Shown here in pieces: positions 1 through 64,000 of a DNA stretch of 64,000 nucleotides. The notes under the pieces are model-generated. The model was not told the DNA's origin, made no database searches, and saw only the letters and a list, made by a program, of their open reading frames with translations. Positions within the stretch are counted from its first letter, which is position 1. Every line of letters begins with the position of its first letter. Made by a program: the position numbers and the translations under genes. The DNA is taken from the UHGV virus genome UHGV-1374671; one strand, 5' to 3'. The stretch is from a virus.

Positions 1-139
1 GGGTGCGAGAATCCCCGCACTGTCCACGGCAAATCATCTGAGGATCCTTGCGAGCACTGCTTGGTTCACGGGGCTTGAGGGCAGTTCCGGCATAGCCCGA
101 CAAGACCCCCACAAGTACGGTATACCCGGCACGCCTAGT

Positions 140-161
140 GTACTTAAATAAATTTAAGTAC
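140..161. repeat. AT-rich palindrome gtacttaaat-aa-atttaagtac
   Basis: 10-bp arms are exact reverse complements. Confidence 0.5.
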
Positions 162-263
162 CTTAGTCGCGCCCGTGCATACGTACACGTGAGAGCCAGT
201 CCAGCCATGGCGGAGCTCTCCCCTCCCCCATGACCAATCAGCGCCGCAGGCTCTCGAGACGAT

Positions 264-410
264 TTCCGCCGGGACGGCGGAAATTCTCGCCGCGTAGCGC
301 GCGCTAGCGCGCTGAATGCGCACGCGCAGGCGCGATAGAAGATCGCGCGATCTTCTACGCGCGCCTCCCCGGCGCATACCTGCGGATCTGCGCACGCATT
401 ATGCGTGCGC
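264..410. repeat. Cluster of GC-rich perfect palindromes: ttccgccgggacggcggaa 264-282; agcgcgcgct/gcgctagcgc 295-310; 22-bp tagaagatcgcgcgatcttcta 336-357; gcgcacgcat-t-atgcgtgcgc 390-410
   Basis: Reverse-complement symmetry read directly. The region is ~65-70% GC, richer than the rest of the window. No convincing ORF; the R-rich ORFs at 144-716 look like GC artefacts. Confidence 0.6.
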
Positions 411-729
411 TACCCGCATCGCAGGACTTGCGCGTGCGCATTATGCCTGCCGCCCGAAATACCGCACGCCTTGTAACACGCGAAACTGGTGATGCGCTTG
501 CGCATACCGCGCAGCGCGCGAGGATGAAGCCCGGTCCAGCGCCTGACGAAGCCTCCAACCTGCGGTATACCCACCCTTGCCCCTTCGGGCACAACCGCTA
601 GCGCGGTTGCCAAGGCATTGGGGATAACGCAGGTTTCGGCTTCTAACCCAGCCATGCCTGCTGACGCAGGATAGCTGGGAGCCAGAGGGTGGTTGGAAGA
701 GAAAACTGACGGTCACATCAGGTGAAACG

Positions 730-1130
730 CAAATAGAGCGATTTTGAGGCCCACATAGCTGTCACCCCATGTCGTTGCCCGGTTTTGAGACCGATCGCCA
801 TCAGAAGGGCCTCAGAATTGATTTATCTGGTATTCGCACCGGATACCTGACCCGGCTTTCGCACCACCATCAGCTGATCCAGGTCTAAGCGCCGGTGAAA
901 ACACCGGATTCAGACGCCGGAAAACGACCGATTCAGCGCCAGGAGAACCACCGGATTCAGCGACCCTGTTCACGACTGTTAATCCCTGCGCCAGGTTTTC
1001 ATGCCAGGTTTATCGGGATTCAAATAGAGCGATTTTGAGGCCCACATAGATCGACCCCTAGTGAGAGCCCGTTTTCGACCACGTCGTCGATCAGAGACAG
1101 TCAGGAATCGATTTATCGGGCATTTCCATC
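730..1130. repeat. Diverged tandem duplication, unit ~290 bp: identical 29-mer caaatagagcgattttgaggcccacatag at 730-758 and 1021-1049; cagaattgatttatctggtattcgcacc at 813-840 versus caggaatcgatttatcgggcatttccatc at 1102-1130
   Basis: Two repeat pairs share the same ~290-nt spacing. The intervening sequence is ~70% identical. Confidence 0.6.
891..960. repeat. Three tandem iteron-like direct repeats of ~21-23 nt (gccggtgaaaacaccggattcag / gccggaaaacgaccgattcag / gccaggagaaccaccggattcag)
   Basis: Seen directly; repeats are contiguous with ~22-nt periodicity. Candidate origin or regulatory iterons. Confidence 0.55.
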
Positions 1131-1297
1131 AAGTTGTTGATCCGGCAACTGTCCATCAGACCCGTACCAGGATGAAACCGGGTCGCCGACATGCGCTTCT
1201 CAACCGGGTTCAGGTTGTAGTGTATGTGCACGTCCGACGACCAGGTTCACGAGCCTGGTTATTTAGTCATAAAAAGTTTAACATAAGGAGGTTATAC

Positions 1298-2431
1298 ATG
1301 TTCGAGAAGATACTGTTCATGGCTGACTGTCACATCAGGTCACGCACATGGACGAACTTCATGCAGCTCCAGGGAGACGCCTACTGCGCGCTGCAGAAAG
1401 TGTCCGATCAGCTGGCCGCCATGAAGAGCCCGCCGAAGGTGCTCGTAGTCGGAGGAGACTGGTTCGACGGAAACCGACCCAGTTCGTGGGACGTCAGGGA
1501 GACGTTCCGGTTTCTGAGTCAGTTCGAGCTGGTGTTGTTCGTGAACGGGAATCATGACAAGGTCGAGCCTTCGTTTCTGGAGATTCTCCAGGGACTGGGC
1601 TGTACGAACGTCAGGGTCGAGAATCTGCAGAACCAGCCCGGTCGCGTACTCCAGTTCGATAACCAGTTTTTCATAGCTGGACTGAATTGGGTGGAGAACG
1701 CTGATCAGCTGAAAGCGGCGATAAGGGAGATCGCCGTGGAGTACAAATCGCTCGGTACAGACCAGCCGCTGTACCTGGTTCTGCACACCAGCTTTCAGCA
1801 TCTGCTCGGTTACGAGGGCTCGTACAAGCTCACGATTCAGGACGTCGAGGAGATCTTCGGAGACAGCCAGGTTCGTGTGCTTGTGGGAGACATTCATACC
1901 CGTGACCTGACTCACATCAGCAACATGAACGGAAGCTACGTTCACAGTCCAGGATCGCTGTATCCCAGGAGCTTCGACAAGGTGAACGAGGAGTACGCCG
2001 TGTCGTTGATCGACACGGGCACGGGAGAGATCAGGGACCTCGACTGTCGTGTCAGGCTCTACTACCGATACGATTACAAGAGCCGTGACGAGCTCGATCA
2101 GCTGGTCGAGATCGCGAAGCAGGAAAGCAAGGACCTTCCACTGCCGCCGTTTATCAGGGTCGTCGTTCCGAAGGATTCTGAAGTCAAGATTCTTCAGACG
2201 GACTACGAGGACGTCGTCATCCAGGTCGTAACCGAGGATGTTGAGGACCAGGAGGAAGTCACCGCCAGACAGCTCCAGGAACAGTACACGCTTGCCCAGG
2301 CCGTTGCCGAGGAGGCGAACGAGGACGACGACATCAGGGATCTCGCCGTGGCGCTGATTTCAGCAGACGACCCGCTGGCCGAGATCGAGGGCTGGTTGAA
2401 GTTCTGGAATGTCGTCAGATCAACGATATGA
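1298..2431 (+). CDS. Mre11/SbcD-like calcineurin-family phosphoesterase (recombination nuclease subunit, T4 gp47-like)
   Basis: Metallophosphatase motifs: MADCHI, GGDWFD, GNHD. ATG at 1298 follows an AAGGAGG RBS; the ORF-track start at 1061 (GTG) is probably an upstream extension into the repeat region. Confidence 0.8.
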   Translation: MFEKILFMADCHIRSRTWTNFMQLQGDAYCALQKVSDQLAAMKSPPKVLVVGGDWFDGNRPSSWDVRETFRFLSQFELVLFVNGNHDKVEPSFLEILQGLGCTNVRVENLQNQPGRVLQFDNQFFIAGLNWVENADQLKAAIREIAVEYKSLGTDQPLYLVLHTSFQHLLGYEGSYKLTIQDVEEIFGDSQVRVLVGDIHTRDLTHISNMNGSYVHSPGSLYPRSFDKVNEEYAVSLIDTGTGEIRDLDCRVRLYYRYDYKSRDELDQLVEIAKQESKDLPLPPFIRVVVPKDSEVKILQTDYEDVVIQVVTEDVEDQEEVTARQLQEQYTLAQAVAEEANEDDDIRDLAVALISADDPLAEIEGWLKFWNVVRSTI

Positions 2432-2440
2432 GGTCATAGC

Positions 2441-4450
2441 ATGTTCAAGTTATCGAGAGTGCGTTTGCACAACATCTGCCAGTACGACGATGCGGACATT
2501 CCGATAGAGGGCGGACTGACTGCTGTGTGCGGCAAAAACGGGGCTGGCAAGAGCAACTGCATCAGGGCCATCGCCTACGGGCTCACCGGATTGGTGGACG
2601 GTTCCTGGGGCAATCAGCAGAAGCTCCAGAAGGACGGCACCGCCGATCCTGGCTGGGTTGAGGTGTACCTGACAGGAACCGAGGATCTGGTCGTCAGGAG
2701 ATTTTCTACTTCGAGTACAAAATTTCCGGATCGGATTCTGAAGACGGTCAACGGAGTGGTAACCGAGGTCGCTGTCCGCCGCAAGGAGGTGGACAAGTAC
2801 ATGACGGGCGTGTTCGGCATTCCAGTGCCGCTCATGTTCCAGATCATGTGGGGAAGACAGGGCAGGCTGGACGATCTGCTTACGTCTCCTCCGGCGCTGG
2901 TGAACACGTTCCTGGCTGCGGTGTTCGACACCAAGAAGCTGGACAAGCTCAGAGAGAAGCTCAAGATCCAGATCGACACGATAGCTAACATCCCGGCCGA
3001 CAGCGTGACCCTGCTTGAGCGATACAAGGCCGAGCGGGAAGCGCTGCCGTCAGTGGAGAGCCTGGCGGCGTCACTGGAGTCCAGCAAGGCAGCTCTGCAT
3101 GATGCGGAGGCCAGACTGGAGGAGCTGAACGACACGATGAAAGCCGGCATCACGAAAGCGTCCCTGGATGGGTGCATCGCGATGTACACAGAAGAGCTTC
3201 AGACGTCCGAGAACTGGCTTTCCAGCAATCCTGAGACGCCTGAACCGTCTGTGCCGTCCATAGACGCGGCAACCGTTGATGTCAGCCTTGCAGGCGCTTC
3301 CAACGAGCTTTCCCAGCTGCAGAACCGGCGTAACCACACTGAGCTCACGCTGCGCAACCTGGAGGCAGGTCTTCCGGTCAAGAAGACCAATCTGCAGGAT
3401 CTTCGTGACAGCCATCAGTCTATTCTGGACAAGATGTCGGTGCACGACTCCGAGTGCCGGCTGTGCAAGGGCCATATCGTGGACCACGTCAGTTACGACG
3501 CAGCGCGCTGGAAGATGCTGACCGGGTACACTACCCAGGAACAGTACGAGAAGGCCTTCACGGGCAAGGAAAGCACCCTTCTGGCCGTTATAAGCGCGGA
3601 CGAGGATGCCATCCGGACAGCCAGCCAGATGATCGATGCCATGGATGTGGAGATCTCGAAGCAGCAGGAGCTGCTTCAGAACCTGTCGGAATTGAAGGCG
3701 GCACATGAGGCGCATGCAAGATGGTCTGCGACCAACGAGCTGCGAATCATGCACACCGAGAAATCTAAAGGTCTTAATGAAGCACTTGACAAGTACAGGT
3801 CGATGACTCCGATAGACGACTCGATTCCTCAGGACATCGCCGAGCTTTCCAGCAGAGTCGACCAGCTCAGAACCGAGGTGGAGACCAGGCAGAAAGCACT
3901 GTTCAAAACAGAGGCGGATTTGAAGTATTACGACAGGTCCATCCAGGACTACGAGAAAGCGGCTCAGAGCTACCAGATCAACTCAGAGGCCCGCAGAGTG
4001 CTCACTACGATCCGTGACATATACTCTCAGGGACGGGCCCAGGCCAGGTACCTGCGTTCCAAGATCCAGCAGCTGAACAGGCGGATCGGTTCCTACATGG
4101 AACAGACCGGCATGCCTTTCAGCCTGTATTTGAACGAGGACACCCACGTGTTCGAGTATGTGACTGACAGCGGATTCACGCACCCGGCAGCCCACCTGTC
4201 CGGAGCTCAGAAAAGCATCTCGTCTGTCGTTCTTCAGATGGCTATGCTGTCTGTAATCGGGCCCCAGATGAACCTGTTTCTCGTTGATGAGCCATCCGAG
4301 GCTCTTGATGATGAAAACAAGATTGTCATGAGTTCGTTGTTCCAGAGGCTCAACAACTTACTACCGTCCATGGACGGAGTGATGCTGATTGTGACCCGAG
4401 ATTCGCTCATTATTGAGAGTTGTGAAAATGTCATAAATGTAGGAGATTGA
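2441..4450 (+). CDS. Rad50/SbcC-like SMC-family ATPase (T4 gp46-like)
   Basis: N-terminal Walker A (CGKNGAGKS), long coiled-coil middle, C-terminal signature/Walker B (LFLVDEPSEALD). Adjacent to the Mre11-like gene. Confidence 0.8.
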   Translation: MFKLSRVRLHNICQYDDADIPIEGGLTAVCGKNGAGKSNCIRAIAYGLTGLVDGSWGNQQKLQKDGTADPGWVEVYLTGTEDLVVRRFSTSSTKFPDRILKTVNGVVTEVAVRRKEVDKYMTGVFGIPVPLMFQIMWGRQGRLDDLLTSPPALVNTFLAAVFDTKKLDKLREKLKIQIDTIANIPADSVTLLERYKAEREALPSVESLAASLESSKAALHDAEARLEELNDTMKAGITKASLDGCIAMYTEELQTSENWLSSNPETPEPSVPSIDAATVDVSLAGASNELSQLQNRRNHTELTLRNLEAGLPVKKTNLQDLRDSHQSILDKMSVHDSECRLCKGHIVDHVSYDAARWKMLTGYTTQEQYEKAFTGKESTLLAVISADEDAIRTASQMIDAMDVEISKQQELLQNLSELKAAHEAHARWSATNELRIMHTEKSKGLNEALDKYRSMTPIDDSIPQDIAELSSRVDQLRTEVETRQKALFKTEADLKYYDRSIQDYEKAAQSYQINSEARRVLTTIRDIYSQGRAQARYLRSKIQQLNRRIGSYMEQTGMPFSLYLNEDTHVFEYVTDSGFTHPAAHLSGAQKSISSVVLQMAMLSVIGPQMNLFLVDEPSEALDDENKIVMSSLFQRLNNLLPSMDGVMLIVTRDSLIIESCENVINVGD

Positions 4451-4469
4451 TAATCATGGAGTTGCAAAA

Positions 4470-5747
4470 ATGAAAATTGTACTGGCCGATACAGTGATCA
4501 CTGTGTTCGGGTGGCTCAATGTGATGGATCAGATCGGAAAGTACAAGCTGAAGATCCGCAAGACTCCTCAGGAGATCCGTGAGGAGAAGGAGATCAGACG
4601 ACAGCGGTACGGAAGCGACGCCCATAAGGTGAATCCTATGCGGTACGAAGATCGCACCGTGATCGCCAAGAATCCGTCTGATCCTACCATCGCATACTTT
4701 CTCCCAGGGCTGTGGCCACGGGTGAAAGGCTATCTGGATACGCAGAAGATTACATACGAAATCGAGGACAAAAGGGATCCTTCCATCAGGCCTGACCCGG
4801 ACTATTCAAAACTGGCCGGAGCGACATTGAGACCAGGACAGGATACCGCCTTGGCCCTGATTACGTCGTTGGATTGTGGGCTAATAAATACCAGCACGGC
4901 ATGGGGAAAAAGCCATCTAATATCTTTTATATGCAAGGTTTATCCCACGCTTAACATTGTCGTCACCACTGGATCCACCACGGTGGTCTCAACTCTGTAC
5001 GAATATCTGTGCAAGCAGCTGCCCGGCCAGGTCGGTTACCTGTACGCCAGGGGCAACACCACGCATGGAAAACGGGTGATTGTGACCACGCTGAAGTCGT
5101 TGCCGAACATCTCTCCTGAGCGCGTCCAGTTGCTGTTGTGCGACGAGTGTCATGCCTGCGGAGACAACGAGGCCGGCAGGGCAGTGTCCAAGTTTGTGTT
5201 CAGCCGCAGATTTGGATTCTCCGCCAGTCCGATCCGCAATGACGGCTCCAGAATCGTTATGGAGTCCATCTTCGGACCTGAGATCATGAAGATGACCTAC
5301 CAGGAGTCTGTTGACGTTGGAAACATCGTTCCCATGAAGTACCTGATGCTGCCTTGTCACAAAGGGCCAACCAGCTTGTGCGACAAGCCGGGCATGGACG
5401 ATGTATTCAAGAAGCGCTTCGGGTACTGGTGCAACTACAACAGGAACAGGGCTATTGTGGAACTGGTCTACGACATCAAGCAGGTGTATGAGGGCCAGAT
5501 TTTGATAATGGTCGGTTCACTGGAACACGCAATTCAGTTGCACATTATGCTGCCCTGGTTCAAGGTCGCTCATTATGGCGCAACTGACTTGGACGAACTC
5601 AAGAAAAAGAAGTTCTCCAAAGACAAATACTCCGACATTGACTTTTCTCAGTACAAGATGAGCCAGAAGCAGCTGGACATTATGCGGGCCGCCTTTGCAA
5701 AAGGTACGCTCAGGTACGTGATCTGCACCAAAGTGTTTAAACAAGGT
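4470..5747 (+). CDS. SF2 (DECH-box) DNA helicase, exon 1 (UvsW/RAD25-like)
   Basis: Motif I-like GKSHL and motif II LLLCDECH. The ORF stops at 5771 just before helicase motifs V/VI, which resume in 6035-6295. Confidence 0.7.
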
Positions 5748-6034
5748 AAACATCAATGCCTCGCAGCATAGGAATGTGCTGTCGTGAGCCGCTTAATTGC
5801 TGGGAACTCCGACCGGGTAATGCCGAGGACAATCAGCAGCGAAGTCCTGAAAAGTAGGAAACGTTCAACGACTATCCCTGCGGGGAGTACACGCAAGTGC
5901 GTGGAAACAGCGGCCACCCAGAACGGGTGAAGATATAGTCTGACCTTGCATGGTAACATGCAGCTGGATTAACAATCCGGGCTGAGCGTAACGAACTCAG
6001 TTGAACACAAAAGGTTGATTTTAAAGCACTTACG
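5748..6034 (+). other. Group I intron (~287 nt, no ORF) interrupting the helicase gene
   Basis: Exon 1 ends in U (ggT, 5747) and the intron ends in G (6034). Motifs V/VI (GVDVSGVE..QIPGRVARL) continue in frame from 6035. The intron shares blocks (gtgagccgc, aattgctgg, aatcagcagc, cagctggat-aa-ccggg-tgagcgta-cgaactca-ttgaaca) with the insertion at 10936-11290. Confidence 0.6.
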
Positions 6035-6295
6035 GTGTTGTTCCGTGGAGACGGCGACGTGTCTGGTGTGGAATGTATCCAGATCCCTGGCCGAGTTGCC
6101 CGTCTGTCGGAAGGCAAGGACTGCGGTTACCTGATCGACGTCAATGACACGTTCAGCACTTGGTCCAGAGAGCGGTCACAGGCCAGAGAGAAGCAATATC
6201 AGGAGCAGAAATGGACGAAGATAACAAGGGAGGATCTGCTGGATGATCTCCGTAGACTCACTGAAGGCAACCCTGACAGGGCTTCTGGGGAGTAG
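6035..6295 (+). CDS. SF2 helicase exon 2 (motifs V-VI and C-terminus)
   Basis: GDGDVSGVECIQIPGRVARL matches helicase motifs V/VI. The frame is open from 6005. Confidence 0.6.
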   Translation: MLFRGDGDVSGVECIQIPGRVARLSEGKDCGYLIDVNDTFSTWSRERSQAREKQYQEQKWTKITREDLLDDLRRLTEGNPDRASGE

Positions 6296-6767
6296 GGTTC
6301 CCAGTGGATTCCCGTTCGAGTTGGTTGCCAAATCCCTGTTGAAGCAGGAGAAGGCAAGGGACATCAAGCTCAGTTCCTATGGGTATCTGATGTATGCCAT
6401 CGATCACTACGGCGCCGGCATCCTGTACCGGAACATACTGGCGTCCAACAAGACGATCGAGGGCTATGCAGCGGAGGCCGACAAGTACAGAACCGACATG
6501 CCTGTCATGCTGGTCAATGCGGCACAGTACGTGGAGCATATCTTCAATCTGATTCCTGACATGGAAACATGCTTCAGGAAGCTGGAGGATATGACATTCC
6601 CGTATGTGCTGTATGTGCTGTTCACAGCCGGAGGCCAAGAGGAGCTTGTCACAAAGTACAAGGAGGACTTCGAGGAGCATATGCACAGATACCCGTCCAC
6701 GCTGGATCTGCTGCCTGAGTCCTATAAGAAAGTCGGTACGGAGGTCAGCGATGCAGACGTTAAGTAA
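6243..6767 (+). CDS. Hypothetical protein
   Basis: ORF with coding-like GC3. Overlaps helicase exon 2 by 52 nt, so the start is uncertain. Its stop overlaps the start of the next gene. Confidence 0.45.
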   Translation: MISVDSLKATLTGLLGSRVPSGFPFELVAKSLLKQEKARDIKLSSYGYLMYAIDHYGAGILYRNILASNKTIEGYAAEADKYRTDMPVMLVNAAQYVEHIFNLIPDMETCFRKLEDMTFPYVLYVLFTAGGQEELVTKYKEDFEEHMHRYPSTLDLLPESYKKVGTEVSDADVK

Positions 6768-8226
6768 GGTTGAGCTGGCGTTCCTGTCCGTGATCGGATA
6801 TCCTGAACTCACTTCCAAGGCGCTGAAGCTGTGTGCTGACAAGGTGATCCTGTTCGATAAGAACACGCACCCTCATGTGAGCATGATGTGGTCTGTTTAC
6901 CTGAACACGTTGAAGAAGTACAAGAAGAAGTTCGGGTTGAAGGTATCCCATGATCTCATTGCAGGCGACCTGGACGAGGCGATCAAGAACGACGAGGACA
7001 TGCCTGAGGAGGTGTTGTCCAGTTGTGAGACCATTCTCAACCGACTGGTAACTGGTCAGCTGCCGTCCAGGGAGGAAGGCATCGCGTTGATCCAGTCTCT
7101 GGTGAACCTGGATGCCAACCGCAAGATCAGCGCCCAGGTGCTGAAGAACGCGGATCTGGAGGCCATCCAGAAAACCCTGGATTCGTCGAAGCGGGTCATG
7201 ACCATACTGGACAACACAGAGGATCTGAACAAGGGCAGGATCCTGTTCAATCCGTTCAATGAGATCCAGAACCTGGCCAAGCACGTGGTGCGGATCCCGA
7301 CAGGCATCAACTTCCTGGACATCGCATCCAGCGGTGGAGGCCGGTCCCAGGAGCTGTGGCTTCTTCTTGGTCCGTCAGGAGGAGGCAAGTCGACGTTCTC
7401 TGTTCAGTATTCCGCATCGCAGGCTCTGATGGGCAACAATACGCTGTGGGTCACTTACGAGCAGAGCATGGAAGGAGACTTGGCCGAGCGACTTATCGCC
7501 AACGTGACGGACTGCAGTCTGGATGACATCCGTGATATCGGGTTCGACAATTTGAGCCAGGATATCAGGAACAAGTTCTGGGCTGCTGTGAACGGCTCCG
7601 AGGAGCACCTGAAAGTGTTGGACATGACCAGAATGGAGTTCGACCAGGAAGATCCTGCCGATGACTCCGGCATCTACTCGGTATGGAAGCGCATCAAGGA
7701 GCTGAAAGCGGAGGGATGGAGCCCGAAGACGGTCCTCATAGACTGGTTCGGCGCAATGATGTCCATGATCGGAACTGTAACCGGTCAGGACTTGTCCAAG
7801 GCGTACAGGTTCCTGGCTCAGCATCAGATCGACATTGCCCGCAAGATGGTCAAGGACGAGGATATCATGTGCATCTTCACACATCAGACCGACATGCAGA
7901 CACAGCATGCCAGGCCGACCTATCCTCCCGACAAGACCAACTCGAAGGACATGAAAGACCTGTGCAACTACATGGACATCGTTCTCACACTTGGAAACAG
8001 GGACAAGAACGACATCCAGTATTTCAATGCGGCCAAAGCCCGTAAGGGCGCGTCCGTCCTGCAGACGGTGCAGCTCATTGGAGAGAAGGCCAGGTTCAAG
8101 AAAGCCGACGGCTGGCTTCCAAACCGGGATGGGAACTTCTACCGACCCTCGGATGAGTACACATCAGACGAGGACGACGATATACAAGACGAGACTGCAA
8201 GGTCGTATACAAGAGAGATCATGTAG
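6751..8226 (+). CDS. DnaB-like replicative DNA helicase (RecA-fold C-terminal domain)
   Basis: Walker A GPSGGGKST; DnaB-like LDIASSGGG..LWLLLGPSGGGKS; Walker B-like DWFGAM; acidic C-terminal tail. ATG 6751 is in frame; the upstream part of ORF 6604 is rejected. Confidence 0.7.
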   Translation: MQTLSKVELAFLSVIGYPELTSKALKLCADKVILFDKNTHPHVSMMWSVYLNTLKKYKKKFGLKVSHDLIAGDLDEAIKNDEDMPEEVLSSCETILNRLVTGQLPSREEGIALIQSLVNLDANRKISAQVLKNADLEAIQKTLDSSKRVMTILDNTEDLNKGRILFNPFNEIQNLAKHVVRIPTGINFLDIASSGGGRSQELWLLLGPSGGGKSTFSVQYSASQALMGNNTLWVTYEQSMEGDLAERLIANVTDCSLDDIRDIGFDNLSQDIRNKFWAAVNGSEEHLKVLDMTRMEFDQEDPADDSGIYSVWKRIKELKAEGWSPKTVLIDWFGAMMSMIGTVTGQDLSKAYRFLAQHQIDIARKMVKDEDIMCIFTHQTDMQTQHARPTYPPDKTNSKDMKDLCNYMDIVLTLGNRDKNDIQYFNAAKARKGASVLQTVQLIGEKARFKKADGWLPNRDGNFYRPSDEYTSDEDDDIQDETARSYTREIM

Positions 8227-8310
8227 TTTGGTTCGATTGTGACTTGACTTTTTTTCGTTTTGGTGTTATGTTGCGAACGAGCAACATAACCTGAACGAAG
8301 GAGGTCGGTC

Positions 8311-8712
8311 ATGAAACAACCCGAGTTCGAGAAGCTCTGTAAGGATCTGGCCCGCATATGGACCAGAAAAGACGGGGCCCTGGCGAAGCTGGGCAGCTGC
8401 TCTGAGAGCACTGGCTCGTACATCTTGTGCATCGGAGCGAAGAACAATACAGGGTTCTCCGCTCACTATTGCGTTGTGTGGGAAGGAGACAACAAGGCGT
8501 TTGAAGGCCGTCTCCATTCCATCGAACTCAGAAAATTCCTCACATCGAAACACCTCTGTTTCGCAGAGGTAACCACTTCACGCATGCTGGATCAGAACAA
8601 GAAAGGTCTGATCAACTGCTACGGAAAGAAGGAGTCGTGCTGCAAGCTGAACTGCTCTGTACGCGACAGGAAGCCGTTCCAGGTGACTGAGACGGTGGCA
8701 ACCACTCTGTAG
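8311..8712 (+). CDS. Hypothetical protein (Cys-rich)
   Basis: ORF preceded by a GAAGGAGG RBS. A 10-bp hairpin (gttatgttgc..gcaacataac) lies in its leader at ~8256-8285. Confidence 0.5.
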   Translation: MKQPEFEKLCKDLARIWTRKDGALAKLGSCSESTGSYILCIGAKNNTGFSAHYCVVWEGDNKAFEGRLHSIELRKFLTSKHLCFAEVTTSRMLDQNKKGLINCYGKKESCCKLNCSVRDRKPFQVTETVATTL

Positions 8713-8758
8713 CGCTCCCGGTATTGCCGGGCAGCGTGCATGTCCGGGAGGAAAGCAA

Positions 8759-9889
8759 GTGTTGAACAAACCACTCTATGACACGCTTGTGCGCATGTTC
8801 AAGCGTGTCGAAATCGCCAACGAAGGGCAGCATGCACGGGTCAGCAGGAAAGCGGGTACCGTGTCGGCGTGGTGTATTGAAAGGAACAACGAACACGGTG
8901 AGCAGTACCGTGTGAATTGTCCTTTCTGCGACGACCGGAACAAGCACCTCTACATTTCGTATCTGTCCTACATTCGTCCAGTCGTGAACGGTCAGGTGCT
9001 TCAGGTAGGCAAATTGAGAGCCCAGTGCTTTCGCAGAGGCTGTCTGAAGAAGATTGAGAACAGAGAATGGCTCGAAGGGCAGATCGCTATGTACAGGTTA
9101 GCTCTTGGAGCAGGTGCGGAAATTCCAAACATTGAAATCTCGGAAACAGACTCGGAAACCCTTCCCAGATACGAGGTGTCGGACGACATTTCCGTGGATG
9201 GGTTCAAGACATGGGTACCTGATTATGAGCCGATCACAGCGCAGTCCAGGAGTGACATTCTGGAGTACCTGGCGGCTCGTCGTGTGTCCATGGATGACGT
9301 GGAATGGATGAGACTCGGCTGGGGGCCTGTCAAGTCCCCGCGTTCAGGCAACTACCTGAACAACGGCAGTCCGTTCATTCTGATTCCGATGATACAGAAC
9401 AACCAAGTGAAGGGCATCCAGGGCAGGTGCCTTCCCCAGTACCTGAAGGAGGACGGCATCAAATACTGGATTCACCCTGCCTGCAGAAAACGTACTGTTG
9501 TGCTGAACATCGACATTGCCAGACAGCTCGGCCTTGGTGTCGTCTGTGAAGGCGCTTTCGATGTGCTCAGCATTGGTAAACCGGGCGTATGCACCTTTGG
9601 ACATACACCATCAGAAACGCAAAGGCGGTTGCTTACCACGTTCTCACAGGGCATCATATGGTGTCCTGACACGGACGTGACGCCGAGGCTGAATCCTATT
9701 CAGATCGCCAGGGAGCATGTTGCTGTCTGGAACGCGTCCAATGCGTTTCCGAAAGGTGCGCACGTCGTAGAACTGTCCCAGAAAGATGCCGGCAGTATGT
9801 CCCGGCAGCAAGTATGGGAGGAGATCGTTTCCCAGGTTCCTGCTCATATGCAGGACTTCCTGCTGGAGAGGATCATCCCAAACCTATAG
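8759..9889 (+). CDS. DnaG-like DNA primase (zinc-binding domain + TOPRIM)
   Basis: CPFCDDRNKHLY zinc ribbon; later VVCEGAFDVLS, a TOPRIM E..D motif. Confidence 0.7.
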   Translation: MLNKPLYDTLVRMFKRVEIANEGQHARVSRKAGTVSAWCIERNNEHGEQYRVNCPFCDDRNKHLYISYLSYIRPVVNGQVLQVGKLRAQCFRRGCLKKIENREWLEGQIAMYRLALGAGAEIPNIEISETDSETLPRYEVSDDISVDGFKTWVPDYEPITAQSRSDILEYLAARRVSMDDVEWMRLGWGPVKSPRSGNYLNNGSPFILIPMIQNNQVKGIQGRCLPQYLKEDGIKYWIHPACRKRTVVLNIDIARQLGLGVVCEGAFDVLSIGKPGVCTFGHTPSETQRRLLTTFSQGIIWCPDTDVTPRLNPIQIAREHVAVWNASNAFPKGAHVVELSQKDAGSMSRQQVWEEIVSQVPAHMQDFLLERIIPNL

Positions 9890-9906
9890 GAACAGAGGAG
9901 ATCGAG

Positions 9907-10935
9907 ATGCAAGACTTAGGCGTCGTCGACGTCAGCATGCGGCACTTTGTCGGGCCGGTTCACATCCGGGTATGGGAGCCCGGAGATCCGTTCCCGACAC
10001 TGGGGCCTTCCGTTGGCGTTGACACAGAAACCGAGCTGATCACGGACACGGTGAAGGACCCGCCGGTAGTTGTTACCGGCGTGTTCGACCCTGCGAACTC
10101 GAATTGCTGGATCGTTTACTGGCAGCATACCGCAGCGTTCATGCGGGAGCTGAACAAGCGCGACATCCAGCAGAGGTACTTCAACGTCGGGTTCGACGAA
10201 CAGGTGCTCGACAACGAGGACGAGGAGAAGAGCCTTCTGACGGCTGTCGACGCAAGGCGGGTGCGTGATATGCAGATCCGCATTCACCTGCACGAGATCG
10301 CCACGCTGGGTTGGATCCGAGGCAATCTGTACAACCTGGCGGACTGTGCTCTGCACTTCCTGAATGTGACGCTGGACAAGGGTGATCCGGACGACTACGA
10401 GAACTCTGCACGAATGACGTTTCGGCGGCATAATAAAGATGGGAGCGTTTATCGCATAACGGATGAACAGGCCAAATACCTGTGTTATGACTGCGCTTCC
10501 ACCTGGGGTCTCGGAGAATCGGTACCGGAACAGCCAACCGAGGTGGAACATACCAAGGGCATGATCGTCCTGGCACACATCAGCACCAACGGCATTCAGG
10601 TCGACCCTGTAGTGTTCGACGCCATGGAGGAGAAGCTGTTCAAAGCCAGGGACGAGGCCAGGCTTCGTCTGCTGGCGTTTGGATTCCCAGATCCGTACAA
10701 GGACGTCAAGAAGGAGGCCGCAGCCGAGCGTCAGCTTTTCTACTCGGAATACAAAAAGCTGTGTGAATCGGCAGGACTGGAGTGCCATCTCGGCATGGAG
10801 GAACAGACACTCGATGACGAAGACGAAACCGTCATTCAGGTTCCTAAAATACCAAAGAAGGACTCTCTCAGGCTGATGGTCTGCTACCTGTATCGATGCT
10901 TCACGTTCGTACACAATACCAAGAACGCGGCGTAG
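9907..10935 (+). CDS. Family-A DNA polymerase, exon 1 (3'-5' proofreading exonuclease domain)
   Basis: Exo I VGVDTETE, Exo II YFNVGFDEQVLDN, Exo III YLCYDCAS. ATG 9907 follows a GAGGAG RBS. The true 5' splice site may lie a few nt before the stop at 10933-35. Confidence 0.7.
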   Translation: MQDLGVVDVSMRHFVGPVHIRVWEPGDPFPTLGPSVGVDTETELITDTVKDPPVVVTGVFDPANSNCWIVYWQHTAAFMRELNKRDIQQRYFNVGFDEQVLDNEDEEKSLLTAVDARRVRDMQIRIHLHEIATLGWIRGNLYNLADCALHFLNVTLDKGDPDDYENSARMTFRRHNKDGSVYRITDEQAKYLCYDCASTWGLGESVPEQPTEVEHTKGMIVLAHISTNGIQVDPVVFDAMEEKLFKARDEARLRLLAFGFPDPYKDVKKEAAAERQLFYSEYKKLCESAGLECHLGMEEQTLDDEDETVIQVPKIPKKDSLRLMVCYLYRCFTFVHNTKNAA

Positions 10936-11366
10936 GTACCTTTGCGGCGTGAGCCGCATCGAAGAAGAAAGTGAATTGCTGGAAGCCTAAACCGGGAGTG
11001 TAGCCCGGCATGGTAATCAGCAGCCAATCAACCGGATCGCTAAACTGGATTCAACCATCCAGCATGCACCGGGGAAAAGGTTCAACGATCATCGGGGTGT
11101 CCACCTGATAAGCGGCCCCGTTAGCGTGCAAGCGTGCGCGAAGTGCTCCGTGACGGGAAACCGTCACGATGATATGATCTGTGCTACCCGAAAGGGATAG
11201 GAAGCCCCAGCCTGATCAGCTGGATAAGCCGGGTGAGCGTAGCGAACTCACTTGAACAAGAACCATGAGGTCTTATGAATCGACGTAAATTCTCACATTT
11301 ACGCTTGATATTGTTGACGTACATGCTATATTAGAACCAGGTACTATAATACACGGAAGTTTTGAA

Positions 11367-12473
11367 GTGATAAGCAGAGCTCATACAATCAAGCTGAAAC
11401 CCAATAAAGCACAGGCGATCATGCTGGCCAAGACGGCCGGTACTGCCAGGTATGCCTACAACTGGGGATTGGCCAAGTGGAATGAGCTGTACGAAGCCGG
11501 TGAGAAGTGCAGTGCTTACAGCCTGATGAAACTTTGGCAAGAAGGCAGACCTGACTGGGCATTGGAAGTGGGCGCTGCGTGTTTGCAGCGCCCGTTCATG
11601 CACCTGGAAGGCGCCTTCAAAGCGTTCTTCAGAGGACAGCGTAAGCACCCAACCTTTCACAAGAAGGGTTTGCGGGACGGGTTCTACGTCCCGAATACTC
11701 ATTTCAAACTCCGTGGTAACAAGGTTCAGCTACCCAAGTGCGGACTTGTCAGAATGACCGAGCGTATTCGTTACGCGGATGTGAAGGTTGTTTCTTCGGC
11801 AGTCAAGCACCAGGCAGACGGCTGGTATGTCGTAATCCAGGTCGAGCTTGAAGAGGAACACAGAACCGAATCCGACTCTTTTGTCGGAGTCGATGTCGGA
11901 TGTACCCAGCTCGCAACAGCGAGCGACGGTACGACCTGCTGCTCACCGGCCAAGCTCAAAGACCTGGAACGTCAGCTGAAACGTAGACAGCGCTTGCTGG
12001 CACGCAAAGCCAAGGGCTCCAACAATCGAGCGAAAGCGAGATTGAAGGTAGCCCGTACCTGGCAACGAATCAACAATATCAAACAAGACACAGCTCACAA
12101 GTTCACTGCACTCATTGCCAAGAACCACGGCACTGTTTGCATTGAAAAGCTGGATGTGAAGAGTATGCAATCAGGAGACAACGCCCTCGTAAGAAAGGGC
12201 GTGCATAACTCCTGCATGTCGGAAATCCTGAGACAACTCAAGTACAAGTGTAACAACTTTATTGAAGTTGACAAGTATTTCCCGTCCAGTAAGACTTGTT
12301 CGAACTGTGGGCACATAAACGCTGAACTGACCCTTGGGGATCGCACGTATAATTGTCCGGGCTGCGGACTGAAAATCGACAGGGATCTGAACGCAGCGTT
12401 GAACCTCCGTAAGGAGGGTCTGAGGATTTACACGGTGGGTCACACCGGCAGTGCCTGTGGAGTTGCCCGGTAA
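11367..12473 (+). CDS. tnpB: TnpB (IS605/OrfB family RNA-guided RuvC-like nuclease)
   Basis: RuvC-I GVDVG, RuvC-II IEKLD, zinc finger CSNCGH..CPGCG, RuvC-III DRDLNAALNL. Catalytic residues are intact. 368 aa. Confidence 0.85.
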   Translation: MISRAHTIKLKPNKAQAIMLAKTAGTARYAYNWGLAKWNELYEAGEKCSAYSLMKLWQEGRPDWALEVGAACLQRPFMHLEGAFKAFFRGQRKHPTFHKKGLRDGFYVPNTHFKLRGNKVQLPKCGLVRMTERIRYADVKVVSSAVKHQADGWYVVIQVELEEEHRTESDSFVGVDVGCTQLATASDGTTCCSPAKLKDLERQLKRRQRLLARKAKGSNNRAKARLKVARTWQRINNIKQDTAHKFTALIAKNHGTVCIEKLDVKSMQSGDNALVRKGVHNSCMSEILRQLKYKCNNFIEVDKYFPSSKTCSNCGHINAELTLGDRTYNCPGCGLKIDRDLNAALNLRKEGLRIYTVGHTGSACGVAR

Positions 12474-12570
12474 CGGGCGGCGCTGAAGCAGGAAGATTCA
12501 TAAGAATCGTGAACAGAACCACTCGGACGAGCCTGACGAGCTCCAGCTGTGTGCCGAGAACGTCAAAATC
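12474..12570 (+). ncRNA. Candidate TnpB omega-RNA (reRNA) scaffold and guide region, plus the 3' end of the intron
   Basis: Inference from TnpB biology: the omega-RNA is encoded at the 3' end of tnpB and the right element end. No structure check was done. Confidence 0.3.
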
Positions 12571-13464
12571 GTGTGCGAAATGGAGAAACCGTCACTGCGG
12601 AAAGACGCCAGGAACATGTACTCGAAGCTCCTGGAGGACTACGAGATCATGGCGTTCGACCAGGCCACCAAGGGAATCGTCATGCCGTCGTTTGTGGCGC
12701 ATCTGATGGAGCACTACAACAAGCAGCGTGATTCCGGAGAGGTCGCAGCAAAGGGCTACGACTTCGGAGCCGCAGTCAAGTACGCCAGCGAGTACATCGA
12801 CGATCATCCTGAATGGCTGTCGAAATCCGAGCAGATAGGTCCCAGCAAATTCTTCCAGAATCATGTGAAGGGCATCATGGAGGCCAATCCGAAGCTGGAG
12901 CTGGAGACCACTCCCAAGAGTGGGGCAGTCAAGCTGACACTCAAGGACAAGTGGCGGTTGGAGGACAACGGCATCAAGGACAAGTTCTTGGATGCTTACA
13001 TTGACTTCAATCATTGCCAGAAATATTTAAGTACCTATATGAACCGTTTGTTCATCAAAGGGGATAATCGGATACATGCCAGGTTCACAAATATTTTGCG
13101 GACCGGACGTACCAGCTGCACCGGACCTAACTTGCAGAATTATCCCAGCAGGGACAAGGTGTTTCCGTTGAAGAACATCTTCTGTCCTTACGATGGCATG
13201 CTGTTGTGTGCTACCGACTTCTCGTTTATTGAGTTGTGTGGCTTTGCCCAGTCCTGTTACAGCAGGTTTGGGTTCAGCGTTATGCGCGACGTCATCAACG
13301 CAGGTCTGGATCCGCACCGCTGGTTCGCAGCGGTGATGGACAAGCTGATCAAGCCGGACCTGACGCACAAGGACGACCCGAAATGGGTCGCGGAACTGAA
13401 AGGATTTTTGAAAGCAAATGTAGACGATTCAAGACGACAAAAGGCCAAAATGGCCAATTTCGGT
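12571..13464 (+). CDS. Family-A DNA polymerase, exon 2 (fingers/palm, motifs A and B)
   Basis: Motif A CATDFSFIELC and motif B RRQKAKMANFG. The frame is open from 12487, so the true exon start may be earlier. Exon taken to end at NFG (13464, U) before the intron. Confidence 0.65.
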
Positions 13465-13718
13465 CGACCATCAAGGCCGAATTAAAACTGCGGAATTAAG
13501 CGGGGAACTCTCATTGAGACGATCCGAACCGAAGCCTGGAAGGGATTCCAGTCAGGGACAGAGCATACCGGCAGGGGAAGAACTCCCATCAGCCGACACG
13601 AGGCCGCAGCAACTGGAGAAACAACTCTGGTTGAAAAGATATGCCGAGCTGTGTGGCGACATACAGAAGTGCTGGATAAAAAGCCGGCACGATAACAAAA
13701 CTGTTTCCAGGAGCACTG
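13465..13718 (+). other. Group I intron (~254 nt, no ORF) in the DNA polymerase between motifs B and C
   Basis: Starts caccatcaaggcc like the helicase intron (aaacatcaatgcc) and has the related block agtgctggataaaaagccgg. Ends in G at 13718. Splicing gives NFG|GVKTFYRNCRESGVHLTMEEAEF, which aligns to Pol I NFGVLYGMSAHRLSQELAIPYEEAQAF. Confidence 0.6.
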
Positions 13719-14339
13719 GGTGTCAAGACTTTCTACAGGAACTGCAGGGAGTCCGGCGTACACCTGACCATGGAAGAAGCTGAATTCATGCGGGATGCGT
13801 GGATCAGCACTTTCAAGGAAATGAAGTTCCACATGAAGCCAGAGAAGTTGCGTAACTCGACAGGGTTCGGCAACCAGTTCGGCTTCAGGGACGACGAAGA
13901 AGAGTACATCGACCCGTCCGAGCAGGACAGGCAGTTGTACAGGGCAAAATTAATTAATGGAATGGTTAGAAACAGGTGCAGTTTCAATGCGGCCTGTAAT
14001 ATGCAATTCCAAGGGCTCGTGGCATTTGGCGCGAAGCTGGCAGGCTGGAATCTAGTAACTCACGGATACGAACATAGAGTAGTCAATTTCGTACACGACG
14101 AATTTCTGTACTGCCTGTATCCGGAGGAGCTCAAGGTCCACATCCCTGTCATTGAGCGCCTGATGATCGACGGGATGAGAGTTGCCATCCCGGATGTTAA
14201 AGTAGGAGTGGAATCCAGCGTCATGCGTCATTGGGACAAGAAGGCGACGGAATTCCACGACGTGAAGTGGGACGAGCAGGGAAGACCGCTCATTGAAGAG
14301 CCGCTGTTCGTCCAGAGTGTTCTCAAAATGGCCCAGTAG
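13719..14339 (+). CDS. Family-A DNA polymerase, exon 3 (motif C, C-terminus)
   Basis: NFVHDEFLY is motif C (HDE). The O-helix-proximal EEAEFMRDAWISTF is also present. Confidence 0.65.
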   Translation, partial: GVKTFYRNCRESGVHLTMEEAEFMRDAWISTFKEMKFHMKPEKLRNSTGFGNQFGFRDDEEEYIDPSEQDRQLYRAKLINGMVRNRCSFNAACNMQFQGLVAFGAKLAGWNLVTHGYEHRVVNFVHDEFLYCLYPEELKVHIPVIERLMIDGMRVAIPDVKVGVESSVMRHWDKKATEFHDVKWDEQGRPLIEEPLFVQSVLKMAQ

Positions 14340-14367
14340 GGCGAACGAAAACGAAAGGTACGCAAGA

Positions 14368-15873
14368 ATGAAAACGACAATTGGTGCAACCACCCGCAGC
14401 AACCGCAGCGAGTACGTATCCATCGTCAAGAAGGAGTTCCGCAAGGGCTACACCATCCCCATGATTCCCTATCAGACGAACGGCATCATCAGCAAGTCGC
14501 TGTGGCCGTCCCGGGATCAGATGGTCCGGATCGTTCCAGGATACGATCCCGTCACCGGCCAGGTGTTCAGCCAGAACATCAACGCCAACGAATACTGCAC
14601 GGACGCCAACCTGCAGGACTACCTCAGCGACACGTTTATCCTGTCCACCGTTGTGAACGGATTCGGCGCTTCCCGTCAGACCTTCATCACTGACTTCGCT
14701 CCCGGTTCCCCGGACGAGGAGAAGTGGGGAGGCGACACTCCGATTCACTGGTTTATCCGTAACATGTTCTACAGCGTGAACAGCAAGAGTAAACGGAAAC
14801 CCAAGTACCAGCCCATCAATGAATGGAACATCTGGTGCGGCAAGAACGGGACCATTTCGTTCGACAAGGCTGCCCTCATGTTCCAGGCGCTGATGTACAA
14901 GATCAACGGCAAGGAGATGCAGGACGAGAACGAGCAGCCGCTGGTGGACGAGTATGGCAATGCGTTGCCGCTGTTCGGCATTGTGACCATCGACAACGTG
15001 GCATCGATCAACCTGCTGATGCAGGCGCTGGTCGAGCCTACGAATCCTGCCCTGCCGCTGGATGCCATCAACAATAACAAGTATGGGGGTCTCGCTGAAA
15101 TGAACGGCAATATGTTGTTCCTGAACAGCGTGAAGGATCCGGAATCCGGCAAGAGCATGATGCGCCCGTCCGTTCAGCTTCCCGGCAAGGGCTGGACTGC
15201 GACACCGCTCCCGTTGTCCGAGGATAATGTTAAGGCGCTGTGGCGTCCGTGGGAGCAGATCCTGCACTACATGACCGCTGAGGAACAGCTGAAGCTGCTG
15301 GCTGCGGAATTCGGAGCTGACACCGTGAACTATCTGATCGGTACTGATCCGAAGTTCGCGGATCTGCAGATGCCGGATGAAATTGCCAAGGCAGGTTTCG
15401 GCCGGTATGCGCAGTTCTGCGGCGGTGTGTCTGTACCGCAGAAGATCACGCTCCAGCAGAACACTGCTCCGGCTGCGAATGGCGGACTTGCTGCTCCCGG
15501 GATTGCGATGCCTGGTGCCAGTGTGGCTATTCCCGCCGTTCCTGCTGCTCCTGCCGCTCCTGCTGCTCCGGCAGTTCCCAAGGCTGCTGGCTTGGCTGCT
15601 CCCAGGCCGGCCGTTCCGGTGCCTCCATCCCCGGTTGCAAAGCCGGCGGTATCGGTGCCCGGTATGGCTGTGAGTAACGCAGTCGATCCCAAGAAGATCG
15701 CCGAGGAGGTCAGGAAGATGAAGGCGGCTGGAATCAATACCCCGGTTACCCCGGCCTCCAGAGAGCTCGAGGATCAGGCTGCCGCAGCTGCCACGCTGCT
15801 CGAAGGAGATGACGAGGATCTGGAACAGGTTGTTCCCGAGTTTGTAGAAGACCCCACTGAAACCGAGGAATGA
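14368..15873 (+). CDS. Putative ssDNA-binding protein (gp32-like), with Pro/Ala-rich linker and acidic C-terminal tail
   Basis: Position between polymerase and recombinase. PAAPAAPAAPAVP low-complexity linker and acidic tail EDLEQVVPEFVEDPTETEE, as in phage SSBs. No diagnostic OB-fold motif was checked. Confidence 0.35.
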   Translation: MKTTIGATTRSNRSEYVSIVKKEFRKGYTIPMIPYQTNGIISKSLWPSRDQMVRIVPGYDPVTGQVFSQNINANEYCTDANLQDYLSDTFILSTVVNGFGASRQTFITDFAPGSPDEEKWGGDTPIHWFIRNMFYSVNSKSKRKPKYQPINEWNIWCGKNGTISFDKAALMFQALMYKINGKEMQDENEQPLVDEYGNALPLFGIVTIDNVASINLLMQALVEPTNPALPLDAINNNKYGGLAEMNGNMLFLNSVKDPESGKSMMRPSVQLPGKGWTATPLPLSEDNVKALWRPWEQILHYMTAEEQLKLLAAEFGADTVNYLIGTDPKFADLQMPDEIAKAGFGRYAQFCGGVSVPQKITLQQNTAPAANGGLAAPGIAMPGASVAIPAVPAAPAAPAAPAVPKAAGLAAPRPAVPVPPSPVAKPAVSVPGMAVSNAVDPKKIAEEVRKMKAAGINTPVTPASRELEDQAAAAATLLEGDDEDLEQVVPEFVEDPTETEE

Positions 15874-17270
15874 AAATGGCCGTGAGCTTCATTGACTCAT
15901 TGATGGACGATCTTGTCAAGGACGACAAGGAAGGCGCCATCATGACAGTTCAGGAGCTCCGTGAGCATCAGTACGGGATACCGTTGCGTTACTATGCGCA
16001 GCGGTATCTTTTTGGAGCTACCGGACTCCGTTTGAAAGTCTTTCACTCCATCTCAGGATTGCCTCAGTCGTGCAAGAGTCCCCTGTTGTTCGATCTCATG
16101 GGACATGTCTGCGCGGACTCTGAGCATCATGGGATGGGTGGAATCGGGTTCATCTACGAGCTCGAGGACAAGATCAGCCCCACGCTGCTTGCCAGCATCA
16201 TGAGCCAGTACGGGGATATCGTCGGGAACTCCTTTCGCGTGGTCAAGAACATGACCATCGAGGAAGCGTTCTCGCATATCTGCAGAAAGCTGATTCCGAT
16301 GTATAACAAGCACATGCGGGATTACGACATCCCGATCATCGTCGGGTTGGACTCCATTGGAGGAGCCGCAGCCAAGGATACCGTCGCCAAGCTCAGGGAG
16401 GACGGCGTAGCAGGCAAGGGCTTCTACGACAAGGCGCACTTCATGAAGTATTTCTGTGAGAACGCAGGCCAGGTGATCGGGGACATCCCGATGGTGGTAA
16501 TCTGCATCAATCAGGAAAAGGAGGCTGCAGCCACTACTCCAGGATCCTATGGTCCTCCCCAGAAGAAGATCACTGGGGGAGCGAGCCAGGTCTTCAAGGA
16601 CGGGCACATGATCAGCGCGTCGTTCCGAACTCTGGCGTCCGGCGACGGGAAGATCATCACCCTGCGCACCACCAAGACCTCCTTCAGCGACGCAAGAAAG
16701 CTGGAGGTCGAGTTCAGGTGGAACAAGTTCGGGTCCAGTCTTGCGGATTCCTATGGGCATCACTTCGAGTGGGCCCTGGCGTCTGCTAAGTGTCTGGCAG
16801 CCCCGGACAAGGGCGTGGGTGATCTTAGGGATATCGCCAATGTGTCCGTCAGCGAGAAGAATCTGGTTACATGTCCTCAGCTGGACTGCAGGTCGGTCCC
16901 GCCGGAGGAGTTCGAGGCCGCGCTCAATGCTCCCGAGTATGAGAAGGTCCTGAATGATCTGTACATGTACCAGAAGATCGAGCGCATCAAGGACATGGCC
17001 GCCTACGGGGAATACATGAAGACCCGCAAGGAGCGCATGAAGACCAAGAAGGAAAAGGAAGAGGAAGAGAAAGCGAGCAAGGTGAAGGTAACCAAGGTCA
17101 AGGCCGCAGCCAAGCCTGCGAAGACCACCAAGGTCAAGACCGTGAAGGTGGCTAACCAGCCTGTCAAGTTTTCTCAACCGTTACTGGGAGGAATGAAGGA
17201 TGGGGGACAGGAATCAGCTGAAGGCGTTTCTGGACTCGATACCTCAGCAGGCGAAACGACAGAGTCGTAA
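15870..17270 (+). CDS. RecA/UvsX-like recombinase with a lysine-rich C-terminal tail
   Basis: RecA-like VVICINQEK (IFINQ motif). P-loop-like GLPQSCKSPL, diverged from GPESSGKT. C-terminal KKEKEEEEKASKVKVTKVKAAAKPAKTTKVKTVKV. Confidence 0.55.
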   Translation: MKMAVSFIDSLMDDLVKDDKEGAIMTVQELREHQYGIPLRYYAQRYLFGATGLRLKVFHSISGLPQSCKSPLLFDLMGHVCADSEHHGMGGIGFIYELEDKISPTLLASIMSQYGDIVGNSFRVVKNMTIEEAFSHICRKLIPMYNKHMRDYDIPIIVGLDSIGGAAAKDTVAKLREDGVAGKGFYDKAHFMKYFCENAGQVIGDIPMVVICINQEKEAAATTPGSYGPPQKKITGGASQVFKDGHMISASFRTLASGDGKIITLRTTKTSFSDARKLEVEFRWNKFGSSLADSYGHHFEWALASAKCLAAPDKGVGDLRDIANVSVSEKNLVTCPQLDCRSVPPEEFEAALNAPEYEKVLNDLYMYQKIERIKDMAAYGEYMKTRKERMKTKKEKEEEEKASKVKVTKVKAAAKPAKTTKVKTVKVANQPVKFSQPLLGGMKDGGQESAEGVSGLDTSAGETTES

Positions 17271-17718
17271 TCGCAAGAGCGACGACATTATCGAGTTCAT
17301 AAAGAAATACTGGCGGCTGTTCTGCTCCAGCCGGTATGATATGCGGAATGCCGTGGAGCAGCTTGGCACCACGGTTCCGTACTCGGTGGACGCGCTGTGC
17401 GATCTGCTCGGGGTACCTACCAACGTGCTGTTCAAGAAAGTCAAGGTCATCGACACCAGCGCCGCTCTTCTTGACTTCGAGAAGAGCGAGCTGTTCAACC
17501 AGTTCGTGAACTTGTGCCAGTCGTTCAAGAGCGGAGAGGTGTGCCTGTTCGCTGTTGCAGGACAGAGGTCGCTTATCATTACGAACATGCAGACCGACTA
17601 TGTTGAAGGTCGAATGCATCTGCTGTTCAAATCCATGGGGAATCTGCCTGACATCCACGTGTTCAGACCGGAGGACGCTCCTCTCAGAATCCCCACGTTA
17701 TTCGATCATACAATCTGA
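17200..17718 (+). CDS. Hypothetical protein (possible recombination mediator by position)
   Basis: ORF follows a GGGAGG RBS and overlaps the recombinase 3' end by 70 nt. Confidence 0.4.
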   Translation: MGDRNQLKAFLDSIPQQAKRQSRNRKSDDIIEFIKKYWRLFCSSRYDMRNAVEQLGTTVPYSVDALCDLLGVPTNVLFKKVKVIDTSAALLDFEKSELFNQFVNLCQSFKSGEVCLFAVAGQRSLIITNMQTDYVEGRMHLLFKSMGNLPDIHVFRPEDAPLRIPTLFDHTI

Positions 17719-17732
17719 AAGGAAACAATAAA

Positions 17733-18755
17733 ATGGAAGAATTACAGGAAGTATCCGTTGAGAACGAACTTCCGGCTATTCTGGAAGAGGGCGAGGACCG
17801 CGATCTTGTTGTCGGCATCTCGCTTCCGTCCTATGACGACGTAGACGACAAGAAGGCCGCAGGATACATCAAGGACGTGTTCAAGGGTTTCACGTTCGAC
17901 GCATCAGCGGACTTCGCCAAGAAGTTCTCGAGCATGGACATGCTTGCCAACTACGTGCAGGAGTCCCTGACCGACATCCGCAAGGTGCGTAATCAGGCGG
18001 AGATGTCCGAGGTGCTTCAGCGCGGAGCCTGCCTGGCCCGTTTCTGGTGCCTCGGCAAGGCGTTGTCCAAAGCGCTGAACGAGGGTGAATACGGTACCGG
18101 CGCCGGCAGCCGTCTGGCCACCCAGCTCGGCAAGTCGGTTCCGTACATCTACCAGATCAAGGCAGTTGGCGAGCGTCTCACGCTGACCGACTGCTTCCTG
18201 CTCGGCGTTCGTGGATGCGACACCACAACGCTGAGAGGGCTGGCCCAGATCAAGGACGACGACACCAGAAAGAACATCATCCAGGCGTTCGTGGACAGCT
18301 TCATGGAATATACGGACGAGGCTTCCCGTATGCGGGCTAAGGCCAGCCTGGTGGCATCCATCAACATGAACCGCAAGGCGAAGGCCGGGTATATTGAGGA
18401 AGCGAACTCGGACCCGGCTACCGGCGCGTCACCGGTGATGGTGAGCGAGATCTACCAGGAGACGATGGAGAACATCAACGCCTGGAAGAAATACTTGCTC
18501 AAACCATCCAACGCCTCCGTGACGGAGGCGCTTATCCGGGCGCTTACCAACTTCTTCATCACGGAGTCTACACCGGATGCGCAGTCCCACCTGACTGCGA
18601 TCAAGGGAGAGGCCGACCAGCTCAAGGTCACTATCCAGGCAGTCAAGAACAACCTGGACGATATCCTGATCCAGCTGGACAGCTTTGCTGCCAATGAAGT
18701 CCTGGTGGATACGGACGACGAAGGAGAGCTCGAAGATGAGGGAGCCGAGCAGTAA
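17733..18755 (+). CDS. Hypothetical protein
   Basis: 340-aa ORF with coding-like GC3. Confidence 0.5.
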   Translation: MEELQEVSVENELPAILEEGEDRDLVVGISLPSYDDVDDKKAAGYIKDVFKGFTFDASADFAKKFSSMDMLANYVQESLTDIRKVRNQAEMSEVLQRGACLARFWCLGKALSKALNEGEYGTGAGSRLATQLGKSVPYIYQIKAVGERLTLTDCFLLGVRGCDTTTLRGLAQIKDDDTRKNIIQAFVDSFMEYTDEASRMRAKASLVASINMNRKAKAGYIEEANSDPATGASPVMVSEIYQETMENINAWKKYLLKPSNASVTEALIRALTNFFITESTPDAQSHLTAIKGEADQLKVTIQAVKNNLDDILIQLDSFAANEVLVDTDDEGELEDEGAEQ

Positions 18756-19476
18756 GGTCATTGCTGCCAGGCTTTCCAATGTGCTGACCAGCGTGTCAGA
18801 CCTGAATGGCAGTGTCTGTGATGAGCGGGCACTGTCATTTTTGTCCGGACGCATACGAGATGCCAGCCTTACCAGGGGAAAGCATCTGACAGCGGAACAG
18901 GAAACTGCCCTTTACAACAGCTTGAGCCACCTGCTTGGCAGAATACTTTCACCAGAACTACTGAGAGCCAACGTCCACCGTGTGGTTGCCAACTGGCACT
19001 TCATCATGGAAGGCATGGATATCCCGGAGTGGGGCGGTGAAAGGATCGACGCCAAGATCATATTCATCGGCGTTCGCAGGGCCAAAGTCAAGGATGGTGA
19101 TCGTCCCAGGTACCATGTTCGATTCAAATTAAAAAGCGGGCTTGGGGCTGGCATAATACTGTGTGCAGTGCTTTATGAGGCGGCCATGTACAGGTTCCTG
19201 GACAAGTTCTCAGGGGCCAGATCCTTCAACTGTCCGGCCGAGGAGATCGCCGGAATGGAGGCCAGAGTCCAGTTGTCCATCACCGAGAAGACGGTGACGA
19301 TACACGACTGGAACTGTACAGCGGAGCAGCGTAAGCATAATGCAGAGCTTGCCACCCTTCGCAGCAATGTAGCGAAGTGCCGGCTGGGCGTTCCATGTAA
19401 CACATGTCGAAAGAACATACTTCAATGCAACCTGGCGGTATGGCTGCCGGCTGCAAGAAAGGAATCAAATGAGTGA
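18736..19476 (+). CDS. Hypothetical protein (Cys-containing)
   Basis: In-frame ATG 18736 follows an AAGGAGAG RBS within ORF 18685..19476. Confidence 0.45.
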   Translation: MREPSSKVIAARLSNVLTSVSDLNGSVCDERALSFLSGRIRDASLTRGKHLTAEQETALYNSLSHLLGRILSPELLRANVHRVVANWHFIMEGMDIPEWGGERIDAKIIFIGVRRAKVKDGDRPRYHVRFKLKSGLGAGIILCAVLYEAAMYRFLDKFSGARSFNCPAEEIAGMEARVQLSITEKTVTIHDWNCTAEQRKHNAELATLRSNVAKCRLGVPCNTCRKNILQCNLAVWLPAARKESNE

Positions 19477-20218
19477 AAAGACGAAACTTCACTTCACAAG
19501 GATCAGGGCCAAAGGGGAACCGTCGTTCTTCGATCCACAGACCGATATCAGGCAGCTGTTTCCTGCTGTGGCCAAAGCGGCGATCATGACGCTGCAGGAC
19601 CAGAACCCAGGGGACAAGGAACTGCAGCACGACCTGACCTACATTCACAACTGTCTCTGCATTTTCCAGATCAGGATTGCTGAGGACACCGCTCCGGTTG
19701 CCGATCAGGTTGCCGCGTTTTGCAAGGCGCTGGACAAGTGCCGCAGCTCGACCGTGTCATTGTTGAAGTCCAGATTCTTCACGATGATCATGATGCTGTT
19801 CGCGTTGTTCTGCCGGCGTGACGCCAAGGTGGATAAGGACCAGCTGTCAACCATGATGTCCATGATCCAGCTCGCACCGCTGTCCACCATGATCAGCAAG
19901 GAGCTGTTTCAGCAGGTGCAGGAGGAGCTGACGGCCAATGCTCCGGCAAAGCTGCATGACGTCTGTTATCCGGACGGGTGCAACATCATGTGCGAGGAGA
20001 CCCAACAGCAGCTCAAGGGAGCAAAAGACATTATTCGTCTTTTCGTCTCTGCTTCCGGTGACACCAGCTGGGAGGCCCTGGCTGCGGCCTGTGACGAGGC
20101 ATTTTCTACTCCGGGTATAAAATCCGACGCCCAGAACATTGCTCTGGCGTTGGCGTATCCGGATTACGAACACCCGTCCCTGTCTGTTGAAGTGGAGGCG
20201 GAGCATGACTCTCTATGA
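19469..20218 (+). CDS. Hypothetical protein
   Basis: 249-aa ORF. Confidence 0.45.
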   Translation: MSEKTKLHFTRIRAKGEPSFFDPQTDIRQLFPAVAKAAIMTLQDQNPGDKELQHDLTYIHNCLCIFQIRIAEDTAPVADQVAAFCKALDKCRSSTVSLLKSRFFTMIMMLFALFCRRDAKVDKDQLSTMMSMIQLAPLSTMISKELFQQVQEELTANAPAKLHDVCYPDGCNIMCEETQQQLKGAKDIIRLFVSASGDTSWEALAAACDEAFSTPGIKSDAQNIALALAYPDYEHPSLSVEVEAEHDSL

Positions 20219-21014
20219 CAAGTTGCAAAGACTGAAACGGATGCAGGACCTGGTGCTGTTCAAGTGGGTTTGCGGTCAGAAACGAGTGGCCAGCAATTTC
20301 ATCATGCTCAGCGATCTCAGGCTGAATACGCTTACCTGTCACGCCGGTCGCGTCGTGTTCTCCAGTGCGGCTCCTATTCTGTTCATGGAGAAAGGCAGAC
20401 CGGTGATCCAGTTCCGTGACTCGGACATCATGACTGTACTGAACGGACCAAGAAAGGGGATCAACATCCTTAGCCGTTTTTTGCAGCCTGGTGAGGAGGC
20501 TTCTGCTTGCAGATATTGCGACTGGCGTGAGGTCGTGGATTCCAGCTACTGTCCTAAGTGGTTGGAAGATAAGATCATGTCCATGGGAAACAGCCCGACG
20601 TATCCGGTCAGCAAGATCATCATGCCGGAACTGTTTCGCATCAGTAAGAAGCCGGAGACTCTGAAACCGATCTTCAGCTCCAGTTTCATCGAGGACATTG
20701 GAGGCTCCAAAACGGACTCGATGCAGGAGCTGCTGCAGAAGTTCTACAACAATTTGGACCTGTTTGGATATCACACCGACGAGGGTTATGTGATCAGCAA
20801 CGATTACATCGCCACTGGAGGATGCTGCGTAGCCGCCTCCAAGGGAATCAACGCACGTACAGGAAGCAGCGTGCACATGATGACCTTGAGAGCGTTCGCA
20901 GCGGACGTAGCCAGACGTCATTGGAGTATCCAACTGGCCAGACAAACCAAGCAATCAGGAGGCAACAACAATGGAGATGTGGAAAGATCTGATACTGTCC
21001 GTAACACCAGGTGA
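20205..21014 (+). CDS. Hypothetical protein
   Basis: ATG 20205 follows a GGAGGCGGAGC RBS, in frame within ORF 20139..21014. Confidence 0.45.
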   Translation: MTLYDKLQRLKRMQDLVLFKWVCGQKRVASNFIMLSDLRLNTLTCHAGRVVFSSAAPILFMEKGRPVIQFRDSDIMTVLNGPRKGINILSRFLQPGEEASACRYCDWREVVDSSYCPKWLEDKIMSMGNSPTYPVSKIIMPELFRISKKPETLKPIFSSSFIEDIGGSKTDSMQELLQKFYNNLDLFGYHTDEGYVISNDYIATGGCCVAASKGINARTGSSVHMMTLRAFAADVARRHWSIQLARQTKQSGGNNNGDVERSDTVRNTR

Positions 21015-21597
21015 TATCTGTTTCCTGGCTACTGCCACCACAGGACTGAATCCGGGGCCTGACAAGCTGTTGGGAGTGTCCTTGTGCAGATACAGTCCCC
21101 AGGAAGAGGCAGGGCAGACACTGCAGTTGATTCACAGCGTGGATCGGCTGCTGCTTTTGAAAGGCGAACGGTATCACAAGATATCGGAGAGCCTGATGCA
21201 GTCCGACGGACTCGATACACGGGAGTTCAGCGACCGATTCGACGAGTTCACCCAGGACTGTACGTTCCTGTCGTACAATCCGGAGTTCCAGGAGAAGTTC
21301 CTGAACACCATACTCAGGAATCCTGTCCACATCTACGATCTGCCGTTGCTGCTGCGCGGCGCGGAGACCAGGATGGTGTGGGACAGGGAAGAACTGTCGT
21401 CCCTGGACGAGATCACCAAGACGTTCTCGAAGGTGGTCGGAAAGGTTCCCAGCTTGAAGCAGTTGCTCAGACTGAACAACATGGTTGCCGAGCCGCCGTT
21501 CAACATGCTGCCTATGACCTACTTTTGCGCAGCCCTGTCCGGGCTCTGGGAGAAGTTCGACCTGATCCCTTTGGCAGTGCAAGAGTCGTTGGCTTGA
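20971..21597 (+). CDS. DnaQ/DEDD-fold exonuclease-like protein with substituted catalytic residues (probably inactive)
   Basis: Exo I position reads FLATATTGL (Ala where the acidic D-x-E is expected). Exo II-like FLSYNPEFQEKFL is present. Confidence 0.4.
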   Translation: MEMWKDLILSVTPGDICFLATATTGLNPGPDKLLGVSLCRYSPQEEAGQTLQLIHSVDRLLLLKGERYHKISESLMQSDGLDTREFSDRFDEFTQDCTFLSYNPEFQEKFLNTILRNPVHIYDLPLLLRGAETRMVWDREELSSLDEITKTFSKVVGKVPSLKQLLRLNNMVAEPPFNMLPMTYFCAALSGLWEKFDLIPLAVQESLA

Positions 21598-22072
21598 CGA
21601 GGTTGCGCATGCCTGCGGCAGCGGCCAGCAGATTGGCCCGGTTCACAAAACCGATCGCAGGCACGGCTTCCTTCGTTATGACCAGGCACTTGTTGGACTG
21701 CTTGCGGTTCAGCAACCCTGTGCTGGCGCCGGCAGGATAGTACAGCAGTACCTTTCCTCCCAGCCCGCACGGGTCGATGGCGCAGGATTTGTCGTCAGGT
21801 CCTGAGAGCTGCCATTTGGTCATGTCCACGGCAATGAATACGCCTTGCCTCTTTGTTCTTGGTGGTTTGCTGCAAGCGAGCAGGAAGCACAGGGATATCG
21901 GGGCAAGGTCTTCTATTTCCGTGTCCTTTGTCTCAAACAGAGGGCATGTCTGCAGAGTAGCGTACCGAATCACATCCGTTCCGGTTGCCTCTGTTATAAT
22001 GCTCTCAAAGTCAGCTACACGGATTCCTTTTGTGAGCTGATCCGCAAGCGTATAACACTCTAAACAATCCAT
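21512..22072 (-). CDS. Doubtful minus-strand ORF; if real, probably only the 3' ~100 codons (internal Met near 21826)
   Basis: GC3 is ~79% over 21600-21720 but ~40% over 21990-22072. Its start would lie 9 nt from the RT start. Long antisense ORFs are common in this GC-rich sequence. Confidence 0.2.
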   Translation of the reverse strand: MDCLECYTLADQLTKGIRVADFESIITEATGTDVIRYATLQTCPLFETKDTEIEDLAPISLCFLLACSKPPRTKRQGVFIAVDMTKWQLSGPDDKSCAIDPCGLGGKVLLYYPAGASTGLLNRKQSNKCLVITKEAVPAIGFVNRANLLAAAAGMRNLVKPTTLALPKGSGRTSPRARTGLRKSRS

Positions 22073-22081
22073 GAGGTCCCA

Positions 22082-23035
22082 ATGTTCGATTTTGACATGC
22101 CGCCCCTTGACTGGAGAACGGCATTTATCCCAAAAAAGTCAGGAGGGATGCGTAAGCTGCGAATCCCCAATGACGAGCTCAAGCGCGTTCAGCGCGACAT
22201 CTTAAACTACCTGTACACTGTAAAGGAGTTGAGGCCGTCAGGCTTCGCTCACGGCTTTGTTCCGTTCAGAAGTACCTGTACAGGAGCCATGCGACATGAT
22301 AGAAAGGCCGAGGTCATCCTGTGTATGGACGTACAGGATTTCTTTGACAACTTCCCGGTGGAACCGGTAAGGCAGGCCTTGCTGAATGCCCATATCGGTC
22401 GGGTTCTCACTGACAAGATCATCACAGCCTGCACCTGTGACGGGTCCTTTCCGCAAGGTGGACCGTGCAGTCCGTACCTGACCAACATCGGCATGAAGGA
22501 AGTGGACTTGTTGATCTCCGCGTATGCGGCCAACAACGGGTTCAATTACTCAAGGTATGCCGATGACATCGCCCTCAGTCGTGATCCGCATACGACAGTT
22601 CCAGAGAAGCGCAACTACAAGCACATTTTCTTCGGAGTCGAAAAGATTCTGAAGGAACGACTGGGGCTTCACCTGAAGCACAAGAAAGATCACACGATCT
22701 GGCTTCACAGCAAGAAGGCGCCCAGACGTATCACAGGTGTGGTGATCCGGAAAGACGGCACAGGCTACAACGCTCCGATGAAGATGCGCAAGCTGGGCCG
22801 TGCCATGTTGCACCGTCTGTATCAGAGAATCTCGGACCGCAACGGTGTGGTGCTGGATTCGGACTGGGCGGACTGGAGAAAGGTGCTGGGCTATGTCCAG
22901 TATTTCGACCGTATCCGTGCTTACAGCGAACCGGAGTCCGCCACTGCGGATCCCAAGATACCGGAGAATCAATTCAACTATATGGCAGCCAGATTTGGCA
23001 TGAAGAGGAGAACAAACAATGAAAACATACAGTGA
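22082..23035 (+). CDS. Reverse transcriptase, retron-like (317 aa, RT domain only)
   Basis: RT motifs IPKKSGGMRKLRIP (1/2), ILCMDVQDFF (A), FPQGGPCSPYLTN (B'), YSRYADDIALS (C, YADD). Downstream RRITGVVIR resembles the retron VTG motif, and LLNAHIG is near the retron NAxxH. GAGGT RBS. Confidence 0.8.
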   Translation: MFDFDMPPLDWRTAFIPKKSGGMRKLRIPNDELKRVQRDILNYLYTVKELRPSGFAHGFVPFRSTCTGAMRHDRKAEVILCMDVQDFFDNFPVEPVRQALLNAHIGRVLTDKIITACTCDGSFPQGGPCSPYLTNIGMKEVDLLISAYAANNGFNYSRYADDIALSRDPHTTVPEKRNYKHIFFGVEKILKERLGLHLKHKKDHTIWLHSKKAPRRITGVVIRKDGTGYNAPMKMRKLGRAMLHRLYQRISDRNGVVLDSDWADWRKVLGYVQYFDRIRAYSEPESATADPKIPENQFNYMAARFGMKRRTNNENIQ

Positions 23036-24992
23036 ACTCCTGCAGGAAGCCTGGGACGCCGACCGGGACTACTACGTCCTGGACAAGCCCACGCTCACCG
23101 ACGAGGAGTACGACAAACTCATTCGCAGCATAGAGGCCTATGAGATGCAGCACCCGGACGAGATCGATCCCAACAGCCCGACTCAGCGCATCGGCGGCAA
23201 GGTCTCAGGCGCGTTCCAGAAGGTAAAGCATCCGCAGAAGATGTTAAGCCTGAACAACGCGTTCACGCTGACAGAGCTTCAGCTGTTCGCCACCAAGGCC
23301 AACAGGACGGCGCCAGATGGTGTGACGTTCCTGGTGGAGCCGAAGCTGGACGGGCTCACGTTGGTCTGCTTCTACGAGGAAGGAAAGCTGATCAGGGCGG
23401 TAACCCGTGGCAACGGCGTAGAAGGAGAGGACGTCACCGCGACAGCCAGGACGATCCGCAATCTTCCGTTGACAGTTCCGTATGCCGAATCGTTCCAGGT
23501 GCGCGGCGAGTGCGTCATGCCCATCCAGGTGTTCATGGAGCTGAATGCGAAACTGACGGACGCCGGTGAGGAACCGTTCGCCAATCCCAGGAACGCGGCT
23601 GCCGGCAGCATTCGGCAGAAGGATCCGGCATTGGCTGCCGAGCGCAGGTTGTCCGTGTGCTTCTACGATCTCATCAACGGACCGGCAGACCGGATTTATA
23701 CTGAATCCGACAAGCTGGACTGGATGGAGGAGATCGGACTGCCCACCGTGAGATCAGCGTCCGAGGCGTTCGAGGACATCGAGGGCGCCTTCGAGTTCTG
23801 CACCCAGTGTGGAAAGGTTCGCTCCGATATGCCTATCGAAATCGACGGCATGGTTATCAAGGTGAATCGCATCTTCGTACAGGACAAGATGGGAGTCGGA
23901 ACCAAGTTCCCGAACTGGGCCGTGGCTTATAAGTTCCCTGCGGAGCACAAGGCGACCAGCCTGACCTCAGTCGAGTGGCAGGTGGGGCGCACCGGAAAGG
24001 TGACTCCCGTGGCAGTGGTGGACGCCGTCAACATGAACGGCATCTTGCTCACTCACGCCAGCCTTCACAACCCGGCCTACATTGAAGCCCTGGACCTTCG
24101 TATCGGGGACAAGGTGACGGTGTACAAGGCGGCTGAGATCATCCCGCAGGTAGGCACGGTACTGGAACACGGCGACGGGCAGAAGGTGAAGATCGCGGAT
24201 CAGTGTCCCAGCTGCGGAACCAAACTGGTGCAGGACGGTGCCGATCTCATGTGCACGAATCCGAAGTGCATTGGACGCCTGGTCACCTGGCTGTACTATT
24301 TCGGAGCCAGGGCCAACATGTACATCAAGGGTCTCGGTGTTGCCGTTATCAAGCAGCTGGTGGACTCAGGTATGTGCAAGGATCCTGCAGATCTGTACGC
24401 GCTGACCAGGGATCAGCTGCTGAAGCTGGACGGGTTCAGCGACAAGAAAGCTGACTCGCTGCTGGCCTCCATCCAGGAGTCCAAGGCGCGTCCGTACCAC
24501 AGAGTGCTCGCATCCCTGGGCATCGAGATGCTGGGCGATTCCACTGCCGTTGACGTGGCTGCCCAATTTCCCACCATGGAGGCCCTTCTGGCTGCGACTG
24601 TGTCCGACCTGATGGAAATACCTGGGATCGCACAAAAGACAGCCACAGCGATCTATGCGGGCCTGCATGACGATTCCATGGAGGACATCATAACCAGACT
24701 CGGAAAACAGGGTCTGTCGATGGTCAGCGAGTCGTCCAAGGAGCCGCAGACGCTGTCCGGGCTTTCCATCTGCATCACCGGAACTCTCACCAGGGATCGT
24801 GATTCCTACAAGGACGAGATCCAGTCGCATGGTGGAAAATTCGCAACCTCGGTGTCATCCAAGACCAGCTACCTGGTCGTAGGCGAGAACGTTGGTGAAA
24901 CAAAACTGACAAAAGCAAGGAAGCTCGGCATCCCGATGATATCGGAGGACCAGCTTCAGGAGTTGATCAAACATGGAAAACAACAAAATTGA
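23019..24992 (+). CDS. ligA: NAD-dependent DNA ligase
   Basis: LigA N-terminal Ia domain; adenylation KxDG (EPKLDGL); OB, Zn, HhH and C-terminal BRCT-like regions. 657 aa. Confidence 0.85.
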   Translation: MKTYSELLQEAWDADRDYYVLDKPTLTDEEYDKLIRSIEAYEMQHPDEIDPNSPTQRIGGKVSGAFQKVKHPQKMLSLNNAFTLTELQLFATKANRTAPDGVTFLVEPKLDGLTLVCFYEEGKLIRAVTRGNGVEGEDVTATARTIRNLPLTVPYAESFQVRGECVMPIQVFMELNAKLTDAGEEPFANPRNAAAGSIRQKDPALAAERRLSVCFYDLINGPADRIYTESDKLDWMEEIGLPTVRSASEAFEDIEGAFEFCTQCGKVRSDMPIEIDGMVIKVNRIFVQDKMGVGTKFPNWAVAYKFPAEHKATSLTSVEWQVGRTGKVTPVAVVDAVNMNGILLTHASLHNPAYIEALDLRIGDKVTVYKAAEIIPQVGTVLEHGDGQKVKIADQCPSCGTKLVQDGADLMCTNPKCIGRLVTWLYYFGARANMYIKGLGVAVIKQLVDSGMCKDPADLYALTRDQLLKLDGFSDKKADSLLASIQESKARPYHRVLASLGIEMLGDSTAVDVAAQFPTMEALLAATVSDLMEIPGIAQKTATAIYAGLHDDSMEDIITRLGKQGLSMVSESSKEPQTLSGLSICITGTLTRDRDSYKDEIQSHGGKFATSVSSKTSYLVVGENVGETKLTKARKLGIPMISEDQLQELIKHGKQQN

Positions 24993-25956
24993 ACTGGACG
25001 ACATCACGCCGGCCTCGTTCGCGCATCTGATCGAGCGACGTGACGACATCCTCCTTCAGCACGGAGGTGTGGTTACCCGCATGTATTTCGACAAGGTCGA
25101 GCTGATGGATCTGGACGCTTTCCTTCAGCAGGAGGTGCCCAGGCTGAAGCGACAGCAGCAGGAGCTCACGATCATACGTGACTCCGTCAGCAAATCCGTC
25201 AGCCTGATTACCGGAGACCAGGTGATCAAGTACCACCTCACGAACATGGAGGAGTGCTTCGCGGACGAGCTGGCCAAGCTGATCAAGGTGGATGAGGTGA
25301 AGACGTTCATCCCGGACATTCACTATCCGTTGATCGGGTATGTGGACAAGGCCGATTACAAGGTGATAACTGTTCTTATCGAGAACAAATCGTTCACGTA
25401 CAGAACCAAGATGTTCGGCGGCGATCAGAAGGAATACGCCACGCGTGTTCACCTTCCACCGATATGGCTGGCTGTCCGCGTCAACAGGGCCGGTACGGTT
25501 CTCGGGGCCAGGATCGCTGCAGTACCGGAGAAGTCGTTGAAGACGGAGGACACGGTGCTGTACCGGCTCCCGCTTCCGAACATACACGTCAACGGAGAAC
25601 TGTGTCTTGGCACAGCTGCAGTAAAGGACGCATTTGCGCACGTGGAGCAGCCTACTGATGGCATGATTATTCAGGTCGTTGTTGATCAGATCTTCAACAG
25701 TCTGTGGAACTATGACCTTATAGATCGCGATCTCGCCGAAGTGGTGAATGACGCCTACAGGAAAGCGCGTGTCAACAACCGTGACGCGTTCGACTCGTTT
25801 ATTTCATATGCTGCTGGTAACCAGGCTGTTGCGATGCAGATCCGTATTGTTGGAATCCTGACCGATCCCAATGGTTGGAAGTTATTGAAGTACCGCAAGA
25901 TGAACAAATACGGCGGTGGAGACAGGATGCCTGTTACGCAGTTTCTGGAGGGCTGA
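24973..25956 (+). CDS. E2 (UBC)-like ubiquitin-conjugating enzyme homolog
   Basis: Active-site signature LPNIHVNGELCLG (cf. eukaryotic HPNIxxNGxICL) with a candidate catalytic Cys. Start overlaps the ligA stop. Confidence 0.6.
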   Translation: MENNKIELDDITPASFAHLIERRDDILLQHGGVVTRMYFDKVELMDLDAFLQQEVPRLKRQQQELTIIRDSVSKSVSLITGDQVIKYHLTNMEECFADELAKLIKVDEVKTFIPDIHYPLIGYVDKADYKVITVLIENKSFTYRTKMFGGDQKEYATRVHLPPIWLAVRVNRAGTVLGARIAAVPEKSLKTEDTVLYRLPLPNIHVNGELCLGTAAVKDAFAHVEQPTDGMIIQVVVDQIFNSLWNYDLIDRDLAEVVNDAYRKARVNNRDAFDSFISYAAGNQAVAMQIRIVGILTDPNGWKLLKYRKMNKYGGGDRMPVTQFLEG

Positions 25957-25959
25957 CAG

Positions 25960-26199
25960 ATGCGGGAACCCTTGTTTAAAAGGAAGCGGCCGATCAGGGT
26001 CGTCCTGCAGCGCGCCCCGTATTACGGGTACGCTCCGATCGGCAAAGAGGGGAACAGCGGAATGAACGCGTTCAACGCAGCCTTCGAGCAGGCTGTGAAA
26101 GCCACCAAGATGACGGTGATGGCCAACGCCATGAAACAAATCCAAAAAGAGGCCGAGCATGTAGACTCGGATCTCGATATCCGAACAATTGAGGTGTAA
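25960..26199 (+). CDS. Small hypothetical protein within the Ubl module
   Basis: 79-aa ORF tightly packed between the E2-like and JAB genes. Confidence 0.4.
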   Translation: MREPLFKRKRPIRVVLQRAPYYGYAPIGKEGNSGMNAFNAAFEQAVKATKMTVMANAMKQIQKEAEHVDSDLDIRTIEV

Positions 26200-27355
26200 G
26201 ATGAGAAGTTATCTGATTGGGAGCGACAGGTGTCTTGTGCACACCAAATCTCCCATGCTGGAAGGGTGGGAGCCTTGCAAGGACCTGGAGGTCATCAAGG
26301 CGTTCGCCCCCAAGTGCAACCCCAAGTACCAGCCTGGGATGGTCTGGGTAGGCAGCAAGATGCCGTCCGAGCTCTTCCAGAAGGTGCTTGGCACGTTTGC
26401 GCAGTTCCCGAAGATGGAAACAGCGTACTCGATCTATTACCGGCTCAGCGACAGAAGCTGGCACATTAAAGTTCCTTCCCAGTGCGGGGCAGGGGCGTCC
26501 GTGCAGTTCGAGGACAAGGGGGATGGCGTACCGGCAGGCTATGCTCTGATCGGGTCCATTCATACGCATCCAGAAATGGGTGCGTTCTGGAGCGGTACCG
26601 ACATGAACGACCAGAAAAGCAAGTACGGGCTGCATATGGTATTCGGTCTCAAGGACGGAAAGGTGGCTCATCACAAGTGCTCCATCTTCACTCCCACGGA
26701 CAAGTATGACCAGGAGATCTGGAACGTGGTCGAGGAAACCGACTTGGACGCCGACTATGAAGCTCCCCCGGAGTGGGTCGAGAAGATCAGGGCCCAGGAT
26801 TACAAGCCGGTGAGGCAGTCCTGGGTGCAGCCTCTTCCGTACGACGTTTCCGGCAAGTACAGGTCTCCGGGTCAGTTTATGCGACCCCGTTACAACGTCC
26901 TCAGGCCTGTCACGTACACCTGGGATGCCGGCAGCGGCTGGCACAAGAATGATCCAGACGTGGCACAGCCCACTTGGGAAGCCGGCACTTTCTCTTATCA
27001 TGAGCCTGACGTCAATGCCCAGGAGCAAGTGTCCGACGCTGTTCTGAAAGCGCGTAAGGAATTTGAGAACGCACTGGACGTCCTTGTATGCGAGGCCGAC
27101 TCCGAATACGTTCAGGAACTTCTGGACAGCTACGGGTTCTCCACGATGGACATGGAAACCGGCGCCATTGCCGGCGACGACGAGGACATCTCCTGGGAGG
27201 AGTCCCTGGACGAAGCTCTGGCAGTGGCTGCGGAGTTCGCCGACGCGGACCCCAACCCGGAGACCAGGGATACTATGCGGGCCATCCTGCAGAAGTACGG
27301 GTTTGTCAGTGTCCATGCTCTGGATGAACAGGAAGAGGAGGCTCCATCATGCTGA
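26189..27355 (+). CDS. JAB/MPN (JAMM) metallopeptidase, deubiquitinase-like
   Basis: JAMM motif HTHPEMGAFWSGTD (HxHx7Sx2D). Confidence 0.7.
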   Translation: MRCKMRSYLIGSDRCLVHTKSPMLEGWEPCKDLEVIKAFAPKCNPKYQPGMVWVGSKMPSELFQKVLGTFAQFPKMETAYSIYYRLSDRSWHIKVPSQCGAGASVQFEDKGDGVPAGYALIGSIHTHPEMGAFWSGTDMNDQKSKYGLHMVFGLKDGKVAHHKCSIFTPTDKYDQEIWNVVEETDLDADYEAPPEWVEKIRAQDYKPVRQSWVQPLPYDVSGKYRSPGQFMRPRYNVLRPVTYTWDAGSGWHKNDPDVAQPTWEAGTFSYHEPDVNAQEQVSDAVLKARKEFENALDVLVCEADSEYVQELLDSYGFSTMDMETGAIAGDDEDISWEESLDEALAVAAEFADADPNPETRDTMRAILQKYGFVSVHALDEQEEEAPSC

Positions 27356-28245
27356 ACATCTATGTGATCGGCTGTGGAGGCATCGGAGGGTACCTGACTG
27401 AGATGCTGCCGATGGCGATCGCCAGTCTGTCCCTGGACATTCTCCAGAGCAAGGGCATGTCCATTCAGGCGTACTTGGACAAGGCCGGCAACATCGCACT
27501 GCCTTGTGTCGCTGACCGGCTCACTCTGGTAGACGGGGATATCTTCAACGCCAGGAACTCCCTGCGACAGGGAGCAGGCGCCGGCAGCAAATTGGCCCAG
27601 CGAATGCAGGACATCCAGCACTCCGTGGTCAGGCTCAGCTATCTGCAGAACATGAAGCTAGTCGGGTATAACGCCTATGTGAACCCGGCCAACATGTCAC
27701 AGATCATACCTGAGCATCCGGAAATCAACCCGGACAACGCGGACGCCGCCATGAAGTACGGTAGCGATAGGCCTGCAGACTGTCCGAGACTGTTGGACAA
27801 CTCGGTAGTGTTCCTGTGCGTGGACAACCTCAAGACCAGGTACGAGGTTTCCAAGTACATGGAAAACTTCCAGAACTGCCTTGTCATCAATGGCGGGAAT
27901 GAGAAGACCTCAGGACACGTCACTCTCTATGAGCGCCGGAACGGGGAAGCACTTGATCCCAACATCTACGACGTGTATCCCAACATCACACCGGACGCGG
28001 ACAAGCGTCCCGACGAGGAGGCATGCACCGAGATGTCTCCCAAACACGATCAGATTGCGGTGACGAACAGCATCGTCGCCAACATCATGATAGCCAGCTT
28101 CAACCGGTGGGCCAGATCAGGACTGACCCAGACGGAGGGAACCGGCGAAAGAAAGCGCACGGTGCGCAAAAACGAGGTGATCATTGACACTGACAGGATG
28201 TCCATGATTTCCGTGTATCACCCGCTGGGAACGCCCAGCAAGTAA
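27349..28245 (+). CDS. E1-like (ThiF/MoeB/UBA family) activating enzyme
   Basis: Rossmann IGCGGIGG; adenylation motif LTLVDGDIFNARNSLRQ; candidate catalytic Cys in LCVDNLKTR. Start overlaps the JAB stop. Confidence 0.7.
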   Translation: MLNIYVIGCGGIGGYLTEMLPMAIASLSLDILQSKGMSIQAYLDKAGNIALPCVADRLTLVDGDIFNARNSLRQGAGAGSKLAQRMQDIQHSVVRLSYLQNMKLVGYNAYVNPANMSQIIPEHPEINPDNADAAMKYGSDRPADCPRLLDNSVVFLCVDNLKTRYEVSKYMENFQNCLVINGGNEKTSGHVTLYERRNGEALDPNIYDVYPNITPDADKRPDEEACTEMSPKHDQIAVTNSIVANIMIASFNRWARSGLTQTEGTGERKRTVRKNEVIIDTDRMSMISVYHPLGTPSK

Positions 28246-28271
28246 CCAGGCAAACGAAAGGAAAAACAATC

Positions 28272-28700
28272 ATGCCTACCACCCTGTTCAACGTCTATTC
28301 CGACCGTACCCGTGACATCCAGCTGAATCCCGGCACCACTGTCGGGCAGCTTCGTCGCATTCTCAAGGAGGGCGGATACGACGTCGTCGAAGCAACCGCC
28401 CACGTGGATCGTGCCGACGGCAGCGTCCTGCATGGCTACGTGGACAACTACGTACTCAAGGAGGGCGATGGCGTTCGCTTCAACACCGTCGTTCATGAGT
28501 ACCCCGCCGAGGACTACCTCCAGAAGCAGGAGGAAGCCCGCAAGGCGGCTCATGCCTGCACCTGCCACGAGTGCAAGTGCGACGCCGCCGAGCAGTCCGT
28601 CAGCGTCGATACGCTGAAGTCCGGTGACCGCACCATTGTCGTCGGCAAGGCCAAGATCACCATGAACGGTGATACGGTCACCATCGTTATCGGCAAGTAA
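28272..28700 (+). CDS. Ubiquitin-like (beta-grasp) domain protein
   Basis: The N-terminal ~75 aa follow a ubiquitin-like hydrophobic pattern. No C-terminal GG; the C-terminal half is Cys-rich. Immediately downstream of the E1-like gene. Confidence 0.4.
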   Translation: MPTTLFNVYSDRTRDIQLNPGTTVGQLRRILKEGGYDVVEATAHVDRADGSVLHGYVDNYVLKEGDGVRFNTVVHEYPAEDYLQKQEEARKAAHACTCHECKCDAAEQSVSVDTLKSGDRTIVVGKAKITMNGDTVTIVIGK

Positions 28701-29393
28701 ATGTCAGTCGATAGAGTAAAAACAACGTCAACAACAAACAATCAAGTCATGGAGACGGGTATGGTATCCGTCTCCGAATCCAAAAACAAAGAAGGAAACA
28801 GTATCATGAAAGAGATCATCATCAACGGCATCAACGGCGCTTCCATCAACTTCGCGGCGGAGGACAACACCACTCTGGCTCAGATCTGCGAGCACGAGAC
28901 GGTCATGGCGTTCTTCGACGAGGAAGCCGATACCATCAAGGAGAGCCTGCTGGAGATGAACGGCGGTGACGTCAGCGCGTTCCGCTCCTCCCTGCTCACC
29001 GCTCAGCCGTCGGACGGTGACTCTCTCCTGTTCGATCTGGACGGAGAGGTTGAGGAGGATAACTCCGATGAGGACGGCGAGGATGGCGTGGTCGTCGTGG
29101 CCACCAGCGGCGGTCTGCAGACCACCAACGTGGACATCGTCTGCGGCCGCACCACGGTCCATGACGCGATTTACTGTGACGTGGTCCGTGCCCGCAGCGG
29201 TATGACCGACGCCCAGCTGTCGAACTGCACCATCCTCCTGAACGAGGAGGAGATCTCCGACGAGGTGTCCCGTACCCGCACTCTGCGCAACGGCGACACC
29301 ATTACGCTGTCCGCCCGTGCTGCGTCTTCCAAGGGCAAGACCTCGAAGAAGGTCGGGTTGCTGAAGGCCTTTGTCAAGGTCGTCTGCCGGTAA
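28701..29393 (+). CDS. Protein with tandem small beta-grasp/ThiS-like units ending in internal GG
   Basis: EIIINGINGASINF...LLEMNGG at ~aa 36-88 and ...VVVATSGG near aa 140, followed by a third Ubl-like segment TNVDIVCGRTTVHDAIY...LRNGDTITL. An alternative start is ATG 28806 after an AAGGAAA RBS. Confidence 0.45.
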   Translation: MSVDRVKTTSTTNNQVMETGMVSVSESKNKEGNSIMKEIIINGINGASINFAAEDNTTLAQICEHETVMAFFDEEADTIKESLLEMNGGDVSAFRSSLLTAQPSDGDSLLFDLDGEVEEDNSDEDGEDGVVVVATSGGLQTTNVDIVCGRTTVHDAIYCDVVRARSGMTDAQLSNCTILLNEEEISDEVSRTRTLRNGDTITLSARAASSKGKTSKKVGLLKAFVKVVCR

Positions 29394-29399
29394 CCAACC

Positions 29400-29918
29400 A
29401 TGGAGGACAGTCGGATGAGAACGTGGAAGATTGAGATCCCTTTGAGGGTTCGCTGTGTTCAGAGCACCAGAGGAGGGCGAGGTCATTTTCACGTCGATCC
29501 GGCTGTCCGCAAGTGGAAGGAAGCCATTGCTCCGTACATCCGTGCCTGCAGTCCTGGACGACCGTCCAAGATGCCTATCCGGGTGAAATCCTTCGTGTAC
29601 TACTTCCGCTGCCCGAAATCGGCAAAGGCTCCCGTCGTCCGCTACATCAAGGACGGCGGCGAGGTCCCGTACATGGGCGTTGCAGACATCACGGACAACA
29701 TGAACAAAGGTGTTGTGGACGTCTGCAAGGGAGTGGTGTTCGAGGACGATTCTCAGATATGGCACGTCTGCGGCATCAAGAAGTTGTATGGACTTACCGA
29801 TCACATCTTGCTGGAGTTCGAGGAAACACCTGACGTTGTCCTGATCAACGGCAAAAGAGGAAGTTCTCTCAGTGACGATCAAGACGAGATTCAAGACGAC
29901 ACCTGCTCTCTTATCTGA
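29400..29918 (+). CDS. rusA: RusA-like Holliday junction resolvase
   Basis: RusA catalytic motif DITDNMNKGVVDVCKGVVFEDD (cf. DxDNxxK...D). Confidence 0.65.
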   Translation: MEDSRMRTWKIEIPLRVRCVQSTRGGRGHFHVDPAVRKWKEAIAPYIRACSPGRPSKMPIRVKSFVYYFRCPKSAKAPVVRYIKDGGEVPYMGVADITDNMNKGVVDVCKGVVFEDDSQIWHVCGIKKLYGLTDHILLEFEETPDVVLINGKRGSSLSDDQDEIQDDTCSLI

Positions 29919-30354
29919 GAGAGGTGCGTTGCATGTCCTGGTTGACATGCTTTGGAAAAACGGAGAGTACACCCGATCAGAAGTGTACTCGCTCCTGTCC
30001 CGTATTCTGCAGCAAGACAACCCGGTGCACATCTCTGATCTTGATCACAGCGAGATGTTGAAGGTAAGCCTGCGGATACAGAGGATGTTGGAGCAGGACG
30101 GGATAGCGCCCTGCCGTCAGTGCAAGTTTTGCGGCGCCGAGTGCACAACGCTCGGTATGCGGATCTGCGCACTGACCGGCAGGCCTTTCTGCTATCGGTA
30201 TCAGAACAGTGAATTGATGCTCGCTCCTTGCGAGCGATACACAGAGGCCAGACATGCGAAGATTCTGCAATCTGAAGAAGCCGTCATTTTCCGAGAGGAA
30301 AATCGTGTATATGAACGTAATGGGGATACCGCTACCTGTTGCCGTTCCCAGTGA
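29872..30354 (+). CDS. Hypothetical Cys-rich protein
   Basis: ORF with CRQCKFCGAEC; start uncertain because it overlaps rusA. Confidence 0.35.
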   Translation: MTIKTRFKTTPALLSERGALHVLVDMLWKNGEYTRSEVYSLLSRILQQDNPVHISDLDHSEMLKVSLRIQRMLEQDGIAPCRQCKFCGAECTTLGMRICALTGRPFCYRYQNSELMLAPCERYTEARHAKILQSEEAVIFREENRVYERNGDTATCCRSQ

Positions 30355-31480
30355 AAGAGAATTGGCCAAATACCAGGAGCAGGACTGCACGCTGGAAGAT
30401 CTGCTGATTTTTCAGGTGTCAGAGCTCAATGCGACATTCCCCAATAACCCGTACCAGCTGCTGTGCAAGGCAATGGATCCGGTGCGTGATTCTTACTGGC
30501 TGCTCGGTAAAACAGACTGTGAAGCTACACGCCGAATAAGGGGCGAGGTCGAGGCTTCCTGCGTGCGCAAATACAGAAGTTTCGTCCACATCTTTGATGG
30601 GCGTCTCTGGGGCAACGACCACATAGTGCGGGTAGACCGCACCTTAAGTGTGGCCGACTTCCGGGAGATGCTGAACCGGACGATTTACTACATCGACGGT
30701 AAGAGCGACCTGCCGAAGTGCGATCAGTTGCTTGGGTTGCCGTACAACGTCTCTCCGTCTACTGGAGATACATCTGCCGATGACATGCTGGATCAATCTT
30801 TCGTGTTCGTCGTTGACTGGTTTAAAGCCTGGTTCAGTTACCTGCAGATCGATGCGGTAAGCATGATGTGCGATTCCTTCAGCTCAAACGTGAAGTACGA
30901 CGACCGTTATGTCAAGTCCTTTATCGGGCATTATCTGCTCGGTATCAAAGAGCCTGAACCTGATCCTGAGGCTGAGCCAGTCGAAGAGATCAGGACAGAC
31001 GCTGAGGTACCGGAGGTTGAGAACCAACCCCAGGAGCCTGTTATTCAGCAGGAAGAAGAGGAAGTGCTCGATCCGGTTGTCTACCCGGATGGAATCCACA
31101 TGCTGGAGACCATGTCCGGCCAGGAACAGCAGTTCTTCCGGGTCAAGGCCGAGGCCACAGTCAACTTCAGCATGCAATTCAGCTTCACGGAGCACTACCT
31201 GAAGCAGTACGTCGACACATTCAACGCAACGCTCGCTCCGGCAGGAGTCACAGTCAGGGCGACAGGCGCGAACTTCGCCTGTGTCGAGTTCGATCGCCTG
31301 GAGGTGTGCGACGGATATCCGACAGCCGAGTCCATGAACTTTGAGAGCATCAAGGAGAAGGCGGCGTTGGTGGACATGATCTACAAGATTTTGGTCGACA
31401 TGCACCGGCGCAACCGGCTGTACAAGCAGGTCGTAGCCACAGGCAAAACCCAGTTGCTCGATGGAGCACAGAAAGGATGA
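30254..31480 (+). CDS. Hypothetical protein (acidic central region)
   Basis: 408-aa ORF; an alternative start is ATG 30311. Confidence 0.45.
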   Translation: MRRFCNLKKPSFSERKIVYMNVMGIPLPVAVPSERELAKYQEQDCTLEDLLIFQVSELNATFPNNPYQLLCKAMDPVRDSYWLLGKTDCEATRRIRGEVEASCVRKYRSFVHIFDGRLWGNDHIVRVDRTLSVADFREMLNRTIYYIDGKSDLPKCDQLLGLPYNVSPSTGDTSADDMLDQSFVFVVDWFKAWFSYLQIDAVSMMCDSFSSNVKYDDRYVKSFIGHYLLGIKEPEPDPEAEPVEEIRTDAEVPEVENQPQEPVIQQEEEEVLDPVVYPDGIHMLETMSGQEQQFFRVKAEATVNFSMQFSFTEHYLKQYVDTFNATLAPAGVTVRATGANFACVEFDRLEVCDGYPTAESMNFESIKEKAALVDMIYKILVDMHRRNRLYKQVVATGKTQLLDGAQKG

Positions 31481-31937
31481 GATGATTCTTCTGTTCACAG
31501 ATGGAAGCGCCATCCGGAATCCTGGGCCGTCAGGTTGGGCGTGGGTCGCCGTCCGGGAAGGACAGCGACTCGCCTATCATGCCGGCTACATTCCGAACGG
31601 CACCAACAACCGGGGAGAGCTCACGGCCGCCATCAACGCATTGAAGTTCGTTTCCGGCATCCGTGGGCAGTACCCGAATGAGCGCATCGTTCTGGTGTCT
31701 GACAGCCGGTATGTCATCGGCGGGCTCAGTCAGTGCGACGAATGGGCTGTGGAGCCGGGAAAGCCGAACTCCGATCTGTGGGAGCAGGCCTACGATGCGC
31801 TTTTGAATGTCGGATGCCCGATCTCCATGAAATGGGTGAGAGGGCATACCGGAAACAAGAACAACGAACTTTGTGACCGGCTGGCCAGGAACGCGGCCAA
31901 GACCGGTGAGGAGGATCAATGGCGGCTTTCCAAATGA
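31461..31937 (+). CDS. RNase H (RNase HI family)
   Basis: DGSAIRNPGPSG, NNRGELTAAINAL, SDSRYV, and GHTGNKNNELCDRLA match RNase HI catalytic motifs. Confidence 0.8.
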   Translation: MEHRKDEMILLFTDGSAIRNPGPSGWAWVAVREGQRLAYHAGYIPNGTNNRGELTAAINALKFVSGIRGQYPNERIVLVSDSRYVIGGLSQCDEWAVEPGKPNSDLWEQAYDALLNVGCPISMKWVRGHTGNKNNELCDRLARNAAKTGEEDQWRLSK

Positions 31938-33319
31938 CAGCTGCAGAGAAGGAAAAGGACGACGCCATGCGTCAACTTTTCCACGGGGTGGCGATGCGGA
32001 CGGCCGGTGTGCGGGGTGCCTGCAAGGTACTGGTTCAGGGTGAGATTTACCACCTGTGCCCGGCCTGCGTTTACAAGGGCATCCCGAACGAGGAAGAAAT
32101 CAACCAGGCGGAGGACAAGTTCGTTCCATACGATGACGAGCTCCCCTGCCTGACAACGTCCGAGTTGTCCAGCTTTCGACCGGAGGTGCTTCTGGATTAC
32201 GGGTCCATTCCCGTAACGCAGGAAACCTGCCCGGAGCTGCTTACCGTGCCTGAAGACGTCTTTCTTGTTCCGTGCAGGAAAGCGCCGTCAGGTGTACCTG
32301 GCGTCGTGGTTGTGAAGAAGTCCACAAGGGCACAATACGAGCTCCTGCGTGAGATCCCGTACCCTGAGGGAACGTTCTTTCACACTCTGCCGGTTCGCGT
32401 CGTGTCGATGCCGTCCGAAATAAGCTCCACTTTGAAGGACTTCAATCTCACATTGCAGGACTTCAAGGCCGAACTTCGTAGAGCCAAGCTGAAAGACTTT
32501 ATAGTGCTCATGCTGCGTTCCGAGACCAGTATGGTGTACGTAACCACAAGCCACATGAACGAACCAAACTCACTTGACTCAGTATTTGATCCTGCAAGCG
32601 GGATCACGTACTGCGGTGATGGGTGGGACGATAAATCGAGATCATACAAAAATCTTGTCAAGAAGAAAGGAACGAAGAAAGTGAAAGGATTGGCGAATCC
32701 GTTAATCGGGGCTCGTAGCGCGAAGGCTGCCCCGCTGCCCTCTCCGAAAGCGACTGTGGAAGCACAGCCCGCAGAGAGCATTCCCATGGGACCCAAAGCC
32801 GACGCCAATGCAGCTGCTCAGGCTGCTGAAACCAAAGCTGTTCCGGCAGTGCCGGCGGCCGCGCTGGCAGTCGAGGTCCCGGATACTGACGCGGAAGTGA
32901 ACAAGGCCATGGAACAGGCGTCTGCTGCTCCGGAACCCGCTGTTCAGGGGTCAGTGGCTGTCCCTCAGGAAGCCACTGCTCAGGAGACCGCTCCCCAGGA
33001 GGAACCTGTCAAGGAGGAGCCGGTGCAGGAACCTAAACAGGAAGATCCTGCCCAGCTGCGCAAGCCCTCCAGGCGCCGCAAGGAGCCTGCCAAGGTCGGC
33101 TACGACTTCACCACCGTCATGGAGTACATAGGTGCTCCGGTGGATGAGATCAAGGCCGAGGACATCGAGAAGGCCGAGACCGAGATGCGCAACCTGCGTG
33201 ATCTGATGATCGCGGCAGCCAGGCGAATGGCCAATATCTCCCTGAAGATCACCGAGTCTTCCAAGGACGCTGTCATCAGCATGGCCAAGGTTCAGGAACT
33301 TCTTGGTGGGCGCAAGTAA
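31919..33319 (+). CDS. Hypothetical protein with Ala/Pro/Glu-rich low-complexity linker
   Basis: 466-aa ORF. Confidence 0.45.
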   Translation: MAAFQMTAAEKEKDDAMRQLFHGVAMRTAGVRGACKVLVQGEIYHLCPACVYKGIPNEEEINQAEDKFVPYDDELPCLTTSELSSFRPEVLLDYGSIPVTQETCPELLTVPEDVFLVPCRKAPSGVPGVVVVKKSTRAQYELLREIPYPEGTFFHTLPVRVVSMPSEISSTLKDFNLTLQDFKAELRRAKLKDFIVLMLRSETSMVYVTTSHMNEPNSLDSVFDPASGITYCGDGWDDKSRSYKNLVKKKGTKKVKGLANPLIGARSAKAAPLPSPKATVEAQPAESIPMGPKADANAAAQAAETKAVPAVPAAALAVEVPDTDAEVNKAMEQASAAPEPAVQGSVAVPQEATAQETAPQEEPVKEEPVQEPKQEDPAQLRKPSRRRKEPAKVGYDFTTVMEYIGAPVDEIKAEDIEKAETEMRNLRDLMIAAARRMANISLKITESSKDAVISMAKVQELLGGRK

Positions 33320-33339
33320 ACAGTCAACCATTAACAAAC

Positions 33340-33385
33340 GAGAACGCTGGATTCCTTTCTGGGTTTCCGGCGTTCTCTTTTTGAG
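33340..33385 (+). terminator. Intrinsic terminator (gagaacgctgg...ccggcgttctc + TTTTT)
   Basis: ~10-bp GC-rich stem followed by a T-run, read directly. Confidence 0.55.
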
Positions 33386-33390
33386 GGATT

Positions 33391-34491
33391 ATGCTCACAT
33401 TTTTACACAGGAACACAAGGAGATACATAGCGGCCATCCAGCATGCTATCACTACTCATTTGAAGTATCCAGACTGTTCCGGGCGCTTCTCTGACGATCC
33501 TATGGTGATCGTAGGAGAGGACGGCAGACTGGACAAGGCCCCGTCCGCTAAAGTGACGAACTGCACGATATGGGGAACGCTGATCGTCGAAGACGATTGC
33601 ACCGTGTCCAACATCGTTGTTCAGAACAACACGACAGTCATTGTCAAAAGAGGGTCCACGGTGCTTGGCGCCGCGTTTTCCGGAGTCAGTGATACACCTG
33701 CCGTCCATATCATAGACGAGAACTCGTTTGTGATGCACTTCATTGTCGTGGCAACCGGAGCGCACATCAGACGAGACGCTCTTATCCTGGAGGGTGTGGT
33801 GCAGGGAGGCTGCATTGATCTCGGAGAGCACTGCGTCATGCTGGCAGGGCAGTTGCAGTCAACAAACATGACTGTAGGGAAAGAGTTCGTGTTGTACAGC
33901 AGTCGGCTGGTGACGTGTCGTGGGTGCGACCATGCCTGCGTTGGAGATAATGTGTGCATAGCACCATATGCCAACGAGTCCTATGAAAAGCCTGCTGCCA
34001 GGGCGGATCAGATCATTACTGCGGTGTCCCATGGCGAAGGAGTCGCAGCCAGTATGAACACGACCTGTCAGTTTGAAGCGTCATCTGTTTATGTAGCGAA
34101 TTCAGTGGTCATGACCACAGGTTGCTGCATGATGGCGCACAAGCAGATCGTCGTCGGGGAAGGCAGTGTGATCACGAGCAGCACGCACGGCATCGGAGGC
34201 TCGTTCTCGTTACGGCTGATATCCGGAGACATTCGTATCGGCAAGAAGAACCAGCTGATCAAACAAAGCACTGGCAATTACACTGCTTACCATCTCGGCA
34301 ACACGGAGGTGGAACGTTTCTCCTGTCTCCATACAGGCGATAACGTAACCGTGTTGGACTGCGGAGCCTACAGAAACTTGACCGATTCGCTGTATTTTCA
34401 GTACGGAGCGAAGAGCCGCAGCGTCCGCTTGCGACCCATATCCCAGGTGTGCAGGATCAAGGTCAATCCTGGTGGCACAATCATTTTGTAG
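33391..34491 (+). CDS. Hypothetical repetitive beta-strand-rich protein (possible beta-helix)
   Basis: Periodic short hydrophobic/Gly/Asn/Thr repeats. Own transcription unit after the terminator. Confidence 0.4.
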   Translation: MLTFLHRNTRRYIAAIQHAITTHLKYPDCSGRFSDDPMVIVGEDGRLDKAPSAKVTNCTIWGTLIVEDDCTVSNIVVQNNTTVIVKRGSTVLGAAFSGVSDTPAVHIIDENSFVMHFIVVATGAHIRRDALILEGVVQGGCIDLGEHCVMLAGQLQSTNMTVGKEFVLYSSRLVTCRGCDHACVGDNVCIAPYANESYEKPAARADQIITAVSHGEGVAASMNTTCQFEASSVYVANSVVMTTGCCMMAHKQIVVGEGSVITSSTHGIGGSFSLRLISGDIRIGKKNQLIKQSTGNYTAYHLGNTEVERFSCLHTGDNVTVLDCGAYRNLTDSLYFQYGAKSRSVRLRPISQVCRIKVNPGGTIIL

Positions 34492-34500
34492 GAGGTAGAA

Positions 34501-35085
34501 ATGGCACTGACTGAACAGGCCAGAAAGTCTTTGAATGCCAAGATAGTCGGGCATGAAGGCGTCGCCAACGGCGTCGTCCTTGCATCAGGACTGACAAAGA
34601 TATCAGGAGGTCTGGTTGCCAGACCTTCCACGGATACCACGAACACCAGAACCGGTGCATTAGTGGACGCTTCCGACCAGCCCATAGCGGAGCAGCCGGA
34701 GGCGCAACCCCAGCCGCAGCAGCCGGTGATTGAGACTGTTCCTGTCGAACAGTCCAGGAAAAAGACAAGAGGCGGCAGGAAGACCTCGGAACCGGCAAGG
34801 GCAGTGAGGGTAGAGCTGGAGATCCAGGGGATTGGAATCCTGCCTTCCCAGTACACGCACTGCTATGTCGGAACCGGAGTGGTCGTGCTGGGGCTGAACG
34901 AGTATTCGTATGTGCCGGCGGAAGCCCACTATGAAGGTGACCGGCTGATGGGAGTCATTCAGCTCAAGATCGTCCCGGGGCGTTACGGATACCTGGGGAA
35001 TTCATTCACGGATTCGTCAGGAATCCGCAATATCATCCTGGCCGAAATCAAGGAGGAAAGCTATGATGGAGAAGAACTCGGCTGA
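34501..35085 (+). CDS. Hypothetical protein
   Basis: 194-aa ORF following a GGAGG RBS. Confidence 0.45.
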   Translation: MALTEQARKSLNAKIVGHEGVANGVVLASGLTKISGGLVARPSTDTTNTRTGALVDASDQPIAEQPEAQPQPQQPVIETVPVEQSRKKTRGGRKTSEPARAVRVELEIQGIGILPSQYTHCYVGTGVVVLGLNEYSYVPAEAHYEGDRLMGVIQLKIVPGRYGYLGNSFTDSSGIRNIILAEIKEESYDGEELG

Positions 35086-35220
35086 GAACAAGGTGTGCAC
35101 TTACTGTGACCGGGACGCGCTCCCGGACACGTACCCGCCGGTGTGCGAAGAGCACATTCATACCAAGCAGGCCGCCGGAGAGGCCACTACGTTGAAGGAG
35201 CTTGAGACCAAAGATGAATA
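35063..35220 (+). CDS. Small zinc-ribbon protein (CxxC..CxxH), overlapping neighbours in a third frame
   Basis: Not in the ORF track (52 aa). ATGATG follows an AAGGAGGA RBS. GC3 ~79%. Sequence MMEKNSAENKVCTYCDRD..PPVCEEHIH. Confidence 0.35.
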
Positions 35221-36230
35221 AACCACAGGAAATGCTCCTGTGGCTGTTGTCCTGCATGGTACCCCGGTTTGATCAGTATTTTCTGGTCAAGCTGGGGTGC
35301 CCGGCAATAACACCACAGGTGGTGTCTGCTTCAGGGGTCCGGGTTCCGGACTCCTTTTCTGTTTCTGATGACAAGGAGGACGATGGCGCCGTCATTGCCG
35401 GCATGTTCAACAAGACGAGCACGGAGCCTTGTTCTGCATCCAGATACAAGGCATTGCTGCATCTTATGGAATGTGGCAGCACCCCGTCCGCCGTGCTGCG
35501 TCAGGTGCAGACTGTTTACAACAACTTCTTTGGGAACTCCACAATCTGTGACAGTAACCAAAGACCGGCAGAGAGCCTGAATGTGATCACTTATCCCAGC
35601 TTTGACAGGGATGGCAATTCACTGGCCTACACGATTCCCAGGGACAAGATCCTGAGCACGGACTGGGTCACTACCGGAATCAAAACGGCAGACCTGGCGT
35701 TTGTCTGGTATGTGCGCATGATGCTGGAACTGTGCCCGTCCATGTGCACTTTTCAGGTGATCGCGCATATCTGGGACGGCGCACTCAAGCAGGTGGCGGT
35801 ATCTATCGTCAGGCTGTATCCGTACATGGAAGAGGACTCCGACGGTGTTCAGGATCTTACACTGGACAGGAATGCGCAGATCACATGTTATCAGAGGACC
35901 ATAAACGGCATGTTGGATCATCTCGGAAATCTTGCCGTTTTCGCGGACTTCTCCAGAAACGACAAATACATCAGAGACCACAATCCCTGGTCCATGGATT
36001 CCTTCCTGCCAATGCTTAACCAGATGAAGAACAACAAGGCCTTCGCTTATATGTGGCTGCAGCAGTTCGATAATCTGGGATCAGGCTTGTGGTCAGGTTT
36101 CAATGGCTTCCTGGATACTGCCGACCGTTTGGCGGCTGTTGTCAAGCGCGGCAGCAAAGTACCTGAAGTGCAGTCCTTGCTGGACGACGTGAAGCAACAG
36201 TTCAACGCATTCGCTGCACATGCTGAATAG
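35202..36230 (+). CDS. Hypothetical protein
   Basis: 342-aa ORF; TTG at 35202 or ATG at 35214. Confidence 0.45.
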   Translation: MRPKMNKPQEMLLWLLSCMVPRFDQYFLVKLGCPAITPQVVSASGVRVPDSFSVSDDKEDDGAVIAGMFNKTSTEPCSASRYKALLHLMECGSTPSAVLRQVQTVYNNFFGNSTICDSNQRPAESLNVITYPSFDRDGNSLAYTIPRDKILSTDWVTTGIKTADLAFVWYVRMMLELCPSMCTFQVIAHIWDGALKQVAVSIVRLYPYMEEDSDGVQDLTLDRNAQITCYQRTINGMLDHLGNLAVFADFSRNDKYIRDHNPWSMDSFLPMLNQMKNNKAFAYMWLQQFDNLGSGLWSGFNGFLDTADRLAAVVKRGSKVPEVQSLLDDVKQQFNAFAAHAE

Positions 36231-36370
36231 GAGGGTGTCATGTCATTCTGGGAATTTTGTCAGATGCTGTTCGGATTCTGGCTTGCTTTCGTACTGTTGG
36301 GTATTCCGGCAGGTATTCTGAAGTCATTGCTGGAGTCTATCGGAAGAAAATCAAAGATATGAGGTTACAA

Positions 36371-37342
36371 ATGAACATCATAGATCAGAGCGTCGAATCT
36401 GTGTTGATGGACAACGCCATGGAGCGCATCGAGTTCGCCGGCCGGGTGTGTTACAACAGCACGGATCGGATCAAGAAAGGCGAGACAGCCCTTCCGTTTG
36501 TGAAAGGGCTTATCCAGGCAGGGCACGGTACACCGCTGGAGGCGGCCCGTGTCGGGATCGTTGTTTCCGATCTGCTGGAGTTTGTGCGCTGGCACAAAGG
36601 GGACGAGGCCGCCAAGGTGGCGGACACTATCATTCAAGACTTCCGTGTAAACAGGAACCATCGTGTGTACTTTGTGTGCGACGATGCTTTGTCCATCACG
36701 GTGCGCGACTACCTGATGGAAGGGTTTCCGTTGGAGTTCCTGGAGAATCCGGATAACTACTGCATGGACCCGTCGTTCGCCACAGTGGTGATTGTCACGG
36801 ATCGAGGCATAGCCAATGAGTGCGTCAGGCATCGTGTGCTGCACTATGACGATGACGGGTATCCGACTGTCTGGAACGATCCTCCTGCCGGAAACCAGGA
36901 GGACATGTCCATGGTGCAGGCCAGTACGCGGTACATCAATTACGGCAAGAAGCCGTTCAGTCTTGTGCGCCCGTCTCCGGCTCCCTGGGCCACTCAGGAG
37001 GACAGCAAGGAGTACCAGCTTTGGTATGCATCCTGCAAGCAGTCGTTCGACACCTACAAGATCATGCTTGAGTCCGGTGTTCCCCAGCAGTTCGCCAGAA
37101 ACGTGCTTCCTCTCAGTACCGCCACTACGGTAGTGATGTCAGGAACTAGCACACAATGGACCGATTTCCTGAAACTCAGACTGGATACGGCTGCGCATCC
37201 GCAGATGATCGTACTTGCAAATATGATTCTCAGATCTGAGGCCGTGAAGCAGGCAATCCCCACCCTGGTGTATGCGGATTTGCTGGAGCTCGCCAAGCCA
37301 GGAATTGAAAAGGTAAACAAGATACAGGAAGGACTGTTATGA
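36371..37342 (+). CDS. thyX: Flavin-dependent thymidylate synthase (ThyX-like)
   Basis: ThyX-like FAGRVCYNS and RHR...S..RY segments. ATG 36371 follows a GAGGT RBS. Motif assignment not checked against a profile. Confidence 0.5.
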   Translation: MNIIDQSVESVLMDNAMERIEFAGRVCYNSTDRIKKGETALPFVKGLIQAGHGTPLEAARVGIVVSDLLEFVRWHKGDEAAKVADTIIQDFRVNRNHRVYFVCDDALSITVRDYLMEGFPLEFLENPDNYCMDPSFATVVIVTDRGIANECVRHRVLHYDDDGYPTVWNDPPAGNQEDMSMVQASTRYINYGKKPFSLVRPSPAPWATQEDSKEYQLWYASCKQSFDTYKIMLESGVPQQFARNVLPLSTATTVVMSGTSTQWTDFLKLRLDTAAHPQMIVLANMILRSEAVKQAIPTLVYADLLELAKPGIEKVNKIQEGLL

Positions 37343-37611
37343 GCGCAAAAGGATATGGCGGATTCAACAGAATCCCCATGCATGGAGCCGCCGGCACGGT
37401 GATCGCCGGCAAACACGTCGTCGAGGAACCCAAACCGGTGGAGTCTCCCACGGTCGTGGATACGCCTACTAAGGCGACCAATACGCTGTTGGTTCCGTAC
37501 GAAGACCGGCAGAGCCGGATTCGGTATCTGCGGCACATCAAGGACTATCTCACGGTTCAGCTTGCGATTGTGGAGCAGCAGCTCACGTTTGAGGAGGAAC
37601 ACGTGGGCTGA
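37339..37611 (+). CDS. Small hypothetical protein
   Basis: 90-aa ORF; its start overlaps the preceding stop. Confidence 0.4.
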   Translation: MSAKGYGGFNRIPMHGAAGTVIAGKHVVEEPKPVESPTVVDTPTKATNTLLVPYEDRQSRIRYLRHIKDYLTVQLAIVEQQLTFEEEHVG

Positions 37612-37613
37612 GA

Positions 37614-37634
37614 TTTTCTACTTGAAGTAGAAAA
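37614..37634. promoter_or_regulatory. AT-rich palindrome ttttctact-tga-agtagaaaa (member of a recurring motif family)
   Basis: Exact 9-bp arms, read directly. Confidence 0.5.
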
Positions 37635-37651
37635 CCGAGGCTATACTAAGG

Positions 37652-37723
37652 GAGCCCCGGGCCGAATGGATCAGCGGTGTGACCGACCTCTGCTCTTGTT
37701 CAGCGGCCCGGGGCTCTTTATGT
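37652..37723 (+). terminator. Long hairpin (13-bp GC stem gagccccgggccg/cggcccggggctc, 39-nt loop) followed by TTTAT; terminator or leader structure
   Basis: Perfect reverse complement at 37652-37664 and 37704-37716, read directly. Confidence 0.4.
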
Positions 37724-37735
37724 AAGGAGGCCACC

Positions 37736-38266
37736 ATGGCATCAAAGAAACCAATATCAGGAAGGAAATCCTTTCCGATCAAAAAACACGAGCTTGACCT
37801 GGTGATGAGCTTCCCGACTGCCGAGCACGCCGCCAGTGCCCTGAATATCAGCCTGGCCAAGGCCAAGCGCATCCGGCACGACAAGGAAAACACCAGGCTC
37901 AGCTGGGACACCAAACTGTGGCTGAAGATGACCTCAACCACCACCAGGTACAGATATCTGGAACGGTACCTGATGCGTATTGCCCCGTTCAACTACGGAA
38001 ACATCGTGTTCCAGAGGTTGAACGCGTTGGCCAGAATCGTTGATCAGTACGATGGCGTCTTCCGGTTCACCACCAAGCGACAGGGCAACCTTGACCAGCC
38101 TCGAAAGGAGTTCAAGGTTATGGACGATGCCATCCGAACTGCCAGGAGGCTGCTCAAGAAAGCATACTTTGGGTGTCCTACGTTGCGTGACCGCATCTTC
38201 TATGACACCAGGCTGCCGGAACAATTCGAGCAGGAGCAGAGCGACGACGATGACGACAATTCTTAA
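37736..38266 (+). CDS. Putative HTH DNA-binding protein with acidic C-terminus
   Basis: ATG 37736 follows an AGGAGG RBS. Helix-turn-helix-like TAEHAASALNISLAKAKRI. Confidence 0.4.
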   Translation: MASKKPISGRKSFPIKKHELDLVMSFPTAEHAASALNISLAKAKRIRHDKENTRLSWDTKLWLKMTSTTTRYRYLERYLMRIAPFNYGNIVFQRLNALARIVDQYDGVFRFTTKRQGNLDQPRKEFKVMDDAIRTARRLLKKAYFGCPTLRDRIFYDTRLPEQFEQEQSDDDDDNS

Positions 38267-38498
38267 GTTCGAGCTGCCGTCGTGCAGAGACTGCAGAGAG
38301 CTGGACAAATTGGTGGACAGTCTTGTCAGGAAGCATCCGGACATCAAGGTGGAAACGCATAACCTGATGCTGAGCCTGGAGGCCAGGCAAAGGCGCGTTC
38401 GGGTGGTTCCCACAGTTATCGTGTTGAAGGAGGGCCTTGAGATCGTCCGCATCGAAAGACTTCCTTCCATGGAGGAGCTGGAAGCCTCATGCACGTGA
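38250..38498 (+). CDS. Thioredoxin/glutaredoxin-like small protein (CxxC)
   Basis: CRDC active-site-like motif and VPTVIV cis-Pro region typical of the Trx fold. ATG 38250 is in frame within ORF 38040. Confidence 0.5.
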   Translation: MTTILKFELPSCRDCRELDKLVDSLVRKHPDIKVETHNLMLSLEARQRRVRVVPTVIVLKEGLEIVRIERLPSMEELEASCT

Positions 38499-39427
38499 AC
38501 GTATTGAATTCTGCTGTCGGAGTCCAGGAGGATCTTCCTCTCAGTGGTGCCACTGTCAGGACGACCAGCAGAGGCATTTTCGGCATCGAGCATTACGTCG
38601 GTGTCAGTGAACAACTTAAACAGGATCAGAAAATGAAGACATTCGCATATAAACTCGAGATGGTGCCTGGAGTAGAAGATCCGGACAAGTACATACTCGA
38701 TATTCATTGCGCTTGGTGCGGGATGAAATGCCCGCACTGCAACGACTGGGAAAAGAGATCGGACGACCCGTTTCGCTGCAATATCAGGGCGTCGCTTATC
38801 GGCAACTACATACGGGACCACGCGCATGAGCTGGAGGCTGTTCGTATCATTGGTCCCCGCGTTTTTGAGATACCCACCATGTATCTCAGAGAGATCTATT
38901 ATTGGACTTCCGAGAACAACCTGCGTCTGTTCGGCGAGTCCAATGGCATTGGCTATCAAAACTTATACAACTCGTTTACAGATGCGGTTACTGACTTCTG
39001 TGTACATATCCATGGTCCTGCCGGCACCTATTACAAGTGGTTCGGATACACGCTGGAACAGTACACAAACAACGGACTGGCTGCGCACCTGGTGAATGAT
39101 ACAGTTTCCAATTTGGACTCGATGCTGCGCGTCATTGACACTGTATTCGCGGCCCGGGAGACTGAAGCCAATCTGCCTATGCACTTCCGTGGATTGAGGA
39201 ATCTCAGGATACAGACAAGGGTGAGCAAGGCGCTGCATCCTACGTGTGATCTGGAGAGAATCAAGACTGACTGGATTCCTGACAGATTACTGAAGTACTG
39301 GGTTCTAGTGCCGGCGTCTGCTGAGGAAGGCCAAGACGAATATACCCATGACGAGCTTCAGATCATTGCTGATGCTCTGGGTTGCAAAGTAGAATTCCAA
39401 ATAAAGAAAGGAAATCAAAATGAGTGA
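38489..39427 (+). CDS. Hypothetical protein (zinc-ribbon CAWCGMKCPHC)
   Basis: 312-aa ORF. Confidence 0.45.
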   Translation: MHVNVLNSAVGVQEDLPLSGATVRTTSRGIFGIEHYVGVSEQLKQDQKMKTFAYKLEMVPGVEDPDKYILDIHCAWCGMKCPHCNDWEKRSDDPFRCNIRASLIGNYIRDHAHELEAVRIIGPRVFEIPTMYLREIYYWTSENNLRLFGESNGIGYQNLYNSFTDAVTDFCVHIHGPAGTYYKWFGYTLEQYTNNGLAAHLVNDTVSNLDSMLRVIDTVFAARETEANLPMHFRGLRNLRIQTRVSKALHPTCDLERIKTDWIPDRLLKYWVLVPASAEEGQDEYTHDELQIIADALGCKVEFQIKKGNQNE

Positions 39428-39869
39428 ACAGGAACAGTTCAAGTTCTGCGTGACCGACCCCGGTCTCGATCAGCTTACCCGCAAGCGCGTGGACGATGCT
39501 GGATACGACATTCGCTGCGCCGAGCACAACGTCGTGGTTCCGGCACGGGAATCGGCTGCCGTCAGCACCGGCCTGTACGTGGCTATTCCGCATGGTTATG
39601 TCGGTCTGGTGAAGAGCCGTTCCGGTTCCGCGTTCAACTACTGCGTGGAAGCAGGTGCCGGTGTCATCGACGCGTCCTATCGCGGAGAGGTGAAGGTGTT
39701 GCTGCACAATCACGGCGACGTGGACTTCAACATCGGCTACGGTGAGCGCATTGCCCAGCTGGTGCTCATGCGGGTCTATACTGACGATCCTGTGGCAGTC
39801 GCCAGTGTGGATGCTCTGGGAACCACTGATCGCGGAGACAAGGGCTTTGGAAGCTCCGGAACCAAGTAA
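39420..39869 (+). CDS. dut: dUTPase
   Basis: dUTPase motifs AGYDI, GLVKSRSG, GVIDASYRGE, RIAQLV. Confidence 0.85.
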   Translation: MSEQEQFKFCVTDPGLDQLTRKRVDDAGYDIRCAEHNVVVPARESAAVSTGLYVAIPHGYVGLVKSRSGSAFNYCVEAGAGVIDASYRGEVKVLLHNHGDVDFNIGYGERIAQLVLMRVYTDDPVAVASVDALGTTDRGDKGFGSSGTK

Positions 39870-39940
39870 TCATACGAAATCAGCAACAAACACAAGGGCG
39901 CCATTATGGCGCCCTTTCTTAATCCTAAGGAGAATACATC

Positions 39941-40309
39941 ATGAACGAACTCAAAGCAATCCTGATCGATCCCACCACCAGAACCATCAAAGACACAGTC
40001 GTTGACTATGATCTGCAGGCCTGGTACGACAAGCTGGACTGTGACGCTGTCCAGATTACTACTCTTCCGCTCGAAGCTGGACGGTTCCAGATGATTATCG
40101 ATGAGGAAGGACTGTTCAAGCCGGAGCTGGACCAGTTCAGGTTTGAAGAGGTGTTCGCCCAGCAGTACGCCGGCAAAGCACTGCTGGTTCAGTTCGACGA
40201 GACTGAGGACGAGGACGGCAACGTGATCATCAAGGACCGTATGGAGGCCACGGCAGAGGACGTCGAGGATTCCGTCATCTGGTGCGATACCAAGATGGTG
40301 CTGGAATGA
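39941..40309 (+). CDS. Hypothetical protein
   Basis: 122-aa ORF following an AAGGAGA RBS. Confidence 0.45.
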   Translation: MNELKAILIDPTTRTIKDTVVDYDLQAWYDKLDCDAVQITTLPLEAGRFQMIIDEEGLFKPELDQFRFEEVFAQQYAGKALLVQFDETEDEDGNVIIKDRMEATAEDVEDSVIWCDTKMVLE

Positions 40310-40380
40310 GCGCGGTTGCAACCGGTTTCTTGATAGGCGTCATCGTACTGTTCCTGTACACGGTAACGGAGGGCTGGTAA

Positions 40381-41328
40381 ATGGTTATAGTGCCAAAGCC
40401 TGAAGTCAGTGATCTTACGTGCAATACGTTCGCTGATTTCGATACGTTCGATCTCCGCCGGGTGGAATGTCCACCCCTTCCGGTTTCGGACCTCGGCAAC
40501 AGAAAGATATTGGGCATTCACAAGGTGCACAAGCAGTGGAGACTCAGCACGGAGGAACAGCAGTGGACAGATCCTGCCGCATCTGTTGACCATATGCTTG
40601 CACCTATCCGGATCGAGTATCTGCTGGGGATGCCGAAGGATCTCAACGGGAAGTGGCAGCTGCTGTCTACCTGCGAGCTGCAGTCCGTCAGCGAGAAAAG
40701 CGCTACGATATCCTGGACGGGTCTGAACGGAAGCAAGCACAGCTACACCAGTAACGCGATGGATGTGGTGCTGAAGATCCAGCAATACCTAAGCGCCGGA
40801 CTCAATATTTGTCAGTACACTTCCCATGCACATGACGTCGAGTCGCATGTCGAGAGACTCAAGGCGTTCCGGGAAAAGATCGGATACAAGTTGGAAGGGG
40901 TGCCTCCTTCCGCGTATGTCAACAGAAACGCGTCTCTTCAGGTTTCCGGCATGCTGACTGCTGGAGTCACAATTCCCTGTGACCTGCTTTCAGAATATGG
41001 GCTGTTCGACGCTGATCGGCTGCATGTGCCGTGTTCGACCCCGTTCCGCGCGGCCGCTGCGTTCAAGACGCGCAACGTGGTGCTTGACATCATCCCGTTC
41101 AAAGATCTGAACAAGTTGGACAGCACCACGCTGCCTCTTACCAGGCTCCCTGATGAGACCGACGAGCAGTACGCTGCTCGCAGACAGGAACGGTTTTCCG
41201 ATCTGCTTACGAATATCGTACATGGCGGGTTGGTTGCGGTGGTCAAGGTGGAAACCAGGACCATCGACAATGAGCTCATTCTTCGCAGATTGAAACGCCA
41301 GGACGAGCGGAGCGACGACTGGGAATGA
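40381..41328 (+). CDS. Hypothetical protein
   Basis: 315-aa ORF. Confidence 0.45.
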   Translation: MVIVPKPEVSDLTCNTFADFDTFDLRRVECPPLPVSDLGNRKILGIHKVHKQWRLSTEEQQWTDPAASVDHMLAPIRIEYLLGMPKDLNGKWQLLSTCELQSVSEKSATISWTGLNGSKHSYTSNAMDVVLKIQQYLSAGLNICQYTSHAHDVESHVERLKAFREKIGYKLEGVPPSAYVNRNASLQVSGMLTAGVTIPCDLLSEYGLFDADRLHVPCSTPFRAAAAFKTRNVVLDIIPFKDLNKLDSTTLPLTRLPDETDEQYAARRQERFSDLLTNIVHGGLVAVVKVETRTIDNELILRRLKRQDERSDDWE

Positions 41329-41819
41329 GCTGTCCGTGGCTTTCCCATTACCTGACTCTGGTCAGGAACAAAGGTCAGTGCAAACGTCCACGAGGGTGTT
41401 ACTACAACAGGCTTCAGGGCTACTGTCCTGACAGATGCACTCTGGGACTATGCACTGACTACGATGGCATCATGTGGAACGGGGAGCTGTTCGTAGCCCT
41501 CGAATCGCAGTCCGTGTATCACAATGCCGACGGCACTTACCGATTGATCCAACCTTATGCCAGTGAACGCAAGGCATTGCGTACGCTGTCCTGGAGGCTC
41601 CTCCCAGGAGAGGATGCCTTCAAGGACACCTTTGAGCTGCTGCAGTTCATTGCCCGCAAAAGCGGGTGCAACCTGTATACCCGTCATGGCGCGGTCATGT
41701 ACGCCGACTGGCAGAACAGACACAGCAAGCTGGAAATCGGCAAGTGGTACCGCTGTTTCAACTACATGTTCGAGGAGCGCAGTGACGCTCCCAACTATCC
41801 AACCTCAAGGAGAATATGA
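41325..41819 (+). CDS. Hypothetical protein (Cys-rich N-terminus)
   Basis: 164-aa ORF; start/stop overlap with neighbours. Confidence 0.45.
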   Translation: MSCPWLSHYLTLVRNKGQCKRPRGCYYNRLQGYCPDRCTLGLCTDYDGIMWNGELFVALESQSVYHNADGTYRLIQPYASERKALRTLSWRLLPGEDAFKDTFELLQFIARKSGCNLYTRHGAVMYADWQNRHSKLEIGKWYRCFNYMFEERSDAPNYPTSRRI

Positions 41820-42460
41820 TGAGTGAATTCATTACCGGGCAAACCGTGTTTGTGCCAGACGACACTGGCGGGTCCATCAAACAGGGAACGTTGCTCGCAA
41901 TCAGAGGCGAGGTGGCGCTCGTTGCCTATCCTCAGGAGAGCAAGCCAGTATGGGTCTCCACTGACCAGCTTCGCAATCAGGTTCCTGTTACAGTTTCACA
42001 GGAGGAAACCGAACAGGAAACTGAGCAGGAAACAGATGCGAATGGTCTCGATGTCGAACGGCTTTCGTTCATGGTGATGTACGACGGGCAACCGGATCAG
42101 GTGTTGATAGTTGATCATGACGGGTTCAAATTGAAGGAACATGGCTGGGTGTATGCCGAGGATCCGAAGCTGGCTCCGTATGTTCAGCCTGCTTTAGAGT
42201 CTCCTGCATCGGAGCCCGACAGCGGCAGCTATCTTGACGGCACCGACTACCTCGGCCTTATGGCAGTGTCCAAAGACAACATGAACTATGCCTGGATCAT
42301 CACCGGTGCGTCATTTATGTCCGTCAATAAGAAGCGCAAGCAGTGGTACTTCTCGTTCGGCAGCCGGAAGGCAGTGTCGTTGCAGCTCTTGCTGAAGGAC
42401 TTCAACTTGTATCGCAGAAACGCGGACGGGTACTGGGTACTTGTTCATGTAAATCCTTAA
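41816..42460 (+). CDS. Hypothetical protein
   Basis: 214-aa ORF. Confidence 0.45.
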   Translation: MMSEFITGQTVFVPDDTGGSIKQGTLLAIRGEVALVAYPQESKPVWVSTDQLRNQVPVTVSQEETEQETEQETDANGLDVERLSFMVMYDGQPDQVLIVDHDGFKLKEHGWVYAEDPKLAPYVQPALESPASEPDSGSYLDGTDYLGLMAVSKDNMNYAWIITGASFMSVNKKRKQWYFSFGSRKAVSLQLLLKDFNLYRRNADGYWVLVHVNP

Positions 42461-42541
42461 TCTTAAATGGATTACGTGGCAAAATACAGTAGAATATAAA
42501 AATAAACTCGTAGATTTTCTACGGGTGTTCAGGAGGACAGA

Positions 42542-42751
42542 ATGGAAAACAACCGTTCACGCAACTTGGAAGAGAAAGCCAAGTACGCTCATCTTGTCGG
42601 CCAGGCGGTGAGACCGTCAAGCGACCCCACAGCCGACTGGCTGGTCGTCACTGCATGCACCGACGTCGGTATCACGTTGATCACAGATGCCGTGATTCCG
42701 TGGAACGAGCTCAACAAATGGTCAACATTGAAAGGGCCCATTCATGGATGA
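42542..42751 (+). CDS. Small hypothetical protein
   Basis: 69-aa ORF following a CAGGAGG RBS; an upstream palindrome is at 42509-42523. Confidence 0.4.
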   Translation: MENNRSRNLEEKAKYAHLVGQAVRPSSDPTADWLVVTACTDVGITLITDAVIPWNELNKWSTLKGPIHG

Positions 42752-43250
42752 CGAGTTTGGAACCTGCAGTGTCTGCGGCCAGTGCAAGGACACTGCCGAC
42801 GGCTGCTACGACTGGTTCATGTTCGAGGAGCTGACTGAAGATCGGTATCCAGCCGTTCGTGTCGGTGACGAGGATCGTGGAGACTTCTGCAAAGGGCAGT
42901 GCCCGGAATGCGGAGCAAAAGAAGGCTACGTTCATCACCATGAATGTCGCAACGAGGTGTGCCCGTACTGCGGTGAATTGCTTAATGTCGGCAATCACCA
43001 GCACACACAGGTGACCGCTGAGTTCCGTCATCGCAGCGGTCTTCCGCTTCCGTTGACGAGCCCGGTCAGGTGCTGTCTGAACTGCAAGTACGCCAGGAAC
43101 ATCGTAGCCTACATCTGGGACCAGGGACGCTGGGCCTGCTATCTGGATCAGTCCAGGAACCTGGAGCCTGCGGAGCTGATCGAACAGAACAGGCTTCGCG
43201 GAGACGGCTTGTTTGTCTGCTCTCATTGGGATCCGAAACCCATTGATTGA
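42744..43250 (+). CDS. Cys-rich (multi zinc-ribbon) hypothetical protein
   Basis: CSVCGQC, CPECG, CPYCG, CLNC motifs. Confidence 0.45.
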   Translation: MDDEFGTCSVCGQCKDTADGCYDWFMFEELTEDRYPAVRVGDEDRGDFCKGQCPECGAKEGYVHHHECRNEVCPYCGELLNVGNHQHTQVTAEFRHRSGLPLPLTSPVRCCLNCKYARNIVAYIWDQGRWACYLDQSRNLEPAELIEQNRLRGDGLFVCSHWDPKPID

Positions 43251-43377
43251 GCTTATCCGATAATCACGCAACCCACGCCGGCGTAGGAGGACCGGCGTGA
43301 CCAGTATCCGAATGTGTACAGGGACAGCGATGAGATATCCTGTCCGACCCAATCCAATAACATCATAGGAAAAGTAA

Positions 43378-44031
43378 ATGGCTGAAGAATTCAAGTCCGA
43401 ACTCGAAGCTGGCATTGCCCAGTTCAATCTTCTGTACAAGAAATCCACAGAGACCCGCAAGAAGGCCTGTGAGATCTACGCCACGCTCTCAAATGGTGAT
43501 CCGGTTGCTGATGCCGCGTTTCGTGCTCAGCATCCGGAATGGACGACCACTCAGTGGCGCATTCTGTTTCTGGTCGGCACCGGTGTGCTGTACGAGGAGT
43601 ATTTGAATCTGCATGTGTTCTCGGTGTCGCTGTATATCAGCAAGCTGCCGATCGATCAGCAGAAGAAATACTACCACGAGGGAGTTCCCTGTCTGCTTCC
43701 CGCCGGCTCCGTGCGCAATATCAAGATCGGCAACGTGCACGGTGAGATGATCCGTCAGCTCTTTTGCGATGACGGTCATTTGCGCACTGTCAAGGAGCAG
43801 GAGGCGTATCTCAACGAGCTGGAGGAGCACAAGAAGGCCGCCATCAAGAACGACGTCAACTGGACGGTGTACAACGGCGGCATCCTGGTGCGCCGCGCCA
43901 ACATCAAGCTCACTCCTGATGATCTCAGGGAAGCGCTGATGCGCCGGCGCAAGAAGCCGTTGCTGTCTCCTGCCGTGCTGCGCGAGATTGCGGACTTCTG
44001 GGAAGAACGCGAAAGAAAGGCCAATCGGTAA
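43378..44031 (+). CDS. Hypothetical protein
   Basis: 217-aa ORF. Confidence 0.45.
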   Translation: MAEEFKSELEAGIAQFNLLYKKSTETRKKACEIYATLSNGDPVADAAFRAQHPEWTTTQWRILFLVGTGVLYEEYLNLHVFSVSLYISKLPIDQQKKYYHEGVPCLLPAGSVRNIKIGNVHGEMIRQLFCDDGHLRTVKEQEAYLNELEEHKKAAIKNDVNWTVYNGGILVRRANIKLTPDDLREALMRRRKKPLLSPAVLREIADFWEERERKANR

Positions 44032-44040
44032 GGGCATGCT

Positions 44041-44319
44041 ATGAACAATGATGCTGTGTGGTTGCAGCAGAATTGGTCCAGCATGCCTCTGGCGTTACAG
44101 GCAAAGGCGAGAGCGCTCCAACGAACGGAGGAGCGCTTTTCTCCTGAAGCCTGGTACGCCCTGATGCAGGAGGGTAGGAAGGAATTCAACCTCCCTCCGA
44201 TCCATCCCTGGTCCAACTTCTGCATTCTGATGATGAAGTCCCTGTCGTCCGGTCAGGAAAAGCAGGTGGCCCCTGCCGCACTGCTCGACTCGTTAGGAGG
44301 CGACAATGGCGCATCATAA
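44041..44319 (+). CDS. Small hypothetical protein
   Basis: 92-aa ORF. Confidence 0.35.
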   Translation: MNNDAVWLQQNWSSMPLALQAKARALQRTEERFSPEAWYALMQEGRKEFNLPPIHPWSNFCILMMKSLSSGQEKQVAPAALLDSLGGDNGAS

Positions 44320-44911
44320 ATCACCAATCAGGATGCTCTCCACGTGGGAGCCTCCTGACTACATCCAGGAGGAAGTCTGGTACTACCTGGAGGTGGAAGG
44401 CGTCCAGCTGTGTTACCGGTACATGGTGTCCGACCACGGTCGGGTGTACAATCCTCAAACTGAGAGACTGGTCAGGGCTGAAGGTCTTGCCTGGGGCGTG
44501 GAGATGTACCGGCTGCGCGCTGTGAACGTGGACACTTACGGGTCCGTAGTCACTATCAGCCAGGGACCGCTCCGCAGGATGCTGCGAACTCAGAAGCCCA
44601 AGCCGTTCGACACGGTGGTGTACCCGTATCGACCAAACAAGCCTCGCATGGCTCAGTCCCGTACTCAGGTGCAGGAACCGCAGGTAGAGGTAAAACCTAA
44701 ACCTGAGGTGTTGAAGGAACGCACCGAACAACTGGCTGCAAAGGTCGCTTTTCCGGATCCTCATTCACAGGACCTTCCGTGGATGAAAATCACCCCGGAG
44801 GAACTTACCGTGGTGCGGATGATGCTGGCCTCGCTTGAAGATCATGAAGCTGTGCACGTCGTTCAGGCAGCCAGACAGGGGCTGAAGCGATTACTGGAGG
44901 AAAATCCATGA
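44306..44911 (+). CDS. Putative DNA-binding protein with NUMOD4/AP2-like N-terminus (no HNH motif seen)
   Basis: WYYLEVEGV..YMVSDHGRVYNPQTERLV resembles the N-terminal domain of phage HNH homing endonucleases, but no HNH catalytic motif was found. Confidence 0.3.
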   Translation: MAHHKSPIRMLSTWEPPDYIQEEVWYYLEVEGVQLCYRYMVSDHGRVYNPQTERLVRAEGLAWGVEMYRLRAVNVDTYGSVVTISQGPLRRMLRTQKPKPFDTVVYPYRPNKPRMAQSRTQVQEPQVEVKPKPEVLKERTEQLAAKVAFPDPHSQDLPWMKITPEELTVVRMMLASLEDHEAVHVVQAARQGLKRLLEENP

Positions 44912-45438
44912 CAGGACAGAATAAACTCAGACTGGTGATGACGTTGGCGTGTCCCAGGCAGTGCGCCGGGTGTTGTAACAAGCAATGGGACTGGAACCAG
45001 GTGCCGACGTTCGACGGCGACTACTCCAAGTTCGACATGGTTATGTTCACGGGTGGAGAACCCATGCTTATACAGGACAGGATCATGGAGGAAGCATTGA
45101 AGGCCCGTAAGCAGAATCCCGACATCCGGCTCGTTCTTTATACGGCCAAGCTGGATGATCCTGTTGCCATTCGTGATGTGATGAACGTCATGGACGGGCT
45201 CACTGTCACGCTGCACGACCCGCAGGACGTGCCGTTGTTCCGTGAACTGGACGCATATCTCAGCCACAATTTGAATTACGTCTTGGAGAAATATCTGAGA
45301 TGTAACGTATTCAAGGAGGCCGGCAAGATTGAGTCCAGCTCGTTGTGGCATCTCAAGACTGACATGGAGTGGATCCCTGATTGTCCGCTGCCTGCCGGCG
45401 AGGCGTTGATGAAACACGAGAAATTCTACTCGAAGTAG
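44908..45438 (+). CDS. Radical SAM enzyme (QueE-like or NrdG-like activase)
   Basis: CPRQCAGC matches CxxxCxxC; FTGGEP matches the GGEP motif. 176 aa. Confidence 0.55.
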   Translation: MTGQNKLRLVMTLACPRQCAGCCNKQWDWNQVPTFDGDYSKFDMVMFTGGEPMLIQDRIMEEALKARKQNPDIRLVLYTAKLDDPVAIRDVMNVMDGLTVTLHDPQDVPLFRELDAYLSHNLNYVLEKYLRCNVFKEAGKIESSSLWHLKTDMEWIPDCPLPAGEALMKHEKFYSK

Positions 45439-45442
45439 AAAA
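45424..45442. promoter_or_regulatory. AT-rich palindrome ttctact-cga-agtagaaaa spanning the radical-SAM stop, 10 nt before the next RBS
   Basis: Read directly; family motif. Confidence 0.45.
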
Positions 45443-45455
45443 CAGGAGGACACAC

Positions 45456-45680
45456 ATGACTTGGGTATGGTGGTATCTGGGCGTCGGCCTGTCACTTGGA
45501 CTGCTTCGTGGGATTCTGCACAGGAGCTTCTGGGCAGTTCCCCTGGTCATGGTGTTCTGGCTCCCGTTTGTGCTGGCCGTCATGGGGCTGGCCCTGTTGT
45601 TTCTTCTGGCTGACTCGTTTCAGGCTGAGGAAACTTACAAAGACATCGAAGAAGGAGATTACGATGGACGAGATCAATAG
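45456..45680 (+). CDS. Small membrane protein (two predicted TM helices)
   Basis: ATG 45456 follows an AGGAGG RBS. Hydrophobic WVWWYLGVGLSLGLL and LVMVFWLPFVLAVMGLALLFLL. Confidence 0.45.
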   Translation: MTWVWWYLGVGLSLGLLRGILHRSFWAVPLVMVFWLPFVLAVMGLALLFLLADSFQAEETYKDIEEGDYDGRDQ

Positions 45681-46041
45681 TCAGATCCCCAGCGGGGAGT
45701 TCTGTGAGAAGCTCATCAAAGGAGACGACTTTCAGGATTCAGCTCTGATCTGGATTAAGGATCCGAAAGGAAATCATTACCAGGCGCGTCTGAGAGAGTC
45801 GGTGCACAAGCGCACGTTGGAGGTCTTTCAGGCGTTTCCTGCGCCGTTACCGTTCGAGATCATGGACGCATTGCACAAGCTGGGCTGTGCGATCAGGATC
45901 GAACAGAACGAGAGCTTATCAGCGTACCGCATCGAGGCTGAGAGAGGGGACCGCGTGTTCACCGCATACACACAGCGAGGAGCTGAAGGGCTTCTCGAAG
46001 TGTGGAGCGATGTTAAGCAGGCCATCACCGAAGTCCAGTGA
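45664..46041 (+). CDS. Hypothetical protein
   Basis: ATG 45664 follows a GAAGGAG RBS, in frame within ORF 45496. Confidence 0.45.
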   Translation: MDEINSQIPSGEFCEKLIKGDDFQDSALIWIKDPKGNHYQARLRESVHKRTLEVFQAFPAPLPFEIMDALHKLGCAIRIEQNESLSAYRIEAERGDRVFTAYTQRGAEGLLEVWSDVKQAITEVQ

Positions 46042-46057
46042 GCATACCGTATGCAAG

Positions 46058-46085
46058 GACCCTGTCGCAAGGCAGGGTCTTTTTG
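46058..46085 (+). terminator. Intrinsic terminator (gaccctg-tcgcaagg-cagggtc + TTTTTG)
   Basis: Read directly; stem plus T-run. Confidence 0.5.
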
Positions 46086-46101
46086 CGTCTTCAAAACAAC
46101 A

Positions 46102-46311
46102 ATGGAGGTGCTCGTGCACAAGATGACAAAAACCAAAATGGTTGTTGAGCTCGCGTTCAGCAACGAAGACTGGAATAAGATGGTCCAGAAAGAATCCGAC
46201 AGCGAAACGACAGCGCTGCTCAAACTGGGATCCAAGATAGAGTGGCTGCTGGAAGATGCCGCTATTGCCGAAGACGTCACGGTCAGCATGCCGTATGTCG
46301 ATCACGAATAA
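46102..46311 (+). CDS. Small hypothetical protein
   Basis: In-frame ATG after the terminator; start uncertain. Confidence 0.35.
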   Translation: MEVLVHKMTKTKMVVELAFSNEDWNKMVQKESDSETTALLKLGSKIEWLLEDAAIAEDVTVSMPYVDHE

Positions 46312-46340
46312 TCCAACCAATCAAAACAAAGGAAATCAAA

Positions 46341-46820
46341 ATGAACAGAGAACAGCGCAAGTATTTCTTCAATCGTCTTGAGAGCACCTATATGAAGGCT
46401 GTCAATGAGATCAACAAAAAGGCCAACGAGGCGATCGAGAAGCTGGAAGGACCGAACATCAGAATCGCCCGCCTCATGCTGGATCCCGACATTCAGCGTA
46501 GGATGATCCAGTGCATGGCCGAGTTCTTCTCCAATAAGGATCACCAGCAGGATCCCATTCGTATGGGCGTGAATCTGGATCGCTATTACAGGGGCCTGGA
46601 TTTCATGCTTTACATTCCGGAGATCCGGGAGGCGTTCGAGGATCACCAAAAGGAAATGGACAGCATCAACGCCAGGCGCAACTCGATGTCAGAGCAGCTG
46701 CATCGTGAACAGCAGCGGATCAAGGACAACGTTATGTTCGGTGAAGATGCGAAAGAACTTCTGAACGCAATCCAGTCATTTTCAAAGCTGGCCACGGAGT
46801 TGGTAGGTCGTTTCGAGTAA
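46341..46820 (+). CDS. Hypothetical protein
   Basis: ATG 46341 in the AAGGAAATCAAAATG initiation context, which recurs at 39420 and 51119. Confidence 0.45.
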   Translation: MNREQRKYFFNRLESTYMKAVNEINKKANEAIEKLEGPNIRIARLMLDPDIQRRMIQCMAEFFSNKDHQQDPIRMGVNLDRYYRGLDFMLYIPEIREAFEDHQKEMDSINARRNSMSEQLHREQQRIKDNVMFGEDAKELLNAIQSFSKLATELVGRFE

Positions 46821-46895
46821 ACAACTTCATGAAGCAGGGCGGCGCGCAATGCTGCTCTGTTTTCAGAAAACAACAATCAACATGGAGGAAACAAA

Positions 46896-47588
46896 ATGAT
46901 CCAATTGTCGAAAGAACTGATGCACAGCTTTGTCTCCGCAGCCGTGCAACCCATGAAGCCGTATTACCAGCTCACACCCGGAAAGCACTACCACACGCTT
47001 CAGCACATCCAGAACATGCTGGAGTTTTGTCTGGAGCATGCCGACACCCTGGGAAAGTTGTACCCCGTGCTTACCGCTGCGGACGGCTTCAAGCAGCTCA
47101 TCACCGCCATCCTGTGGCATGATGCGGATTACAGACCAGGAGATCAGGGCAACGAGATTCGGGCTGCCGCCTTGTACATGGAGCACAACGGCAAGGACGC
47201 CGACATTGTAGTCGGCAAGGCTGTTCTCAGTACCATGATCGGCAACAGCACTTTCAACAACGCCGTGGAGCTGGTGCTGCACGATCTTGACTACAGCAAC
47301 TTCCTGGACGAGATCAAAATGGCGGAAGCCGAGGAGCAGCTGTATCAGGAATATCTGGATACGGTTCATCCGGACGGATCTGATCCGACTCTGGAAGATC
47401 GCAGGGACTTCCTGAAACGTCAGCGTGCATTTTACCACACCATGTGCGGGCCCTGCATATTTGTGTCCTTGTTTGCGGAGCACGATGAGCAGGCCCAGGT
47501 CAACGTAGCCAAGCGCATTGACAGCCTGTCAGATGCTATTAAACTGTGCGAGGAAGCCATTGCCACGTGCAGCAATGGACCGTTCTGA
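46896..47588 (+). CDS. HD-domain phosphohydrolase
   Basis: HYHTLQH..ILWHDADY (H..H...HD). Confidence 0.55.
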   Translation: MIQLSKELMHSFVSAAVQPMKPYYQLTPGKHYHTLQHIQNMLEFCLEHADTLGKLYPVLTAADGFKQLITAILWHDADYRPGDQGNEIRAAALYMEHNGKDADIVVGKAVLSTMIGNSTFNNAVELVLHDLDYSNFLDEIKMAEAEEQLYQEYLDTVHPDGSDPTLEDRRDFLKRQRAFYHTMCGPCIFVSLFAEHDEQAQVNVAKRIDSLSDAIKLCEEAIATCSNGPF

Positions 47589-47590
47589 CG

Positions 47591-48286
47591 ATGACAGCTA
47601 AAGCCAGAGACAGGATGCTGTCCACCAAACGGCATCTCTACGTCACAGCCAGGGACGTGCGCGGCATACTGAGCGGAGAGCTGACAGCGCTCCTTCAGCC
47701 GTTGCGCGGCCCCAGGCTGATCCCTGGAGCAGTTCAAAGAGCTCCGGACAAAGACAAGAAGCGCTGGATGGCCTTTGCAGACGGCAGCGAGGTTTTGATT
47801 ACTTCTGGCAAGGATCTGCAGTGGTACTCCCTGGTGGAACCTGTCATGCTGGACGCCGGAAACGGGAATCCCGTGTACGAGGCTGACTATCCGGCCGGAG
47901 GACTGCCCATACAGCGGTTTGGAGGTGCCGCACGCAGAGTGGTAGCGCAGCCGGAAGCGTACGTCAGGTTGCAGGTGCAGCTTGCCGCTCCTCGTTATTT
48001 CCCAATCTCCGACATATCTGAAGAGCAGGCCGACAGGCTGATCACAGAGGAGGATGTGGATCGGCCTTCCAGGCACCAGCTGCTTCCATACAGTGCAGCC
48101 TATCATGCGCCCTACGATTCCGCAAAGGTCATCTTCCTGTGGAACTGGGCAAATCAATACGGCTCCAGAACACTGGAACTGAATCCGTGGGTGATGTATA
48201 CACCCATCGTGGAAATCCTATTCAAAACCAAATCAGGAACGGTCATAAGACATCAATCAGGAGAATCCTATGAAGACTATCGATAG
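47591..48286 (+). CDS. Hypothetical protein
   Basis: ATG 47591 in frame within ORF 47546. Confidence 0.4.
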   Translation: MTAKARDRMLSTKRHLYVTARDVRGILSGELTALLQPLRGPRLIPGAVQRAPDKDKKRWMAFADGSEVLITSGKDLQWYSLVEPVMLDAGNGNPVYEADYPAGGLPIQRFGGAARRVVAQPEAYVRLQVQLAAPRYFPISDISEEQADRLITEEDVDRPSRHQLLPYSAAYHAPYDSAKVIFLWNWANQYGSRTLELNPWVMYTPIVEILFKTKSGTVIRHQSGESYEDYR

Positions 48287-48749
48287 CTTCTCCGGGCACT
48301 GGGCTGCCCTGAGCAACTTCCATCCGTGCAAGGTCCTGTACAACGGACTGTACTACAACAACGCCGAGGCCGCTTATCAGGCCGCCAAAATGGATCGCAC
48401 CCACAGCGTCGCAGCCAAGGTGCGATCCCTGCTCTCCAAGGCCACTCCGTTCGAGGCAAAGGCAGTTGGTAGTCTTGTTCCCCTGCGAAAGGACTGGGAG
48501 CATGTGAAGATCGCCATCATGAGGGACATTCTCAGAGACAAGTTCACCCAGAACGCTGACTGCCGGCGTGTCCTCCTCAGCACCGACAACTGCAAGCTGG
48601 TGGAGGGCAACACCTGGCACGACAACTTCTGGGGGTCGTGCAAGTGTCTTCGCTGCGGTGACAGAGGCGACAACCGGCTCGGCAAGCTCCTTATGGAGAT
48701 CCGCAGCGAGCTGAAGGAATTGGAAACTATGAAAGGAGAACTGAAATGA
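48270..48749 (+). CDS. NADAR (YbiA/DUF1768) domain protein
   Basis: FSGHWAALSNFHPCKV..YYNNAEAAYQAAK..WEHVKIAIMRDILRDKFTQN..LLSTDNCKLVEGNTWHDNFWG fits the NADAR signature. Confidence 0.6.
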   Translation: MKTIDSFSGHWAALSNFHPCKVLYNGLYYNNAEAAYQAAKMDRTHSVAAKVRSLLSKATPFEAKAVGSLVPLRKDWEHVKIAIMRDILRDKFTQNADCRRVLLSTDNCKLVEGNTWHDNFWGSCKCLRCGDRGDNRLGKLLMEIRSELKELETMKGELK

Positions 48750-50632
48750 ACACTTTCGACATGCTCAACCAGTGGGTGGAGTTCTGGGAGACGGACATGG
48801 ATGCGGGAAACTGCAATGCCGCCAGCCCTGTGGGCGAGCTGTACAGAAGGAACAAGCTCGCTATGAGCATCACCAACAAGTACGATACTTCCGGCTTGCT
48901 CGGAATTCTTTACATCAAGTATGCGCTTGGGGATCTGCTCAGGCATGTCACTGTCAACTTTGTTGATCTGTTTAAGGACTTCGACAAGTACGAAACCATG
49001 AAGGACCTGTGGGATGCGTTCGACTCTGACGAGGTCAAGAACAGGGAACGGCCGTTCATCAACCTCATGAACTCCACCATCACATCTCTGACCGGAATCA
49101 AGCTGTTTCCGGACGATGCGTCCAAGGAGGACAAGGAAGCGGTCTTCAGCAGCATCTCCGGAATCCTGGAGGACATGGAAAACTTGAGCGTGGAGATGTA
49201 CCAGACAGGAGAGGATATCGATGTGATATCCAACTTCTGCACCACGATTCAGGTGTTCGAGCACCTTTCCGACTGCCTTATCGCGCTTGAGGAGGCACAG
49301 GACGGAGTGTATCTGTGCTTCATCAGCCACTACGGCAAACCTGACGGGTATTTCGGGTACTTCATCAAGTCCAGCGGCAATCTGTTCAGTCTCAATGAAC
49401 GCGCCAAAGAGGTGTATGAAGGACAGAACCAGGGAAGGGCCTATCCTGGCAACGACAGACTGTTCCCCTACGGCGTCGTAACCCGGTACAGAAGCAAAGA
49501 GGACGGGGTGGAGTATCTTCCCAGGCACGTCATCGACCGTGAGCACCTGTCGTTCTCCAAGCTGAGCCCTGGGATGCTCAGGACGGTTGTCATCTCCATG
49601 TGGCTGATCAGACAGCGGTACATGTGGTACCTTGTGCCGGAGTACATGCCGCTGGTGCTGGTGAACTCCCTGTTCCCGATGAACCTGGAAGCGACCATCA
49701 GTGACAGCGTCGAGCTGGAAAGGTGCAAGAGCTTTCCGCTGGTGAAAGCTCATGCCGAATTCCGGGCGAACCTGTCAATGGACAAGTTCATGTCCGGAGC
49801 CTACAACGACGAGTTCAGTACCGGCAGCGAACAGTACGGCGAATGCGGCATGTTCACACAGAACGGCCAGGTGTTCGTCGACACCTACGGGGATGGGTTC
49901 ACGTTCTCAGAGTTCGACGCCCTCAGTACGCGCGAGGCCCGGCTCATGGCGTCGTGTCCGGAGACCCACACTCCGCCTCGCAATATCCGTGCGGCTGTTC
50001 CATCGGAGCTGATTGGAACAGCTCGTCATATGCGGGTGCACGCCTACTACCAGCTGCGGCACAGGCTGGCTGGTTACATTGAGTTCCGCCAGCAGGACGA
50101 TTACGAGGCTTTCGGAGGCCGTGAAGCCCTTGTTAAGTGGTACCACGATAAAGTCACCGGGAAAAGAGAACACGTGCTCCAGCTCTTTGCAAATGTCCTT
50201 AAAAACGATTTTAAGGGAATGCCTGTAAATGTAGCCGGCAACTCCGACCCGTTCTACCAGCTGTACAAGGTGCCTGCTGGCAGCAAGCTGTACTCCTGGC
50301 AGGAGAGCGCCGTTATGCTGAACGAGCATGCCGATTCGGATGTCAGGTGTCCGTATACCGGCACCAAGTGTTCCGAGTTCCTGATGTTCAGTCCGTACAA
50401 CTGGAAGTCCATTGAAGAGCTCATTCAGGAAGAGGTTCCCAAGTTCCTCAAGGGCTGGCACAGGGACTATCCGTACAACGGAAACAGCAAGCTGGACATG
50501 ACGGACGCGGTTGCGGACGTAGGCACTCCTGTGGACTCGCACAGGGATACGCAGCATATTTCGTTCGACGTAACGGTTGGATTCTCCAAGCGCGGCTTCG
50601 ACAGGTTCCTGAAGGAGTACGGGGCTAAGTAA
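48746..50632 (+). CDS. Large hypothetical protein; N-terminal region paralogous to 55800-56684
   Basis: MLNQWVEFWETD..TSGLLGILYIKYALGDLLRH..DGVYLCFISHYGKPDGYFGYFIKSSGNLFSL aligns with the 55800 ORF. Confidence 0.45.
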   Translation: MNTFDMLNQWVEFWETDMDAGNCNAASPVGELYRRNKLAMSITNKYDTSGLLGILYIKYALGDLLRHVTVNFVDLFKDFDKYETMKDLWDAFDSDEVKNRERPFINLMNSTITSLTGIKLFPDDASKEDKEAVFSSISGILEDMENLSVEMYQTGEDIDVISNFCTTIQVFEHLSDCLIALEEAQDGVYLCFISHYGKPDGYFGYFIKSSGNLFSLNERAKEVYEGQNQGRAYPGNDRLFPYGVVTRYRSKEDGVEYLPRHVIDREHLSFSKLSPGMLRTVVISMWLIRQRYMWYLVPEYMPLVLVNSLFPMNLEATISDSVELERCKSFPLVKAHAEFRANLSMDKFMSGAYNDEFSTGSEQYGECGMFTQNGQVFVDTYGDGFTFSEFDALSTREARLMASCPETHTPPRNIRAAVPSELIGTARHMRVHAYYQLRHRLAGYIEFRQQDDYEAFGGREALVKWYHDKVTGKREHVLQLFANVLKNDFKGMPVNVAGNSDPFYQLYKVPAGSKLYSWQESAVMLNEHADSDVRCPYTGTKCSEFLMFSPYNWKSIEELIQEEVPKFLKGWHRDYPYNGNSKLDMTDAVADVGTPVDSHRDTQHISFDVTVGFSKRGFDRFLKEYGAK

Positions 50633-50636
50633 CGCC

Positions 50637-51104
50637 ATGCAGTACAACCATCAGGAGCTGGTGTGGATCGCAGCACGGCAGCTGAATCGCTGGCGCTGCG
50701 CTCCGGTTTTTCAGGAGCTGGTGACCAACAGCAGCTCAGGCGAGGTACCGGACGCCATAGGGTGGACGCCCAGGCATTCGATCTTGTTTGAGTGCAAGAT
50801 CAGGCGTAATGACCTGCTGCGAGACAGGAATAAGCTGTTCCGCTGGCAACTACCGGAAACAGGCATGGGAAACTGGAGGTTCTACCTGTGTCCGGACACG
50901 TTCCAAGTGACGGAGGACGACATTCCTCCTGGCTGGGGCGTCTACATCATTACGTCAGCTGGTCGTTTCCGTCACTTGTGCGGCAGGAAGTACGATTCGG
51001 CAGTCGCCTGCCCGTTCCCTGTGTGCAACACGCGGGCCGAGATGCAGCTGTTTCGCAGTCAGTGCCGCAGGTATGCGGAAGAAATCCACAAACTCAAATA
51101 TTAA
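50637..51104 (+). CDS. PD-(D/E)xK nuclease-fold protein
   Basis: PDAIGW ... ILFECKIR (D...ExK). Confidence 0.35.
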   Translation: MQYNHQELVWIAARQLNRWRCAPVFQELVTNSSSGEVPDAIGWTPRHSILFECKIRRNDLLRDRNKLFRWQLPETGMGNWRFYLCPDTFQVTEDDIPPGWGVYIITSAGRFRHLCGRKYDSAVACPFPVCNTRAEMQLFRSQCRRYAEEIHKLKY

Positions 51105-51118
51105 ATCAAGGAATCAAA

Positions 51119-52336
51119 ATGAGCAACTACATCAAAACCGGAAACACTGTTCACGTTCACCCCGGCAACTCCATTCAGACCGGCAGTGAACTGTTTCCCG
51201 GCATTTACAGAATCGTGATCACCATGCAGGACATGTTCCTGGAGGAGGTCTCGGACTTCGAGCTTCCTTCCAAGCTGCTGGGCGGGATCGACAAGAAGGC
51301 CGATCGCATCATCCGCACCTTCGAGGACCGCCCCAAGAACACCGGCGTTCTGCTGTCAGGTCTCAAGGGCAGCGGGAAGTCGCTGCTGGCCAAGCTCGTG
51401 TCAATGAAGCTGAAAGCTCGGAACTACCCGACTATCATCGTGTCGCTTGAGCAGATCTCACCCCAGGTGTGCGGCTTCCTGTCTGCCATTGACACGGACT
51501 GCGTCGTCATCATGGACGAGCTGGACAAGGTAGACGAGGAGAAGCAGACCTGCCTTCTCGGATTGCTGGACGGCACCAGCACCGGCCGCAAGCTGTACAT
51601 GCTGACCGGCAACAACAAGTACAAGGTCAGTTCCTGGCTGCTGAATCGGCCCGGCCGCGTGTTCTACAACTTCGAGTACACGGGTCTCGACGTCAACGTG
51701 ATCCGCGAATACTGCGAGAACGAGCTGCGGAACAAGGAGTACATCGACGATATCATTCACGTGGCCAAAGGCATCCAGGACGTGTCCTTCGACGTGCTTG
51801 TCAGCCTTGTGGAGGAGTGCAACCGATATAACGAGTCTCCGCGTGAGTTCATCGACATCATGAGCTGCGAGAAGGCCAGGGACATGGAGTACAACATCCT
51901 GCTCATGTTCGGAAACAGGCGCGTTACCGGACACAGCAATCCGTTCAAGGACATGAACTACGATCTGAGAGACGAACCGTTCACGTTGTACTTTCCTGAG
52001 GATTACATCATCGAAGGGTGGAACGACGAGCAGAGCTGCCGGAGCTATTTGGAGAGCACTCACAGGGATTCCGATGAATGGGAGAATCTTCAACACAGGC
52101 GCGGCAGACTCGAGTTCCGACCGGACAACATTGTCTCCATTCGGGATGGGGTGTACACGTACCGGAACGAACATGGCTGGACTTGCGTGCTGACTCCGGA
52201 GTTCCGCAACTACTACAACCCGTACGGGTTCTTCGGCATGTACCGGAAGCCGGACGATTTCATCTCACTGACCACTACCTCTGTCAAGCCGCCGCAGGCC
52301 ATTCCGTGCGAGCCGGACCCGGATGACGAGGACTGA
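51119..52336 (+). CDS. AAA-family ATPase
   Basis: Walker A GLKGSGKS; Walker B VVIMDELD. ATG 51119 in the AAGGAATCAAAATG context. Confidence 0.55.
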   Translation: MSNYIKTGNTVHVHPGNSIQTGSELFPGIYRIVITMQDMFLEEVSDFELPSKLLGGIDKKADRIIRTFEDRPKNTGVLLSGLKGSGKSLLAKLVSMKLKARNYPTIIVSLEQISPQVCGFLSAIDTDCVVIMDELDKVDEEKQTCLLGLLDGTSTGRKLYMLTGNNKYKVSSWLLNRPGRVFYNFEYTGLDVNVIREYCENELRNKEYIDDIIHVAKGIQDVSFDVLVSLVEECNRYNESPREFIDIMSCEKARDMEYNILLMFGNRRVTGHSNPFKDMNYDLRDEPFTLYFPEDYIIEGWNDEQSCRSYLESTHRDSDEWENLQHRRGRLEFRPDNIVSIRDGVYTYRNEHGWTCVLTPEFRNYYNPYGFFGMYRKPDDFISLTTTSVKPPQAIPCEPDPDDED

Positions 52337-52338
52337 TT

Positions 52339-52941
52339 ATGGAATCGGTAATGGAGAAATTCATTCAGGACACCGCAGAAGCGATCCTGAAGGCCGAATC
52401 CGACTTCAGCGCCGGGGAGCCTGACGAGATCTATGAGTGGTACATCCTCGACTGCATCAAGCGGGAGCTCTACACCAGGCGCATAACCCGCTCGATCGTT
52501 CCCAGGGTGGAGTACATCATGGACAAACTCCAACGGGGCAGGATCACTGACGTGAACGGGCTTGGGTTCACCATTCTTTCGTACCAGCACAAGAGCAAGG
52601 ACATCAGGACGTCCGAGGATGGATATCCTGATGTGCTCAACGGGTTCATCCTCTACAACAGCGACACGCTGCTCAAGATGAACTCTCTGCTGGTGCTGTG
52701 GAACGACAAGCCCCAAGGCCATCGCAACCTGATCGTGTTTCAGTACGATCATTGTTTCAACAAAACGGACGAGATCGTGGAAAAGGATCCGATGGACCAC
52801 ACCAGCAGGCATTTCATGTTTCACTGGGAGGAAGGGGTTCGGATGAGCCATGTGAGTGTCTTTGAGAGGCGCGTTGTCCGTGCCATGCAGTGGATAGCCT
52901 GCGCATACAGATTACTGGAGGAAAGCAATGGGCAACAGTAA
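52339..52941 (+). CDS. Hypothetical protein
   Basis: 200-aa ORF. Confidence 0.4.
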   Translation: MESVMEKFIQDTAEAILKAESDFSAGEPDEIYEWYILDCIKRELYTRRITRSIVPRVEYIMDKLQRGRITDVNGLGFTILSYQHKSKDIRTSEDGYPDVLNGFILYNSDTLLKMNSLLVLWNDKPQGHRNLIVFQYDHCFNKTDEIVEKDPMDHTSRHFMFHWEEGVRMSHVSVFERRVVRAMQWIACAYRLLEESNGQQ

Positions 52942-53428
52942 TGACGCCATATCGAAGCTGACTCGCGACATCCGCGTTTGGGACTGTTCCACTGGCGCGT
53001 TTCTGCAGCCGGTGGACAAGCACGTCGTCGCGGAGGACGGTACTGAGTACCGCTTCATCGCGTATAAGGCGGGGAATGGAACCAGGTGCAGGCTGGTAAC
53101 GCTTCCCCAGATACTCGAAGGCGACACCAGATTCATCATTACCAGGAATACTGGGATGAACGACTCCAATGGAGCTCCCATCTTCCAGGGCGACATCGTG
53201 TCGTTCTACGTGTTGTCCGGTCAGCATGAGACGGAGGAGAAGCTCTTCGCCGAGGTGTATTGGCACAGTGACGGCATGTGGAGTCCAATGGGGTGCTTCG
53301 ACGACGCGCTGTGCACCTCCGGAGGGTTTCCGGAGGACATCCTCATGGATGCGGTCAAGTGGTTCACTGTCGTCGGCAACAAGTTCGAGCATCCGCAGCT
53401 GCTCAGGCAGTGCGTGCCCAGGGACTAG
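52928..53428 (+). CDS. Hypothetical protein
   Basis: 166-aa ORF convergent with the sigma gene. Confidence 0.4.
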   Translation: MGNSNDAISKLTRDIRVWDCSTGAFLQPVDKHVVAEDGTEYRFIAYKAGNGTRCRLVTLPQILEGDTRFIITRNTGMNDSNGAPIFQGDIVSFYVLSGQHETEEKLFAEVYWHSDGMWSPMGCFDDALCTSGGFPEDILMDAVKWFTVVGNKFEHPQLLRQCVPRD

Positions 53429-54273
53429 TTGTCTGTATCTTCGTTCAGCATGGAACGCAGCTTGCGCAGGGTACGAACCACGTACAGCGCAAGCTGCTTC
53501 CGTGTCAGTCCGGTTTCCTGGCAGATGACGGAATCCTCCAGAGTCTGACCGTTGAGACCGAACTTGTAGGTGATGACGGTCTGCTCCCGGTCCGACAAAT
53601 TGAGAAGCAGCCGACGCATGTGCATGATTTGCTCTTCGTCGGCTGCTTCCTTGTGCTGGTCTTCCGATTCCTCCGGCAGCATTTCTCCGAAGGTGGTGTC
53701 GCTGTCCGTGCGGACAACGTCGTCGATGGAGTAGGTCTCCGTGGCGGCTCTTGACAATCCCAGCACGGACTTTTCGCTGTATCCGGTCATGGCCGCCAGC
53801 TCCTCTATGGTGGGCTGGCGCTGATGCTCGGAGAAGAACTGCCGTCTGGCCTTGTCCAAATGGATCAGCTTCTGGGCGCATTGCCCTGGTACTCGGATGG
53901 TGCGGGTCTGGTTGGCTATCGCCTTGCGCATGGCCTGCTTGATCCACCATGCGGCGTAACAGGAGAACTTGGCTCCCTTCTCGGGGTCGAACTTTTCAGC
54001 AGCGCGGATGAGTCCGATGTTGCCTTCCGCGACCAGGTCGTCGAACGGCAGCCGGTACTGCTTGAAGTCATGGGCGATCTTCACCACCAGCCTGAGATTG
54101 CTGCATACCAGTTCGTTTCTGGCGTCTAGCACCTGGTTCTCGTCGGAGCTGTGCACTTTTACAGACAGCTCTGCTTCCCGTTTCCTGTCAATCAGCGGTA
54201 TCTGCTTGATGTCCCGCATGTAGGATGAGATGTTCTCTGTACGAATGGCTTGACCGACTGCGCAGACCGACAT
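53425..54273 (-). CDS. Sigma-70 family RNA polymerase sigma factor
   Basis: Region 2 DLVAEGNIGLIRAAEKFDPEKGAKFSCYAAWWIKQAM; region 3/4 with a C-terminal HTH (TGLTRKQLALYVVRTLRKL). AGGGGGAA RBS on the minus strand. Confidence 0.75.
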   Translation of the reverse strand: MSVCAVGQAIRTENISSYMRDIKQIPLIDRKREAELSVKVHSSDENQVLDARNELVCSNLRLVVKIAHDFKQYRLPFDDLVAEGNIGLIRAAEKFDPEKGAKFSCYAAWWIKQAMRKAIANQTRTIRVPGQCAQKLIHLDKARRQFFSEHQRQPTIEELAAMTGYSEKSVLGLSRAATETYSIDDVVRTDSDTTFGEMLPEESEDQHKEAADEEQIMHMRRLLLNLSDREQTVITYKFGLNGQTLEDSVICQETGLTRKQLALYVVRTLRKLRSMLNEDTDN

Positions 54274-54345
54274 GGCAGTTCCCCCTGGTTGTTAGAAACG
54301 TGTAAGTGCTCTTGTTCGTTATTGAAACATAGCACAGTGAGACGT

Positions 54346-54415
54346 ATTTTCAAGTAATGAGGACCGAAAATTTTCAAGACCCGTACCAGGGCCGAAGTCT
54401 AATATTCATATAAAA
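54346..54415. promoter_or_regulatory. Divergent control region: direct repeats ATTTTCAAG (54346-54354, 54370-54378) and TATAAAAT (54408-54415) 26 nt upstream of ATG 54441
   Basis: Read directly, between the divergent sigma gene and gene 54441. Confidence 0.4.
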
Positions 54416-54440
54416 TCATTCAACCCAACGGAGCTAAGAA

Positions 54441-55283
54441 ATGGAGAAAGTGTTCCAAACCTACGACTTGAAACAGTGGCAGGAGTTCCTGGAAAAGAGG
54501 TACGCCGGCCACGATCACGCCAACCTGTTCAAGGGTCGCATTTACAGAATCGTCGAGATGTTCCTGGATCCGCTGCTGAAGCGTTACAAGGAGTCTTCCT
54601 GTGTGGACAAGATCCCGGACAACAATTACGAGCGCATCCGATGCCTCACCAGCTACGCCATCGGGATACGGACGGTGCTGGGTACGTTCTGGTACAGCCG
54701 CGACCCCAAGGAGATCGAACGCAGCGTCACGAAACTGGAGAGCATTTCTCAGTTGGACACGGTATTCCAGGAGAACCGGGCGCAGCTGCACGATGACCAC
54801 AGGGTGTTCCGGGACCAGGCCTACCGCGACCTGTTCCAGGACGACGCCCTGCTGGTGGAGCACATGCTGCGTCCGTACCCGTTCACCAACCGCCAGGACC
54901 TGCTGTCCGTCATGATGCGGATCGCTTACCTGGAATCCGAGAAGGCCAGCGGCTTTCTGCTGGACTGCGGAGAGCTGGAAAGACTGTCCCTGCTCCGGCA
55001 CTTCAATCTCGCGCTGGTGGACTCCTGCGCGTACGTGTCGCTGGACTACAAGCAGCTGTCGAAGCTGGGACTGGTGTACAAGATCAACAAGGAGGTGCTG
55101 CATCCCCTGGGCCTGGCGTTGCACTACAACGTCGAGGACGGTGTCTCGGAAGGGGTGTACATCTCCCCGGACCGCACCTACGAGTATCGGGAGGACACGG
55201 TCAGGGAAGAGGAGGAAAAGCTCCAGTTCTTTCTGAAGCACCGTGCGAAGGTGCTGGATTCCCTTGAACTCTTTTCGGAATAG
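54441..55283 (+). CDS. Hypothetical protein
   Basis: 280-aa ORF. Confidence 0.45.
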   Translation: MEKVFQTYDLKQWQEFLEKRYAGHDHANLFKGRIYRIVEMFLDPLLKRYKESSCVDKIPDNNYERIRCLTSYAIGIRTVLGTFWYSRDPKEIERSVTKLESISQLDTVFQENRAQLHDDHRVFRDQAYRDLFQDDALLVEHMLRPYPFTNRQDLLSVMMRIAYLESEKASGFLLDCGELERLSLLRHFNLALVDSCAYVSLDYKQLSKLGLVYKINKEVLHPLGLALHYNVEDGVSEGVYISPDRTYEYREDTVREEEEKLQFFLKHRAKVLDSLELFSE

Positions 55284-55799
55284 TGATATGGTATGACCAG
55301 GCGTGAGACGAGTCAGCGGTGCCGCTCTCCTGTCAAGGCGAGGACAACTCGGAGCGGTCAGTCAGTATCAGGTATGCAGTTGCATGTACCCCGCGTCGTT
55401 TCCAGCCGTGCTGTGATGGGTTCCTGGCAAACCGTCGCCTCTCATGGGATACCAATGCTTCTTGGCGGTATGCCTATCCTTTCCAGTCACAGTAAATACG
55501 GCAGCCATCCAAACCGGGCTGTGATACCGAACCCGGGATTTAATGCAACGTCGGTATAGACTCCCTACATCGAGGACTTCTGCGGGAACAAGACAACCTC
55601 CACCGCAGGAGTCCTCAATTTTTCACCCTTTTCAAGCATCCGGAAAATCAGCTCAAAACGTTCTTTTTTAGAGCTTAATTACGGGCTTTTTGTGGGCATA
55701 ATACGATGGGACGGAAATAACTTCCACCCCCGCGACCGGGAATCCCGGCGCGGACATTCAACAACGCCCCAAAAGGGGCACCAACATGGGAGAATAACC

Positions 55800-56684
55800 A
55801 TGAACAGCAACACCAAGAATGCTACCGCCCTGGACCTGATCAACCGCTGGAACGCCTTCTGGGCGCCCGACTTCCAGGCGGACGACGCCCTCGACTCCGT
55901 TGAGATCGCCTTCTTCCGGTACTATGGGAAGCGGGCGCTGGACCTCAAGGAGGTCGAGCCCAGCGGCACGCTGGGGCTGATTTATCTAAAGGTGGCCGTC
56001 GGCCAGATGCTGGCACGGCATCACCATGACATCCTTGAGATCGCCCTGAGGCTCCGCCTCGTGGACGAGGTCAGGGATCTGGTGAAGTGCCTGTTCCAGG
56101 ACGACTCGTTGCTGGCCCAGGAGCGAGAGCTCCTGATCAGGATCAGCAATGAGATCGGATGGATGGCAGGCATCAGCCTCCTGGCCGACAACCCCGGCCC
56201 GGAAGAGCTGGAACGAGCACTACAGGACCTGGACTCCGTGGTGGAACTCCTGGACGCGCTGCGTTCGGAGTCCTACCGCAGAGGCTGCCAGAACGGAAAA
56301 GAGCTCCGGCTCCACAGCACGGTTCAGCTCTTCCGCACCGTGAATGACTGTGTCGAGGCTCTGGAGGAGGCCGATGATGGCATCTACCTGGCGTACGTTG
56401 ACAACCAGGGCAACAGCAGCCTCGGCTTCTACGTGAAAGCCGGGGACAACCTGTGTGCTCTCATAGACCAGCACGAAGGCCCCAAGCCGCAGCTCATCGG
56501 GTACAAGATGCCTGAGGAGCTGTATGATTTCGTCTGGTCCTACTGGGACCACAACGGGGACGCCGCCTACACCAAGCAGGTGATCAGCCGTAAGTGGCTT
56601 TCCATTGGAAGGCTGAACCTGAGGCTGCGTACCCAGTTGTTGTGGGCAGCTTGGATGCTCGGTAAGAAGGCAATTACCGAGTAA
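55800..56684 (+). CDS. Hypothetical protein, paralog of the N-terminal part of 48746-50632
   Basis: ATG 55800 follows a GGGAGA RBS. LINRWNAFWAPD..PSGTLGLIYLKVAVGQMLARH..DGIYLAYVDNQGNSSLGFYVKAGDNLCAL. Confidence 0.45.
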   Translation: MNSNTKNATALDLINRWNAFWAPDFQADDALDSVEIAFFRYYGKRALDLKEVEPSGTLGLIYLKVAVGQMLARHHHDILEIALRLRLVDEVRDLVKCLFQDDSLLAQERELLIRISNEIGWMAGISLLADNPGPEELERALQDLDSVVELLDALRSESYRRGCQNGKELRLHSTVQLFRTVNDCVEALEEADDGIYLAYVDNQGNSSLGFYVKAGDNLCALIDQHEGPKPQLIGYKMPEELYDFVWSYWDHNGDAAYTKQVISRKWLSIGRLNLRLRTQLLWAAWMLGKKAITE

Positions 56685-56847
56685 CACGTCCCAGCCCGAT
56701 CTCCCCGGGTTGTTCCCGGGGAGATCACAAACAGCTGCATTCCTCTCCGGGCTCAACCAGCCCGGTCGTTTTTATTTTTAGTTTCTCAACCCGAATTTCA
56801 ACCAAGTCCACCCCACAGGGGGGCACAAATCAAAAGGGAGTACAACC

Positions 56848-57447
56848 ATGAGCAAGAACAGCAATACCGAGGATATCAGACTCCGGGCCTGGAACAACAA
56901 GGTCCAGAACGACCTGCCCGGCAGCATAGCCGGTATAGGCTACATGATGGAACAGCAGAGGCAGTTCCTGCAGGACTGCTTTGAGGCGGTGCTGAAGCAT
57001 CAGGAGCTCACCGACAACCGGTTCCAGGATCTGGACAAGCTCACCCAGGCCATTGCAGAGAAGTATACTGCAATACAGGTACAGCAAGTCCAGCATCACA
57101 GAGAGGTGAGGGACCTGGTACATTCCATGGAAACCAGATATGCCGAACTCAGCACCAAGCTCACTGAGCTCAATTCCAAGCTCACAGAACTGGAAAACAA
57201 GCTCGATGTGCCTGATGAAGAGCCAGAGCCGGAACCCCAGGTCAAGACTCGGACTCTGCCCTGGATCGTGAGCTGGATCCTCCTCAAGGCGGACGTTGTC
57301 GCCAAGGTCGGCGACACCTGGAAGCTGCTCAGGGAGGACACCGGTGAAACACTGGCGGTGAAGGGCTCGTTCTGGGATCTCCGCAGGGAGTCCAGAAAGC
57401 AGCTCAAAAGGGCTGCCCTGGAAGCCAAGCTCAAAGCCCTGAAGTGA
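56848..57447 (+). CDS. Coiled-coil hypothetical protein
   Basis: 199-aa ORF with heptad-like TELNSKLTELENKLD. Confidence 0.4.
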   Translation: MSKNSNTEDIRLRAWNNKVQNDLPGSIAGIGYMMEQQRQFLQDCFEAVLKHQELTDNRFQDLDKLTQAIAEKYTAIQVQQVQHHREVRDLVHSMETRYAELSTKLTELNSKLTELENKLDVPDEEPEPEPQVKTRTLPWIVSWILLKADVVAKVGDTWKLLREDTGETLAVKGSFWDLRRESRKQLKRAALEAKLKALK

Positions 57448-57454
57448 AACAACA

Positions 57455-57475
57455 TTTTATACTAGTAGTATAAAA
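57455..57475. promoter_or_regulatory. Palindrome ttttatacta-g-tagtataaaa ending exactly at the A of the ATG of gene 57475 (no SD)
   Basis: Read directly. Confidence 0.5.
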
Positions 57476-57912
57476 TGGAAAACCACAAGGACCTCCTGGA
57501 GCCCATGCTGGAGACGCACTTCAGCAGGGTTCAGCACAGCTGGGCAGCCTCCAATCGGCTGCAGCTCCAGTATCCGACTACCAGACCGACCATCAGGAAA
57601 GCCTGCTTGCCGATGGTACATACGTACCTGATGCCGGAGTACGGCTTCAACCAATGGAAGTCCCGCATGGAGTCCCACAGAATCAACCTCACAGGGACCT
57701 TCATGACGTTCTGGGATTTCGCCTCGGAACCCTGGTATACCTGGTACGGGAACAAGCGTAATTCCTGTCCGGTGACTCTTTCCGTCGTGCTCCAGAAGCA
57801 GTTGGATGAGCTCGACGTCGAGCTCGTTCGTACTGCAATCGGAGCTCAGTTCAATATCCTTGCAGCGGCTTTCTTCAGGGCCAAATTGCTGCAGGAACCG
57901 AGTTGTAATTGA
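57475..57912 (+). CDS. Hypothetical protein (apparently leaderless or SD-less start)
   Basis: 145-aa ORF. Confidence 0.45.
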   Translation: MENHKDLLEPMLETHFSRVQHSWAASNRLQLQYPTTRPTIRKACLPMVHTYLMPEYGFNQWKSRMESHRINLTGTFMTFWDFASEPWYTWYGNKRNSCPVTLSVVLQKQLDELDVELVRTAIGAQFNILAAAFFRAKLLQEPSCN

Positions 57913-57917
57913 GACTT

Positions 57918-57999
57918 CATTTTATAACGGAACATATCTCTGGAGGTAACACCCCCTATAGGGGGTGTTACCGTAAGAGAGATATGTTCCTATAAAATG
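57918..57999. repeat. 82-bp nested imperfect palindrome (outer ttttataa/ttataaaa, 13-bp ggaacatatctct/agagatatgttcc, inner perfect 28-bp ggtaacaccccctatagggggtgttacc)
   Basis: Read directly; centre at 57958/57959. Asymmetric internal loop (ggag versus cgtaag). Confidence 0.7.
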
Positions 58000-58019
58000 G
58001 GTCCAAAAAAGGAGATATT

Positions 58020-58274
58020 ATGAAATCCCATAGAGACAAGTTGATGGCACTCCACGTGGTGGCGGCAATCGTCTGGGTGGTCAGTTTGCTTATACTGCTC
58101 TGCCACCCGTTCGTCCTTCGGGAGCTGCCCTGGCATCCCGACAATCCGCTGTACTGGATGTTCGTCGTCCTGACGGGTATCATGTTCGCGGGACTGCCCG
58201 TGTTCTGTCTCACCACAGTCACGGCCGGGTATATCCTTGCGTTGGTGGGCTTCATCAGGAGGGCCTGGAAATGA
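58020..58274 (+). CDS. Small membrane protein
   Basis: GGAG RBS; two hydrophobic segments. Confidence 0.45.
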   Translation: MKSHRDKLMALHVVAAIVWVVSLLILLCHPFVLRELPWHPDNPLYWMFVVLTGIMFAGLPVFCLTTVTAGYILALVGFIRRAWK

Positions 58275-58453
58275 CCAGGTTCTTCCTTCTTCTGTGCTGG
58301 GTGCTGGCCAATTTGTGGCTGCTCCTGATTTTGGTACTGTTCCGAGGGCATGTGCCCAGCGATGTTTCCTTGTACACGACCATTGTCAGTGGGCTCAGCA
58401 TCTTCGCTGCGCTGTGGTTGTTGCATAAAGAAATCAAAAAGATGTTCAAATAA
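58271..58453 (+). CDS. Small membrane protein
   Basis: 60-aa hydrophobic ORF; its start overlaps the preceding stop. Confidence 0.4.
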   Translation: MTRFFLLLCWVLANLWLLLILVLFRGHVPSDVSLYTTIVSGLSIFAALWLLHKEIKKMFK

Positions 58454-58466
58454 GGAGGACACCCCT

Positions 58467-59138
58467 ATGAACGCAAGAGTTTATGCTTACGTATCCAGTC
58501 TTGTCACCATGATCGAGGTCTGGAAATCTGAAGCGAACACCGAAGGTCTCGCTGACATCCAGATCCGCATCGACGACAGCAAGGTCACCTTTCCGGAGAT
58601 CGACGGGGCGCCTGACGTCTTCATCGGCAAGGTGGGCAACACGTCAGTCACGGCCATTGCGTATATGCTGGCCGGAGAGCTGCTGTCCAGGGGCTGCACG
58701 CTTCAGTACACGGTTGCTAACGGCAACCTGGGACTGAAGTTCCCTGAGCACAACCCGATGTACGACAACATGGAGTACACGGGCGCCACTGTGCAGCATG
58801 ACTTCAAGGAATCCGCAGTCGAGGAAGCAGTGCGCATGCTGATTGAAGATATGAAGGCAGCCGGCCCTGAGGCGTATGACGTGTACCTGATCCCCTATCT
58901 GCAGGCCACCAAGCGGTGTGCCTTGTGCTGCAAGCGCAAGGACGAACTCTCCCTGGCCAGCTGGCATGGGATCAACATGGCAACGCATACGCAGTGCAAG
59001 ACGGCACTGCAGGACATTCTCTGGGAGTTCCTGAGACTGGGCTACACAGTGCAGCGCATCCACGGCAGCGCTCCGGACTGCATTCTCAAGCACGTATCAG
59101 GAGCGTACTTCCAGCTCAACTACAACAACAACAAGTAA
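58467..59138 (+). CDS. Hypothetical protein
   Basis: ATG 58467 follows an AAGGAGG RBS. Confidence 0.45.
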   Translation: MNARVYAYVSSLVTMIEVWKSEANTEGLADIQIRIDDSKVTFPEIDGAPDVFIGKVGNTSVTAIAYMLAGELLSRGCTLQYTVANGNLGLKFPEHNPMYDNMEYTGATVQHDFKESAVEEAVRMLIEDMKAAGPEAYDVYLIPYLQATKRCALCCKRKDELSLASWHGINMATHTQCKTALQDILWEFLRLGYTVQRIHGSAPDCILKHVSGAYFQLNYNNNK

Positions 59139-59159
59139 CTGACACGAAGGTTTCTACAC

Positions 59160-59852
59160 ATGGAGGATGACATGAAGAACAAGCAAGTGGAAGAGACCGT
59201 GTCCACCACGGTCAATATTATCGACAGCTTCCTGTCGACAAGGAAGCCGAATCTGCTCAAGGGCAACATCAGGGTCCGCTTTCCGAAGGAACCCTACGAG
59301 GTGCCCTTGATAGAGCTGCTGGACAACGACGGCAACGTCAGCGGCTACCATATGATGGTCGGCATTACTGGAGTGTCCGGTGACGCGCTGTACCATCAGC
59401 TGGTGGCCACGCTGTACCTGGAAGGGTACGGCAAGACCGGGTGCGAAGATGGAGTGCTGTCCATGTGCATGCCCATTCAGTCCAGTGAGCCAGACACTGC
59501 TCCTGGGAAGCCCCACGGCACCCTGCTGCACGACGCAGTGGAGCTCAGAGACCGTGTCATGGACACGGCAAGGATGTCACAGTTGTCGGACAGCTGCCTG
59601 TACCTGATCTGGTACGACAACAATGCCTACCAGCCCCGGATCGTCGCAGTGGCCGAAGGTTCGATTGTCTATGCCGAGGACATCACCGACAGTCCCTGGT
59701 ACACAGCCAGCGAGATTGCCTGGATGATTGCGGCTTCCATTGTAGGCAGTGGAGGCAAGTACAGAATCGAGAAGCAGTCCACTGACTGCAGACGGTTCGA
59801 CGTGCCGAAGGGCAGCATTTACAGCGTGTTCCAGATCACCAGGAACCAATAG
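59160..59852 (+). CDS. Hypothetical protein
   Basis: 230-aa ORF. Confidence 0.45.
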   Translation: MEDDMKNKQVEETVSTTVNIIDSFLSTRKPNLLKGNIRVRFPKEPYEVPLIELLDNDGNVSGYHMMVGITGVSGDALYHQLVATLYLEGYGKTGCEDGVLSMCMPIQSSEPDTAPGKPHGTLLHDAVELRDRVMDTARMSQLSDSCLYLIWYDNNAYQPRIVAVAEGSIVYAEDITDSPWYTASEIAWMIAASIVGSGGKYRIEKQSTDCRRFDVPKGSIYSVFQITRNQ

Positions 59853-60028
59853 ACACATATCGAGCACGTTGATACGAAGCTCCGTGTATATCTGGTAGAT
59901 ATACACGGAGCTTCGGTTTGTGCTTAATAAGCCCATTTTTTAGGGCAGAATAAGATGGGTGTAAACACCCGAAACTAAAAACAAACACGGGGCCCCTGGT
60001 GGGCCCCAGTCAAGCAAGGAGGTATAAC

Positions 60029-60433
60029 ATGTTTGACAAAGAGTATTCCCAGAAGAAAGCCCAGCAGTTCGTAAACGCCCTTTTCCAAGAAGTTCCGGAG
60101 CACCGGCGTGAGGCGGTGGAGAAGACCCTGTACGGGATTCTCCGCCGTACCGAAACCTGCAGGAACATCATTGCAAAGATGGACCAGGACGCAGATGTGA
60201 CTCGCGTCCTGAAGAACATGGTGCGCAGCTTGCAGTCCTTGTTGCAGGAGACTGACAACGCCACCCTCCGCACGTTCCTGTTCACCTGCCCGAAACGGCA
60301 GGACAGGGCGCTGCAGGAGATCTCGGCCAGGCTCTCCACGCTGGAGTGGATCTGCCGGGAGATCCGCAGGCAGAGACAGGAACGCATCCAGCGGTACTTC
60401 ACCCGGCTGGACAACGAGGCCCGCCATGAGTAA
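60029..60433 (+). CDS. Hypothetical protein
   Basis: ATG 60029 follows an AAGGAGG RBS. Confidence 0.45.
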   Translation: MFDKEYSQKKAQQFVNALFQEVPEHRREAVEKTLYGILRRTETCRNIIAKMDQDADVTRVLKNMVRSLQSLLQETDNATLRTFLFTCPKRQDRALQEISARLSTLEWICREIRRQRQERIQRYFTRLDNEARHE

Positions 60434-60785
60434 CCCGACCTGGGTACCGTGCAGTATCGTGCTCCTGGTCGATCCCTGGGGCACGAACTACAGACCGTCC
60501 ACGGCTTACCGGATGGCGCGTCGGTACATCAACAAGACCGACATGCTGTTCCGTCAGGCGAAGCAGATCAGGGCTTCCTGGCTGCACTTCACCCAGACGG
60601 TGCACCGGGCCACCTGCATCAGCTACGCGTCCAGAATCCGTGAGTTCACCAACTGGGCGTACGAGCTGCTGGAGCCGTATCCGCACTGTAATGGAGTAGT
60701 GAGACTGTACCTGGATACGAACCTTGTGTATGACATCCAGGTAAAGAACGGGTCTCTATTGGAACCGATCAGAAAAGGAGTATAA
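60426..60785 (+). CDS. Hypothetical protein
   Basis: 119-aa ORF. Confidence 0.4.
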   Translation: MSNPTWVPCSIVLLVDPWGTNYRPSTAYRMARRYINKTDMLFRQAKQIRASWLHFTQTVHRATCISYASRIREFTNWAYELLEPYPHCNGVVRLYLDTNLVYDIQVKNGSLLEPIRKGV

Positions 60786-60787
60786 CT

Positions 60788-61267
60788 ATGAAGATCGATA
60801 ACAAACTGGTCCAGCTGTCAGGCCGTCTCATCATACCTGCCAGTGGGCCGCTCGACAATGAGCAGCGGCGTCAGCTGTACTCAGCCTATTACAGGTTGTG
60901 GGCGCTGTTCCTGTTGCAGGTCCCGAAGTCCACCAGCTTCTACAAGCTGGAGCAGCTCTTTGATTGCTGCAAGCTGGTGGCTCCGCATGAAGGCTTCGAC
61001 ATTGACGTTCGTCTCTCAGGGTACGCTGACAAGCAGCTGGTCATCAAGTGGCACGAGCTGCTGGTGCACGAACTCGGCATACACGGAAGCTGTGACATGA
61101 TTCCGGTATGTTATGTGGAACCGGGTGAAACCGTGGATCCGGACTTCAAGGTGCAGATGACCGTTTTAGGTAGTCTGTGCGGCAGTCATCAGGTGCAGGT
61201 GCGGTACTACAATGTGCCGCCCGCAATCATAATCAAGCAAAACAAAGGAGGTATACCCAATGCTTGA
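60788..61267 (+). CDS. Hypothetical protein
   Basis: 159-aa ORF. Confidence 0.4.
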   Translation: MKIDNKLVQLSGRLIIPASGPLDNEQRRQLYSAYYRLWALFLLQVPKSTSFYKLEQLFDCCKLVAPHEGFDIDVRLSGYADKQLVIKWHELLVHELGIHGSCDMIPVCYVEPGETVDPDFKVQMTVLGSLCGSHQVQVRYYNVPPAIIIKQNKGGIPNA

Positions 61268-61601
61268 CCCGTGGTTTGTATCTTTCGCCCAGTGGAGCCT
61301 GATCATCCTGGTCGGGCTCTTTTTCGTTCTCGGCTTTCTCATCCTGCTGTTGCAGGCATGGGCGAAGCTGCAACCGCACGTGCAGTTCCTGGTGTTTCAC
61401 AGCACCAAGGACCTGCATGTGTGTCCTCGGTGCAGGGCTCGGATCTACGTGATGAAGATCCCGCCCATGCTGTATCTGTCGTCAGGTGCGGCGGAAGCAG
61501 GCGGTTTCGCCGTAGCCTGCGAATGCACCAAAGGCCATCTCCGCAGAACGGAGAAGGCTGCATACATCGATTACATAACCCAGTATAAAGAGGAGAATTG
61601 A
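61260..61601 (+). CDS. Hypothetical membrane protein with C-terminal Cys cluster
   Basis: Hydrophobic N-terminus; CPRC...C motif. Confidence 0.4.
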   Translation: MLDPWFVSFAQWSLIILVGLFFVLGFLILLLQAWAKLQPHVQFLVFHSTKDLHVCPRCRARIYVMKIPPMLYLSSGAAEAGGFAVACECTKGHLRRTEKAAYIDYITQYKEEN

Positions 61602-61603
61602 AA

Positions 61604-62074
61604 ATGACCTGGAGAGAATTCATTCAGCAGGGCGACCACAATCTTGCTGTTGCCATTATCACTATGGGTCCCGCGATCGATCGCATCATGGGACCTGTAA
61701 CGGCATGGCAGTTGAAACATGCCTGCATAAAGCAGGGCGAGCCGAAAGGCCTGTCCGACGTCATGGAGAAGCTCGACAAGGCACACGAACAGATCAAGAC
61801 GGACGAGGGCATCTGCGCCACGTTGGCGCATGCTGCGCTGCACATGGACTGGTTTCTGGACCAGGAGCTGTCCGAGGAGGATCTCCAGCACGCGAATGAC
61901 GTGCTGGCCAAGTACAACGCTCATCCTCATCTGGACGAAGGAGACCAGAACGATCCGGATATCGAATATCCGAATTTGTTCCGGGTCAAGCCCGAGGACG
62001 ATTCCTCAGACGACGACGTCGTAGATCCGTCCCTTGCCGAGCTGTTCGGCAATCATGGCAAGATTGACGACTGA
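61604..62074 (+). CDS. Hypothetical acidic protein
   Basis: ATG 61604 follows a GAGGAGA RBS. Confidence 0.4.
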   Translation: MTWREFIQQGDHNLAVAIITMGPAIDRIMGPVTAWQLKHACIKQGEPKGLSDVMEKLDKAHEQIKTDEGICATLAHAALHMDWFLDQELSEEDLQHANDVLAKYNAHPHLDEGDQNDPDIEYPNLFRVKPEDDSSDDDVVDPSLAELFGNHGKIDD

Positions 62075-62090
62075 GAGGTGCAACATGAGC

Positions 62091-62552
62091 GTACTTGAGA
62101 TAATCGCACTCGTGTTTATGTTCCTGGCCGGGTTCTTCCGGCTGGGTTTCATGACTCTGGGACGTAAGCCGGAAAACCGGAAAGCGTCCATCGCATACGC
62201 CGGGATCTCCAACGGGTGCGCCATTGTGGTTGCCTCGTTGTGGATCTACATGATCCTGGACATGGGGCGCCTGGCCGTCGTACAGGACCACTGGTTCTCT
62301 CTTATTGCAGTTCCAGTGTATCTGGTTCTGTACGTGGTATGGGCGTTCTGCCTGACAGCCGTCCACGCTGCCGCCCTGGAGGACAAGGTGCTGGACCTGA
62401 AACCCAGGCTGGAGTTCACCGAGTCCGTACTTAATAAACGCAACCAGCATGTTACCTGGCTGGAGAAACGCAATGCTGATCTCCAGGACCAGGTCCACAT
62501 CTACCGGGAGGTCCTGGAGAACAAAGCCAAGAATAGGAGAAAGAAGAAATGA
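62091..62552 (+). CDS. Membrane protein with C-terminal coiled coil (possible lysis-associated)
   Basis: Several TM-like segments followed by LEDKVLDLKPRLEF...LQDQVHIYREVLENKAKNRRKKK. Confidence 0.35.
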   Translation, partial: VLEIIALVFMFLAGFFRLGFMTLGRKPENRKASIAYAGISNGCAIVVASLWIYMILDMGRLAVVQDHWFSLIAVPVYLVLYVVWAFCLTAVHAAALEDKVLDLKPRLEFTESVLNKRNQHVTWLEKRNADLQDQVHIYREVLENKAKNRRKKK

Positions 62553-62845
62553 GCACTTCACTGCTGTGTATAATGGGGCTCTGCGTTGCAGGGCTGGGAG
62601 TCCTGGCCGGCTATAAAGAGCATTGCCGCAAGGACGAGCTCAAGTCCATGTACTGCGAGTGCTGGCAGGCGCTGCTGGCTACGCTGATGCTTCTGTGCAT
62701 CGCGGTAAACCAGCTGCTCATCGAGCTCCCTCAGGGAGAGGGCTCTGTGTTTCTCGGCATCGCAGCGCCAATCACTGCTGCAATATCACTGACAGCTGCA
62801 ATCAAGCTGTTTAAGGAAATCACCAAGCTCAAAGAGCGCTGCTGA
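62549..62845 (+). CDS. Small membrane protein (holin-like size and topology)
   Basis: 98 aa; 2-3 TM segments and a charged C-terminus. Confidence 0.35.
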   Translation: MSTSLLCIMGLCVAGLGVLAGYKEHCRKDELKSMYCECWQALLATLMLLCIAVNQLLIELPQGEGSVFLGIAAPITAAISLTAAIKLFKEITKLKERC

Positions 62846-62855
62846 TCTCCGGTAC

Positions 62856-62886
62856 GGGGCCCGCAAGGGCCCTGTTTTCTTTTTTA
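62856..62886 (+). terminator. Intrinsic terminator (gggccc-gcaa-gggccc + TGTTTTCTTTTTT)
   Basis: Read directly. Confidence 0.6.
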
Positions 62887-62926
62887 CTGTGCACTTGATG
62901 CTGGCGCTATATAAAGGAGGCATATT

Positions 62927-63832
62927 ATGAACAGCAAACGTAAGCGAGTTCTAATTATCTGTGGCGGAGGAATATTCGGCTGTCTGCCAGCCCACTTCCT
63001 CAGTATGCTCCCACCGGACCAGCAGAATCTGGACAAGGTGGACATGTTGTCAGGATGCTCGATCGGGGCCATACTGGTGGCCGCTTATGCGGCTGGGAGA
63101 AGTTTCACCGAGGTCGACGAGCAGTTCCAGAAAAGGGCCGCCGATTGTTTCGACAAGCGCTTTATGGCCCGTATCAGTCCGCTGGCCTGTCCCACTTACG
63201 ACTCGGACAGCCTGGACGAAGTGCTCAGGGACATGATCGGGGACGAGCTCATCAGGGACGTTCGTGACCGTTATCCGTATCTGGACATCCTGATGCCGGC
63301 GCTGAACTTGACCGACGACTCCTACAAGGTCTACGACAACATCACACCGCAGGACGGCAACATCTTCCTCAGGGACGCGGCAGCGGACTCGGCTGCAGCA
63401 CCCAGTTACTACAAGGGGCGTGACCGGAACGGCAAGTGCATGGTGGACGGAGGCCTGATCGAGGTGGCCCCGCTGCTGACCACGACCACGGCACTGAAAG
63501 CGAAGCGCGGAGTCGAGTTCTGTGACATGGACGTGCTGATGCTTGGCACTGGACGGGATGTGGACGACACTCCGATGACTACGAAGCGGTACAATGGACT
63601 GACCCTGTTGGGACTGGCCACGGACGTGATCGTGCCCTATGTCACGCTGTCCAACGAGATGGCCACCAGGTACTGGGGAAAGAACATCGGGTACCACTCG
63701 TTTAACTACTTCAATCCGTGCGTCACCAACGGGGAGCTGGACGACGTCAGCAAGATACCCGGCATGATTGAGCAGGCGGAGCAGTACCGCCAGGAGTTCC
63801 TGGCTGCCTGGGACGCCTGGATGAACGCCTGA
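62927..63832 (+). CDS. Patatin-like phospholipase
   Basis: CGGGIFG oxyanion motif, GxSxG (SGCSIG) and DGG (MVDGGL) catalytic motifs. AAGGAGG RBS. Confidence 0.7.
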   Translation: MNSKRKRVLIICGGGIFGCLPAHFLSMLPPDQQNLDKVDMLSGCSIGAILVAAYAAGRSFTEVDEQFQKRAADCFDKRFMARISPLACPTYDSDSLDEVLRDMIGDELIRDVRDRYPYLDILMPALNLTDDSYKVYDNITPQDGNIFLRDAAADSAAAPSYYKGRDRNGKCMVDGGLIEVAPLLTTTTALKAKRGVEFCDMDVLMLGTGRDVDDTPMTTKRYNGLTLLGLATDVIVPYVTLSNEMATRYWGKNIGYHSFNYFNPCVTNGELDDVSKIPGMIEQAEQYRQEFLAAWDAWMNA

Positions 63833-63854
63833 TTTTATACTTCGAGTATAAAAA
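63833..63854. promoter_or_regulatory. Palindrome ttttatact-tcg-agtataaaaa (family motif)
   Basis: Read directly, immediately after the patatin stop. Confidence 0.45.
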
Positions 63855-63891
63855 GACCCGCAAGGCAACACACCCTGCGGGTCTTCTCTTT
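63855..63891. terminator. Intrinsic terminator (gacccgca..tgcgggtc + TTCTCTTTGT), between convergent genes
   Basis: Read directly. Confidence 0.55.
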
Positions 63892-63900
63892 GTACCTGAC

Positions 63901-64000
63901 TCAGTCCGTCAGGTCACTGAACCAGGACTGCTGAGGCACGTCTTCCGGATTGCGCTTGGCGCGCTCCAGCGCCACGTTCATTTTCTTGCCGGAAGCCCAG
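63901..64000 (-). CDS. 3' end of a minus-strand gene (partial, continues beyond the window)
   Basis: Reverse-complement frame reads ...WASGKKMNVALERAKRNPEDVPQQSWFSDLTD, with stop tca at 63901-63903. High GC3. Confidence 0.35.
   Translation of the reverse strand, partial: WASGKKMNVALERAKRNPEDVPQQSWFSDLTD

Follow-up and report, generated by a model that had tools for sequence, protein, structure and literature searches.

A Probable IStron, a Group I Intron Joined to a TnpB/Guide-RNA Module, in the DNA Polymerase Gene of an Unclassified Phage

The family A DNA polymerase gene (polA) of the viral genome UHGV-1374671, of which a stretch of 64,000 nucleotides (the window) was analyzed, is interrupted on its sense strand by an insert that is likely an IStron, in which a group I intron is joined to a module of TnpB and guide RNA, with predicted splicing, target cleavage, target-adjacent motif (TAM), and homing. 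The insert has boundaries at which its removal restores the polymerase frame, contains two covarying RNAs and a tnpB gene under purifying selection, has spread as one unit, is present in some polymerase alleles and absent from a close relative, and is little diverged between host genes that differ widely. The features are collected in Table 1.

Table 1. Features of the insert and the flanking polymerase exons (positions in the window)
Feature	Position	Strand	Description and basis
polA exon 1 (3′-5′ exonuclease region)	9907..10893	+	homologue alignment; L025 colinear up to 10892
P1 helix	10890..10939	+	G10890-C10939, U10891-A10938, A10892-U10937, U10893·G10936 (predicted 5′ splice site), C10894-G10935
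Whole element (probable IStron)	10894..12516	+	starts CGATGC..., ends ...GTGAACAG; intron-less allele of L025 and homologous copies with the same boundaries
Group I ribozyme part	10894..11260	+	Rfam Intron_gpI and covariation; ends in TTGAACAAG
Junction and IS-module left end	11261..11366	+	hairpin 11284-11303, promoter-like 11305-11332, tnpB leader
tnpB	11367..12473	+	GTG start, 368 codons and TAA; predicted RNA-guided RuvC nuclease
Guide-RNA (omega/reRNA) scaffold	12396..12516	+	overlaps tnpB 3′ end; covariation; kept in tnpB-deleted derivatives
polA exon 2 (thumb/fingers, motif A, start of motif B)	12517..13464	+	domain and homologue matches; colinear with L025
Start of polA exon 2	12517..12536	+	AACCACTCGGACGAGCCTGA, encodes N-H-S-D-E-P; predicted 16-20-nt guide of the unspliced transcript; copies all diverge right after ...GTGAACAG

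Boundaries of the Insert

The limits of the insert were set by comparison with L025, a related phage sequence, and with uninterrupted polymerase homologues; the resulting 1623 nt are an exact multiple of three. L025, the sole empty allele found, is 91-95% identical to the window in DNA sequence and lacks the insert: it is colinear over 8225-10892 and then over 12517-13234, joining 10892 to 12517, with a junction that reads CTTTAC followed by AACCATTCGGACGCGCC. The uninterrupted homologues, 840-870 aa long, align over 99% of the joined exons, with LRLMxxYLY/NxSDxP across the junction (slash), and the joined exons of the window (...CYLY/NHSDEP...) match both these proteins and the empty allele. 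Exon 1 thus ends in C-Y-L-Y, with tat at 10891-93, and its final four bases, GTAT (10890-93), supply the 5′ side of P1 and are also the presumed TAM. A U directly precedes the insert and a G ends it. A second insert lies farther downstream in polA, within motif B (13465-13703). The phage is unclassified; its best polymerase matches are ~27% identical, and a megablast search of GenBank phages with positions 9800-14400 gave no match.

The first-pass annotation had placed the intervening DNA at 10936-12570. The polymerase frame is indeed split, with a stop codon at 10933-35 and an open reading frame (ORF) that resumes downstream, but both limits have moved. Positions 10894-10935, formerly counted as the final 13 codons of the ORF for exon 1, are intron, and 12517-12570, previously intervening DNA, are 54 nt of polymerase exon 2 (NHSDEPDELQLCAENVKI) that are conserved in the uninterrupted homologues.

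The Group I Ribozyme

A covariance search for a group I intron, proposed with the first-pass annotation, returned a match to Rfam Intron_gpI (RF00028) at 10884-11200 (E = 3.7e-4 in a 1.9-kb scan), although its 26.3 bits fall below the gathering threshold of 50 bits, at which the window copy is unreported. Homologous copies exceed this threshold, with 51.3 bits in L014, 57.8 bits in L049, and 63.9 bits in L013/L015; the L014 intron is 76% identical to that of the window over 348 nt. The predicted fold comprises P2 (10944-57), P4-P6, P7 (GAUCAU/AUGAUC), P8, P9, and two further 3′ hairpins, and the two hairpins between P7 and P3′, P7.1 and P7.2, constitute a subgroup IA layout. Compensatory changes are seen in 49 of the 90 predicted pairs, and 98% of alignment cells are paired, compared with 32-46% in slid controls. 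Covariation extends over P2, P5a, P6, P7, P7.1, P7.2, P8, P9, and the two 3′ hairpins; P4/P5 is invariant. A search for P3 yielded no convincing helix, the best candidate being the 4-bp AGUG/UGCU; in the Rfam alignment, P3 is mostly gapped.

The P1 helix was predicted unprompted by RNAalifold, has two covarying pairs, and encloses a loop of ~40 nt that holds a conserved TACACA. The first-pass annotation had proposed mapping the splice sites through P1/P10 pairing. P1 has U10893·G10936 and three more exon pairs at the predicted 5′ site, and the predicted 3′ site falls after G12516; the copies all end in ...ACAG, providing the terminal G. Across 43 insertion sites, pairing between the exon and the internal guide (IGS) is complete, with all four exon bases paired and U·G at the splice site, in 40, whereas shuffling the IGS among copies gave a mean of 9.7 and a maximum of 18 paired sites. 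This match spans six target 4-mers: GTAT, GGAT, GGTT, GAAT, GAGT, and CTAT. Two other candidates for P1 were rejected: UACCUGU/GUAGGUA, for which the predicted junction creates a stop codon, and UGUAU/GUACA, which uses the invariant TACACA block that does not covary with the flanks.

The TnpB Module

The left end of the IS module shows 95% identity to its counterpart in L002, a contig with a copy of the element. Its hairpin (CGTAAAT/ATTTACG) is present as first described, but the IS200/605 subterminal role ascribed to it is not established, the right end having no matching hairpin and no TnpA having been found. The promoter-like TTGATA-16-TATATT also noted at first reading is sigma-70-like, agreeing at 10 of 12 positions and carrying a TG before the second hexamer.

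The 368-aa TnpB is intact, as originally described. It contains HTH_OrfB_IS605, OrfB_IS605, and Cas12f1-like_TNB domains (Pfam E-values of 5e-15, 1e-23, and 7e-18), and its matches in the Protein Data Bank (PDB) include ISDra2 TnpB (E = 1.6e-44) and 8iaz (E = 3.3e-43). The RuvC D/E/D residues, in GVDVG, CIEKL, and DRDLNAA, align with D191, E278, and D361 of ISDra2 TnpB, and the CxxC..CxxC zinc finger is present as CSNCG and CPGCG. All 12 tnpB copies compared have 368 codons, with dN/dS values of 0.07-0.18 that indicate purifying selection, and tnpB is the only conserved ORF on either strand of the element. The N-terminal 150 residues of TnpB cluster by flank type.

The IS200/605 (TnpA-Y1) affiliation that the first-pass annotation implied does not hold. 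The nearest bacterial TnpBs found are ~35% identical, occur in IS607-type elements, and adjoin a serine recombinase, and the guide-RNA scaffold carries a RAGATH-18-like motif. An IS605/IS608 affiliation, assumed from Helicobacter matches, was likewise rejected, a serine recombinase lying upstream of those tnpB genes. A tblastn search with one IS607 serine TnpA as query, covering the element, the window, and the phage loci that bear IStrons, gave no match. TnpA is often missing from published IStrons (PMC13565253), so this result does not exclude membership in this class.

The Guide-RNA Scaffold and the Candidate TAM

The predicted scaffold spans ~120-140 nt, from about 12378/12396 to 12516, and folds into stems at 12404-18, 12433-47, 12454-92, and 12495-508, with a long-range pairing between UUUAC (12427-31) and GUGAA (12509-13). 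In the third stem, an outer CCUG/CAGG with GGAG..UGAAG forms a RAGATH-18-like part around an inner helix (12462-81). In the guide RNAs of IS607 TnpBs, RAGATH-18 forms the core (PMC11061315); the match here scores 24.8 bits (E = 0.087), below the 44.9-bit threshold. Among the 33 scaffold pairs, 13 show compensatory changes; the paired fraction of cells is 99.5%, versus 39-50% in slid controls. Three tnpB-deleted derivatives (L042, L026, and L036) all retain the last ~125-140 nt.

The omega-RNA had been expected in a ~100-nt tail after tnpB (12474-12570), which is not its locus, only 43 nt of the element lying past the stop codon. An omega-RNA-like structure toward the 3′ end does exist in the form of the covarying scaffold, but it overlaps the end of tnpB and stops, as in all copies, at G12516, a base that is both the last of the scaffold and the terminal G of the intron. 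Because the scaffold stops there, exon 2 would be the guide and not an RNA tail; the assignment of 12517 onward as guide follows published work on TnpB and IStrons (10.1101/2023.11.20.567912; PMC11061315). The suggested tension between splicing and guide production is upheld: the predicted 3′ splice site lies exactly where the TnpB scaffold, itself supported by covariation, ends, so this tension is built into the anatomy of the element, as has been published for IStrons (10.1101/2023.11.20.567912).

In the flanks of the 43 sites, G occupies position -4 in 38 and T position -1 in 40, and positions -3 and -2 are variable. The candidate TAM is drawn from this flank conservation alone, a signal that is inseparable from the P1 requirement. 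Relative to the window, the L025 junction differs at flank positions -1 and -4 and at positions 6 and 14 of the guide, so the window/L025 pair would probably not home today.

Spread of the Family and Alternative Readings

The whole unit recurs at no fewer than 43 distinct insertion sites in related phage contigs and metagenomes. All copies open with C(G/A)A... directly behind a T, and the intron-IS junction (...TGAACAAGAAC...) and outer boundaries are the same at 43 sites, which indicates that the composite has spread as one unit. Precise excision restores long ORFs in most of ten copies tested, including one at a second polA site (L003) and two at separate sites in a single 231-aa gene (L014 and L006); the remaining interrupted genes received no functional assignment from PHROGs. 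The element is present more than once in several phage contigs, and contigs of 190 and 194 kb carry four tnpB loci each. In the window and L002, the element occupies the same polA codon and is 84-95% identical, compared with 60-64% for the exons; the element is clearly younger than its host genes. The IStron interpretation of the first-pass annotation is strengthened by these data, the group I intron and TnpB module moving as one unit with shared boundaries at 43 sites, 40 of which have P1 pairing.

It is unlikely that the elements are simply nested, with an ORF-less polA group I intron later acquiring an independent TnpB IS near its 3′ end and the IS alone being mobile. An ORF-less intron of the same type does exist in the helicase gene (5748-6013), ending a few bases past a shared TTGAACA block; intron-less tnpB and scaffold modules are found in tRNA arrays (L005, L007, and L009), where similarity begins ~20 nt upstream of the hairpin; and each of the two left-end variants is found in intron-bearing as well as intron-less copies. 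The identical intron-IS junction and outer boundaries at 43 sites count against nesting, however, as do the tnpB-deleted derivatives, which retain the intron 5′ end together with the scaffold. Nesting probably describes the origin of the family, not its present state.

It is very unlikely that the element is decaying or domesticated, with an intron that splices, a TnpB that is not a homing nuclease but perhaps a regulator of splicing or transcription, and vertical descent only. Such a role is conceivable in that TnpB binding represses splicing (10.1101/2023.11.20.567912), and both the failure to find a TnpA and the mismatches of the sole empty allele in the flank and guide region would fit it. 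The intact RuvC triad and zinc finger, the purifying selection on all 12 tnpB copies compared, the far lower divergence of the element than of its host gene between the window and L002, and the many insertion sites per genome, as in the two contigs with four tnpB loci, all count against it.

Hardly credible is an insert that is never removed, with two or three polypeptides assembling into the polymerase and TnpB a plain IS passenger: the break does fall between the exonuclease and polymerase domains, where split family A enzymes could work, and the downstream ORF opens with a GTG at 12571, but a start there loses 18 residues conserved in uninterrupted homologues, a protein split at the second insert in motif B would break the active site, the exact multiple of three and the U and G at the ends of the insert speak for splicing, and the P1 covariation over 43 sites would go unexplained without it.

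Comparison with Known Systems

IStrons, some of them in Clostridium botulinum phages, and the conflict between splicing and guide production have been described (10.1101/2023.11.20.567912), and for CboIStron both TnpB cleavage of the donor joint and splicing/guide antagonism were demonstrated experimentally (10.1101/2023.11.20.567912). Group A IStrons (CdISt1 of Clostridioides difficile and relatives; Tourasse 2014, PMC4227781; PMC13565253) resemble the window family in having a 5′ group I intron and a 3′ tnpB-type ORF, a T as the last 5′ exon base (U·G in P1), a ...CAG end, and no target duplication; they are also multi-copy, lie on the sense strand of protein genes, and often lack TnpA. They insert after TTGAT, ATTAT, or TTTAT, however, whereas the window family follows a variable 4-mer that covaries with the internal guide, and they end in TCAG rather than ACAG, so that only the T at -1 and CAG are common to both. 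In further contrast to group A, the nearest bacterial TnpBs found here are IS607-type, the scaffold has its RAGATH-18-like motif, and the hosts are large uncultured phages instead of chromosomes of Clostridia.

Group B, or IS607-type, IStrons (BcISt1; CboIStron; CbISt3 and CbISt4 in the C. botulinum phages c-st and D-1873) share with the window family an IS607-like TnpB/guide-RNA module and a 3′ splice site at the scaffold/guide junction, which makes splicing and guide production mutually exclusive (10.1101/2023.11.20.567912). Some members reside on phage or plasmid genomes, and TnpB-only copies exist. The main differences are that group B elements insert after GG (TGGG/AGGG/GAGG), with G-C at the 5′ splice site and a CGG end in place of U·G and CAG, and that the window-family loci examined have no serine TnpA. 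The splice boundaries of the window family fit neither published group.

Phage group I introns with homing endonucleases (T4 td/I-TevI; the GIY-YIG intron in polA of L025) similarly occupy essential DNA-metabolism genes, are present or absent in close relatives, and are expected to spread via double-strand-break repair during co-infection. The GIY-YIG intron of L025 has a core in common with the window intron (77.5% identity over 120 nt). Such introns have one fixed homing site, whereas the nuclease of the window family is predicted to be RNA-guided by the downstream exon, which would account for the same cassette having colonized dozens of unrelated sites.

Stand-alone TnpB elements (ISDra2, PDB 8EXA; ISFba1, PMC11061315, linked to PDB 8IAZ) align over the full length of the protein, with the catalytic residues of ISDra2 matching, and likewise have a right-end scaffold of consecutive stem-loops with long-range pairing to the 3′ end and a guide taken from the flank. 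The TnpB of the window family is shorter (368 aa versus 384-410 aa), and its scaffold overlaps the ORF, which is the IS605 arrangement, whereas the guide RNA of ISFba1 lies wholly downstream of the gene. Unlike stand-alone elements, the window family has a ribozyme at its left end.

Proposed Mechanism

In the proposed mechanism, the 5′ ~370 nt would fold as a subgroup IA-like ribozyme, in which the exon-end GUAU would pair with the internal guide GUAC at 10936-39 and present U10893·G10936. Splicing, with the 3′ splice site after G12516, would join ...TAT to AAC... and yield one continuous polymerase. Expression of TnpB may rely on the pre-mRNA or on the internal promoter-like site, and the last ~120-140 nt of the element would provide its scaffold. 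Unspliced or internally initiated transcripts would extend into exon 2, the source of the guide. Splicing would sever scaffold from guide, so the two outcomes would compete for each transcript. TnpB with its guide would then be expected to cleave the polymerase alleles of co-infecting relatives that lack the intron, in which GTAT directly adjoins AACCACTCGG..., and repair by recombination with the IStron-bearing genome would introduce a copy of the element, amounting to RNA-guided intron homing. A 2026 review raises only as a hypothesis that IStrons without TnpA could spread via intron homing (PMC13565253).

A more speculative possibility is that the family is a phage-specific IStron lineage without TnpA that lives purely as an RNA-programmed homing intron, with the target 4-mer subject to reading by the IGS, to recognition as a TAM by the N-terminal domain of TnpB, and to selection for splicing, and the downstream 16-20 nt read by the guide RNA. 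If so, swapping or mutating a ~50-nt 5′ cassette would retarget the element, which would explain the six target classes and at least 43 sites, and the element could be a weapon in phage-phage competition that cuts essential genes of intron-less rivals.

The family offers a natural test bed for RNA-guided intron homing, with dozens of sites, six matched classes of target and internal guide, empty and filled alleles of an essential gene in near-identical phages, and an element younger than its host genes. A single short exon motif can be under constraint from a ribozyme helix and, probably, a nuclease TAM at the same time, which bears on how TnpB/Cas12 ancestors diversified PAM-like specificities. 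If the element goes unrecognized, gene callers will break up the polymerase gene and other genes of these phages.

Likeness to the Helicase Intron

The sequence blocks that the first-pass annotation saw in common with the helicase intron are real: short blocks recur within the first ~370 nt, and a 47-nt 3′ block is shared (5961-6007 versus 11209-11258). The helicase intron has an 88-bit Rfam group I match at 5738-5963. A sequence-only nhmmer comparison of the two introns gave a weak, marginal match on the 3′ block (E = 0.33), and their MAFFT pairwise alignment is unreliable at the 5′ end. No second IStron copy was found within the window. The sequence TGAACAAGAACCA (11253-65), a repeat inside the element, is similar to the 3′ splice site together with exon 2 (TGAACAGAACCA), and its interpretation as a relic splice site or target duplication was rejected: the block is unchanged in copies with unrelated 3′ exons, and CCACGAGG is part of the IS left end. 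The resemblance is probably a coincidence.

Boundaries of the element in the polymerase gene

The family-A polymerase gene (polA) is split into three ORF pieces, the second and third of which match DNA_pol_A in Pfam. When the joined pieces were searched against a database, many homologues without an interruption were retrieved; they are 840-870 aa long and span 98-100% of the query. At the junction these read ...LRLMxxYLY/NxSDxP... (slashes mark junctions); in the same alignment the window reads ...CYLY, followed by 13 unrelated codons and a stop, and downstream ...NREQ/NHSDEP.... The junction therefore falls between tat (10891-93) and aac (12517-19), which delimits the insert. These boundaries are confirmed independently by L025, an ENA contig 91-95% identical to the window, which is colinear with 8225-10892 and then passes straight to 12517-13234, and thus represents an empty allele. 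The first-pass annotation had placed the element at 10936-12570, off by 42 nt and 54 nt. Compared with the junction in the window, the empty allele has differences at -1, at -4 and at two guide positions, which could reflect resistance or mere divergence.

Coordinates of the features (window positions unless a locus is named)
Feature	Position	Remarks
polA ORF pieces	9814-10935; 12571-13485; 13770-14339	
Insert in polA	10894-12516	1623 nt; U precedes, last base G
Rfam group I match in insert	10884-11200	
P1 pairs	G10890-C10939, U10891-A10938, A10892-U10937, U10893·G10936, C10894-G10935	
Internal block	11253-11265	TGAACAAGAACCA
Hairpin	11284-11303	
Promoter-like sequence	11305-11332	TTGATA-16-TATATT
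tnpB	11367-12473	368 aa
Rfam group I intron above threshold	5738-5963	
Helicase-gene intron	5748-6013	ORF-less
Motif-B insert in polA	13465-13703	239 nt; preceded by ggT13464, last base G13703
Motif-A intron	L025 3380-4610	window ~13234/13235
Miniature	L042 ~985-1508	~525 nt; intron, left end and scaffold; no tnpB
Miniatures	L026 ~9628-9902; L036 ~1254-1528	275 nt; intron 5' third joined directly to scaffold; no catalytic core
Scaffold fragments outside complete elements	L005 3262-3719; L012 3-38; L042 147-179; L027, L029, L037, L041, L045	
26-nt palindromic motifs (seven)	2698, 10732, 20098, 37610, 45418, 57451, 63829	TTTTCTACT..AGTAGAAAA
Perfect 29-nt direct repeat	730-758; 1021-1049	CAAATAGAGCGATTTTGAGGCCCACATAG; 291 nt spacing

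The predicted ribozyme and its P1 helix

The 5' part of the insert is a predicted group I ribozyme. In a local Rfam scan the insert scores 26.3 bits (E=3.7e-4), under the group I intron cut-off of 50 bits; the family members L014, L013/L015 and L049 exceed it at 51-64 bits, and one intron in the window, the ORF-less one in the helicase gene, is above threshold at 88 bits. A ~370-nt stretch upstream of tnpB is common to 10 of 15 IMG/VR loci at 73-86% identity. For ten copies, RNAalifold predicts 90 pairs, with compensatory changes in 49; 98% of cells are paired versus 32-46% in controls with pairing partners shifted by 1-3 columns, and double changes occur in 49 versus 5-9 pairs, the scoring having used the same sequences from which the structure was derived. 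The predicted helix order, P1, P2, P4-P6, P7, two hairpins, P8, P7', P9 and two further hairpins, is in this model a subgroup-IA layout; a convincing P3 was not found in the fold.

The most telling feature of the ribozyme part is P1. Unprompted, RNAalifold pairs a GGNNC block located ~40 nt inside the intron with the last four exon bases and the base that opens the intron, and the predicted splice site falls on an invariant U·G. Metagenome contigs were scanned with a 23-nt invariant core string, the splice site being set by conserved intron blocks independently of pairing. At 40 of the 43 distinct insertion sites, all four exon bases pair with the copy's own internal guide, with the U·G; random reassignment of guides among copies gives a mean of 9.7 and a maximum of 18 fully paired sites. 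Six exon 4-mers are seen: GTAT, GGAT, GGTT, GAAT, GAGT and CTAT. One intron sub-family (L101, L107, L110, L121, L124, L128, L130, L133 and L136) has a very short P1 loop, exon/CAAYTAGG plus guide, in place of the loop of ~40 nt that contains TACACA; the exon/guide pairing rule still holds.

TnpB and the right-end scaffold

The ORF between the first two polymerase pieces carries a complete TnpB domain set (Pfam) and aligns over its full length with ISDra2 TnpB (E=1.6e-44) and PDB 8iaz (3.3e-43); the RuvC D, E and D residues and both CxxC pairs are present in the ISDra2 alignment. All 12 compared copies are exactly 368 codons long, with pairwise dN/dS of 0.07-0.18, and no ORF conservation besides tnpB was found on either strand of the element. 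An IMG/VR search with the protein gave 15 loci on phage contigs of 38-194 kb, with TnpBs 52-88% identical and four copies on each of two contigs. The N-terminal 150 residues group by flank class, as expected if recognition of the transposon-adjacent motif (TAM) co-evolves with the internal guide. The nearest bacterial TnpBs (59-60% identity) lie on two small MAG contigs, both with the intron; the next, ~35% identical, belong to Helicobacter/Campylobacter elements with a serine recombinase upstream, which are of the IS607 type. With such a serine recombinase as the query, no TnpA was found in the window or the IStron-bearing phage loci.

All copies terminate ...GAAGATTC(A/G)TAAGAATCGTGAACAG, and similarity is gone from the next base on. 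The last 121 nt of the element, its predicted guide-RNA scaffold, contain four stem-loops and a long-range pairing, with compensatory changes in 13 of 33 pairs, again scored on the sequences that yielded the structure. One stem-loop resembles, below the Rfam threshold, RAGATH-18, a motif at the core of the guide RNAs used by TnpBs of the IS607 type (PMC11061315). The last ~125-140 nt are retained in all three deletion derivatives, of which L042 lacks tnpB and L026 and L036 lack both tnpB and the ribozyme core; this retention supports the predicted extent of the functional right end and indicates that the scaffold overlaps the tnpB 3' end. The element continues only 43 nt past the tnpB stop codon, and the ~100-nt tail earlier assigned to an omega-RNA is mostly polymerase exon 2, whose first 16-20 nt would be the predicted guide. 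Of the isolated scaffold fragments, several are flanked by tRNA genes in related phages, and some are at locus ends where upstream sequence is missing; such fragments might be leftovers of elements or guide-RNA loci that stand alone.

Mobility and probable origin of the composite

Several observations speak for movement of the composite as a single unit. Its outer boundaries are identical at 43 sites. In most of the ten copies tested, long ORFs are recovered once the element is excised; these include one at a second, different polymerase site (L003) and two in a single 231-aa gene, each at its own site (L014, L006). In the related phage locus L002, the element occupies the same polymerase codon as in the window and is 84-95% identical, versus 60-64% for the flanking exons; the element is thus much younger than the split of the two polymerases. 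For the window element we infer splicing, TnpB cleavage, a TAM and homing from sequence.

In the stretch between ribozyme and tnpB, the window and L002 share 95% identity. Related phages (L005, L007 and L009) carry, within tRNA arrays, tnpB modules that lack the intron; the similarity of these to the window begins ~20 nt upstream of the hairpin, as would be expected if a TnpB element had once inserted into the 3' tail of an intron lacking an ORF. The helicase-gene intron, which lies in an upstream gene, is of this ORF-less kind and stops a few bases past the shared TTGAACA block. Its last ~50 nt are similar to 11209-11258 of the IStron; its exon junction, ...TKVFKQG/VDFKAL..., set from sequence, resembles an SF2-helicase motif. 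The internal block resembles the 3' splice site and first five exon bases, TGAACAG/AACCA (12510-12521). Because the block is conserved in copies whose 3' exons are unrelated, the resemblance is probably coincidental; G11260 might nevertheless be a candidate cryptic 3' splice site.

Comparison with known IStrons

IStrons were reportedly described in 2000. A 2014 survey of them counted copies carried by phages c-st and D-1873 of C. botulinum (PMC4227781). The tension between splicing and guide production raised in the first-pass annotation was already established by a 2023 dissection, in which TnpB cuts the donor joint and splicing and guide function are mutually exclusive (10.1101/2023.11.20.567912). 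Group A elements have a T-rich pentanucleotide target and a TCAG end, and group B elements a GG target, a G-C splice pair and a CGG end (PMC4227781, PMC13565253); the boundary signatures of the window element fit neither. TnpBs ~30% identical occur in the Clostridia Tissierella, Tepidibacter, Alkaliphilus and Clostridium aciditolerans; like the window element, these loci have a group I core ahead of tnpB, lack TnpA and end ...TTGAACAG. New here is a lineage that is carried by phages and lacks TnpA, has several classes of co-varying target and guide, and bears clear population-genetic marks of having spread horizontally in essential genes. Two member contigs are labelled human gut metagenome, which suggests that some members, at the least, derive from the gut.

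Other introns and repeats

The same polymerase gene has a second interruption, within motif B (...AKMANFG/FPGALGV...), whose length agrees with the shift from frame 1 to frame 0; it has no Rfam match at E<10. L025 carries this insert with an additional ~921 nt that contain a 341-aa ORF. After polymerase motif A (ATDFSFIE/), L025 has a different intron, with a gene for a 301-aa GIY-YIG endonuclease and a core 77.5% identical over 120 nt to window 10965-11084. Other homologues (P0007) are interrupted after TGRTSCSGPN, so the polymerases of these phages hold introns at several sites. One of the 26-nt palindromes, candidate regulatory or terminator sites of the phage, lies within polA exon 1, and the direct repeat lies near the window start.

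Follow-up and report, generated by a model that had tools for sequence, protein, structure and literature searches.

A phage-specific, retron-type reverse transcriptase lies head to head with a conserved gene on the opposite strand

Organization of the locus

The DNA analysed here (hereafter the window) is a 64,000-nt stretch of virus genome UHGV-1374671. It carries a reverse transcriptase (RT) gene and, head to head with it, a gene designated OrfX, which is opposite in strand within a nearly all-plus genome (Table 1). The two start codons stand back to back and a GAGG, read from the spacer sequence, forms a Shine-Dalgarno-like site for the RT. In relatives, this spacer mostly measured 0-15 nt, with a maximum of 18. 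The convergent overlap between OrfX and the DnaQ-like gene was called likewise in related loci L002-L005. On the other side, the 3' end of the RT gene runs 17 nt into the ligase gene.

Table 1. Features of the RT-OrfX locus (positions in the window)
Feature	Position	Strand	Remarks
DnaQ/DEDDh-like gene	20971..21597	+	degenerate catalytic motifs; PADLOC DEDDh 6.5e-6
Convergent overlap, 3' end of OrfX with 3' end of DnaQ-like gene	21512..21597	.	86 nt, coding on both strands
OrfX, conserved protein gene	21512..22072	-	186 aa; homologues, codon pattern, recoded relatives
5' arm of inverted repeat (GCTTGCGGTTCAGC)	21700..21713	+	inside OrfX codons LLNRKQ; not conserved
3' arm of inverted repeat (GCTGATCCGCAAGC)	22036..22049	+	inside OrfX codons TLADQL; not conserved
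Spacer between start codons (CAT GAGGTCCCA ATG)	22073..22081	.	9 nt
Retron-type reverse transcriptase gene	22082..23035	+	RT domain only; 317 aa
GAMRH, region-X (NAxxH-type) motif between RT2 and motif A	22283..22297	+	codons 68-72
YADD, catalytic motif C	22556..22567	+	codons 159-162; invariant in family alignment
ITG, region-Y (VTG-type) triplet in thumb	22730..22738	+	codons 217-219
NAD-dependent DNA ligase	23019..24992	+	Pfam DNA_ligase_aden 2.6e-76 and further domains

The pair is embedded in a replication and repair block with Mre11/Rad50-like, helicase, PolA, ligase and ThyX genes. Its flanking genes were rightly described in the original prediction as a degenerate DnaQ-like gene and an NAD ligase; PADLOC (DEDDh) and Pfam agreed, and the DnaQ-like ORF displayed ATATTG in place of the expected catalytic DxETTG. 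The DnaQ-like gene was found upstream, in synteny, in all relatives. The ligase occurred in only some of them and was absent between the RT and an E2-like gene in L001, L166 and L168-L171. These relatives are uncultivated phages with contigs of up to about 150-196 kb, of which loci of about 7-13 kb were examined. A blastn search with positions 20900-25000 against 50,697 phage records gave no match. Scans for sigma-70 promoters and terminators did not rise above shuffled sequences. Elsewhere in the window, a group I intron was recognized by Rfam at positions 5738-5963.

The reverse transcriptase

The RT-only ORF of 317 aa was confirmed (Pfam RVT_1, 1.5e-21). Its best 25 PADLOC matches were all retron RT models (about 1e-41), and all 28 members of its family matched such models as well (1e-45 to 1e-51). 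The NCBIfam model retron_St85_RT matched at 7e-42, yet under its curated cut-off, and the RT fitted no single retron type since all type models scored about equally and below their curated cut-offs. The closest solved relatives in the PDB were the RTs of retrons Ec67 (1.6e-24) and Ec86 (5e-19), the match extending through the thumb. About 80 close homologue clusters were recorded, after which the E-value jumped from 1e-51 to 1e-27.

Motifs QGGPCSP (residues 125-131; of the form QGxPxSP), YADD and RRITGVV, all listed in the original prediction, were kept across the 28 family members. Two further regions are typical of retron RTs: region X, located between RT2 and RT3 and with H as its most conserved residue, and region Y, for which the significance of the VTG-type triplet was described (Mestre et al., PMC7736814). 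In the present family, region X reads T/S/G-A-x-x-H, with H72 invariant (n = 28) and the N of NAxxH not kept; in region Y, G219 was invariant in 28 sequences and I/V-T-G was conserved. LLNAHIG, previously taken for the NAxxH motif, was misplaced, as it sits after motif A and is not conserved; the true equivalent is GAMRH. The N-terminus (MFDF.MPPLDW) was conserved in the family, which indicates that the start codon is correctly placed. Judged by its sequence, the ORF is thus a real and intact RT of the retron branch, as originally proposed: the PADLOC retron models, the Ec67 and Ec86 relatives and the presence of both regions X and Y concur.

Other RT classes were also weighed by profile scores, and the RT was placed neither with group II intron RTs nor with those of DGRs. 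The group II model (group_II_RT_mat) matched at 1.3e-23, weaker than the retron models and with 83.7 bits against a 300-bit cut-off, and no group II intron RNA was detected by Rfam in positions 20500-23500, even at E up to 10. Models of the UG/Abi (DRT) lineage reached only 1.3e-11 (Drt2) and 7.7e-11 (Drt3a), compared with 1e-41 for retron models. A DGR had already been deemed unlikely and remains so: within the 64 kb, no direct repeat of at least 30 nt resembled a TR/VR pair, and the best RT matches were retron models.

OrfX, a conserved gene on the opposite strand

The 484 nt upstream of the RT had been described as gene-free. This was wrong, since OrfX fills that stretch on the minus strand. 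Homologues of OrfX were full-length (61-98% identity) and were annotated as a gene in syntenic contigs. About 20 loci maintained the frame, at identities as low as about 25%, the family alignment displayed conserved motifs at 25-65% identity, and 75 OrfX clusters were found in a library of 1.84 billion proteins. Differences were distributed over codon positions 1, 2 and 3 as 0.27, 0.20 and 0.53, i.e. with the substitution order 2 < 1 < 3. An AF2 model built from only 11 sequences was confident (pLDDT 76.5, pTM 0.73) and predicted a beta-rich globular part (residues 1-154) followed by a basic disordered tail; it is this low-confidence tail that corresponds to the overlap with the DnaQ-like gene. 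No match to OrfX was found in Pfam, PHROG, PADLOC, NCBIfam, PDB or BFVD, nor any known fold.

A further argument came from in-frame stops. In six related loci (L011, L012, L013, L015, L169 and L170), one minus-strand frame matched the full OrfX profile despite such stops. Those inspected (L012, L013 and L169) contained 8-10 in-frame TAG codons per OrfX and no internal TAA or TGA. Because only TAG occurs in the copies inspected, OrfX is marked in these phages as an amber-recoded coding gene, which also explains why it was missed there by standard gene callers. Within the recoded loci, the TAG codons were restricted to OrfX, the adjoining replication genes having none. Recoded stops have been reported as a possible mark of late-stage genes (PMC11210395), and the OrfX of these relatives fits the pattern of recoded late genes in gut phages using genetic code 15 (PMC11210395, PMC9523058). 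In contrast to the latter, the window genome appears to use the standard code, recoding being confined to relatives: its OrfX is free of in-frame TAG, and 13 of 70 long plus-strand ORFs terminate with this codon.

Full-length homologues, gene calls, conserved motifs, protein clusters, codon-type substitutions, the AF2 model and TAG-only interruptions all lead to the same conclusion: as far as comparison of sequences can tell, OrfX is a real protein-coding gene.

OrfX adjoined every family RT examined (about 20 loci). Its profile matched every locus of the RT family and gave no hit at about 140 loci with other retron-like RTs. A search for relatives lacking one of the two genes, with the conserved upstream gene as bait, recovered only contigs already known to carry both RT and OrfX. 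The RT family is phage-specific, of retron type and head to head with OrfX. This fixed adjacency could result from vertical inheritance of a syntenic block rather than from a functional link.

The inverted repeat and the search for a retron ncRNA

The 14-nt inverted repeat that had been noticed upstream of the RT exists. Its arms match at 13 of 14 positions, are 322 nt apart and form the sole such pair in the window; when the 520 nt upstream of the RT were shuffled 60 times with dinucleotides preserved, the pair outperformed every shuffle. The role of retron a1/a2 ascribed to it is not supported. An equivalent long-range repeat, better than chance, was found in none of 16 relatives, whose best repeats lay at inconsistent positions; chance alone would let about one of the 17 family loci tested outperform all of its shuffles. 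In the three closest lineages, 5 of the 14 pairs were broken and a single change was compensating, a result matched by 274 of 500 shuffles. The same test performed on 83 other retron-like loci gave 18 that beat all shuffles, with repeats of 11-14 nt that included a1/a2 of the Ec86 type, and perfect 12-14-nt repeats were displayed by 18-23 of these ordinary loci. The repeat is hence significant only locally and is private to the window genome. Its span of 350 nt does exceed that of typical retrons, as was originally remarked (120-250 nt in control retrons).

An msr-msd ncRNA within non-coding upstream DNA bounded by a1/a2, as had been put forward, finds no support: the stretch codes for OrfX and the repeat is private. 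More generally, no contiguous non-coding msr-msd was found on the RT strand beside the RT, the upstream side being OrfX coding sequence and the 3' side the ligase overlap. RNAalifold gave no consensus structure for a codon-anchored alignment of 14 loci, and in the closest subclade the covariation term was negligible (-1.1 kcal/mol). Synonymous-site conservation that would betray a hidden promoter or RNA element was detected neither in OrfX nor in the 5' part of the RT gene; third codon positions were saturated throughout, which argues against any nucleotide-level element superimposed on OrfX. Rfam gave nothing relevant near the RT, whether positions 20500-23500 were searched with a permissive limit (E up to 10) or the whole window with gathering scores.

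Folding gave a mixed answer. The 371 nt enclosed by the repeat do fold well in the window sequence, with a z of -6.5 for the RT strand and of -4.1 for the opposite one. The former value ranks in the top 1% or so of the window, yet lies only about 2 SD under a genome background that is itself negative (-2.6 +/- 2.0), and no fold was conserved in relatives. Single sequences folded better than shuffled ones and, in 17 loci, a mild enrichment of local structure on the RT strand was seen between -150 and +150 relative to the RT start. Given this enrichment and the z of -6.5, the RT leader may contain a poorly conserved RNA element. The retron ncRNA reading as such is not supported.

Three other candidates were discarded. 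Pairing of the RT-proximal 100 nt with upstream DNA (RNAduplex) gave z values scattered around 0, and the test was too permissive. A hairpin over the N-terminal codons of OrfX had pairing columns in 3-4 of 14 loci and not in the window; it is partly explained by the complementarity of Gly (GGN) and Pro (CCN) codons of conserved motifs. Other strong folds, considered as trans-acting ncRNAs, fell inside small ORFs of this tightly packed genome in the cases inspected (57.3-61.7 kb), strong folding being a genome-wide trait.

Interpretation of the RT-OrfX pair

The explanation that we favour, with moderate confidence, is that of a head-to-head RT and OrfX pair with no conserved retron ncRNA upstream, together with the following working model. 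The RT would be expressed along with the plus-strand replication genes, whether through read-through transcription or thanks to a promoter located within OrfX; in both cases its leader RNA would necessarily be antisense to OrfX. Since the catalytic residues and retron regions X and Y are kept, the RT probably continues to copy a structured RNA into a short cDNA. The template RNA may be encoded at another site of the genome, or it may be a rapidly evolving stretch of the leader. OrfX would be transcribed separately, probably late: its opposite strand in a nearly all-plus genome and the restriction of TAG to it suggest a different expression class, and in one subclade it would be the sole local gene needing amber suppression. 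The basic tail suggests that OrfX may bind nucleic acid. We regard OrfX as the putative partner or antagonist of the RT; the two transcripts, each antisense to the other, would keep the expression of RT and OrfX apart in time.

Several other explanations were considered. According to the first, RT and OrfX would form a phage-borne defence or superinfection-exclusion cassette, in which the RT with its RNA or cDNA restrains OrfX as the effector, the ncRNA being located elsewhere or too variable to be seen. Retron RTs are normally paired with an effector (PMC7736814), and OrfX is strictly co-distributed with the RT family and has a predicted fold without known counterpart as well as a basic tail. 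A comparable idea was put forward by the authors who described the RT of jumbo phage MarsHill. That phage likewise combines a retron-like RT with a large, virulent-type genome, no DGR parts and no recognizable effector; yet its RT, 501 aa long, has an additional domain at the N-terminus and 1.2 kb of non-coding DNA ahead of it, whereas the RT described here has 317 aa and no non-coding DNA on either side. We nevertheless regard the cassette as unlikely, for OrfX stands on the opposite strand, outside the RT operon, it is unlike any known effector or PADLOC model, the pair belongs to a core syntenic replication block and not to a variable island, and no ncRNA was found.

Slightly less probable still is an accessory DNA repair or replication polymerase working without any dedicated ncRNA, with OrfX as an unrelated neighbour. 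A parallel is offered by group II intron-like RTs, for which a role in double-strand-break repair has been reported. The company of Mre11/Rad50-like, helicase, PolA, DnaQ-like and ligase genes, the RT stop/ligase start overlap, which suggests translational coupling, and the lack of a detected ncRNA would all agree with this. However, regions X and Y, whose task in retrons is to bind msr and to prime from a 2'-OH, are strongly conserved, and it is the ligase that is missing from several relatives, never OrfX.

A true retron, with a plus-strand msr-msd between 21700 and 22049 that is overprinted by OrfX and has the repeat as its a1/a2, appears improbable. In its favour are the local significance of the repeat, the retron-like position of the 3' arm, which ends 33 nt before the RT start, the stronger fold on the RT strand and the presence of regions X and Y, used for binding msr and for priming on it. 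Against it stand the failure of relatives to display a comparable repeat, its broken pairs, no better than shuffles, in the closest lineages, the frequency of perfect repeats at ordinary retron-like loci, the lack of both consensus structure and synonymous constraint, the negative folding background and the excessive span. A comparison was also made with bacterial retrons (for instance Retron-Eco1/Ec86 and Ec67; types I-XIII, PMC7736814). The RT belongs to the same branch, with a size of about 300-320 aa and regions X and Y, but a contiguous non-coding msr-msd with a1/a2 is replaced by a protein gene on the other strand, the RT-OrfX locus has no known effector, and the RT resides among core replication genes of a large phage instead of in a bacterial defence island or prophage.

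It is conceivable, and in our opinion very unlikely, that the template of the RT is its own leader, antisense to OrfX, so that the cDNA would carry the OrfX sense strand and the dosage or expression of OrfX would be set by RT activity. The locus would then be a retron-like element with a template RNA that is overprinted by an opposite-strand protein gene and functionally coupled to it. A leader must exist, it folds well here, the priming motifs of the RT are kept and there is no other adjacent non-coding DNA; these points allow the reading without giving it positive support. DRT2-type systems consist of an RT of the UG/Abi lineage and an upstream ncRNA whose cDNA becomes a gene. Any likeness to them would be limited to this speculative reading, with an upstream RNA antisense to an ORF and a cDNA equal to the sense strand of the gene; by its scores the RT is far closer to retron models than to Drt2, and OrfX has the start and stop codons of any ordinary genomic gene.

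Finally, the view that OrfX is not a gene, its open frame being a by-product of constraints on a non-coding element, is close to refuted: OrfX lacks any database family or fold match, gene callers left the region empty in L169 and L170, and its start abuts that of the RT so that no promoter space remains, but these points are outweighed by a frame kept at such low identity, codon-like substitutions, interruptions limited to TAG across independent sequences and a confident model obtained from few sequences.

Significance

Retron RTs are known from bacterial anti-phage devices in which an RT is combined with a neighbouring ncRNA and an effector. The retron-type RTs of the present family (about 80 clusters) belong to a conserved replication block of large uncultivated phages, with no space for a canonical ncRNA. 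The locus also teaches that an apparent gene-free gap beside an RT can be a gene of the opposite strand, hidden from gene callers when amber-recoded. If the RT is active, either its RNA template is of a new kind or at a new location, or phages have adopted retron RTs for a function of their own, for which counter-defence, exclusion of rival phages and DNA repair are candidates. Any such outcome would broaden the known roles of the retron RT class.

The reverse transcriptase family

The reverse transcriptase (RT) of the window is intact and belongs to the retron branch, as the original prediction had proposed. Its 25 best PADLOC matches were all retron RT models (about 1e-41), several types scoring nearly equally. 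Among NCBIfam models, retron_St85_RT (7e-42) and retron_Ec67 (1e-36) both remained under their curated cut-offs, and weaker matches were recorded for group II intron maturase (1e-23) and Drt2/Drt3a (about 1e-11). The nearest solved structures were the RTs of retrons Ec67 (1.6e-24) and Ec86 (5e-19), with an alignment extending through the thumb. A search of 5.8 billion proteins gathered about 80 clusters of this family (37-98% identity, E-values of 1e-51 or better), followed by a clear E-value gap down to ordinary retron-like RTs at 1e-27. Contigs of 148-196 kb supplied many of the members; the window itself had no match among 50,697 deposited phage genomes.

Two regions define retron RTs according to Mestre et al. 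(PMC7736814): X, an NAxxH motif lying between RT2 and RT3 in which H is the most conserved residue, and Y, a VTG motif within RT7 in which G is. Both regions were found in the RT family: H72 within T/S/G-A-x-x-H and G219 within (I/V)TG were invariant or nearly so in an alignment of 28 members, as were motif A (D83), QGxPxSP and YADD. LLNAHIG, initially equated with NAxxH, is located past motif A and shows no conservation. Since 28/28 members matched many retron-type models about equally, their sequences place the family in the retron branch, outside every described type.

OrfX, a conserved gene on the opposite strand

The region upstream of the RT, initially read as gene-free and as the site of a retron ncRNA, is a conserved protein gene on the opposite strand, OrfX; the RT ORF, the imperfect inverted repeat and the DnaQ-like and ligase flanks were correctly recognized. 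OrfX homologues were full-length, with 61-98% identity. In syntenic contigs OrfX was called as a gene, always on the opposite strand, with the DnaQ-like gene on one side and the RT on the other. Distant loci kept it (176-208 aa, 25-35% identity) with a clear set of conserved motifs (CYT, GI.V..FE.I, SL.F, G...A.D..W.L, DP.G and P.I...RA.L). Among 1.84 billion representatives, the OrfX profile matched 75 clusters, nearly all of them 150-210 aa long and covered end to end; it matched all RT-family loci, whereas about 140 loci in which the RT is retron-like but of another family gave no match. When the window is compared with its relative L003 in the OrfX frame, the first, second and third codon positions account for 0.27, 0.20 and 0.53 of the differences. 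An AlphaFold2 model built from only 11 input sequences (pLDDT 76.5, pTM 0.73) consists of a beta-rich domain (residues 1-154) and, after it, a tail that is basic and disordered.

The start codons of OrfX and RT lie back to back, 9 nt apart in the window and 0-15 nt in most relatives (maximum 18). The 3' ends of OrfX and of the DnaQ-like gene overlap convergently, with both strands coding, OrfX contributing its disordered tail and the DnaQ-like gene its C-terminus. This overlap is conserved, the same length being called in four relatives (L002-L005). The ligase start overlaps the RT stop, and non-coding DNA is found on neither side of the RT. RT expression needs plus-strand RNA that is antisense to part or all of OrfX, and the OrfX promoter must lie within the RT gene. 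In relative L015, the RT is truncated at its 5' end and separated from OrfX by an inserted IS605-type TnpB.

Features of the window and of related loci
Feature	Location	Strand	Remarks
Well-folding segment	1-470	-	-228 kcal/mol per 371 nt
Helicase-like ORF	4470-5771
Group I catalytic intron	5738-5963	+	Rfam RF00028, 88 bits, E 4e-21
IS605-type TnpB	11367-12473	+	OrfB_IS605, Cas12f1-like TNB, HTH
DNA polymerase A fragment	12571-13485
DnaQ/DEDDh-like gene	20971-21597	+	PADLOC DEDDh 6.5e-6
OrfX	21512-22072	-	186 aa; conserved homologues
OrfX/DnaQ-like overlap	21512-21597	both	86 nt
14-nt inverted repeat	21700-21713 / 22036-22049		13/14 match
RT	22082-23035	+	317 aa; Pfam RVT_1 at 1.5e-21
NAD-dependent ligase			downstream neighbour of RT
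E2-like (Prok-E2_D), 79-aa ORF, JAB-like, ThiF/E1-like	24973-28245	+	after RT
Palindrome	57918-57999		82 nt; 41-nt arms, 76% complementary, no spacer
OrfX homologues with in-frame stops	L012:4400-5000, L013:300-900, L169:2420-3020		also L011, L015, L170
TnpB copies in relatives	L004:1-146, L015:3823-4908

Amber-recoded relatives

Three relatives (L012, L013 and L169) displayed neither a long ORF nor a called gene in the OrfX region (gap of about 500 nt), and in L170 about 600 nt were left without a gene call. In these loci a single minus-strand frame matched the OrfX profile over its full length, with E-values of 1e-13 to 1e-21 in the first search; values up to 1e-51 were reached after the gap-locus sequences had been added to the profile. 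In L012, L013 and L169, which were inspected, this frame was interrupted 8-10 times per gene, always by TAG, with no TAA or TGA within the gene. The same frame was matched despite in-frame stops in L011, L015 and L170. Amber reassignment is known in gut phages (PMC9523058, PMC11210395), and interruptions by TAG only are, at the sequence level, its signature. They are independent evidence that OrfX is coding, since in non-coding DNA TAA and TGA would be expected as well. The RT, DnaQ-like, E2-like and neighbouring replication genes of these loci carried no in-frame TAG, and recoding looks locally confined to this one opposite-strand gene. The window genome showed no sign of recoding.

Inverted repeats and RNA structure

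The inverted repeat, proposed as the a1/a2 pair flanking a retron ncRNA, outscored 60/60 dinucleotide shuffles in the window. The best long-range repeat in 16 homologous loci scored 7-9, equal to the shuffle mean (about 8), at inconsistent positions. Across the four closest lineages (the window, L003, L179 and L180) the arms paired in 71% of cells, and 274/500 shuffles did equally well or better; one pair showed a compensatory change and five were disrupted in at least two of the three closest relatives. As a positive control, the same script was applied to 83 loci whose RTs are ordinary retron-like enzymes. Repeats scoring at least 12, nearly all perfect and 12-14 nt long, appeared in 23 of them, and in 18 of the 83 loci the score exceeded that of every one of 40 shuffles. 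Arm pairs spanned 120-250 nt and recurred among related loci; one pair, TGCGCACCCTTA / TAAGGGTGCGCA, we take to be Ec86 a1/a2. The test can thus detect real a1/a2 repeats, and the RT family of the window is devoid of them. Within this control, perfect 12-13-nt repeats of a1/a2 type were seen upstream of ordinary retron-like RTs in IMG/VR loci L051, L082, L031, L033, L035, L048 and L050, including the Ec86-type pair and a recurrent xGCATGTAGGCA/TGCCTACATGCx.

Segment 21690-22060 folded at -159.4 kcal/mol (z -6.5), which places it about tenth among 1,276 windows once GC content is corrected for. Random 375-nt pieces of the same genome reached a mean z of -2.6 +/- 2.0 on the plus strand and -1.9 on the minus strand against dinucleotide shuffles, which makes single-sequence z-scores poor evidence for ncRNA here. 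For homologous segments from 14 loci the mean z was about -3.8 when folded as the RT strand and -2.6 as the opposite strand. RNAalifold, applied to a codon-anchored alignment of 14 loci, recovered almost no structure (15 pairs), and among the four closest lineages sequence identity accounted for the consensus energy, the covariation term being only -1.1 kcal/mol. Third positions of OrfX were saturated (pairwise identity 0.2-0.3), even in invariant codons, and RT 5' codons displayed no excess conservation. The only residual signal was a mild excess of local structure, biased towards the RT strand, within 150 nt on either side of the RT start, where most 100-nt windows had a mean z of -1.6 to -2.1, against about -0.2 to -1.5 elsewhere; it showed no tie to conserved pairs. 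With OrfX coding there, no conserved repeat and no consensus structure, no conserved retron-type RNA was found upstream of this RT family, and the original prediction of one is not supported.

Elsewhere in the window, the first 470 nt or so folded extremely well, 6.6 SD beyond the GC-corrected window distribution, and a long palindrome was present (see table).

Genomic surroundings

The window carries a replication/repair block in a phage-like genome whose genes almost all share the same strand. The block comprises Mre11-like and Rad50/SbcC-like genes, two helicases, TnpB, a PolA fragment, the DnaQ-like gene, OrfX, RT, ligase, the E2-like/JAB/ThiF(E1)-like set and ThyX. The DnaQ-like protein displays ATATTG in place of the exonuclease motif DxETTG, which is also lost in relatives (LLFATATTGVN, LLCTATTGLKP, LMTTATNGLTP); it is a conserved exonuclease fold, apparently inactive. 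The ligase was missing between the RT and E2-like genes in several relatives; OrfX, RT and the E2/JAB/E1 genes stayed together, the last of these adjoining the RT in all relatives, those lacking the ligase included. The E2/JAB/E1 genes are predicted to form a phage-encoded ubiquitin-like conjugation set, all their Pfam matches being weak (ThiF alone passed the gathering score, E2_D and JAB falling just below). The helicase-like ORF, probably a split gene, runs at its 3' end into the group I intron. TnpB adjoins the polymerase A fragment, and its copies occupy differing places in relatives.

Possible roles of the pair

Regions X and Y being under strong constraint, the RT probably still primes on some structured RNA. 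Its leader and the OrfX mRNA would be mutually antisense. Recoded stops have been suggested to mark late-infection genes (Borges et al. 2022, as reported in PMC11210395); together with opposite orientation in an almost all-plus genome, they lead us to propose that OrfX belongs to another temporal class than the RT. OrfX would be a late-expressed partner or antagonist of the RT. Sequence data do not separate the following explanations from one another. The RT-OrfX pair, so constantly associated, may be a phage-borne defence or exclusion cassette; alternatively, the RT, located among replication and repair genes, may be a repair polymerase without an ncRNA of its own. The retron initially proposed might also persist overprinted by OrfX, a reading that has the window repeat on its side and the lack of conservation of that repeat against it.

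Among published cases, the nearest is the retron-like RT of Staphylococcus jumbo phages, which is preceded by 1.2 kb of non-coding DNA, whereas the RT of the window has none. Our literature search found no paper describing this RT family or the RT-OrfX pair. The finding is of moderate interest in that it poses a clean, testable question: what is the job of a retron RT in a phage genome devoid of its canonical template?

Follow-up and report, generated by a model that had tools for sequence, protein, structure and literature searches.

Machinery for attaching ubiquitin-like proteins (Ubls) has so far been studied in bacteria as anti-phage defence. The Bil systems (BilABCD, types I and II) are bacterial and defensive, and their ubiquitination tags the structural proteins of phages (PMC11601596). 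In type II CBASS, Cap2/Cap3 ('type 6b') use the chemistry of E1, E2 and JAB enzymes, with Cap2 being an E2-E1 fusion which conjugates a CD-NTase and not a Ubl. The Bub systems ('type 6e', DUF6527) have Ubls with between one and three beta-grasp domains that a JAB cuts from precursors (PMC11601596). Among phages, the sole pairing of a beta-grasp protein and a JAB described earlier is that of lambda and T1, in which tail assembly protein I is a Ubl with a conserved Gly and protein K joins a JAB to an NlpC/P60 domain (PMC1779556). Finally, conjugative elements carry the PRTRC (ParB-related, ThiF-related cassette), which is the operon called 'type 6d' by Iyer, Burroughs and Aravind in 2006 (PMC1779556).

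In this study we analysed a window of 64,000 nucleotides from the virus genome UHGV-1374671. An ORF check of the window confirmed six + strand genes, A to F, spanning 24973-29393 in the order E2-B-JAB-E1-E-Ubl, with overlapping or near-abutting spacing throughout (Table 1). The four core parts (E2, JAB, E1 and Ubl) are identified, their catalytic residues are conserved and the block is strictly co-inherited. We think it likely that the six genes form the phage's own self-contained pathway for ubiquitin-like protein conjugation. A sequence-only reading of this DNA had described a set of overlapping genes directly after ligA that encodes E2, JAB, E1 and Ubl proteins. This is borne out by the ORFs, by the motifs it quoted, all of which are found in the window (NIHVNGELCLG, HTHPEMGAFWSGTD, GCGGIGG, RQ and DN), and by profile searches together with the fold and terminal Gly of gene F. 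Its wider interpretation is supported in part: the core enzymes, the Ubl, the viral genome and the distinction from Cap2/Cap3 fusions stand, whereas Bil and Cap2/Cap3 are not the nearest relatives, the internal GG is not the conserved processing site and a Ubl nature of gene E is not supported.

Table 1. Positions of the genes, conserved motifs and gene boundaries of the block.
Feature	Position	Strand	Comment
Gene A	24973..25956	+	E2-like conjugating enzyme, 327 aa; Pfam Prok-E2_D, NCBIfam PRTRC_B
A, active-site motif L-P-N203-x7-C211-x-G213	25579-25611		Cys codon 25603-25605
A, Asn246	25708		second near-invariant Asn
Gene B	25960..26199	+	small protein, 79 aa; conserved by position only
Gene C	26201..27355	+	JAB/JAMM metallopeptidase, 384 aa; Pfam Prok-JAB, NCBIfam PRTRC_A
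C, Glu73	26417		catalytic
C, H121-x-H123-x7-S131-x2-D134	26561-26602
Gene D	27349..28245	+	E1-like adenylating enzyme, 298 aa; single ThiF/MoeB-type domain
D, P-loop GCGGIGG	27370-27390
D, R73-Q74	27565
D, D159-N160	27823
D, Cys226	28024-28026		invariant, within RPDExxC
Gene E	28272..28700	+	142-aa protein; eight database homologues plus positional orthologues
Gene F	28806..29393	+	ubiquitin-like modifier precursor, 195 aa; two tandem beta-grasp domains
F, Lys-Gly	29331-29336		invariant; Gly codon 29334-29336
F, 18-aa tail after Lys-Gly	29337-29390		predicted to be removed
ligA end / A start	24992 / 24973		overlap
A end / B start	25956 / 25960
B end / C start	26199 / 26201
C end / D start	27355 / 27349		7-nt overlap
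D end / E start	28245 / 28272
E end / F ORF	28700 / 28701		F ORF open from 28701
F end / RusA start	29393 / 29400

Gene A consists of a conserved N-terminal extension of ~150 aa followed by the Prok-E2_D core. Its match to Pfam Prok-E2_D (E 3.1e-5, 24.2 bits) and that of gene C to Prok-JAB (2.3e-5, 24.6 bits) both lie just under a cut-off of 25. These borderline scores are firmed up by the relatives of each protein, since Prok-E2_D is matched independently by 33 of 44 E2 relatives (best 6e-9) and Prok-JAB by nine of 11 JAB relatives, and the earlier placing of gene A in the UBC/E2 class is thereby upheld. The E2 family comprises 81 representatives at 50% identity, mostly of about 290-350 aa. 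Among 44 aligned members no substitution occurs at C211 (44/44), G213 or P162, and 42/44 have N203 and N246; Asn203 precedes Cys211 by eight residues, which is the spacing of the UBC "HPN...C" motif. For gene C the claimed JAB/JAMM identity holds but the claimed length of 388 aa probably does not, as the ORF is open from a TTG at 26189 while the start is most likely the ATG at 26201, giving the shorter product. E73, H121, H123, S131 and D134 are invariant among 11 JAB proteins from four phage lineages, and outside this catalytic set W192 is the sole residue invariant across lineages. The C-terminal half (about 200-384) is acidic and variable, and in one relative, L098, the JAB is a 231-aa core only.

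The proposal that gene D belongs to the E1/ThiF fold has been substantiated by an HMM match above the cut-off (Pfam ThiF, 3.9e-8, 33.2 bits against 28.1), and ThiF is likewise matched by all 28 aligned E1 relatives. The E1 alignment keeps the P-loop, R73/Q74, K81, D159/N160 and C226, and gene D has 147 homologues in metagenomes. Profile searches of gene D found no rhodanese domain, second adenylation domain or other domain. Sequence searches with the E2 and E1 detected no solved structure.

Ubls as a class combine a beta-grasp fold with a flexible C-terminus whose final Gly is exposed by a peptidase. Gene F is a genuine Ubl with a beta-grasp fold and a conserved terminal Gly. Its two tandem domains are separated by an acidic linker, and its start is most likely the ATG at 28806, which has AAGGA 9 nt upstream and agrees with the MKEI that begins most homologues; an alternative ATG lies at 28761. 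The expectation of beta-grasp units in 28701-29393 is thus confirmed, with two of them present. The internal GG noted earlier is not the conserved processing site. It belongs to an SGG with which domain 2 begins, and one relative has SAG there. In F homologues a tail of variable length (0-18 residues) comes after an invariant C-terminal Lys-Gly. The relative L097 encodes a head-to-tail pair of F-like units; the alignment of each extends to the last position of the F profile, and each ends in DKG, an arrangement that is polyubiquitin-like. Since Lys-Gly is invariant before a variable tail and the L097 units each end in DKG, the predicted cleavage site is the C-terminal Lys-Gly and not the internal GG. 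Tail tip proteins occur among the Foldseek viral matches of gene F.

The best structural match of gene F is a sulfur carrier (MoaD2/ThiS). On a rival reading F acts as a thiocarboxylate in the manner of ThiS, MoaD, CysO or TtuB and supplies sulfur for the thio-modification of a cofactor, of tRNA or of phage DNA. The E1 would then adenylate F, and the part of the JAB would be limited to exposing the Gly, in the way that Mec+ acts on CysO. We regard this as very improbable. The block never lacks an E2-like protein, with its invariant Cys and UBC-like Asn, yet sulfur-carrier pathways such as ThiS/ThiF and MoaD/MoeB need none; the partners that they do need are lacking, with no sulfurtransferase, MoaE, ThiG or TtuA-type protein in or beside the block and no rhodanese domain on the E1. 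In addition, all three enzymes match PRTRC proteins best in NCBIfam, and the L097 tandem is typical of protein modifiers.

The two remaining genes may serve the conjugation pathway as adaptor, substrate or regulator. Searches of Pfam, NCBIfam, PHROGs and PADLOC gave no match for gene B. Every relative has a small, fast-evolving ORF of 62-93 aa in the corresponding place, after E2 and before JAB (a gene is called there in L001, L002 and L098), and the core pattern ..F.aAF..a.. is common to these positional orthologues. Gene E begins with a conserved region of ~75 aa, continues with a linker that is variable and rich in Cys/His and ends in a beta-rich C-terminus, with positional orthologues at 30-44% identity. 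That it is a beta-grasp Ubl, as had been suggested, is not demonstrated: its AlphaFold model has a pLDDT of 39, hhalign comparisons with F domain 1 (73 columns, 13% probability) and with MoaD (P 0.014) are not significant, and its C-terminus has no conserved Gly among homologues. L097 keeps the block without gene E.

On sequence comparison, the closest known system is the PRTRC or 'type 6d' cassette and not Bil or Cap2/Cap3. PRTRC_B, PRTRC_A and PRTRC_ThiF are the top NCBIfam matches of A, C and D (6e-4, 1.6e-6 and 5e-6), although the scores (19, 28 and 26) are far under the PRTRC cut-offs (131, 102 and 145). Conversely, a true PRTRC_B is recovered by the profile built from the phage E2 family (E value 2.6e-11), and at the level of the superfamily the phage E2 belongs with Prok-E2_D/PRTRC_B. 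In both systems E2, JAB and E1 are separate proteins accompanied by a Ubl with a C-terminal Gly and by an extra small helical-looking protein, and both reside on mobile elements beside DNA-handling genes. The true PRTRC Ubl (PRTRC_C, L016) ends in ...TKG, and phage F likewise has a conserved K-G. The block shares with type 6d a separate JAB gene with an intact JAMM motif beside the E1, and a ThiF-type E1 without rhodanese. Type 6d JABs have a JAB-N domain in which Arg and Trp are strictly conserved, and in type 6d E2s a His C-terminal to the catalytic Cys is absolutely conserved (PMC1779556). The N-terminal region of the clade JABs is conserved with invariant Trp residues (GW and WxG), and no invariant Arg was seen in it.

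There are also clear differences from PRTRC. No His is conserved after C211 among 44 phage E2 family members, and the phage E2 is ~100 aa longer, with its conserved N-terminal domain. The His (AFAH) in the gene A product of the window is not conserved. The PRTRC Ubl is a single domain of ~70 aa, whereas phage F has two beta-grasp domains and a tail; no similarity of F to PRTRC_C could be detected at the sequence level, and F has no NCBIfam match. RT, ligase, B, E and RusA lie within or adjoin the block, and Pfam and NCBIfam searches of the genes in or directly beside it found no ParB, PRTRC_E or PRTRC_F. The host element is a phage of ~176 kb and not an ICE or plasmid.

A nearest kinship to Bil or Cap2/Cap3 is contradicted by these NCBIfam matches, by the gene order and by the single-domain E1, and PADLOC defence models leave the block unmatched. 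The Bil E1 is multidomain (IAD-AAD-CYS), in contrast to the one ThiF domain of gene D; the Bil E2 is Prok-E2_B/CEHH whereas the phage E2 matches Prok-E2_D only; and Bil genes run Ubl-E2-DUB-E1 as opposed to E2-x-JAB-E1-x-Ubl. The weak PADLOC matches of gene D are to E1-E2 models only, and only across the P-loop. Separate E1 and E2 genes set the block apart from Cap2/Cap3 fusions, as had been noted, and profile and PADLOC searches found no CD-NTase or effector encoded in it. The multi-beta-grasp precursor recalls Bub, but Bub fuses Ubl to E2 and JAB to E1, employs a DUF6527 serine protease and proceeds through oxyester intermediates on Ser/Tyr, whereas the phage proteins are separate, lack a DUF6527 match and have an invariant Cys in both E2 and E1. 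The lambda/T1 I and K proteins belong to a tail module without E1 or E2, unlike this full activation and conjugation set in a replication region.

We envisage a conjugation pathway whose order of steps is modelled on Bil and eukaryotic pathways. F would be made as a precursor of two beta-grasp domains, Lys-Gly and a disposable tail, and the JAB metallopeptidase C would cut behind the Gly and expose it; in the relative with a two-unit polyprotein the JAB would also split F into single units. The ThiF-type E1 (D) would adenylate the exposed Gly with ATP and probably form a thioester on invariant Cys226, a step that is uncertain because gene D, short and MoeB/ThiF-like, has no CYS domain of its own. 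The Ubl would be handed to Cys211 of the E2 (A) and joined to lysine residues on one target protein or several, a mark that the JAB may in addition remove. No E3 or substrate-recognition domain was identified for the block, and for this reason it may be the conserved N-terminal domain of A that selects the target. For the parent PRTRC family no function is, to our knowledge, known, so the analogy draws on Bil, CBASS and eukaryotic systems.

All related loci that we examined have the block with its gene order unchanged (L001-L008, L017-L022 and L098, and L097 minus gene E), a recurrence far beyond chance, and six out of six IMG/VR contigs with a close RusA carry it in synteny. Relatives are IMG/VR viral contigs 164-179 kb in length, and phage replication genes are found in the window, which bears out the viral origin claimed by the sequence-only reading. 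Large uncultured phages of one family have a full set of Ubl-attachment enzymes of their own as a fixed component of the replication region. Identity of the E1 falls to 42% in L098. In L002 the block (E2 26%, JAB 38%, E1 47%) has diverged to the same extent as its neighbours (ligase 39%, RT 37%, RusA 53%), which argues for vertical descent. The block could instead be Bil-like defence cargo that tags the structural proteins of competing phages and so brings about superinfection exclusion. We consider this unlikely given the lack of a PADLOC match, a position fixed inside the replication/recombination region in all clade members, and divergence in step with neighbours without the signs of a variable hotspot. 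A search of 185,579 species genomes of bacteria and archaea found no close copy, so the block does not appear to circulate among bacterial defence islands; this absence is also consistent with a virulent-type lifestyle. A role in phage replication or host takeover, and not in the exclusion of other phages, is what these observations suggest to us; the sequence-only reading had offered virion protein modification, host takeover or counter-defence as possible roles.

Three further lineages of phages have related E2-JAB-E1 sets, and the isolated Bacillus phage vB_BceM_WH1 is among these phages. In a distant lineage (L010) the block adjoins the RNA-repair genes Pnkp, RlaP and Rnl1, which are counter-defence genes in T4. 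This neighbourhood, and the tagging of phage structural proteins by host Bil systems (PMC11601596), would fit a block directed at a host Ubl system, with the JAB stripping a host Bil-type Ubl, F acting as decoy or competitor for host E1/E2 and little conjugation of its own. Deconjugases are common among eukaryotic viruses (PMC7464072). However, a deconjugase or decoy alone needs no E1 and E2 active sites conserved in every genome, and we hold this explanation to be highly unlikely beside a conjugation pathway of the phage itself. One TAG-recoded relative also carries the block.

The six-gene block is best classed with the Ubl systems of PRTRC type (the ParB-related, ThiF-related cassette), as a relative that is carried by phages and inherited vertically, with a distinct E2 architecture and a polyubiquitin-capable modifier of two beta-grasp domains. 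As the sequence-only reading had described, six ORFs lie on the + strand at 24973-29393, and all of them overlap or nearly abut one another and the flanking genes. Most of the interpretation offered there, a complete phage module for conjugation of a ubiquitin-like modifier (Ubl), also stands, and corrections fall on the modifier, its processing site, gene E and the nearest relatives. The sequence AAGGA lies 9 nt upstream of the ATG at 28806, and the matching MKEI opens most F homologues; the F product is therefore likely to be 195 aa long. A scan for promoters and terminators gave no signal above chance. The block therefore belongs to a long transcription unit of co-directional genes, and the idea of a separately punctuated operon was rejected.

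Genes of the block and its flanks, and the corresponding set in an isolated Bacillus phage
Feature	Coordinates	Strand	Remarks
Retron-type reverse transcriptase (RT)	22082-23035	+	upstream of block; NCBIfam retron_St85_RT, 7e-42
NAD-dependent DNA ligase	23019-24992		between RT and block
A, E2-like protein	24973-25956	+	327 aa
B, small protein	25960-26199	+	79 aa
C, JAB/JAMM peptidase	26201-27355	+	384 aa; ORF open from TTG 26189
D, ThiF-type E1	27349-28245	+	298 aa
E	28272-28700	+	142 aa
F, Ubl precursor	28701-29393 (open ORF)	+	likely start ATG 28806, 195 aa
RusA	29400-29918		downstream of block
RNase H	31461-31937		downstream of block
gp214-gp216 (L012)	181723-184817		Bacillus phage vB_BceM_WH1, LC597490.1

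The window looks to be of viral origin. Nearly all of its genes share one strand, the related contigs are viral ones of 164-179 kb from IMG/VR, and PHROG matches within it are to SbcCD-like, helicase, DnaB-like and clamp-loader-like proteins. A blastn search with the block gave no nucleotide match among 50,697 GenBank phage records, and a tblastn search of GenBank phages with the E2 was likewise negative. None of the six block proteins matched a PHROG (0/6), and PADLOC returned nothing for them past weak P-loop matches.

The placement of A among E2-like proteins is supported by a match to Pfam Prok-E2_D (E 3.1e-5) whose score of 24.2 bits lies just under the cut-off of 25; A also matches NCBIfam PRTRC_B. 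Prok-E2_D was matched independently by 33 of 44 family members, at best at 6e-9, and no other family recurred. When 1.84 billion representative proteins were searched exhaustively with HMMER, no more than 81 relatives emerged, most of them about 290-350 aa long; the family is compact and distinct. C211, G213 and P162 are invariant in the 44-member alignment, where N203 and N246 occur in 42 sequences; the active-site motif is [LF]-P-N-x7-C-x-G. The same Asn-to-Cys spacing is known from eukaryotic UBCs, whose active site reads HPN...C. A 6117-aa protein (P0207) among the E2 matches was treated as spurious, since it accumulates very weak matches to Ig-like repeats. D is assigned to the ThiF family: it scores above the ThiF cut-off, as do all 28 relatives. 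It is a single adenylation domain, with neither a rhodanese nor a second domain, and its family shares an invariant P-loop (GCGGIGG), D62/D64, N70, R73/Q74, K81, D159/N160, R164 and Cys226 (in RPDExxC). Some E1 homologues (P0022, P0027, P0035 and P0082) carry an insertion rich in charged residues, of about 45-65 aa after residue ~96, that is absent from D. No PDB sequence was matched significantly by the E2 and E1 family profiles; the best match was the ThiF-fold chain 9egc (E 0.04). C matches Prok-JAB and PRTRC_A. Among 11 JAB proteins from four phage lineages, nine match Prok-JAB and all have the JAMM set E73, H121-x-H123, S131 and D134. The C-terminal ~185 residues of C (26801-27355) form an acidic part that differs greatly in length and sequence from one relative to the next. 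The JAB proteins range in total from 231 to 494 aa, and that of the related phage locus L098 is the catalytic core alone.

Two products, E and F, had been proposed as Ubl-like. F has no sequence-family match, but its AlphaFold2 model, built from a 15-sequence alignment, contains two confident domains (pLDDT 82-89 over most of both, as 10-residue block means), with an acidic linker between them and a disordered tail after the second. By hhalign the domains are homologues of one another (85%, E 6e-6), and Foldseek against viral models gave matches to polyubiquitin-containing proteins. The model of E reaches a pLDDT of only 39, and its fold could not be predicted. The N-terminal ~75 residues of E show a pattern like that of ThiS/MoaD, and hhalign placed this domain in register with the F domains, ThiS, MoaD and ubiquitin at non-significant levels. 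E is 30-44% identical among relatives, has no conserved terminal Gly, and its gene is missing from the related locus L097. The Ubl label is not justified for E by these data. A zinc finger in E was also considered and dropped, because relatives do not keep the Cys/His cluster of its linker. For B no family could be detected; in all relatives its position is taken by a small ORF (62-93 aa) with a common short core.

The sequence-only reading had noted an internal GG in F. This SGG starts the first strand of domain 2 and is not fully conserved, and it was rejected as a cleavage site in favour of a C-terminal Lys-Gly. Only one Gly is invariant in F homologues, and across 21 of them the sole invariant C-terminal feature is Lys/x-Gly followed by 0-18 variable residues; several end exactly at that Gly. 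In L097 the gene after E1 (L097:4935-6047) encodes two complete F-like di-beta-grasp units head to tail. Unit 1 ends ...AGDKG at residue 181 with the next unit following immediately, and unit 2 ends ...AGDKG-GC, which is the arrangement seen in polyubiquitin. These tandem units point to the Gly as the mature C-terminus of F and make the JAB its likely processing enzyme. L097, a 33.7-kb Logan contig from SRR17418339, reads TAG as Gln: its genes contain 4-21 in-frame TAGs each, translation terminates at TAA or TGA instead, and in the database protein these positions are Gln. No TAG recoding was seen in the window's block.

A large protein collection contains 147 E1 homologues at E <= 0.001, all from metagenome or read-archive assemblies with contigs of up to 187 kb. 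The order RT-(ligase)-E2-small-JAB-E1-E-F-RusA is kept in every related locus examined. When IMG/VR was searched with a RusA profile, 80 loci were recovered; a close RusA was present only in six E1-bearing contigs, and all six have the complete block. The block is a fixed component of the replication region across the whole clade. Identities to a distant member are 26% for E2, 38% for JAB and 47% for E1, against 37% for RT, 39% for the ligase and 53% for RusA, so that the block tracks its flanking genes in a manner that fits vertical inheritance. Only four relatives, distant ones of 21-25% identity, were found in a profile scan of bacteria and archaea (one genome each from 185,579 species). 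A phage-carried exclusion cargo, acting as Bil does, remains an alternative account of the block; its fixed core position, its divergence in step with its neighbours and its absence from bacterial genomes all argue against cargo.

At least three other phage lineages have related sets of E2-like protein, JAB and E1. They were found, distantly related, in the viral contigs L009, L010 and L011, where gene orders differ, and in vB_BceM_WH1, an isolated 230-kb phage of Bacillus cereus. In the latter gp214 has the E2 motifs and matches the phage E2 profile at 3e-6, gp215 is a JAB containing HSHNTMGAFWSGTD, and gp216 is the only one of the three to be annotated, as ThiF, the others being listed as hypothetical; no Ubl gene was identified in this phage. 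In these distant lineages the sets again adjoin genes of nucleic-acid repair or recombination: in L009 and L011 (IMG/VR contigs of ~55 kb) the neighbour is an annealing protein of Mgm101/Rad52 type, and in the 149-kb contig L010 the neighbours are Pnkp, RlaP and RNA ligase 1. L010 also has a 61-aa ThiS-like ORF (2421-2606) ending ...SGHKGE. A ParB-like motif (DGQHR) near the L011 module had no Pfam match.

The sequence-only reading had compared the block with Bil and Cap2/Cap3. The nearest system is instead PRTRC, which supplies the best NCBIfam match for each of A, C and D. One of the four bacterial relatives, from Kaistella (L016), is a bona fide PRTRC cassette whose PRTRC_E, C, B and ThiF score above or near cut-offs; its PRTRC_B is matched by the phage E2 profile at 2.6e-11, and its Ubl also ends TKG. 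PRTRC equates to type 6d among the operons of Iyer, Burroughs and Aravind (2006), in which a Ubl bearing a C-terminal Gly and a helical protein accompany an E1, an E2 that lacks the classical His, and a JAB that has an N-terminal domain (PMC1779556). However, the phage proteins score 5-7 fold under PRTRC cut-offs, the phage E2 lacks the His after Cys that defines the 6d E2 and has an extra conserved N-terminal domain, the phage Ubl has two domains and a tail, and ParB, PRTRC_E and PRTRC_F are absent from the block and the genes next to it. Comparison of the F domains with a real PRTRC_C and with the ThiS-like ORF of L010 gave no similarity. Judged on these features, the phage block falls outside PRTRC in the strict sense. 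The other systems are further from it still. In Bil the E1 is multidomain, the E2 belongs to a different family and the genes follow a different order, and PADLOC found no Bil match for the block; Cap2/Cap3 is an E2-E1 fusion acting on CD-NTase; and Bub has fusions, DUF6527 and oxyester chemistry (PMC10557695, PMC11601596). At the time of these papers the characterised systems were CBASS, Bil and Bub, and 6d/PRTRC was not among them. A literature search of incomplete coverage turned up no account of a full E1-E2-JAB-Ubl set encoded by a phage, which is absence of evidence only.

The best-supported reading is that the block would encode an active Ubl conjugation cascade. C would trim F at Lys-Gly, D would adenylate the exposed Gly, and the Ubl would be passed on to Cys211 of A and then joined to target lysines, with the N-terminal domain of the E2 as a candidate selector of targets. 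The parts and their conserved residues are demonstrated; the order of these reactions, an E1 thioester and the biological role we infer. A modifier ending in Lys-Gly should leave a distinctive single-Gly remnant. Two other readings remain. The invariant Cys of the E2, the polyubiquitin-like tandem and the lack of any sulfurtransferase partner speak against a sulfur-carrier pathway; a module serving mainly as deconjugase and decoy against Bil-type tagging by the host leaves the conserved active sites of E1 and E2 unexplained. If conjugation is active, the search is opened for what the phage gains from protein tagging, the system would be a compact, E3-free one, and vB_BceM_WH1 would offer a tractable, culturable model for the PRTRC-like branch. 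To our knowledge, the prokaryotic E1-E2-JAB systems of known role (type II CBASS and Bil) all defend bacteria against phages, and for Bub and PRTRC a similar role is suspected or none is known. Here the same chemistry is virus-encoded with all catalytic residues intact. We tentatively suggest, with slightly less than even confidence, that a complete ubiquitination-like pathway, retained by a lineage of large phages as a core function under vertical inheritance, is used offensively during infection. The tagged proteins would be either those of the host, for instance factors of defence or DNA repair, or the phage's own replication and recombination proteins. Ubl conjugation would then be a weapon on both sides of the conflict between phage and bacterium, and the uncharacterised PRTRC/6d family of conjugative elements would gain its first functional handle.

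Several other features of the region may be recorded. An Rfam search of 20000-30000 gave one sub-threshold match, to the Guanidine-III riboswitch (23 bits, threshold 36; E 0.18); it falls within the coding part of F at 29230-29302 and is almost certainly due to chance. No tRNA gene was found in the 64 kb. In every relative the RT, which is matched by many PADLOC retron RT models at ~1e-41, immediately precedes the ligase and the Ubl block. It is adjoined by the only minus-strand gene of the region, an ORF of 186 aa (21512-22072). The protein has no Pfam match and is conserved in L002 and L098, both related phage loci, at 32-34% identity (E 1e-24 to 1e-26). Across the RT and this ORF (21512-23035) Rfam gave no match to a known RNA. 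Within the phage replication region there is also a TnpB/IS605 OrfB-type gene (11367-12473) with matches to OrfB_IS605 (1e-23), a Cas12f1-like TNB domain and HTH_OrfB_IS605. SbcD-like and SbcC-like nuclease subunits and a ThyX thymidylate synthase are among the remaining genes of the window (1061-4450; 36257-37342).
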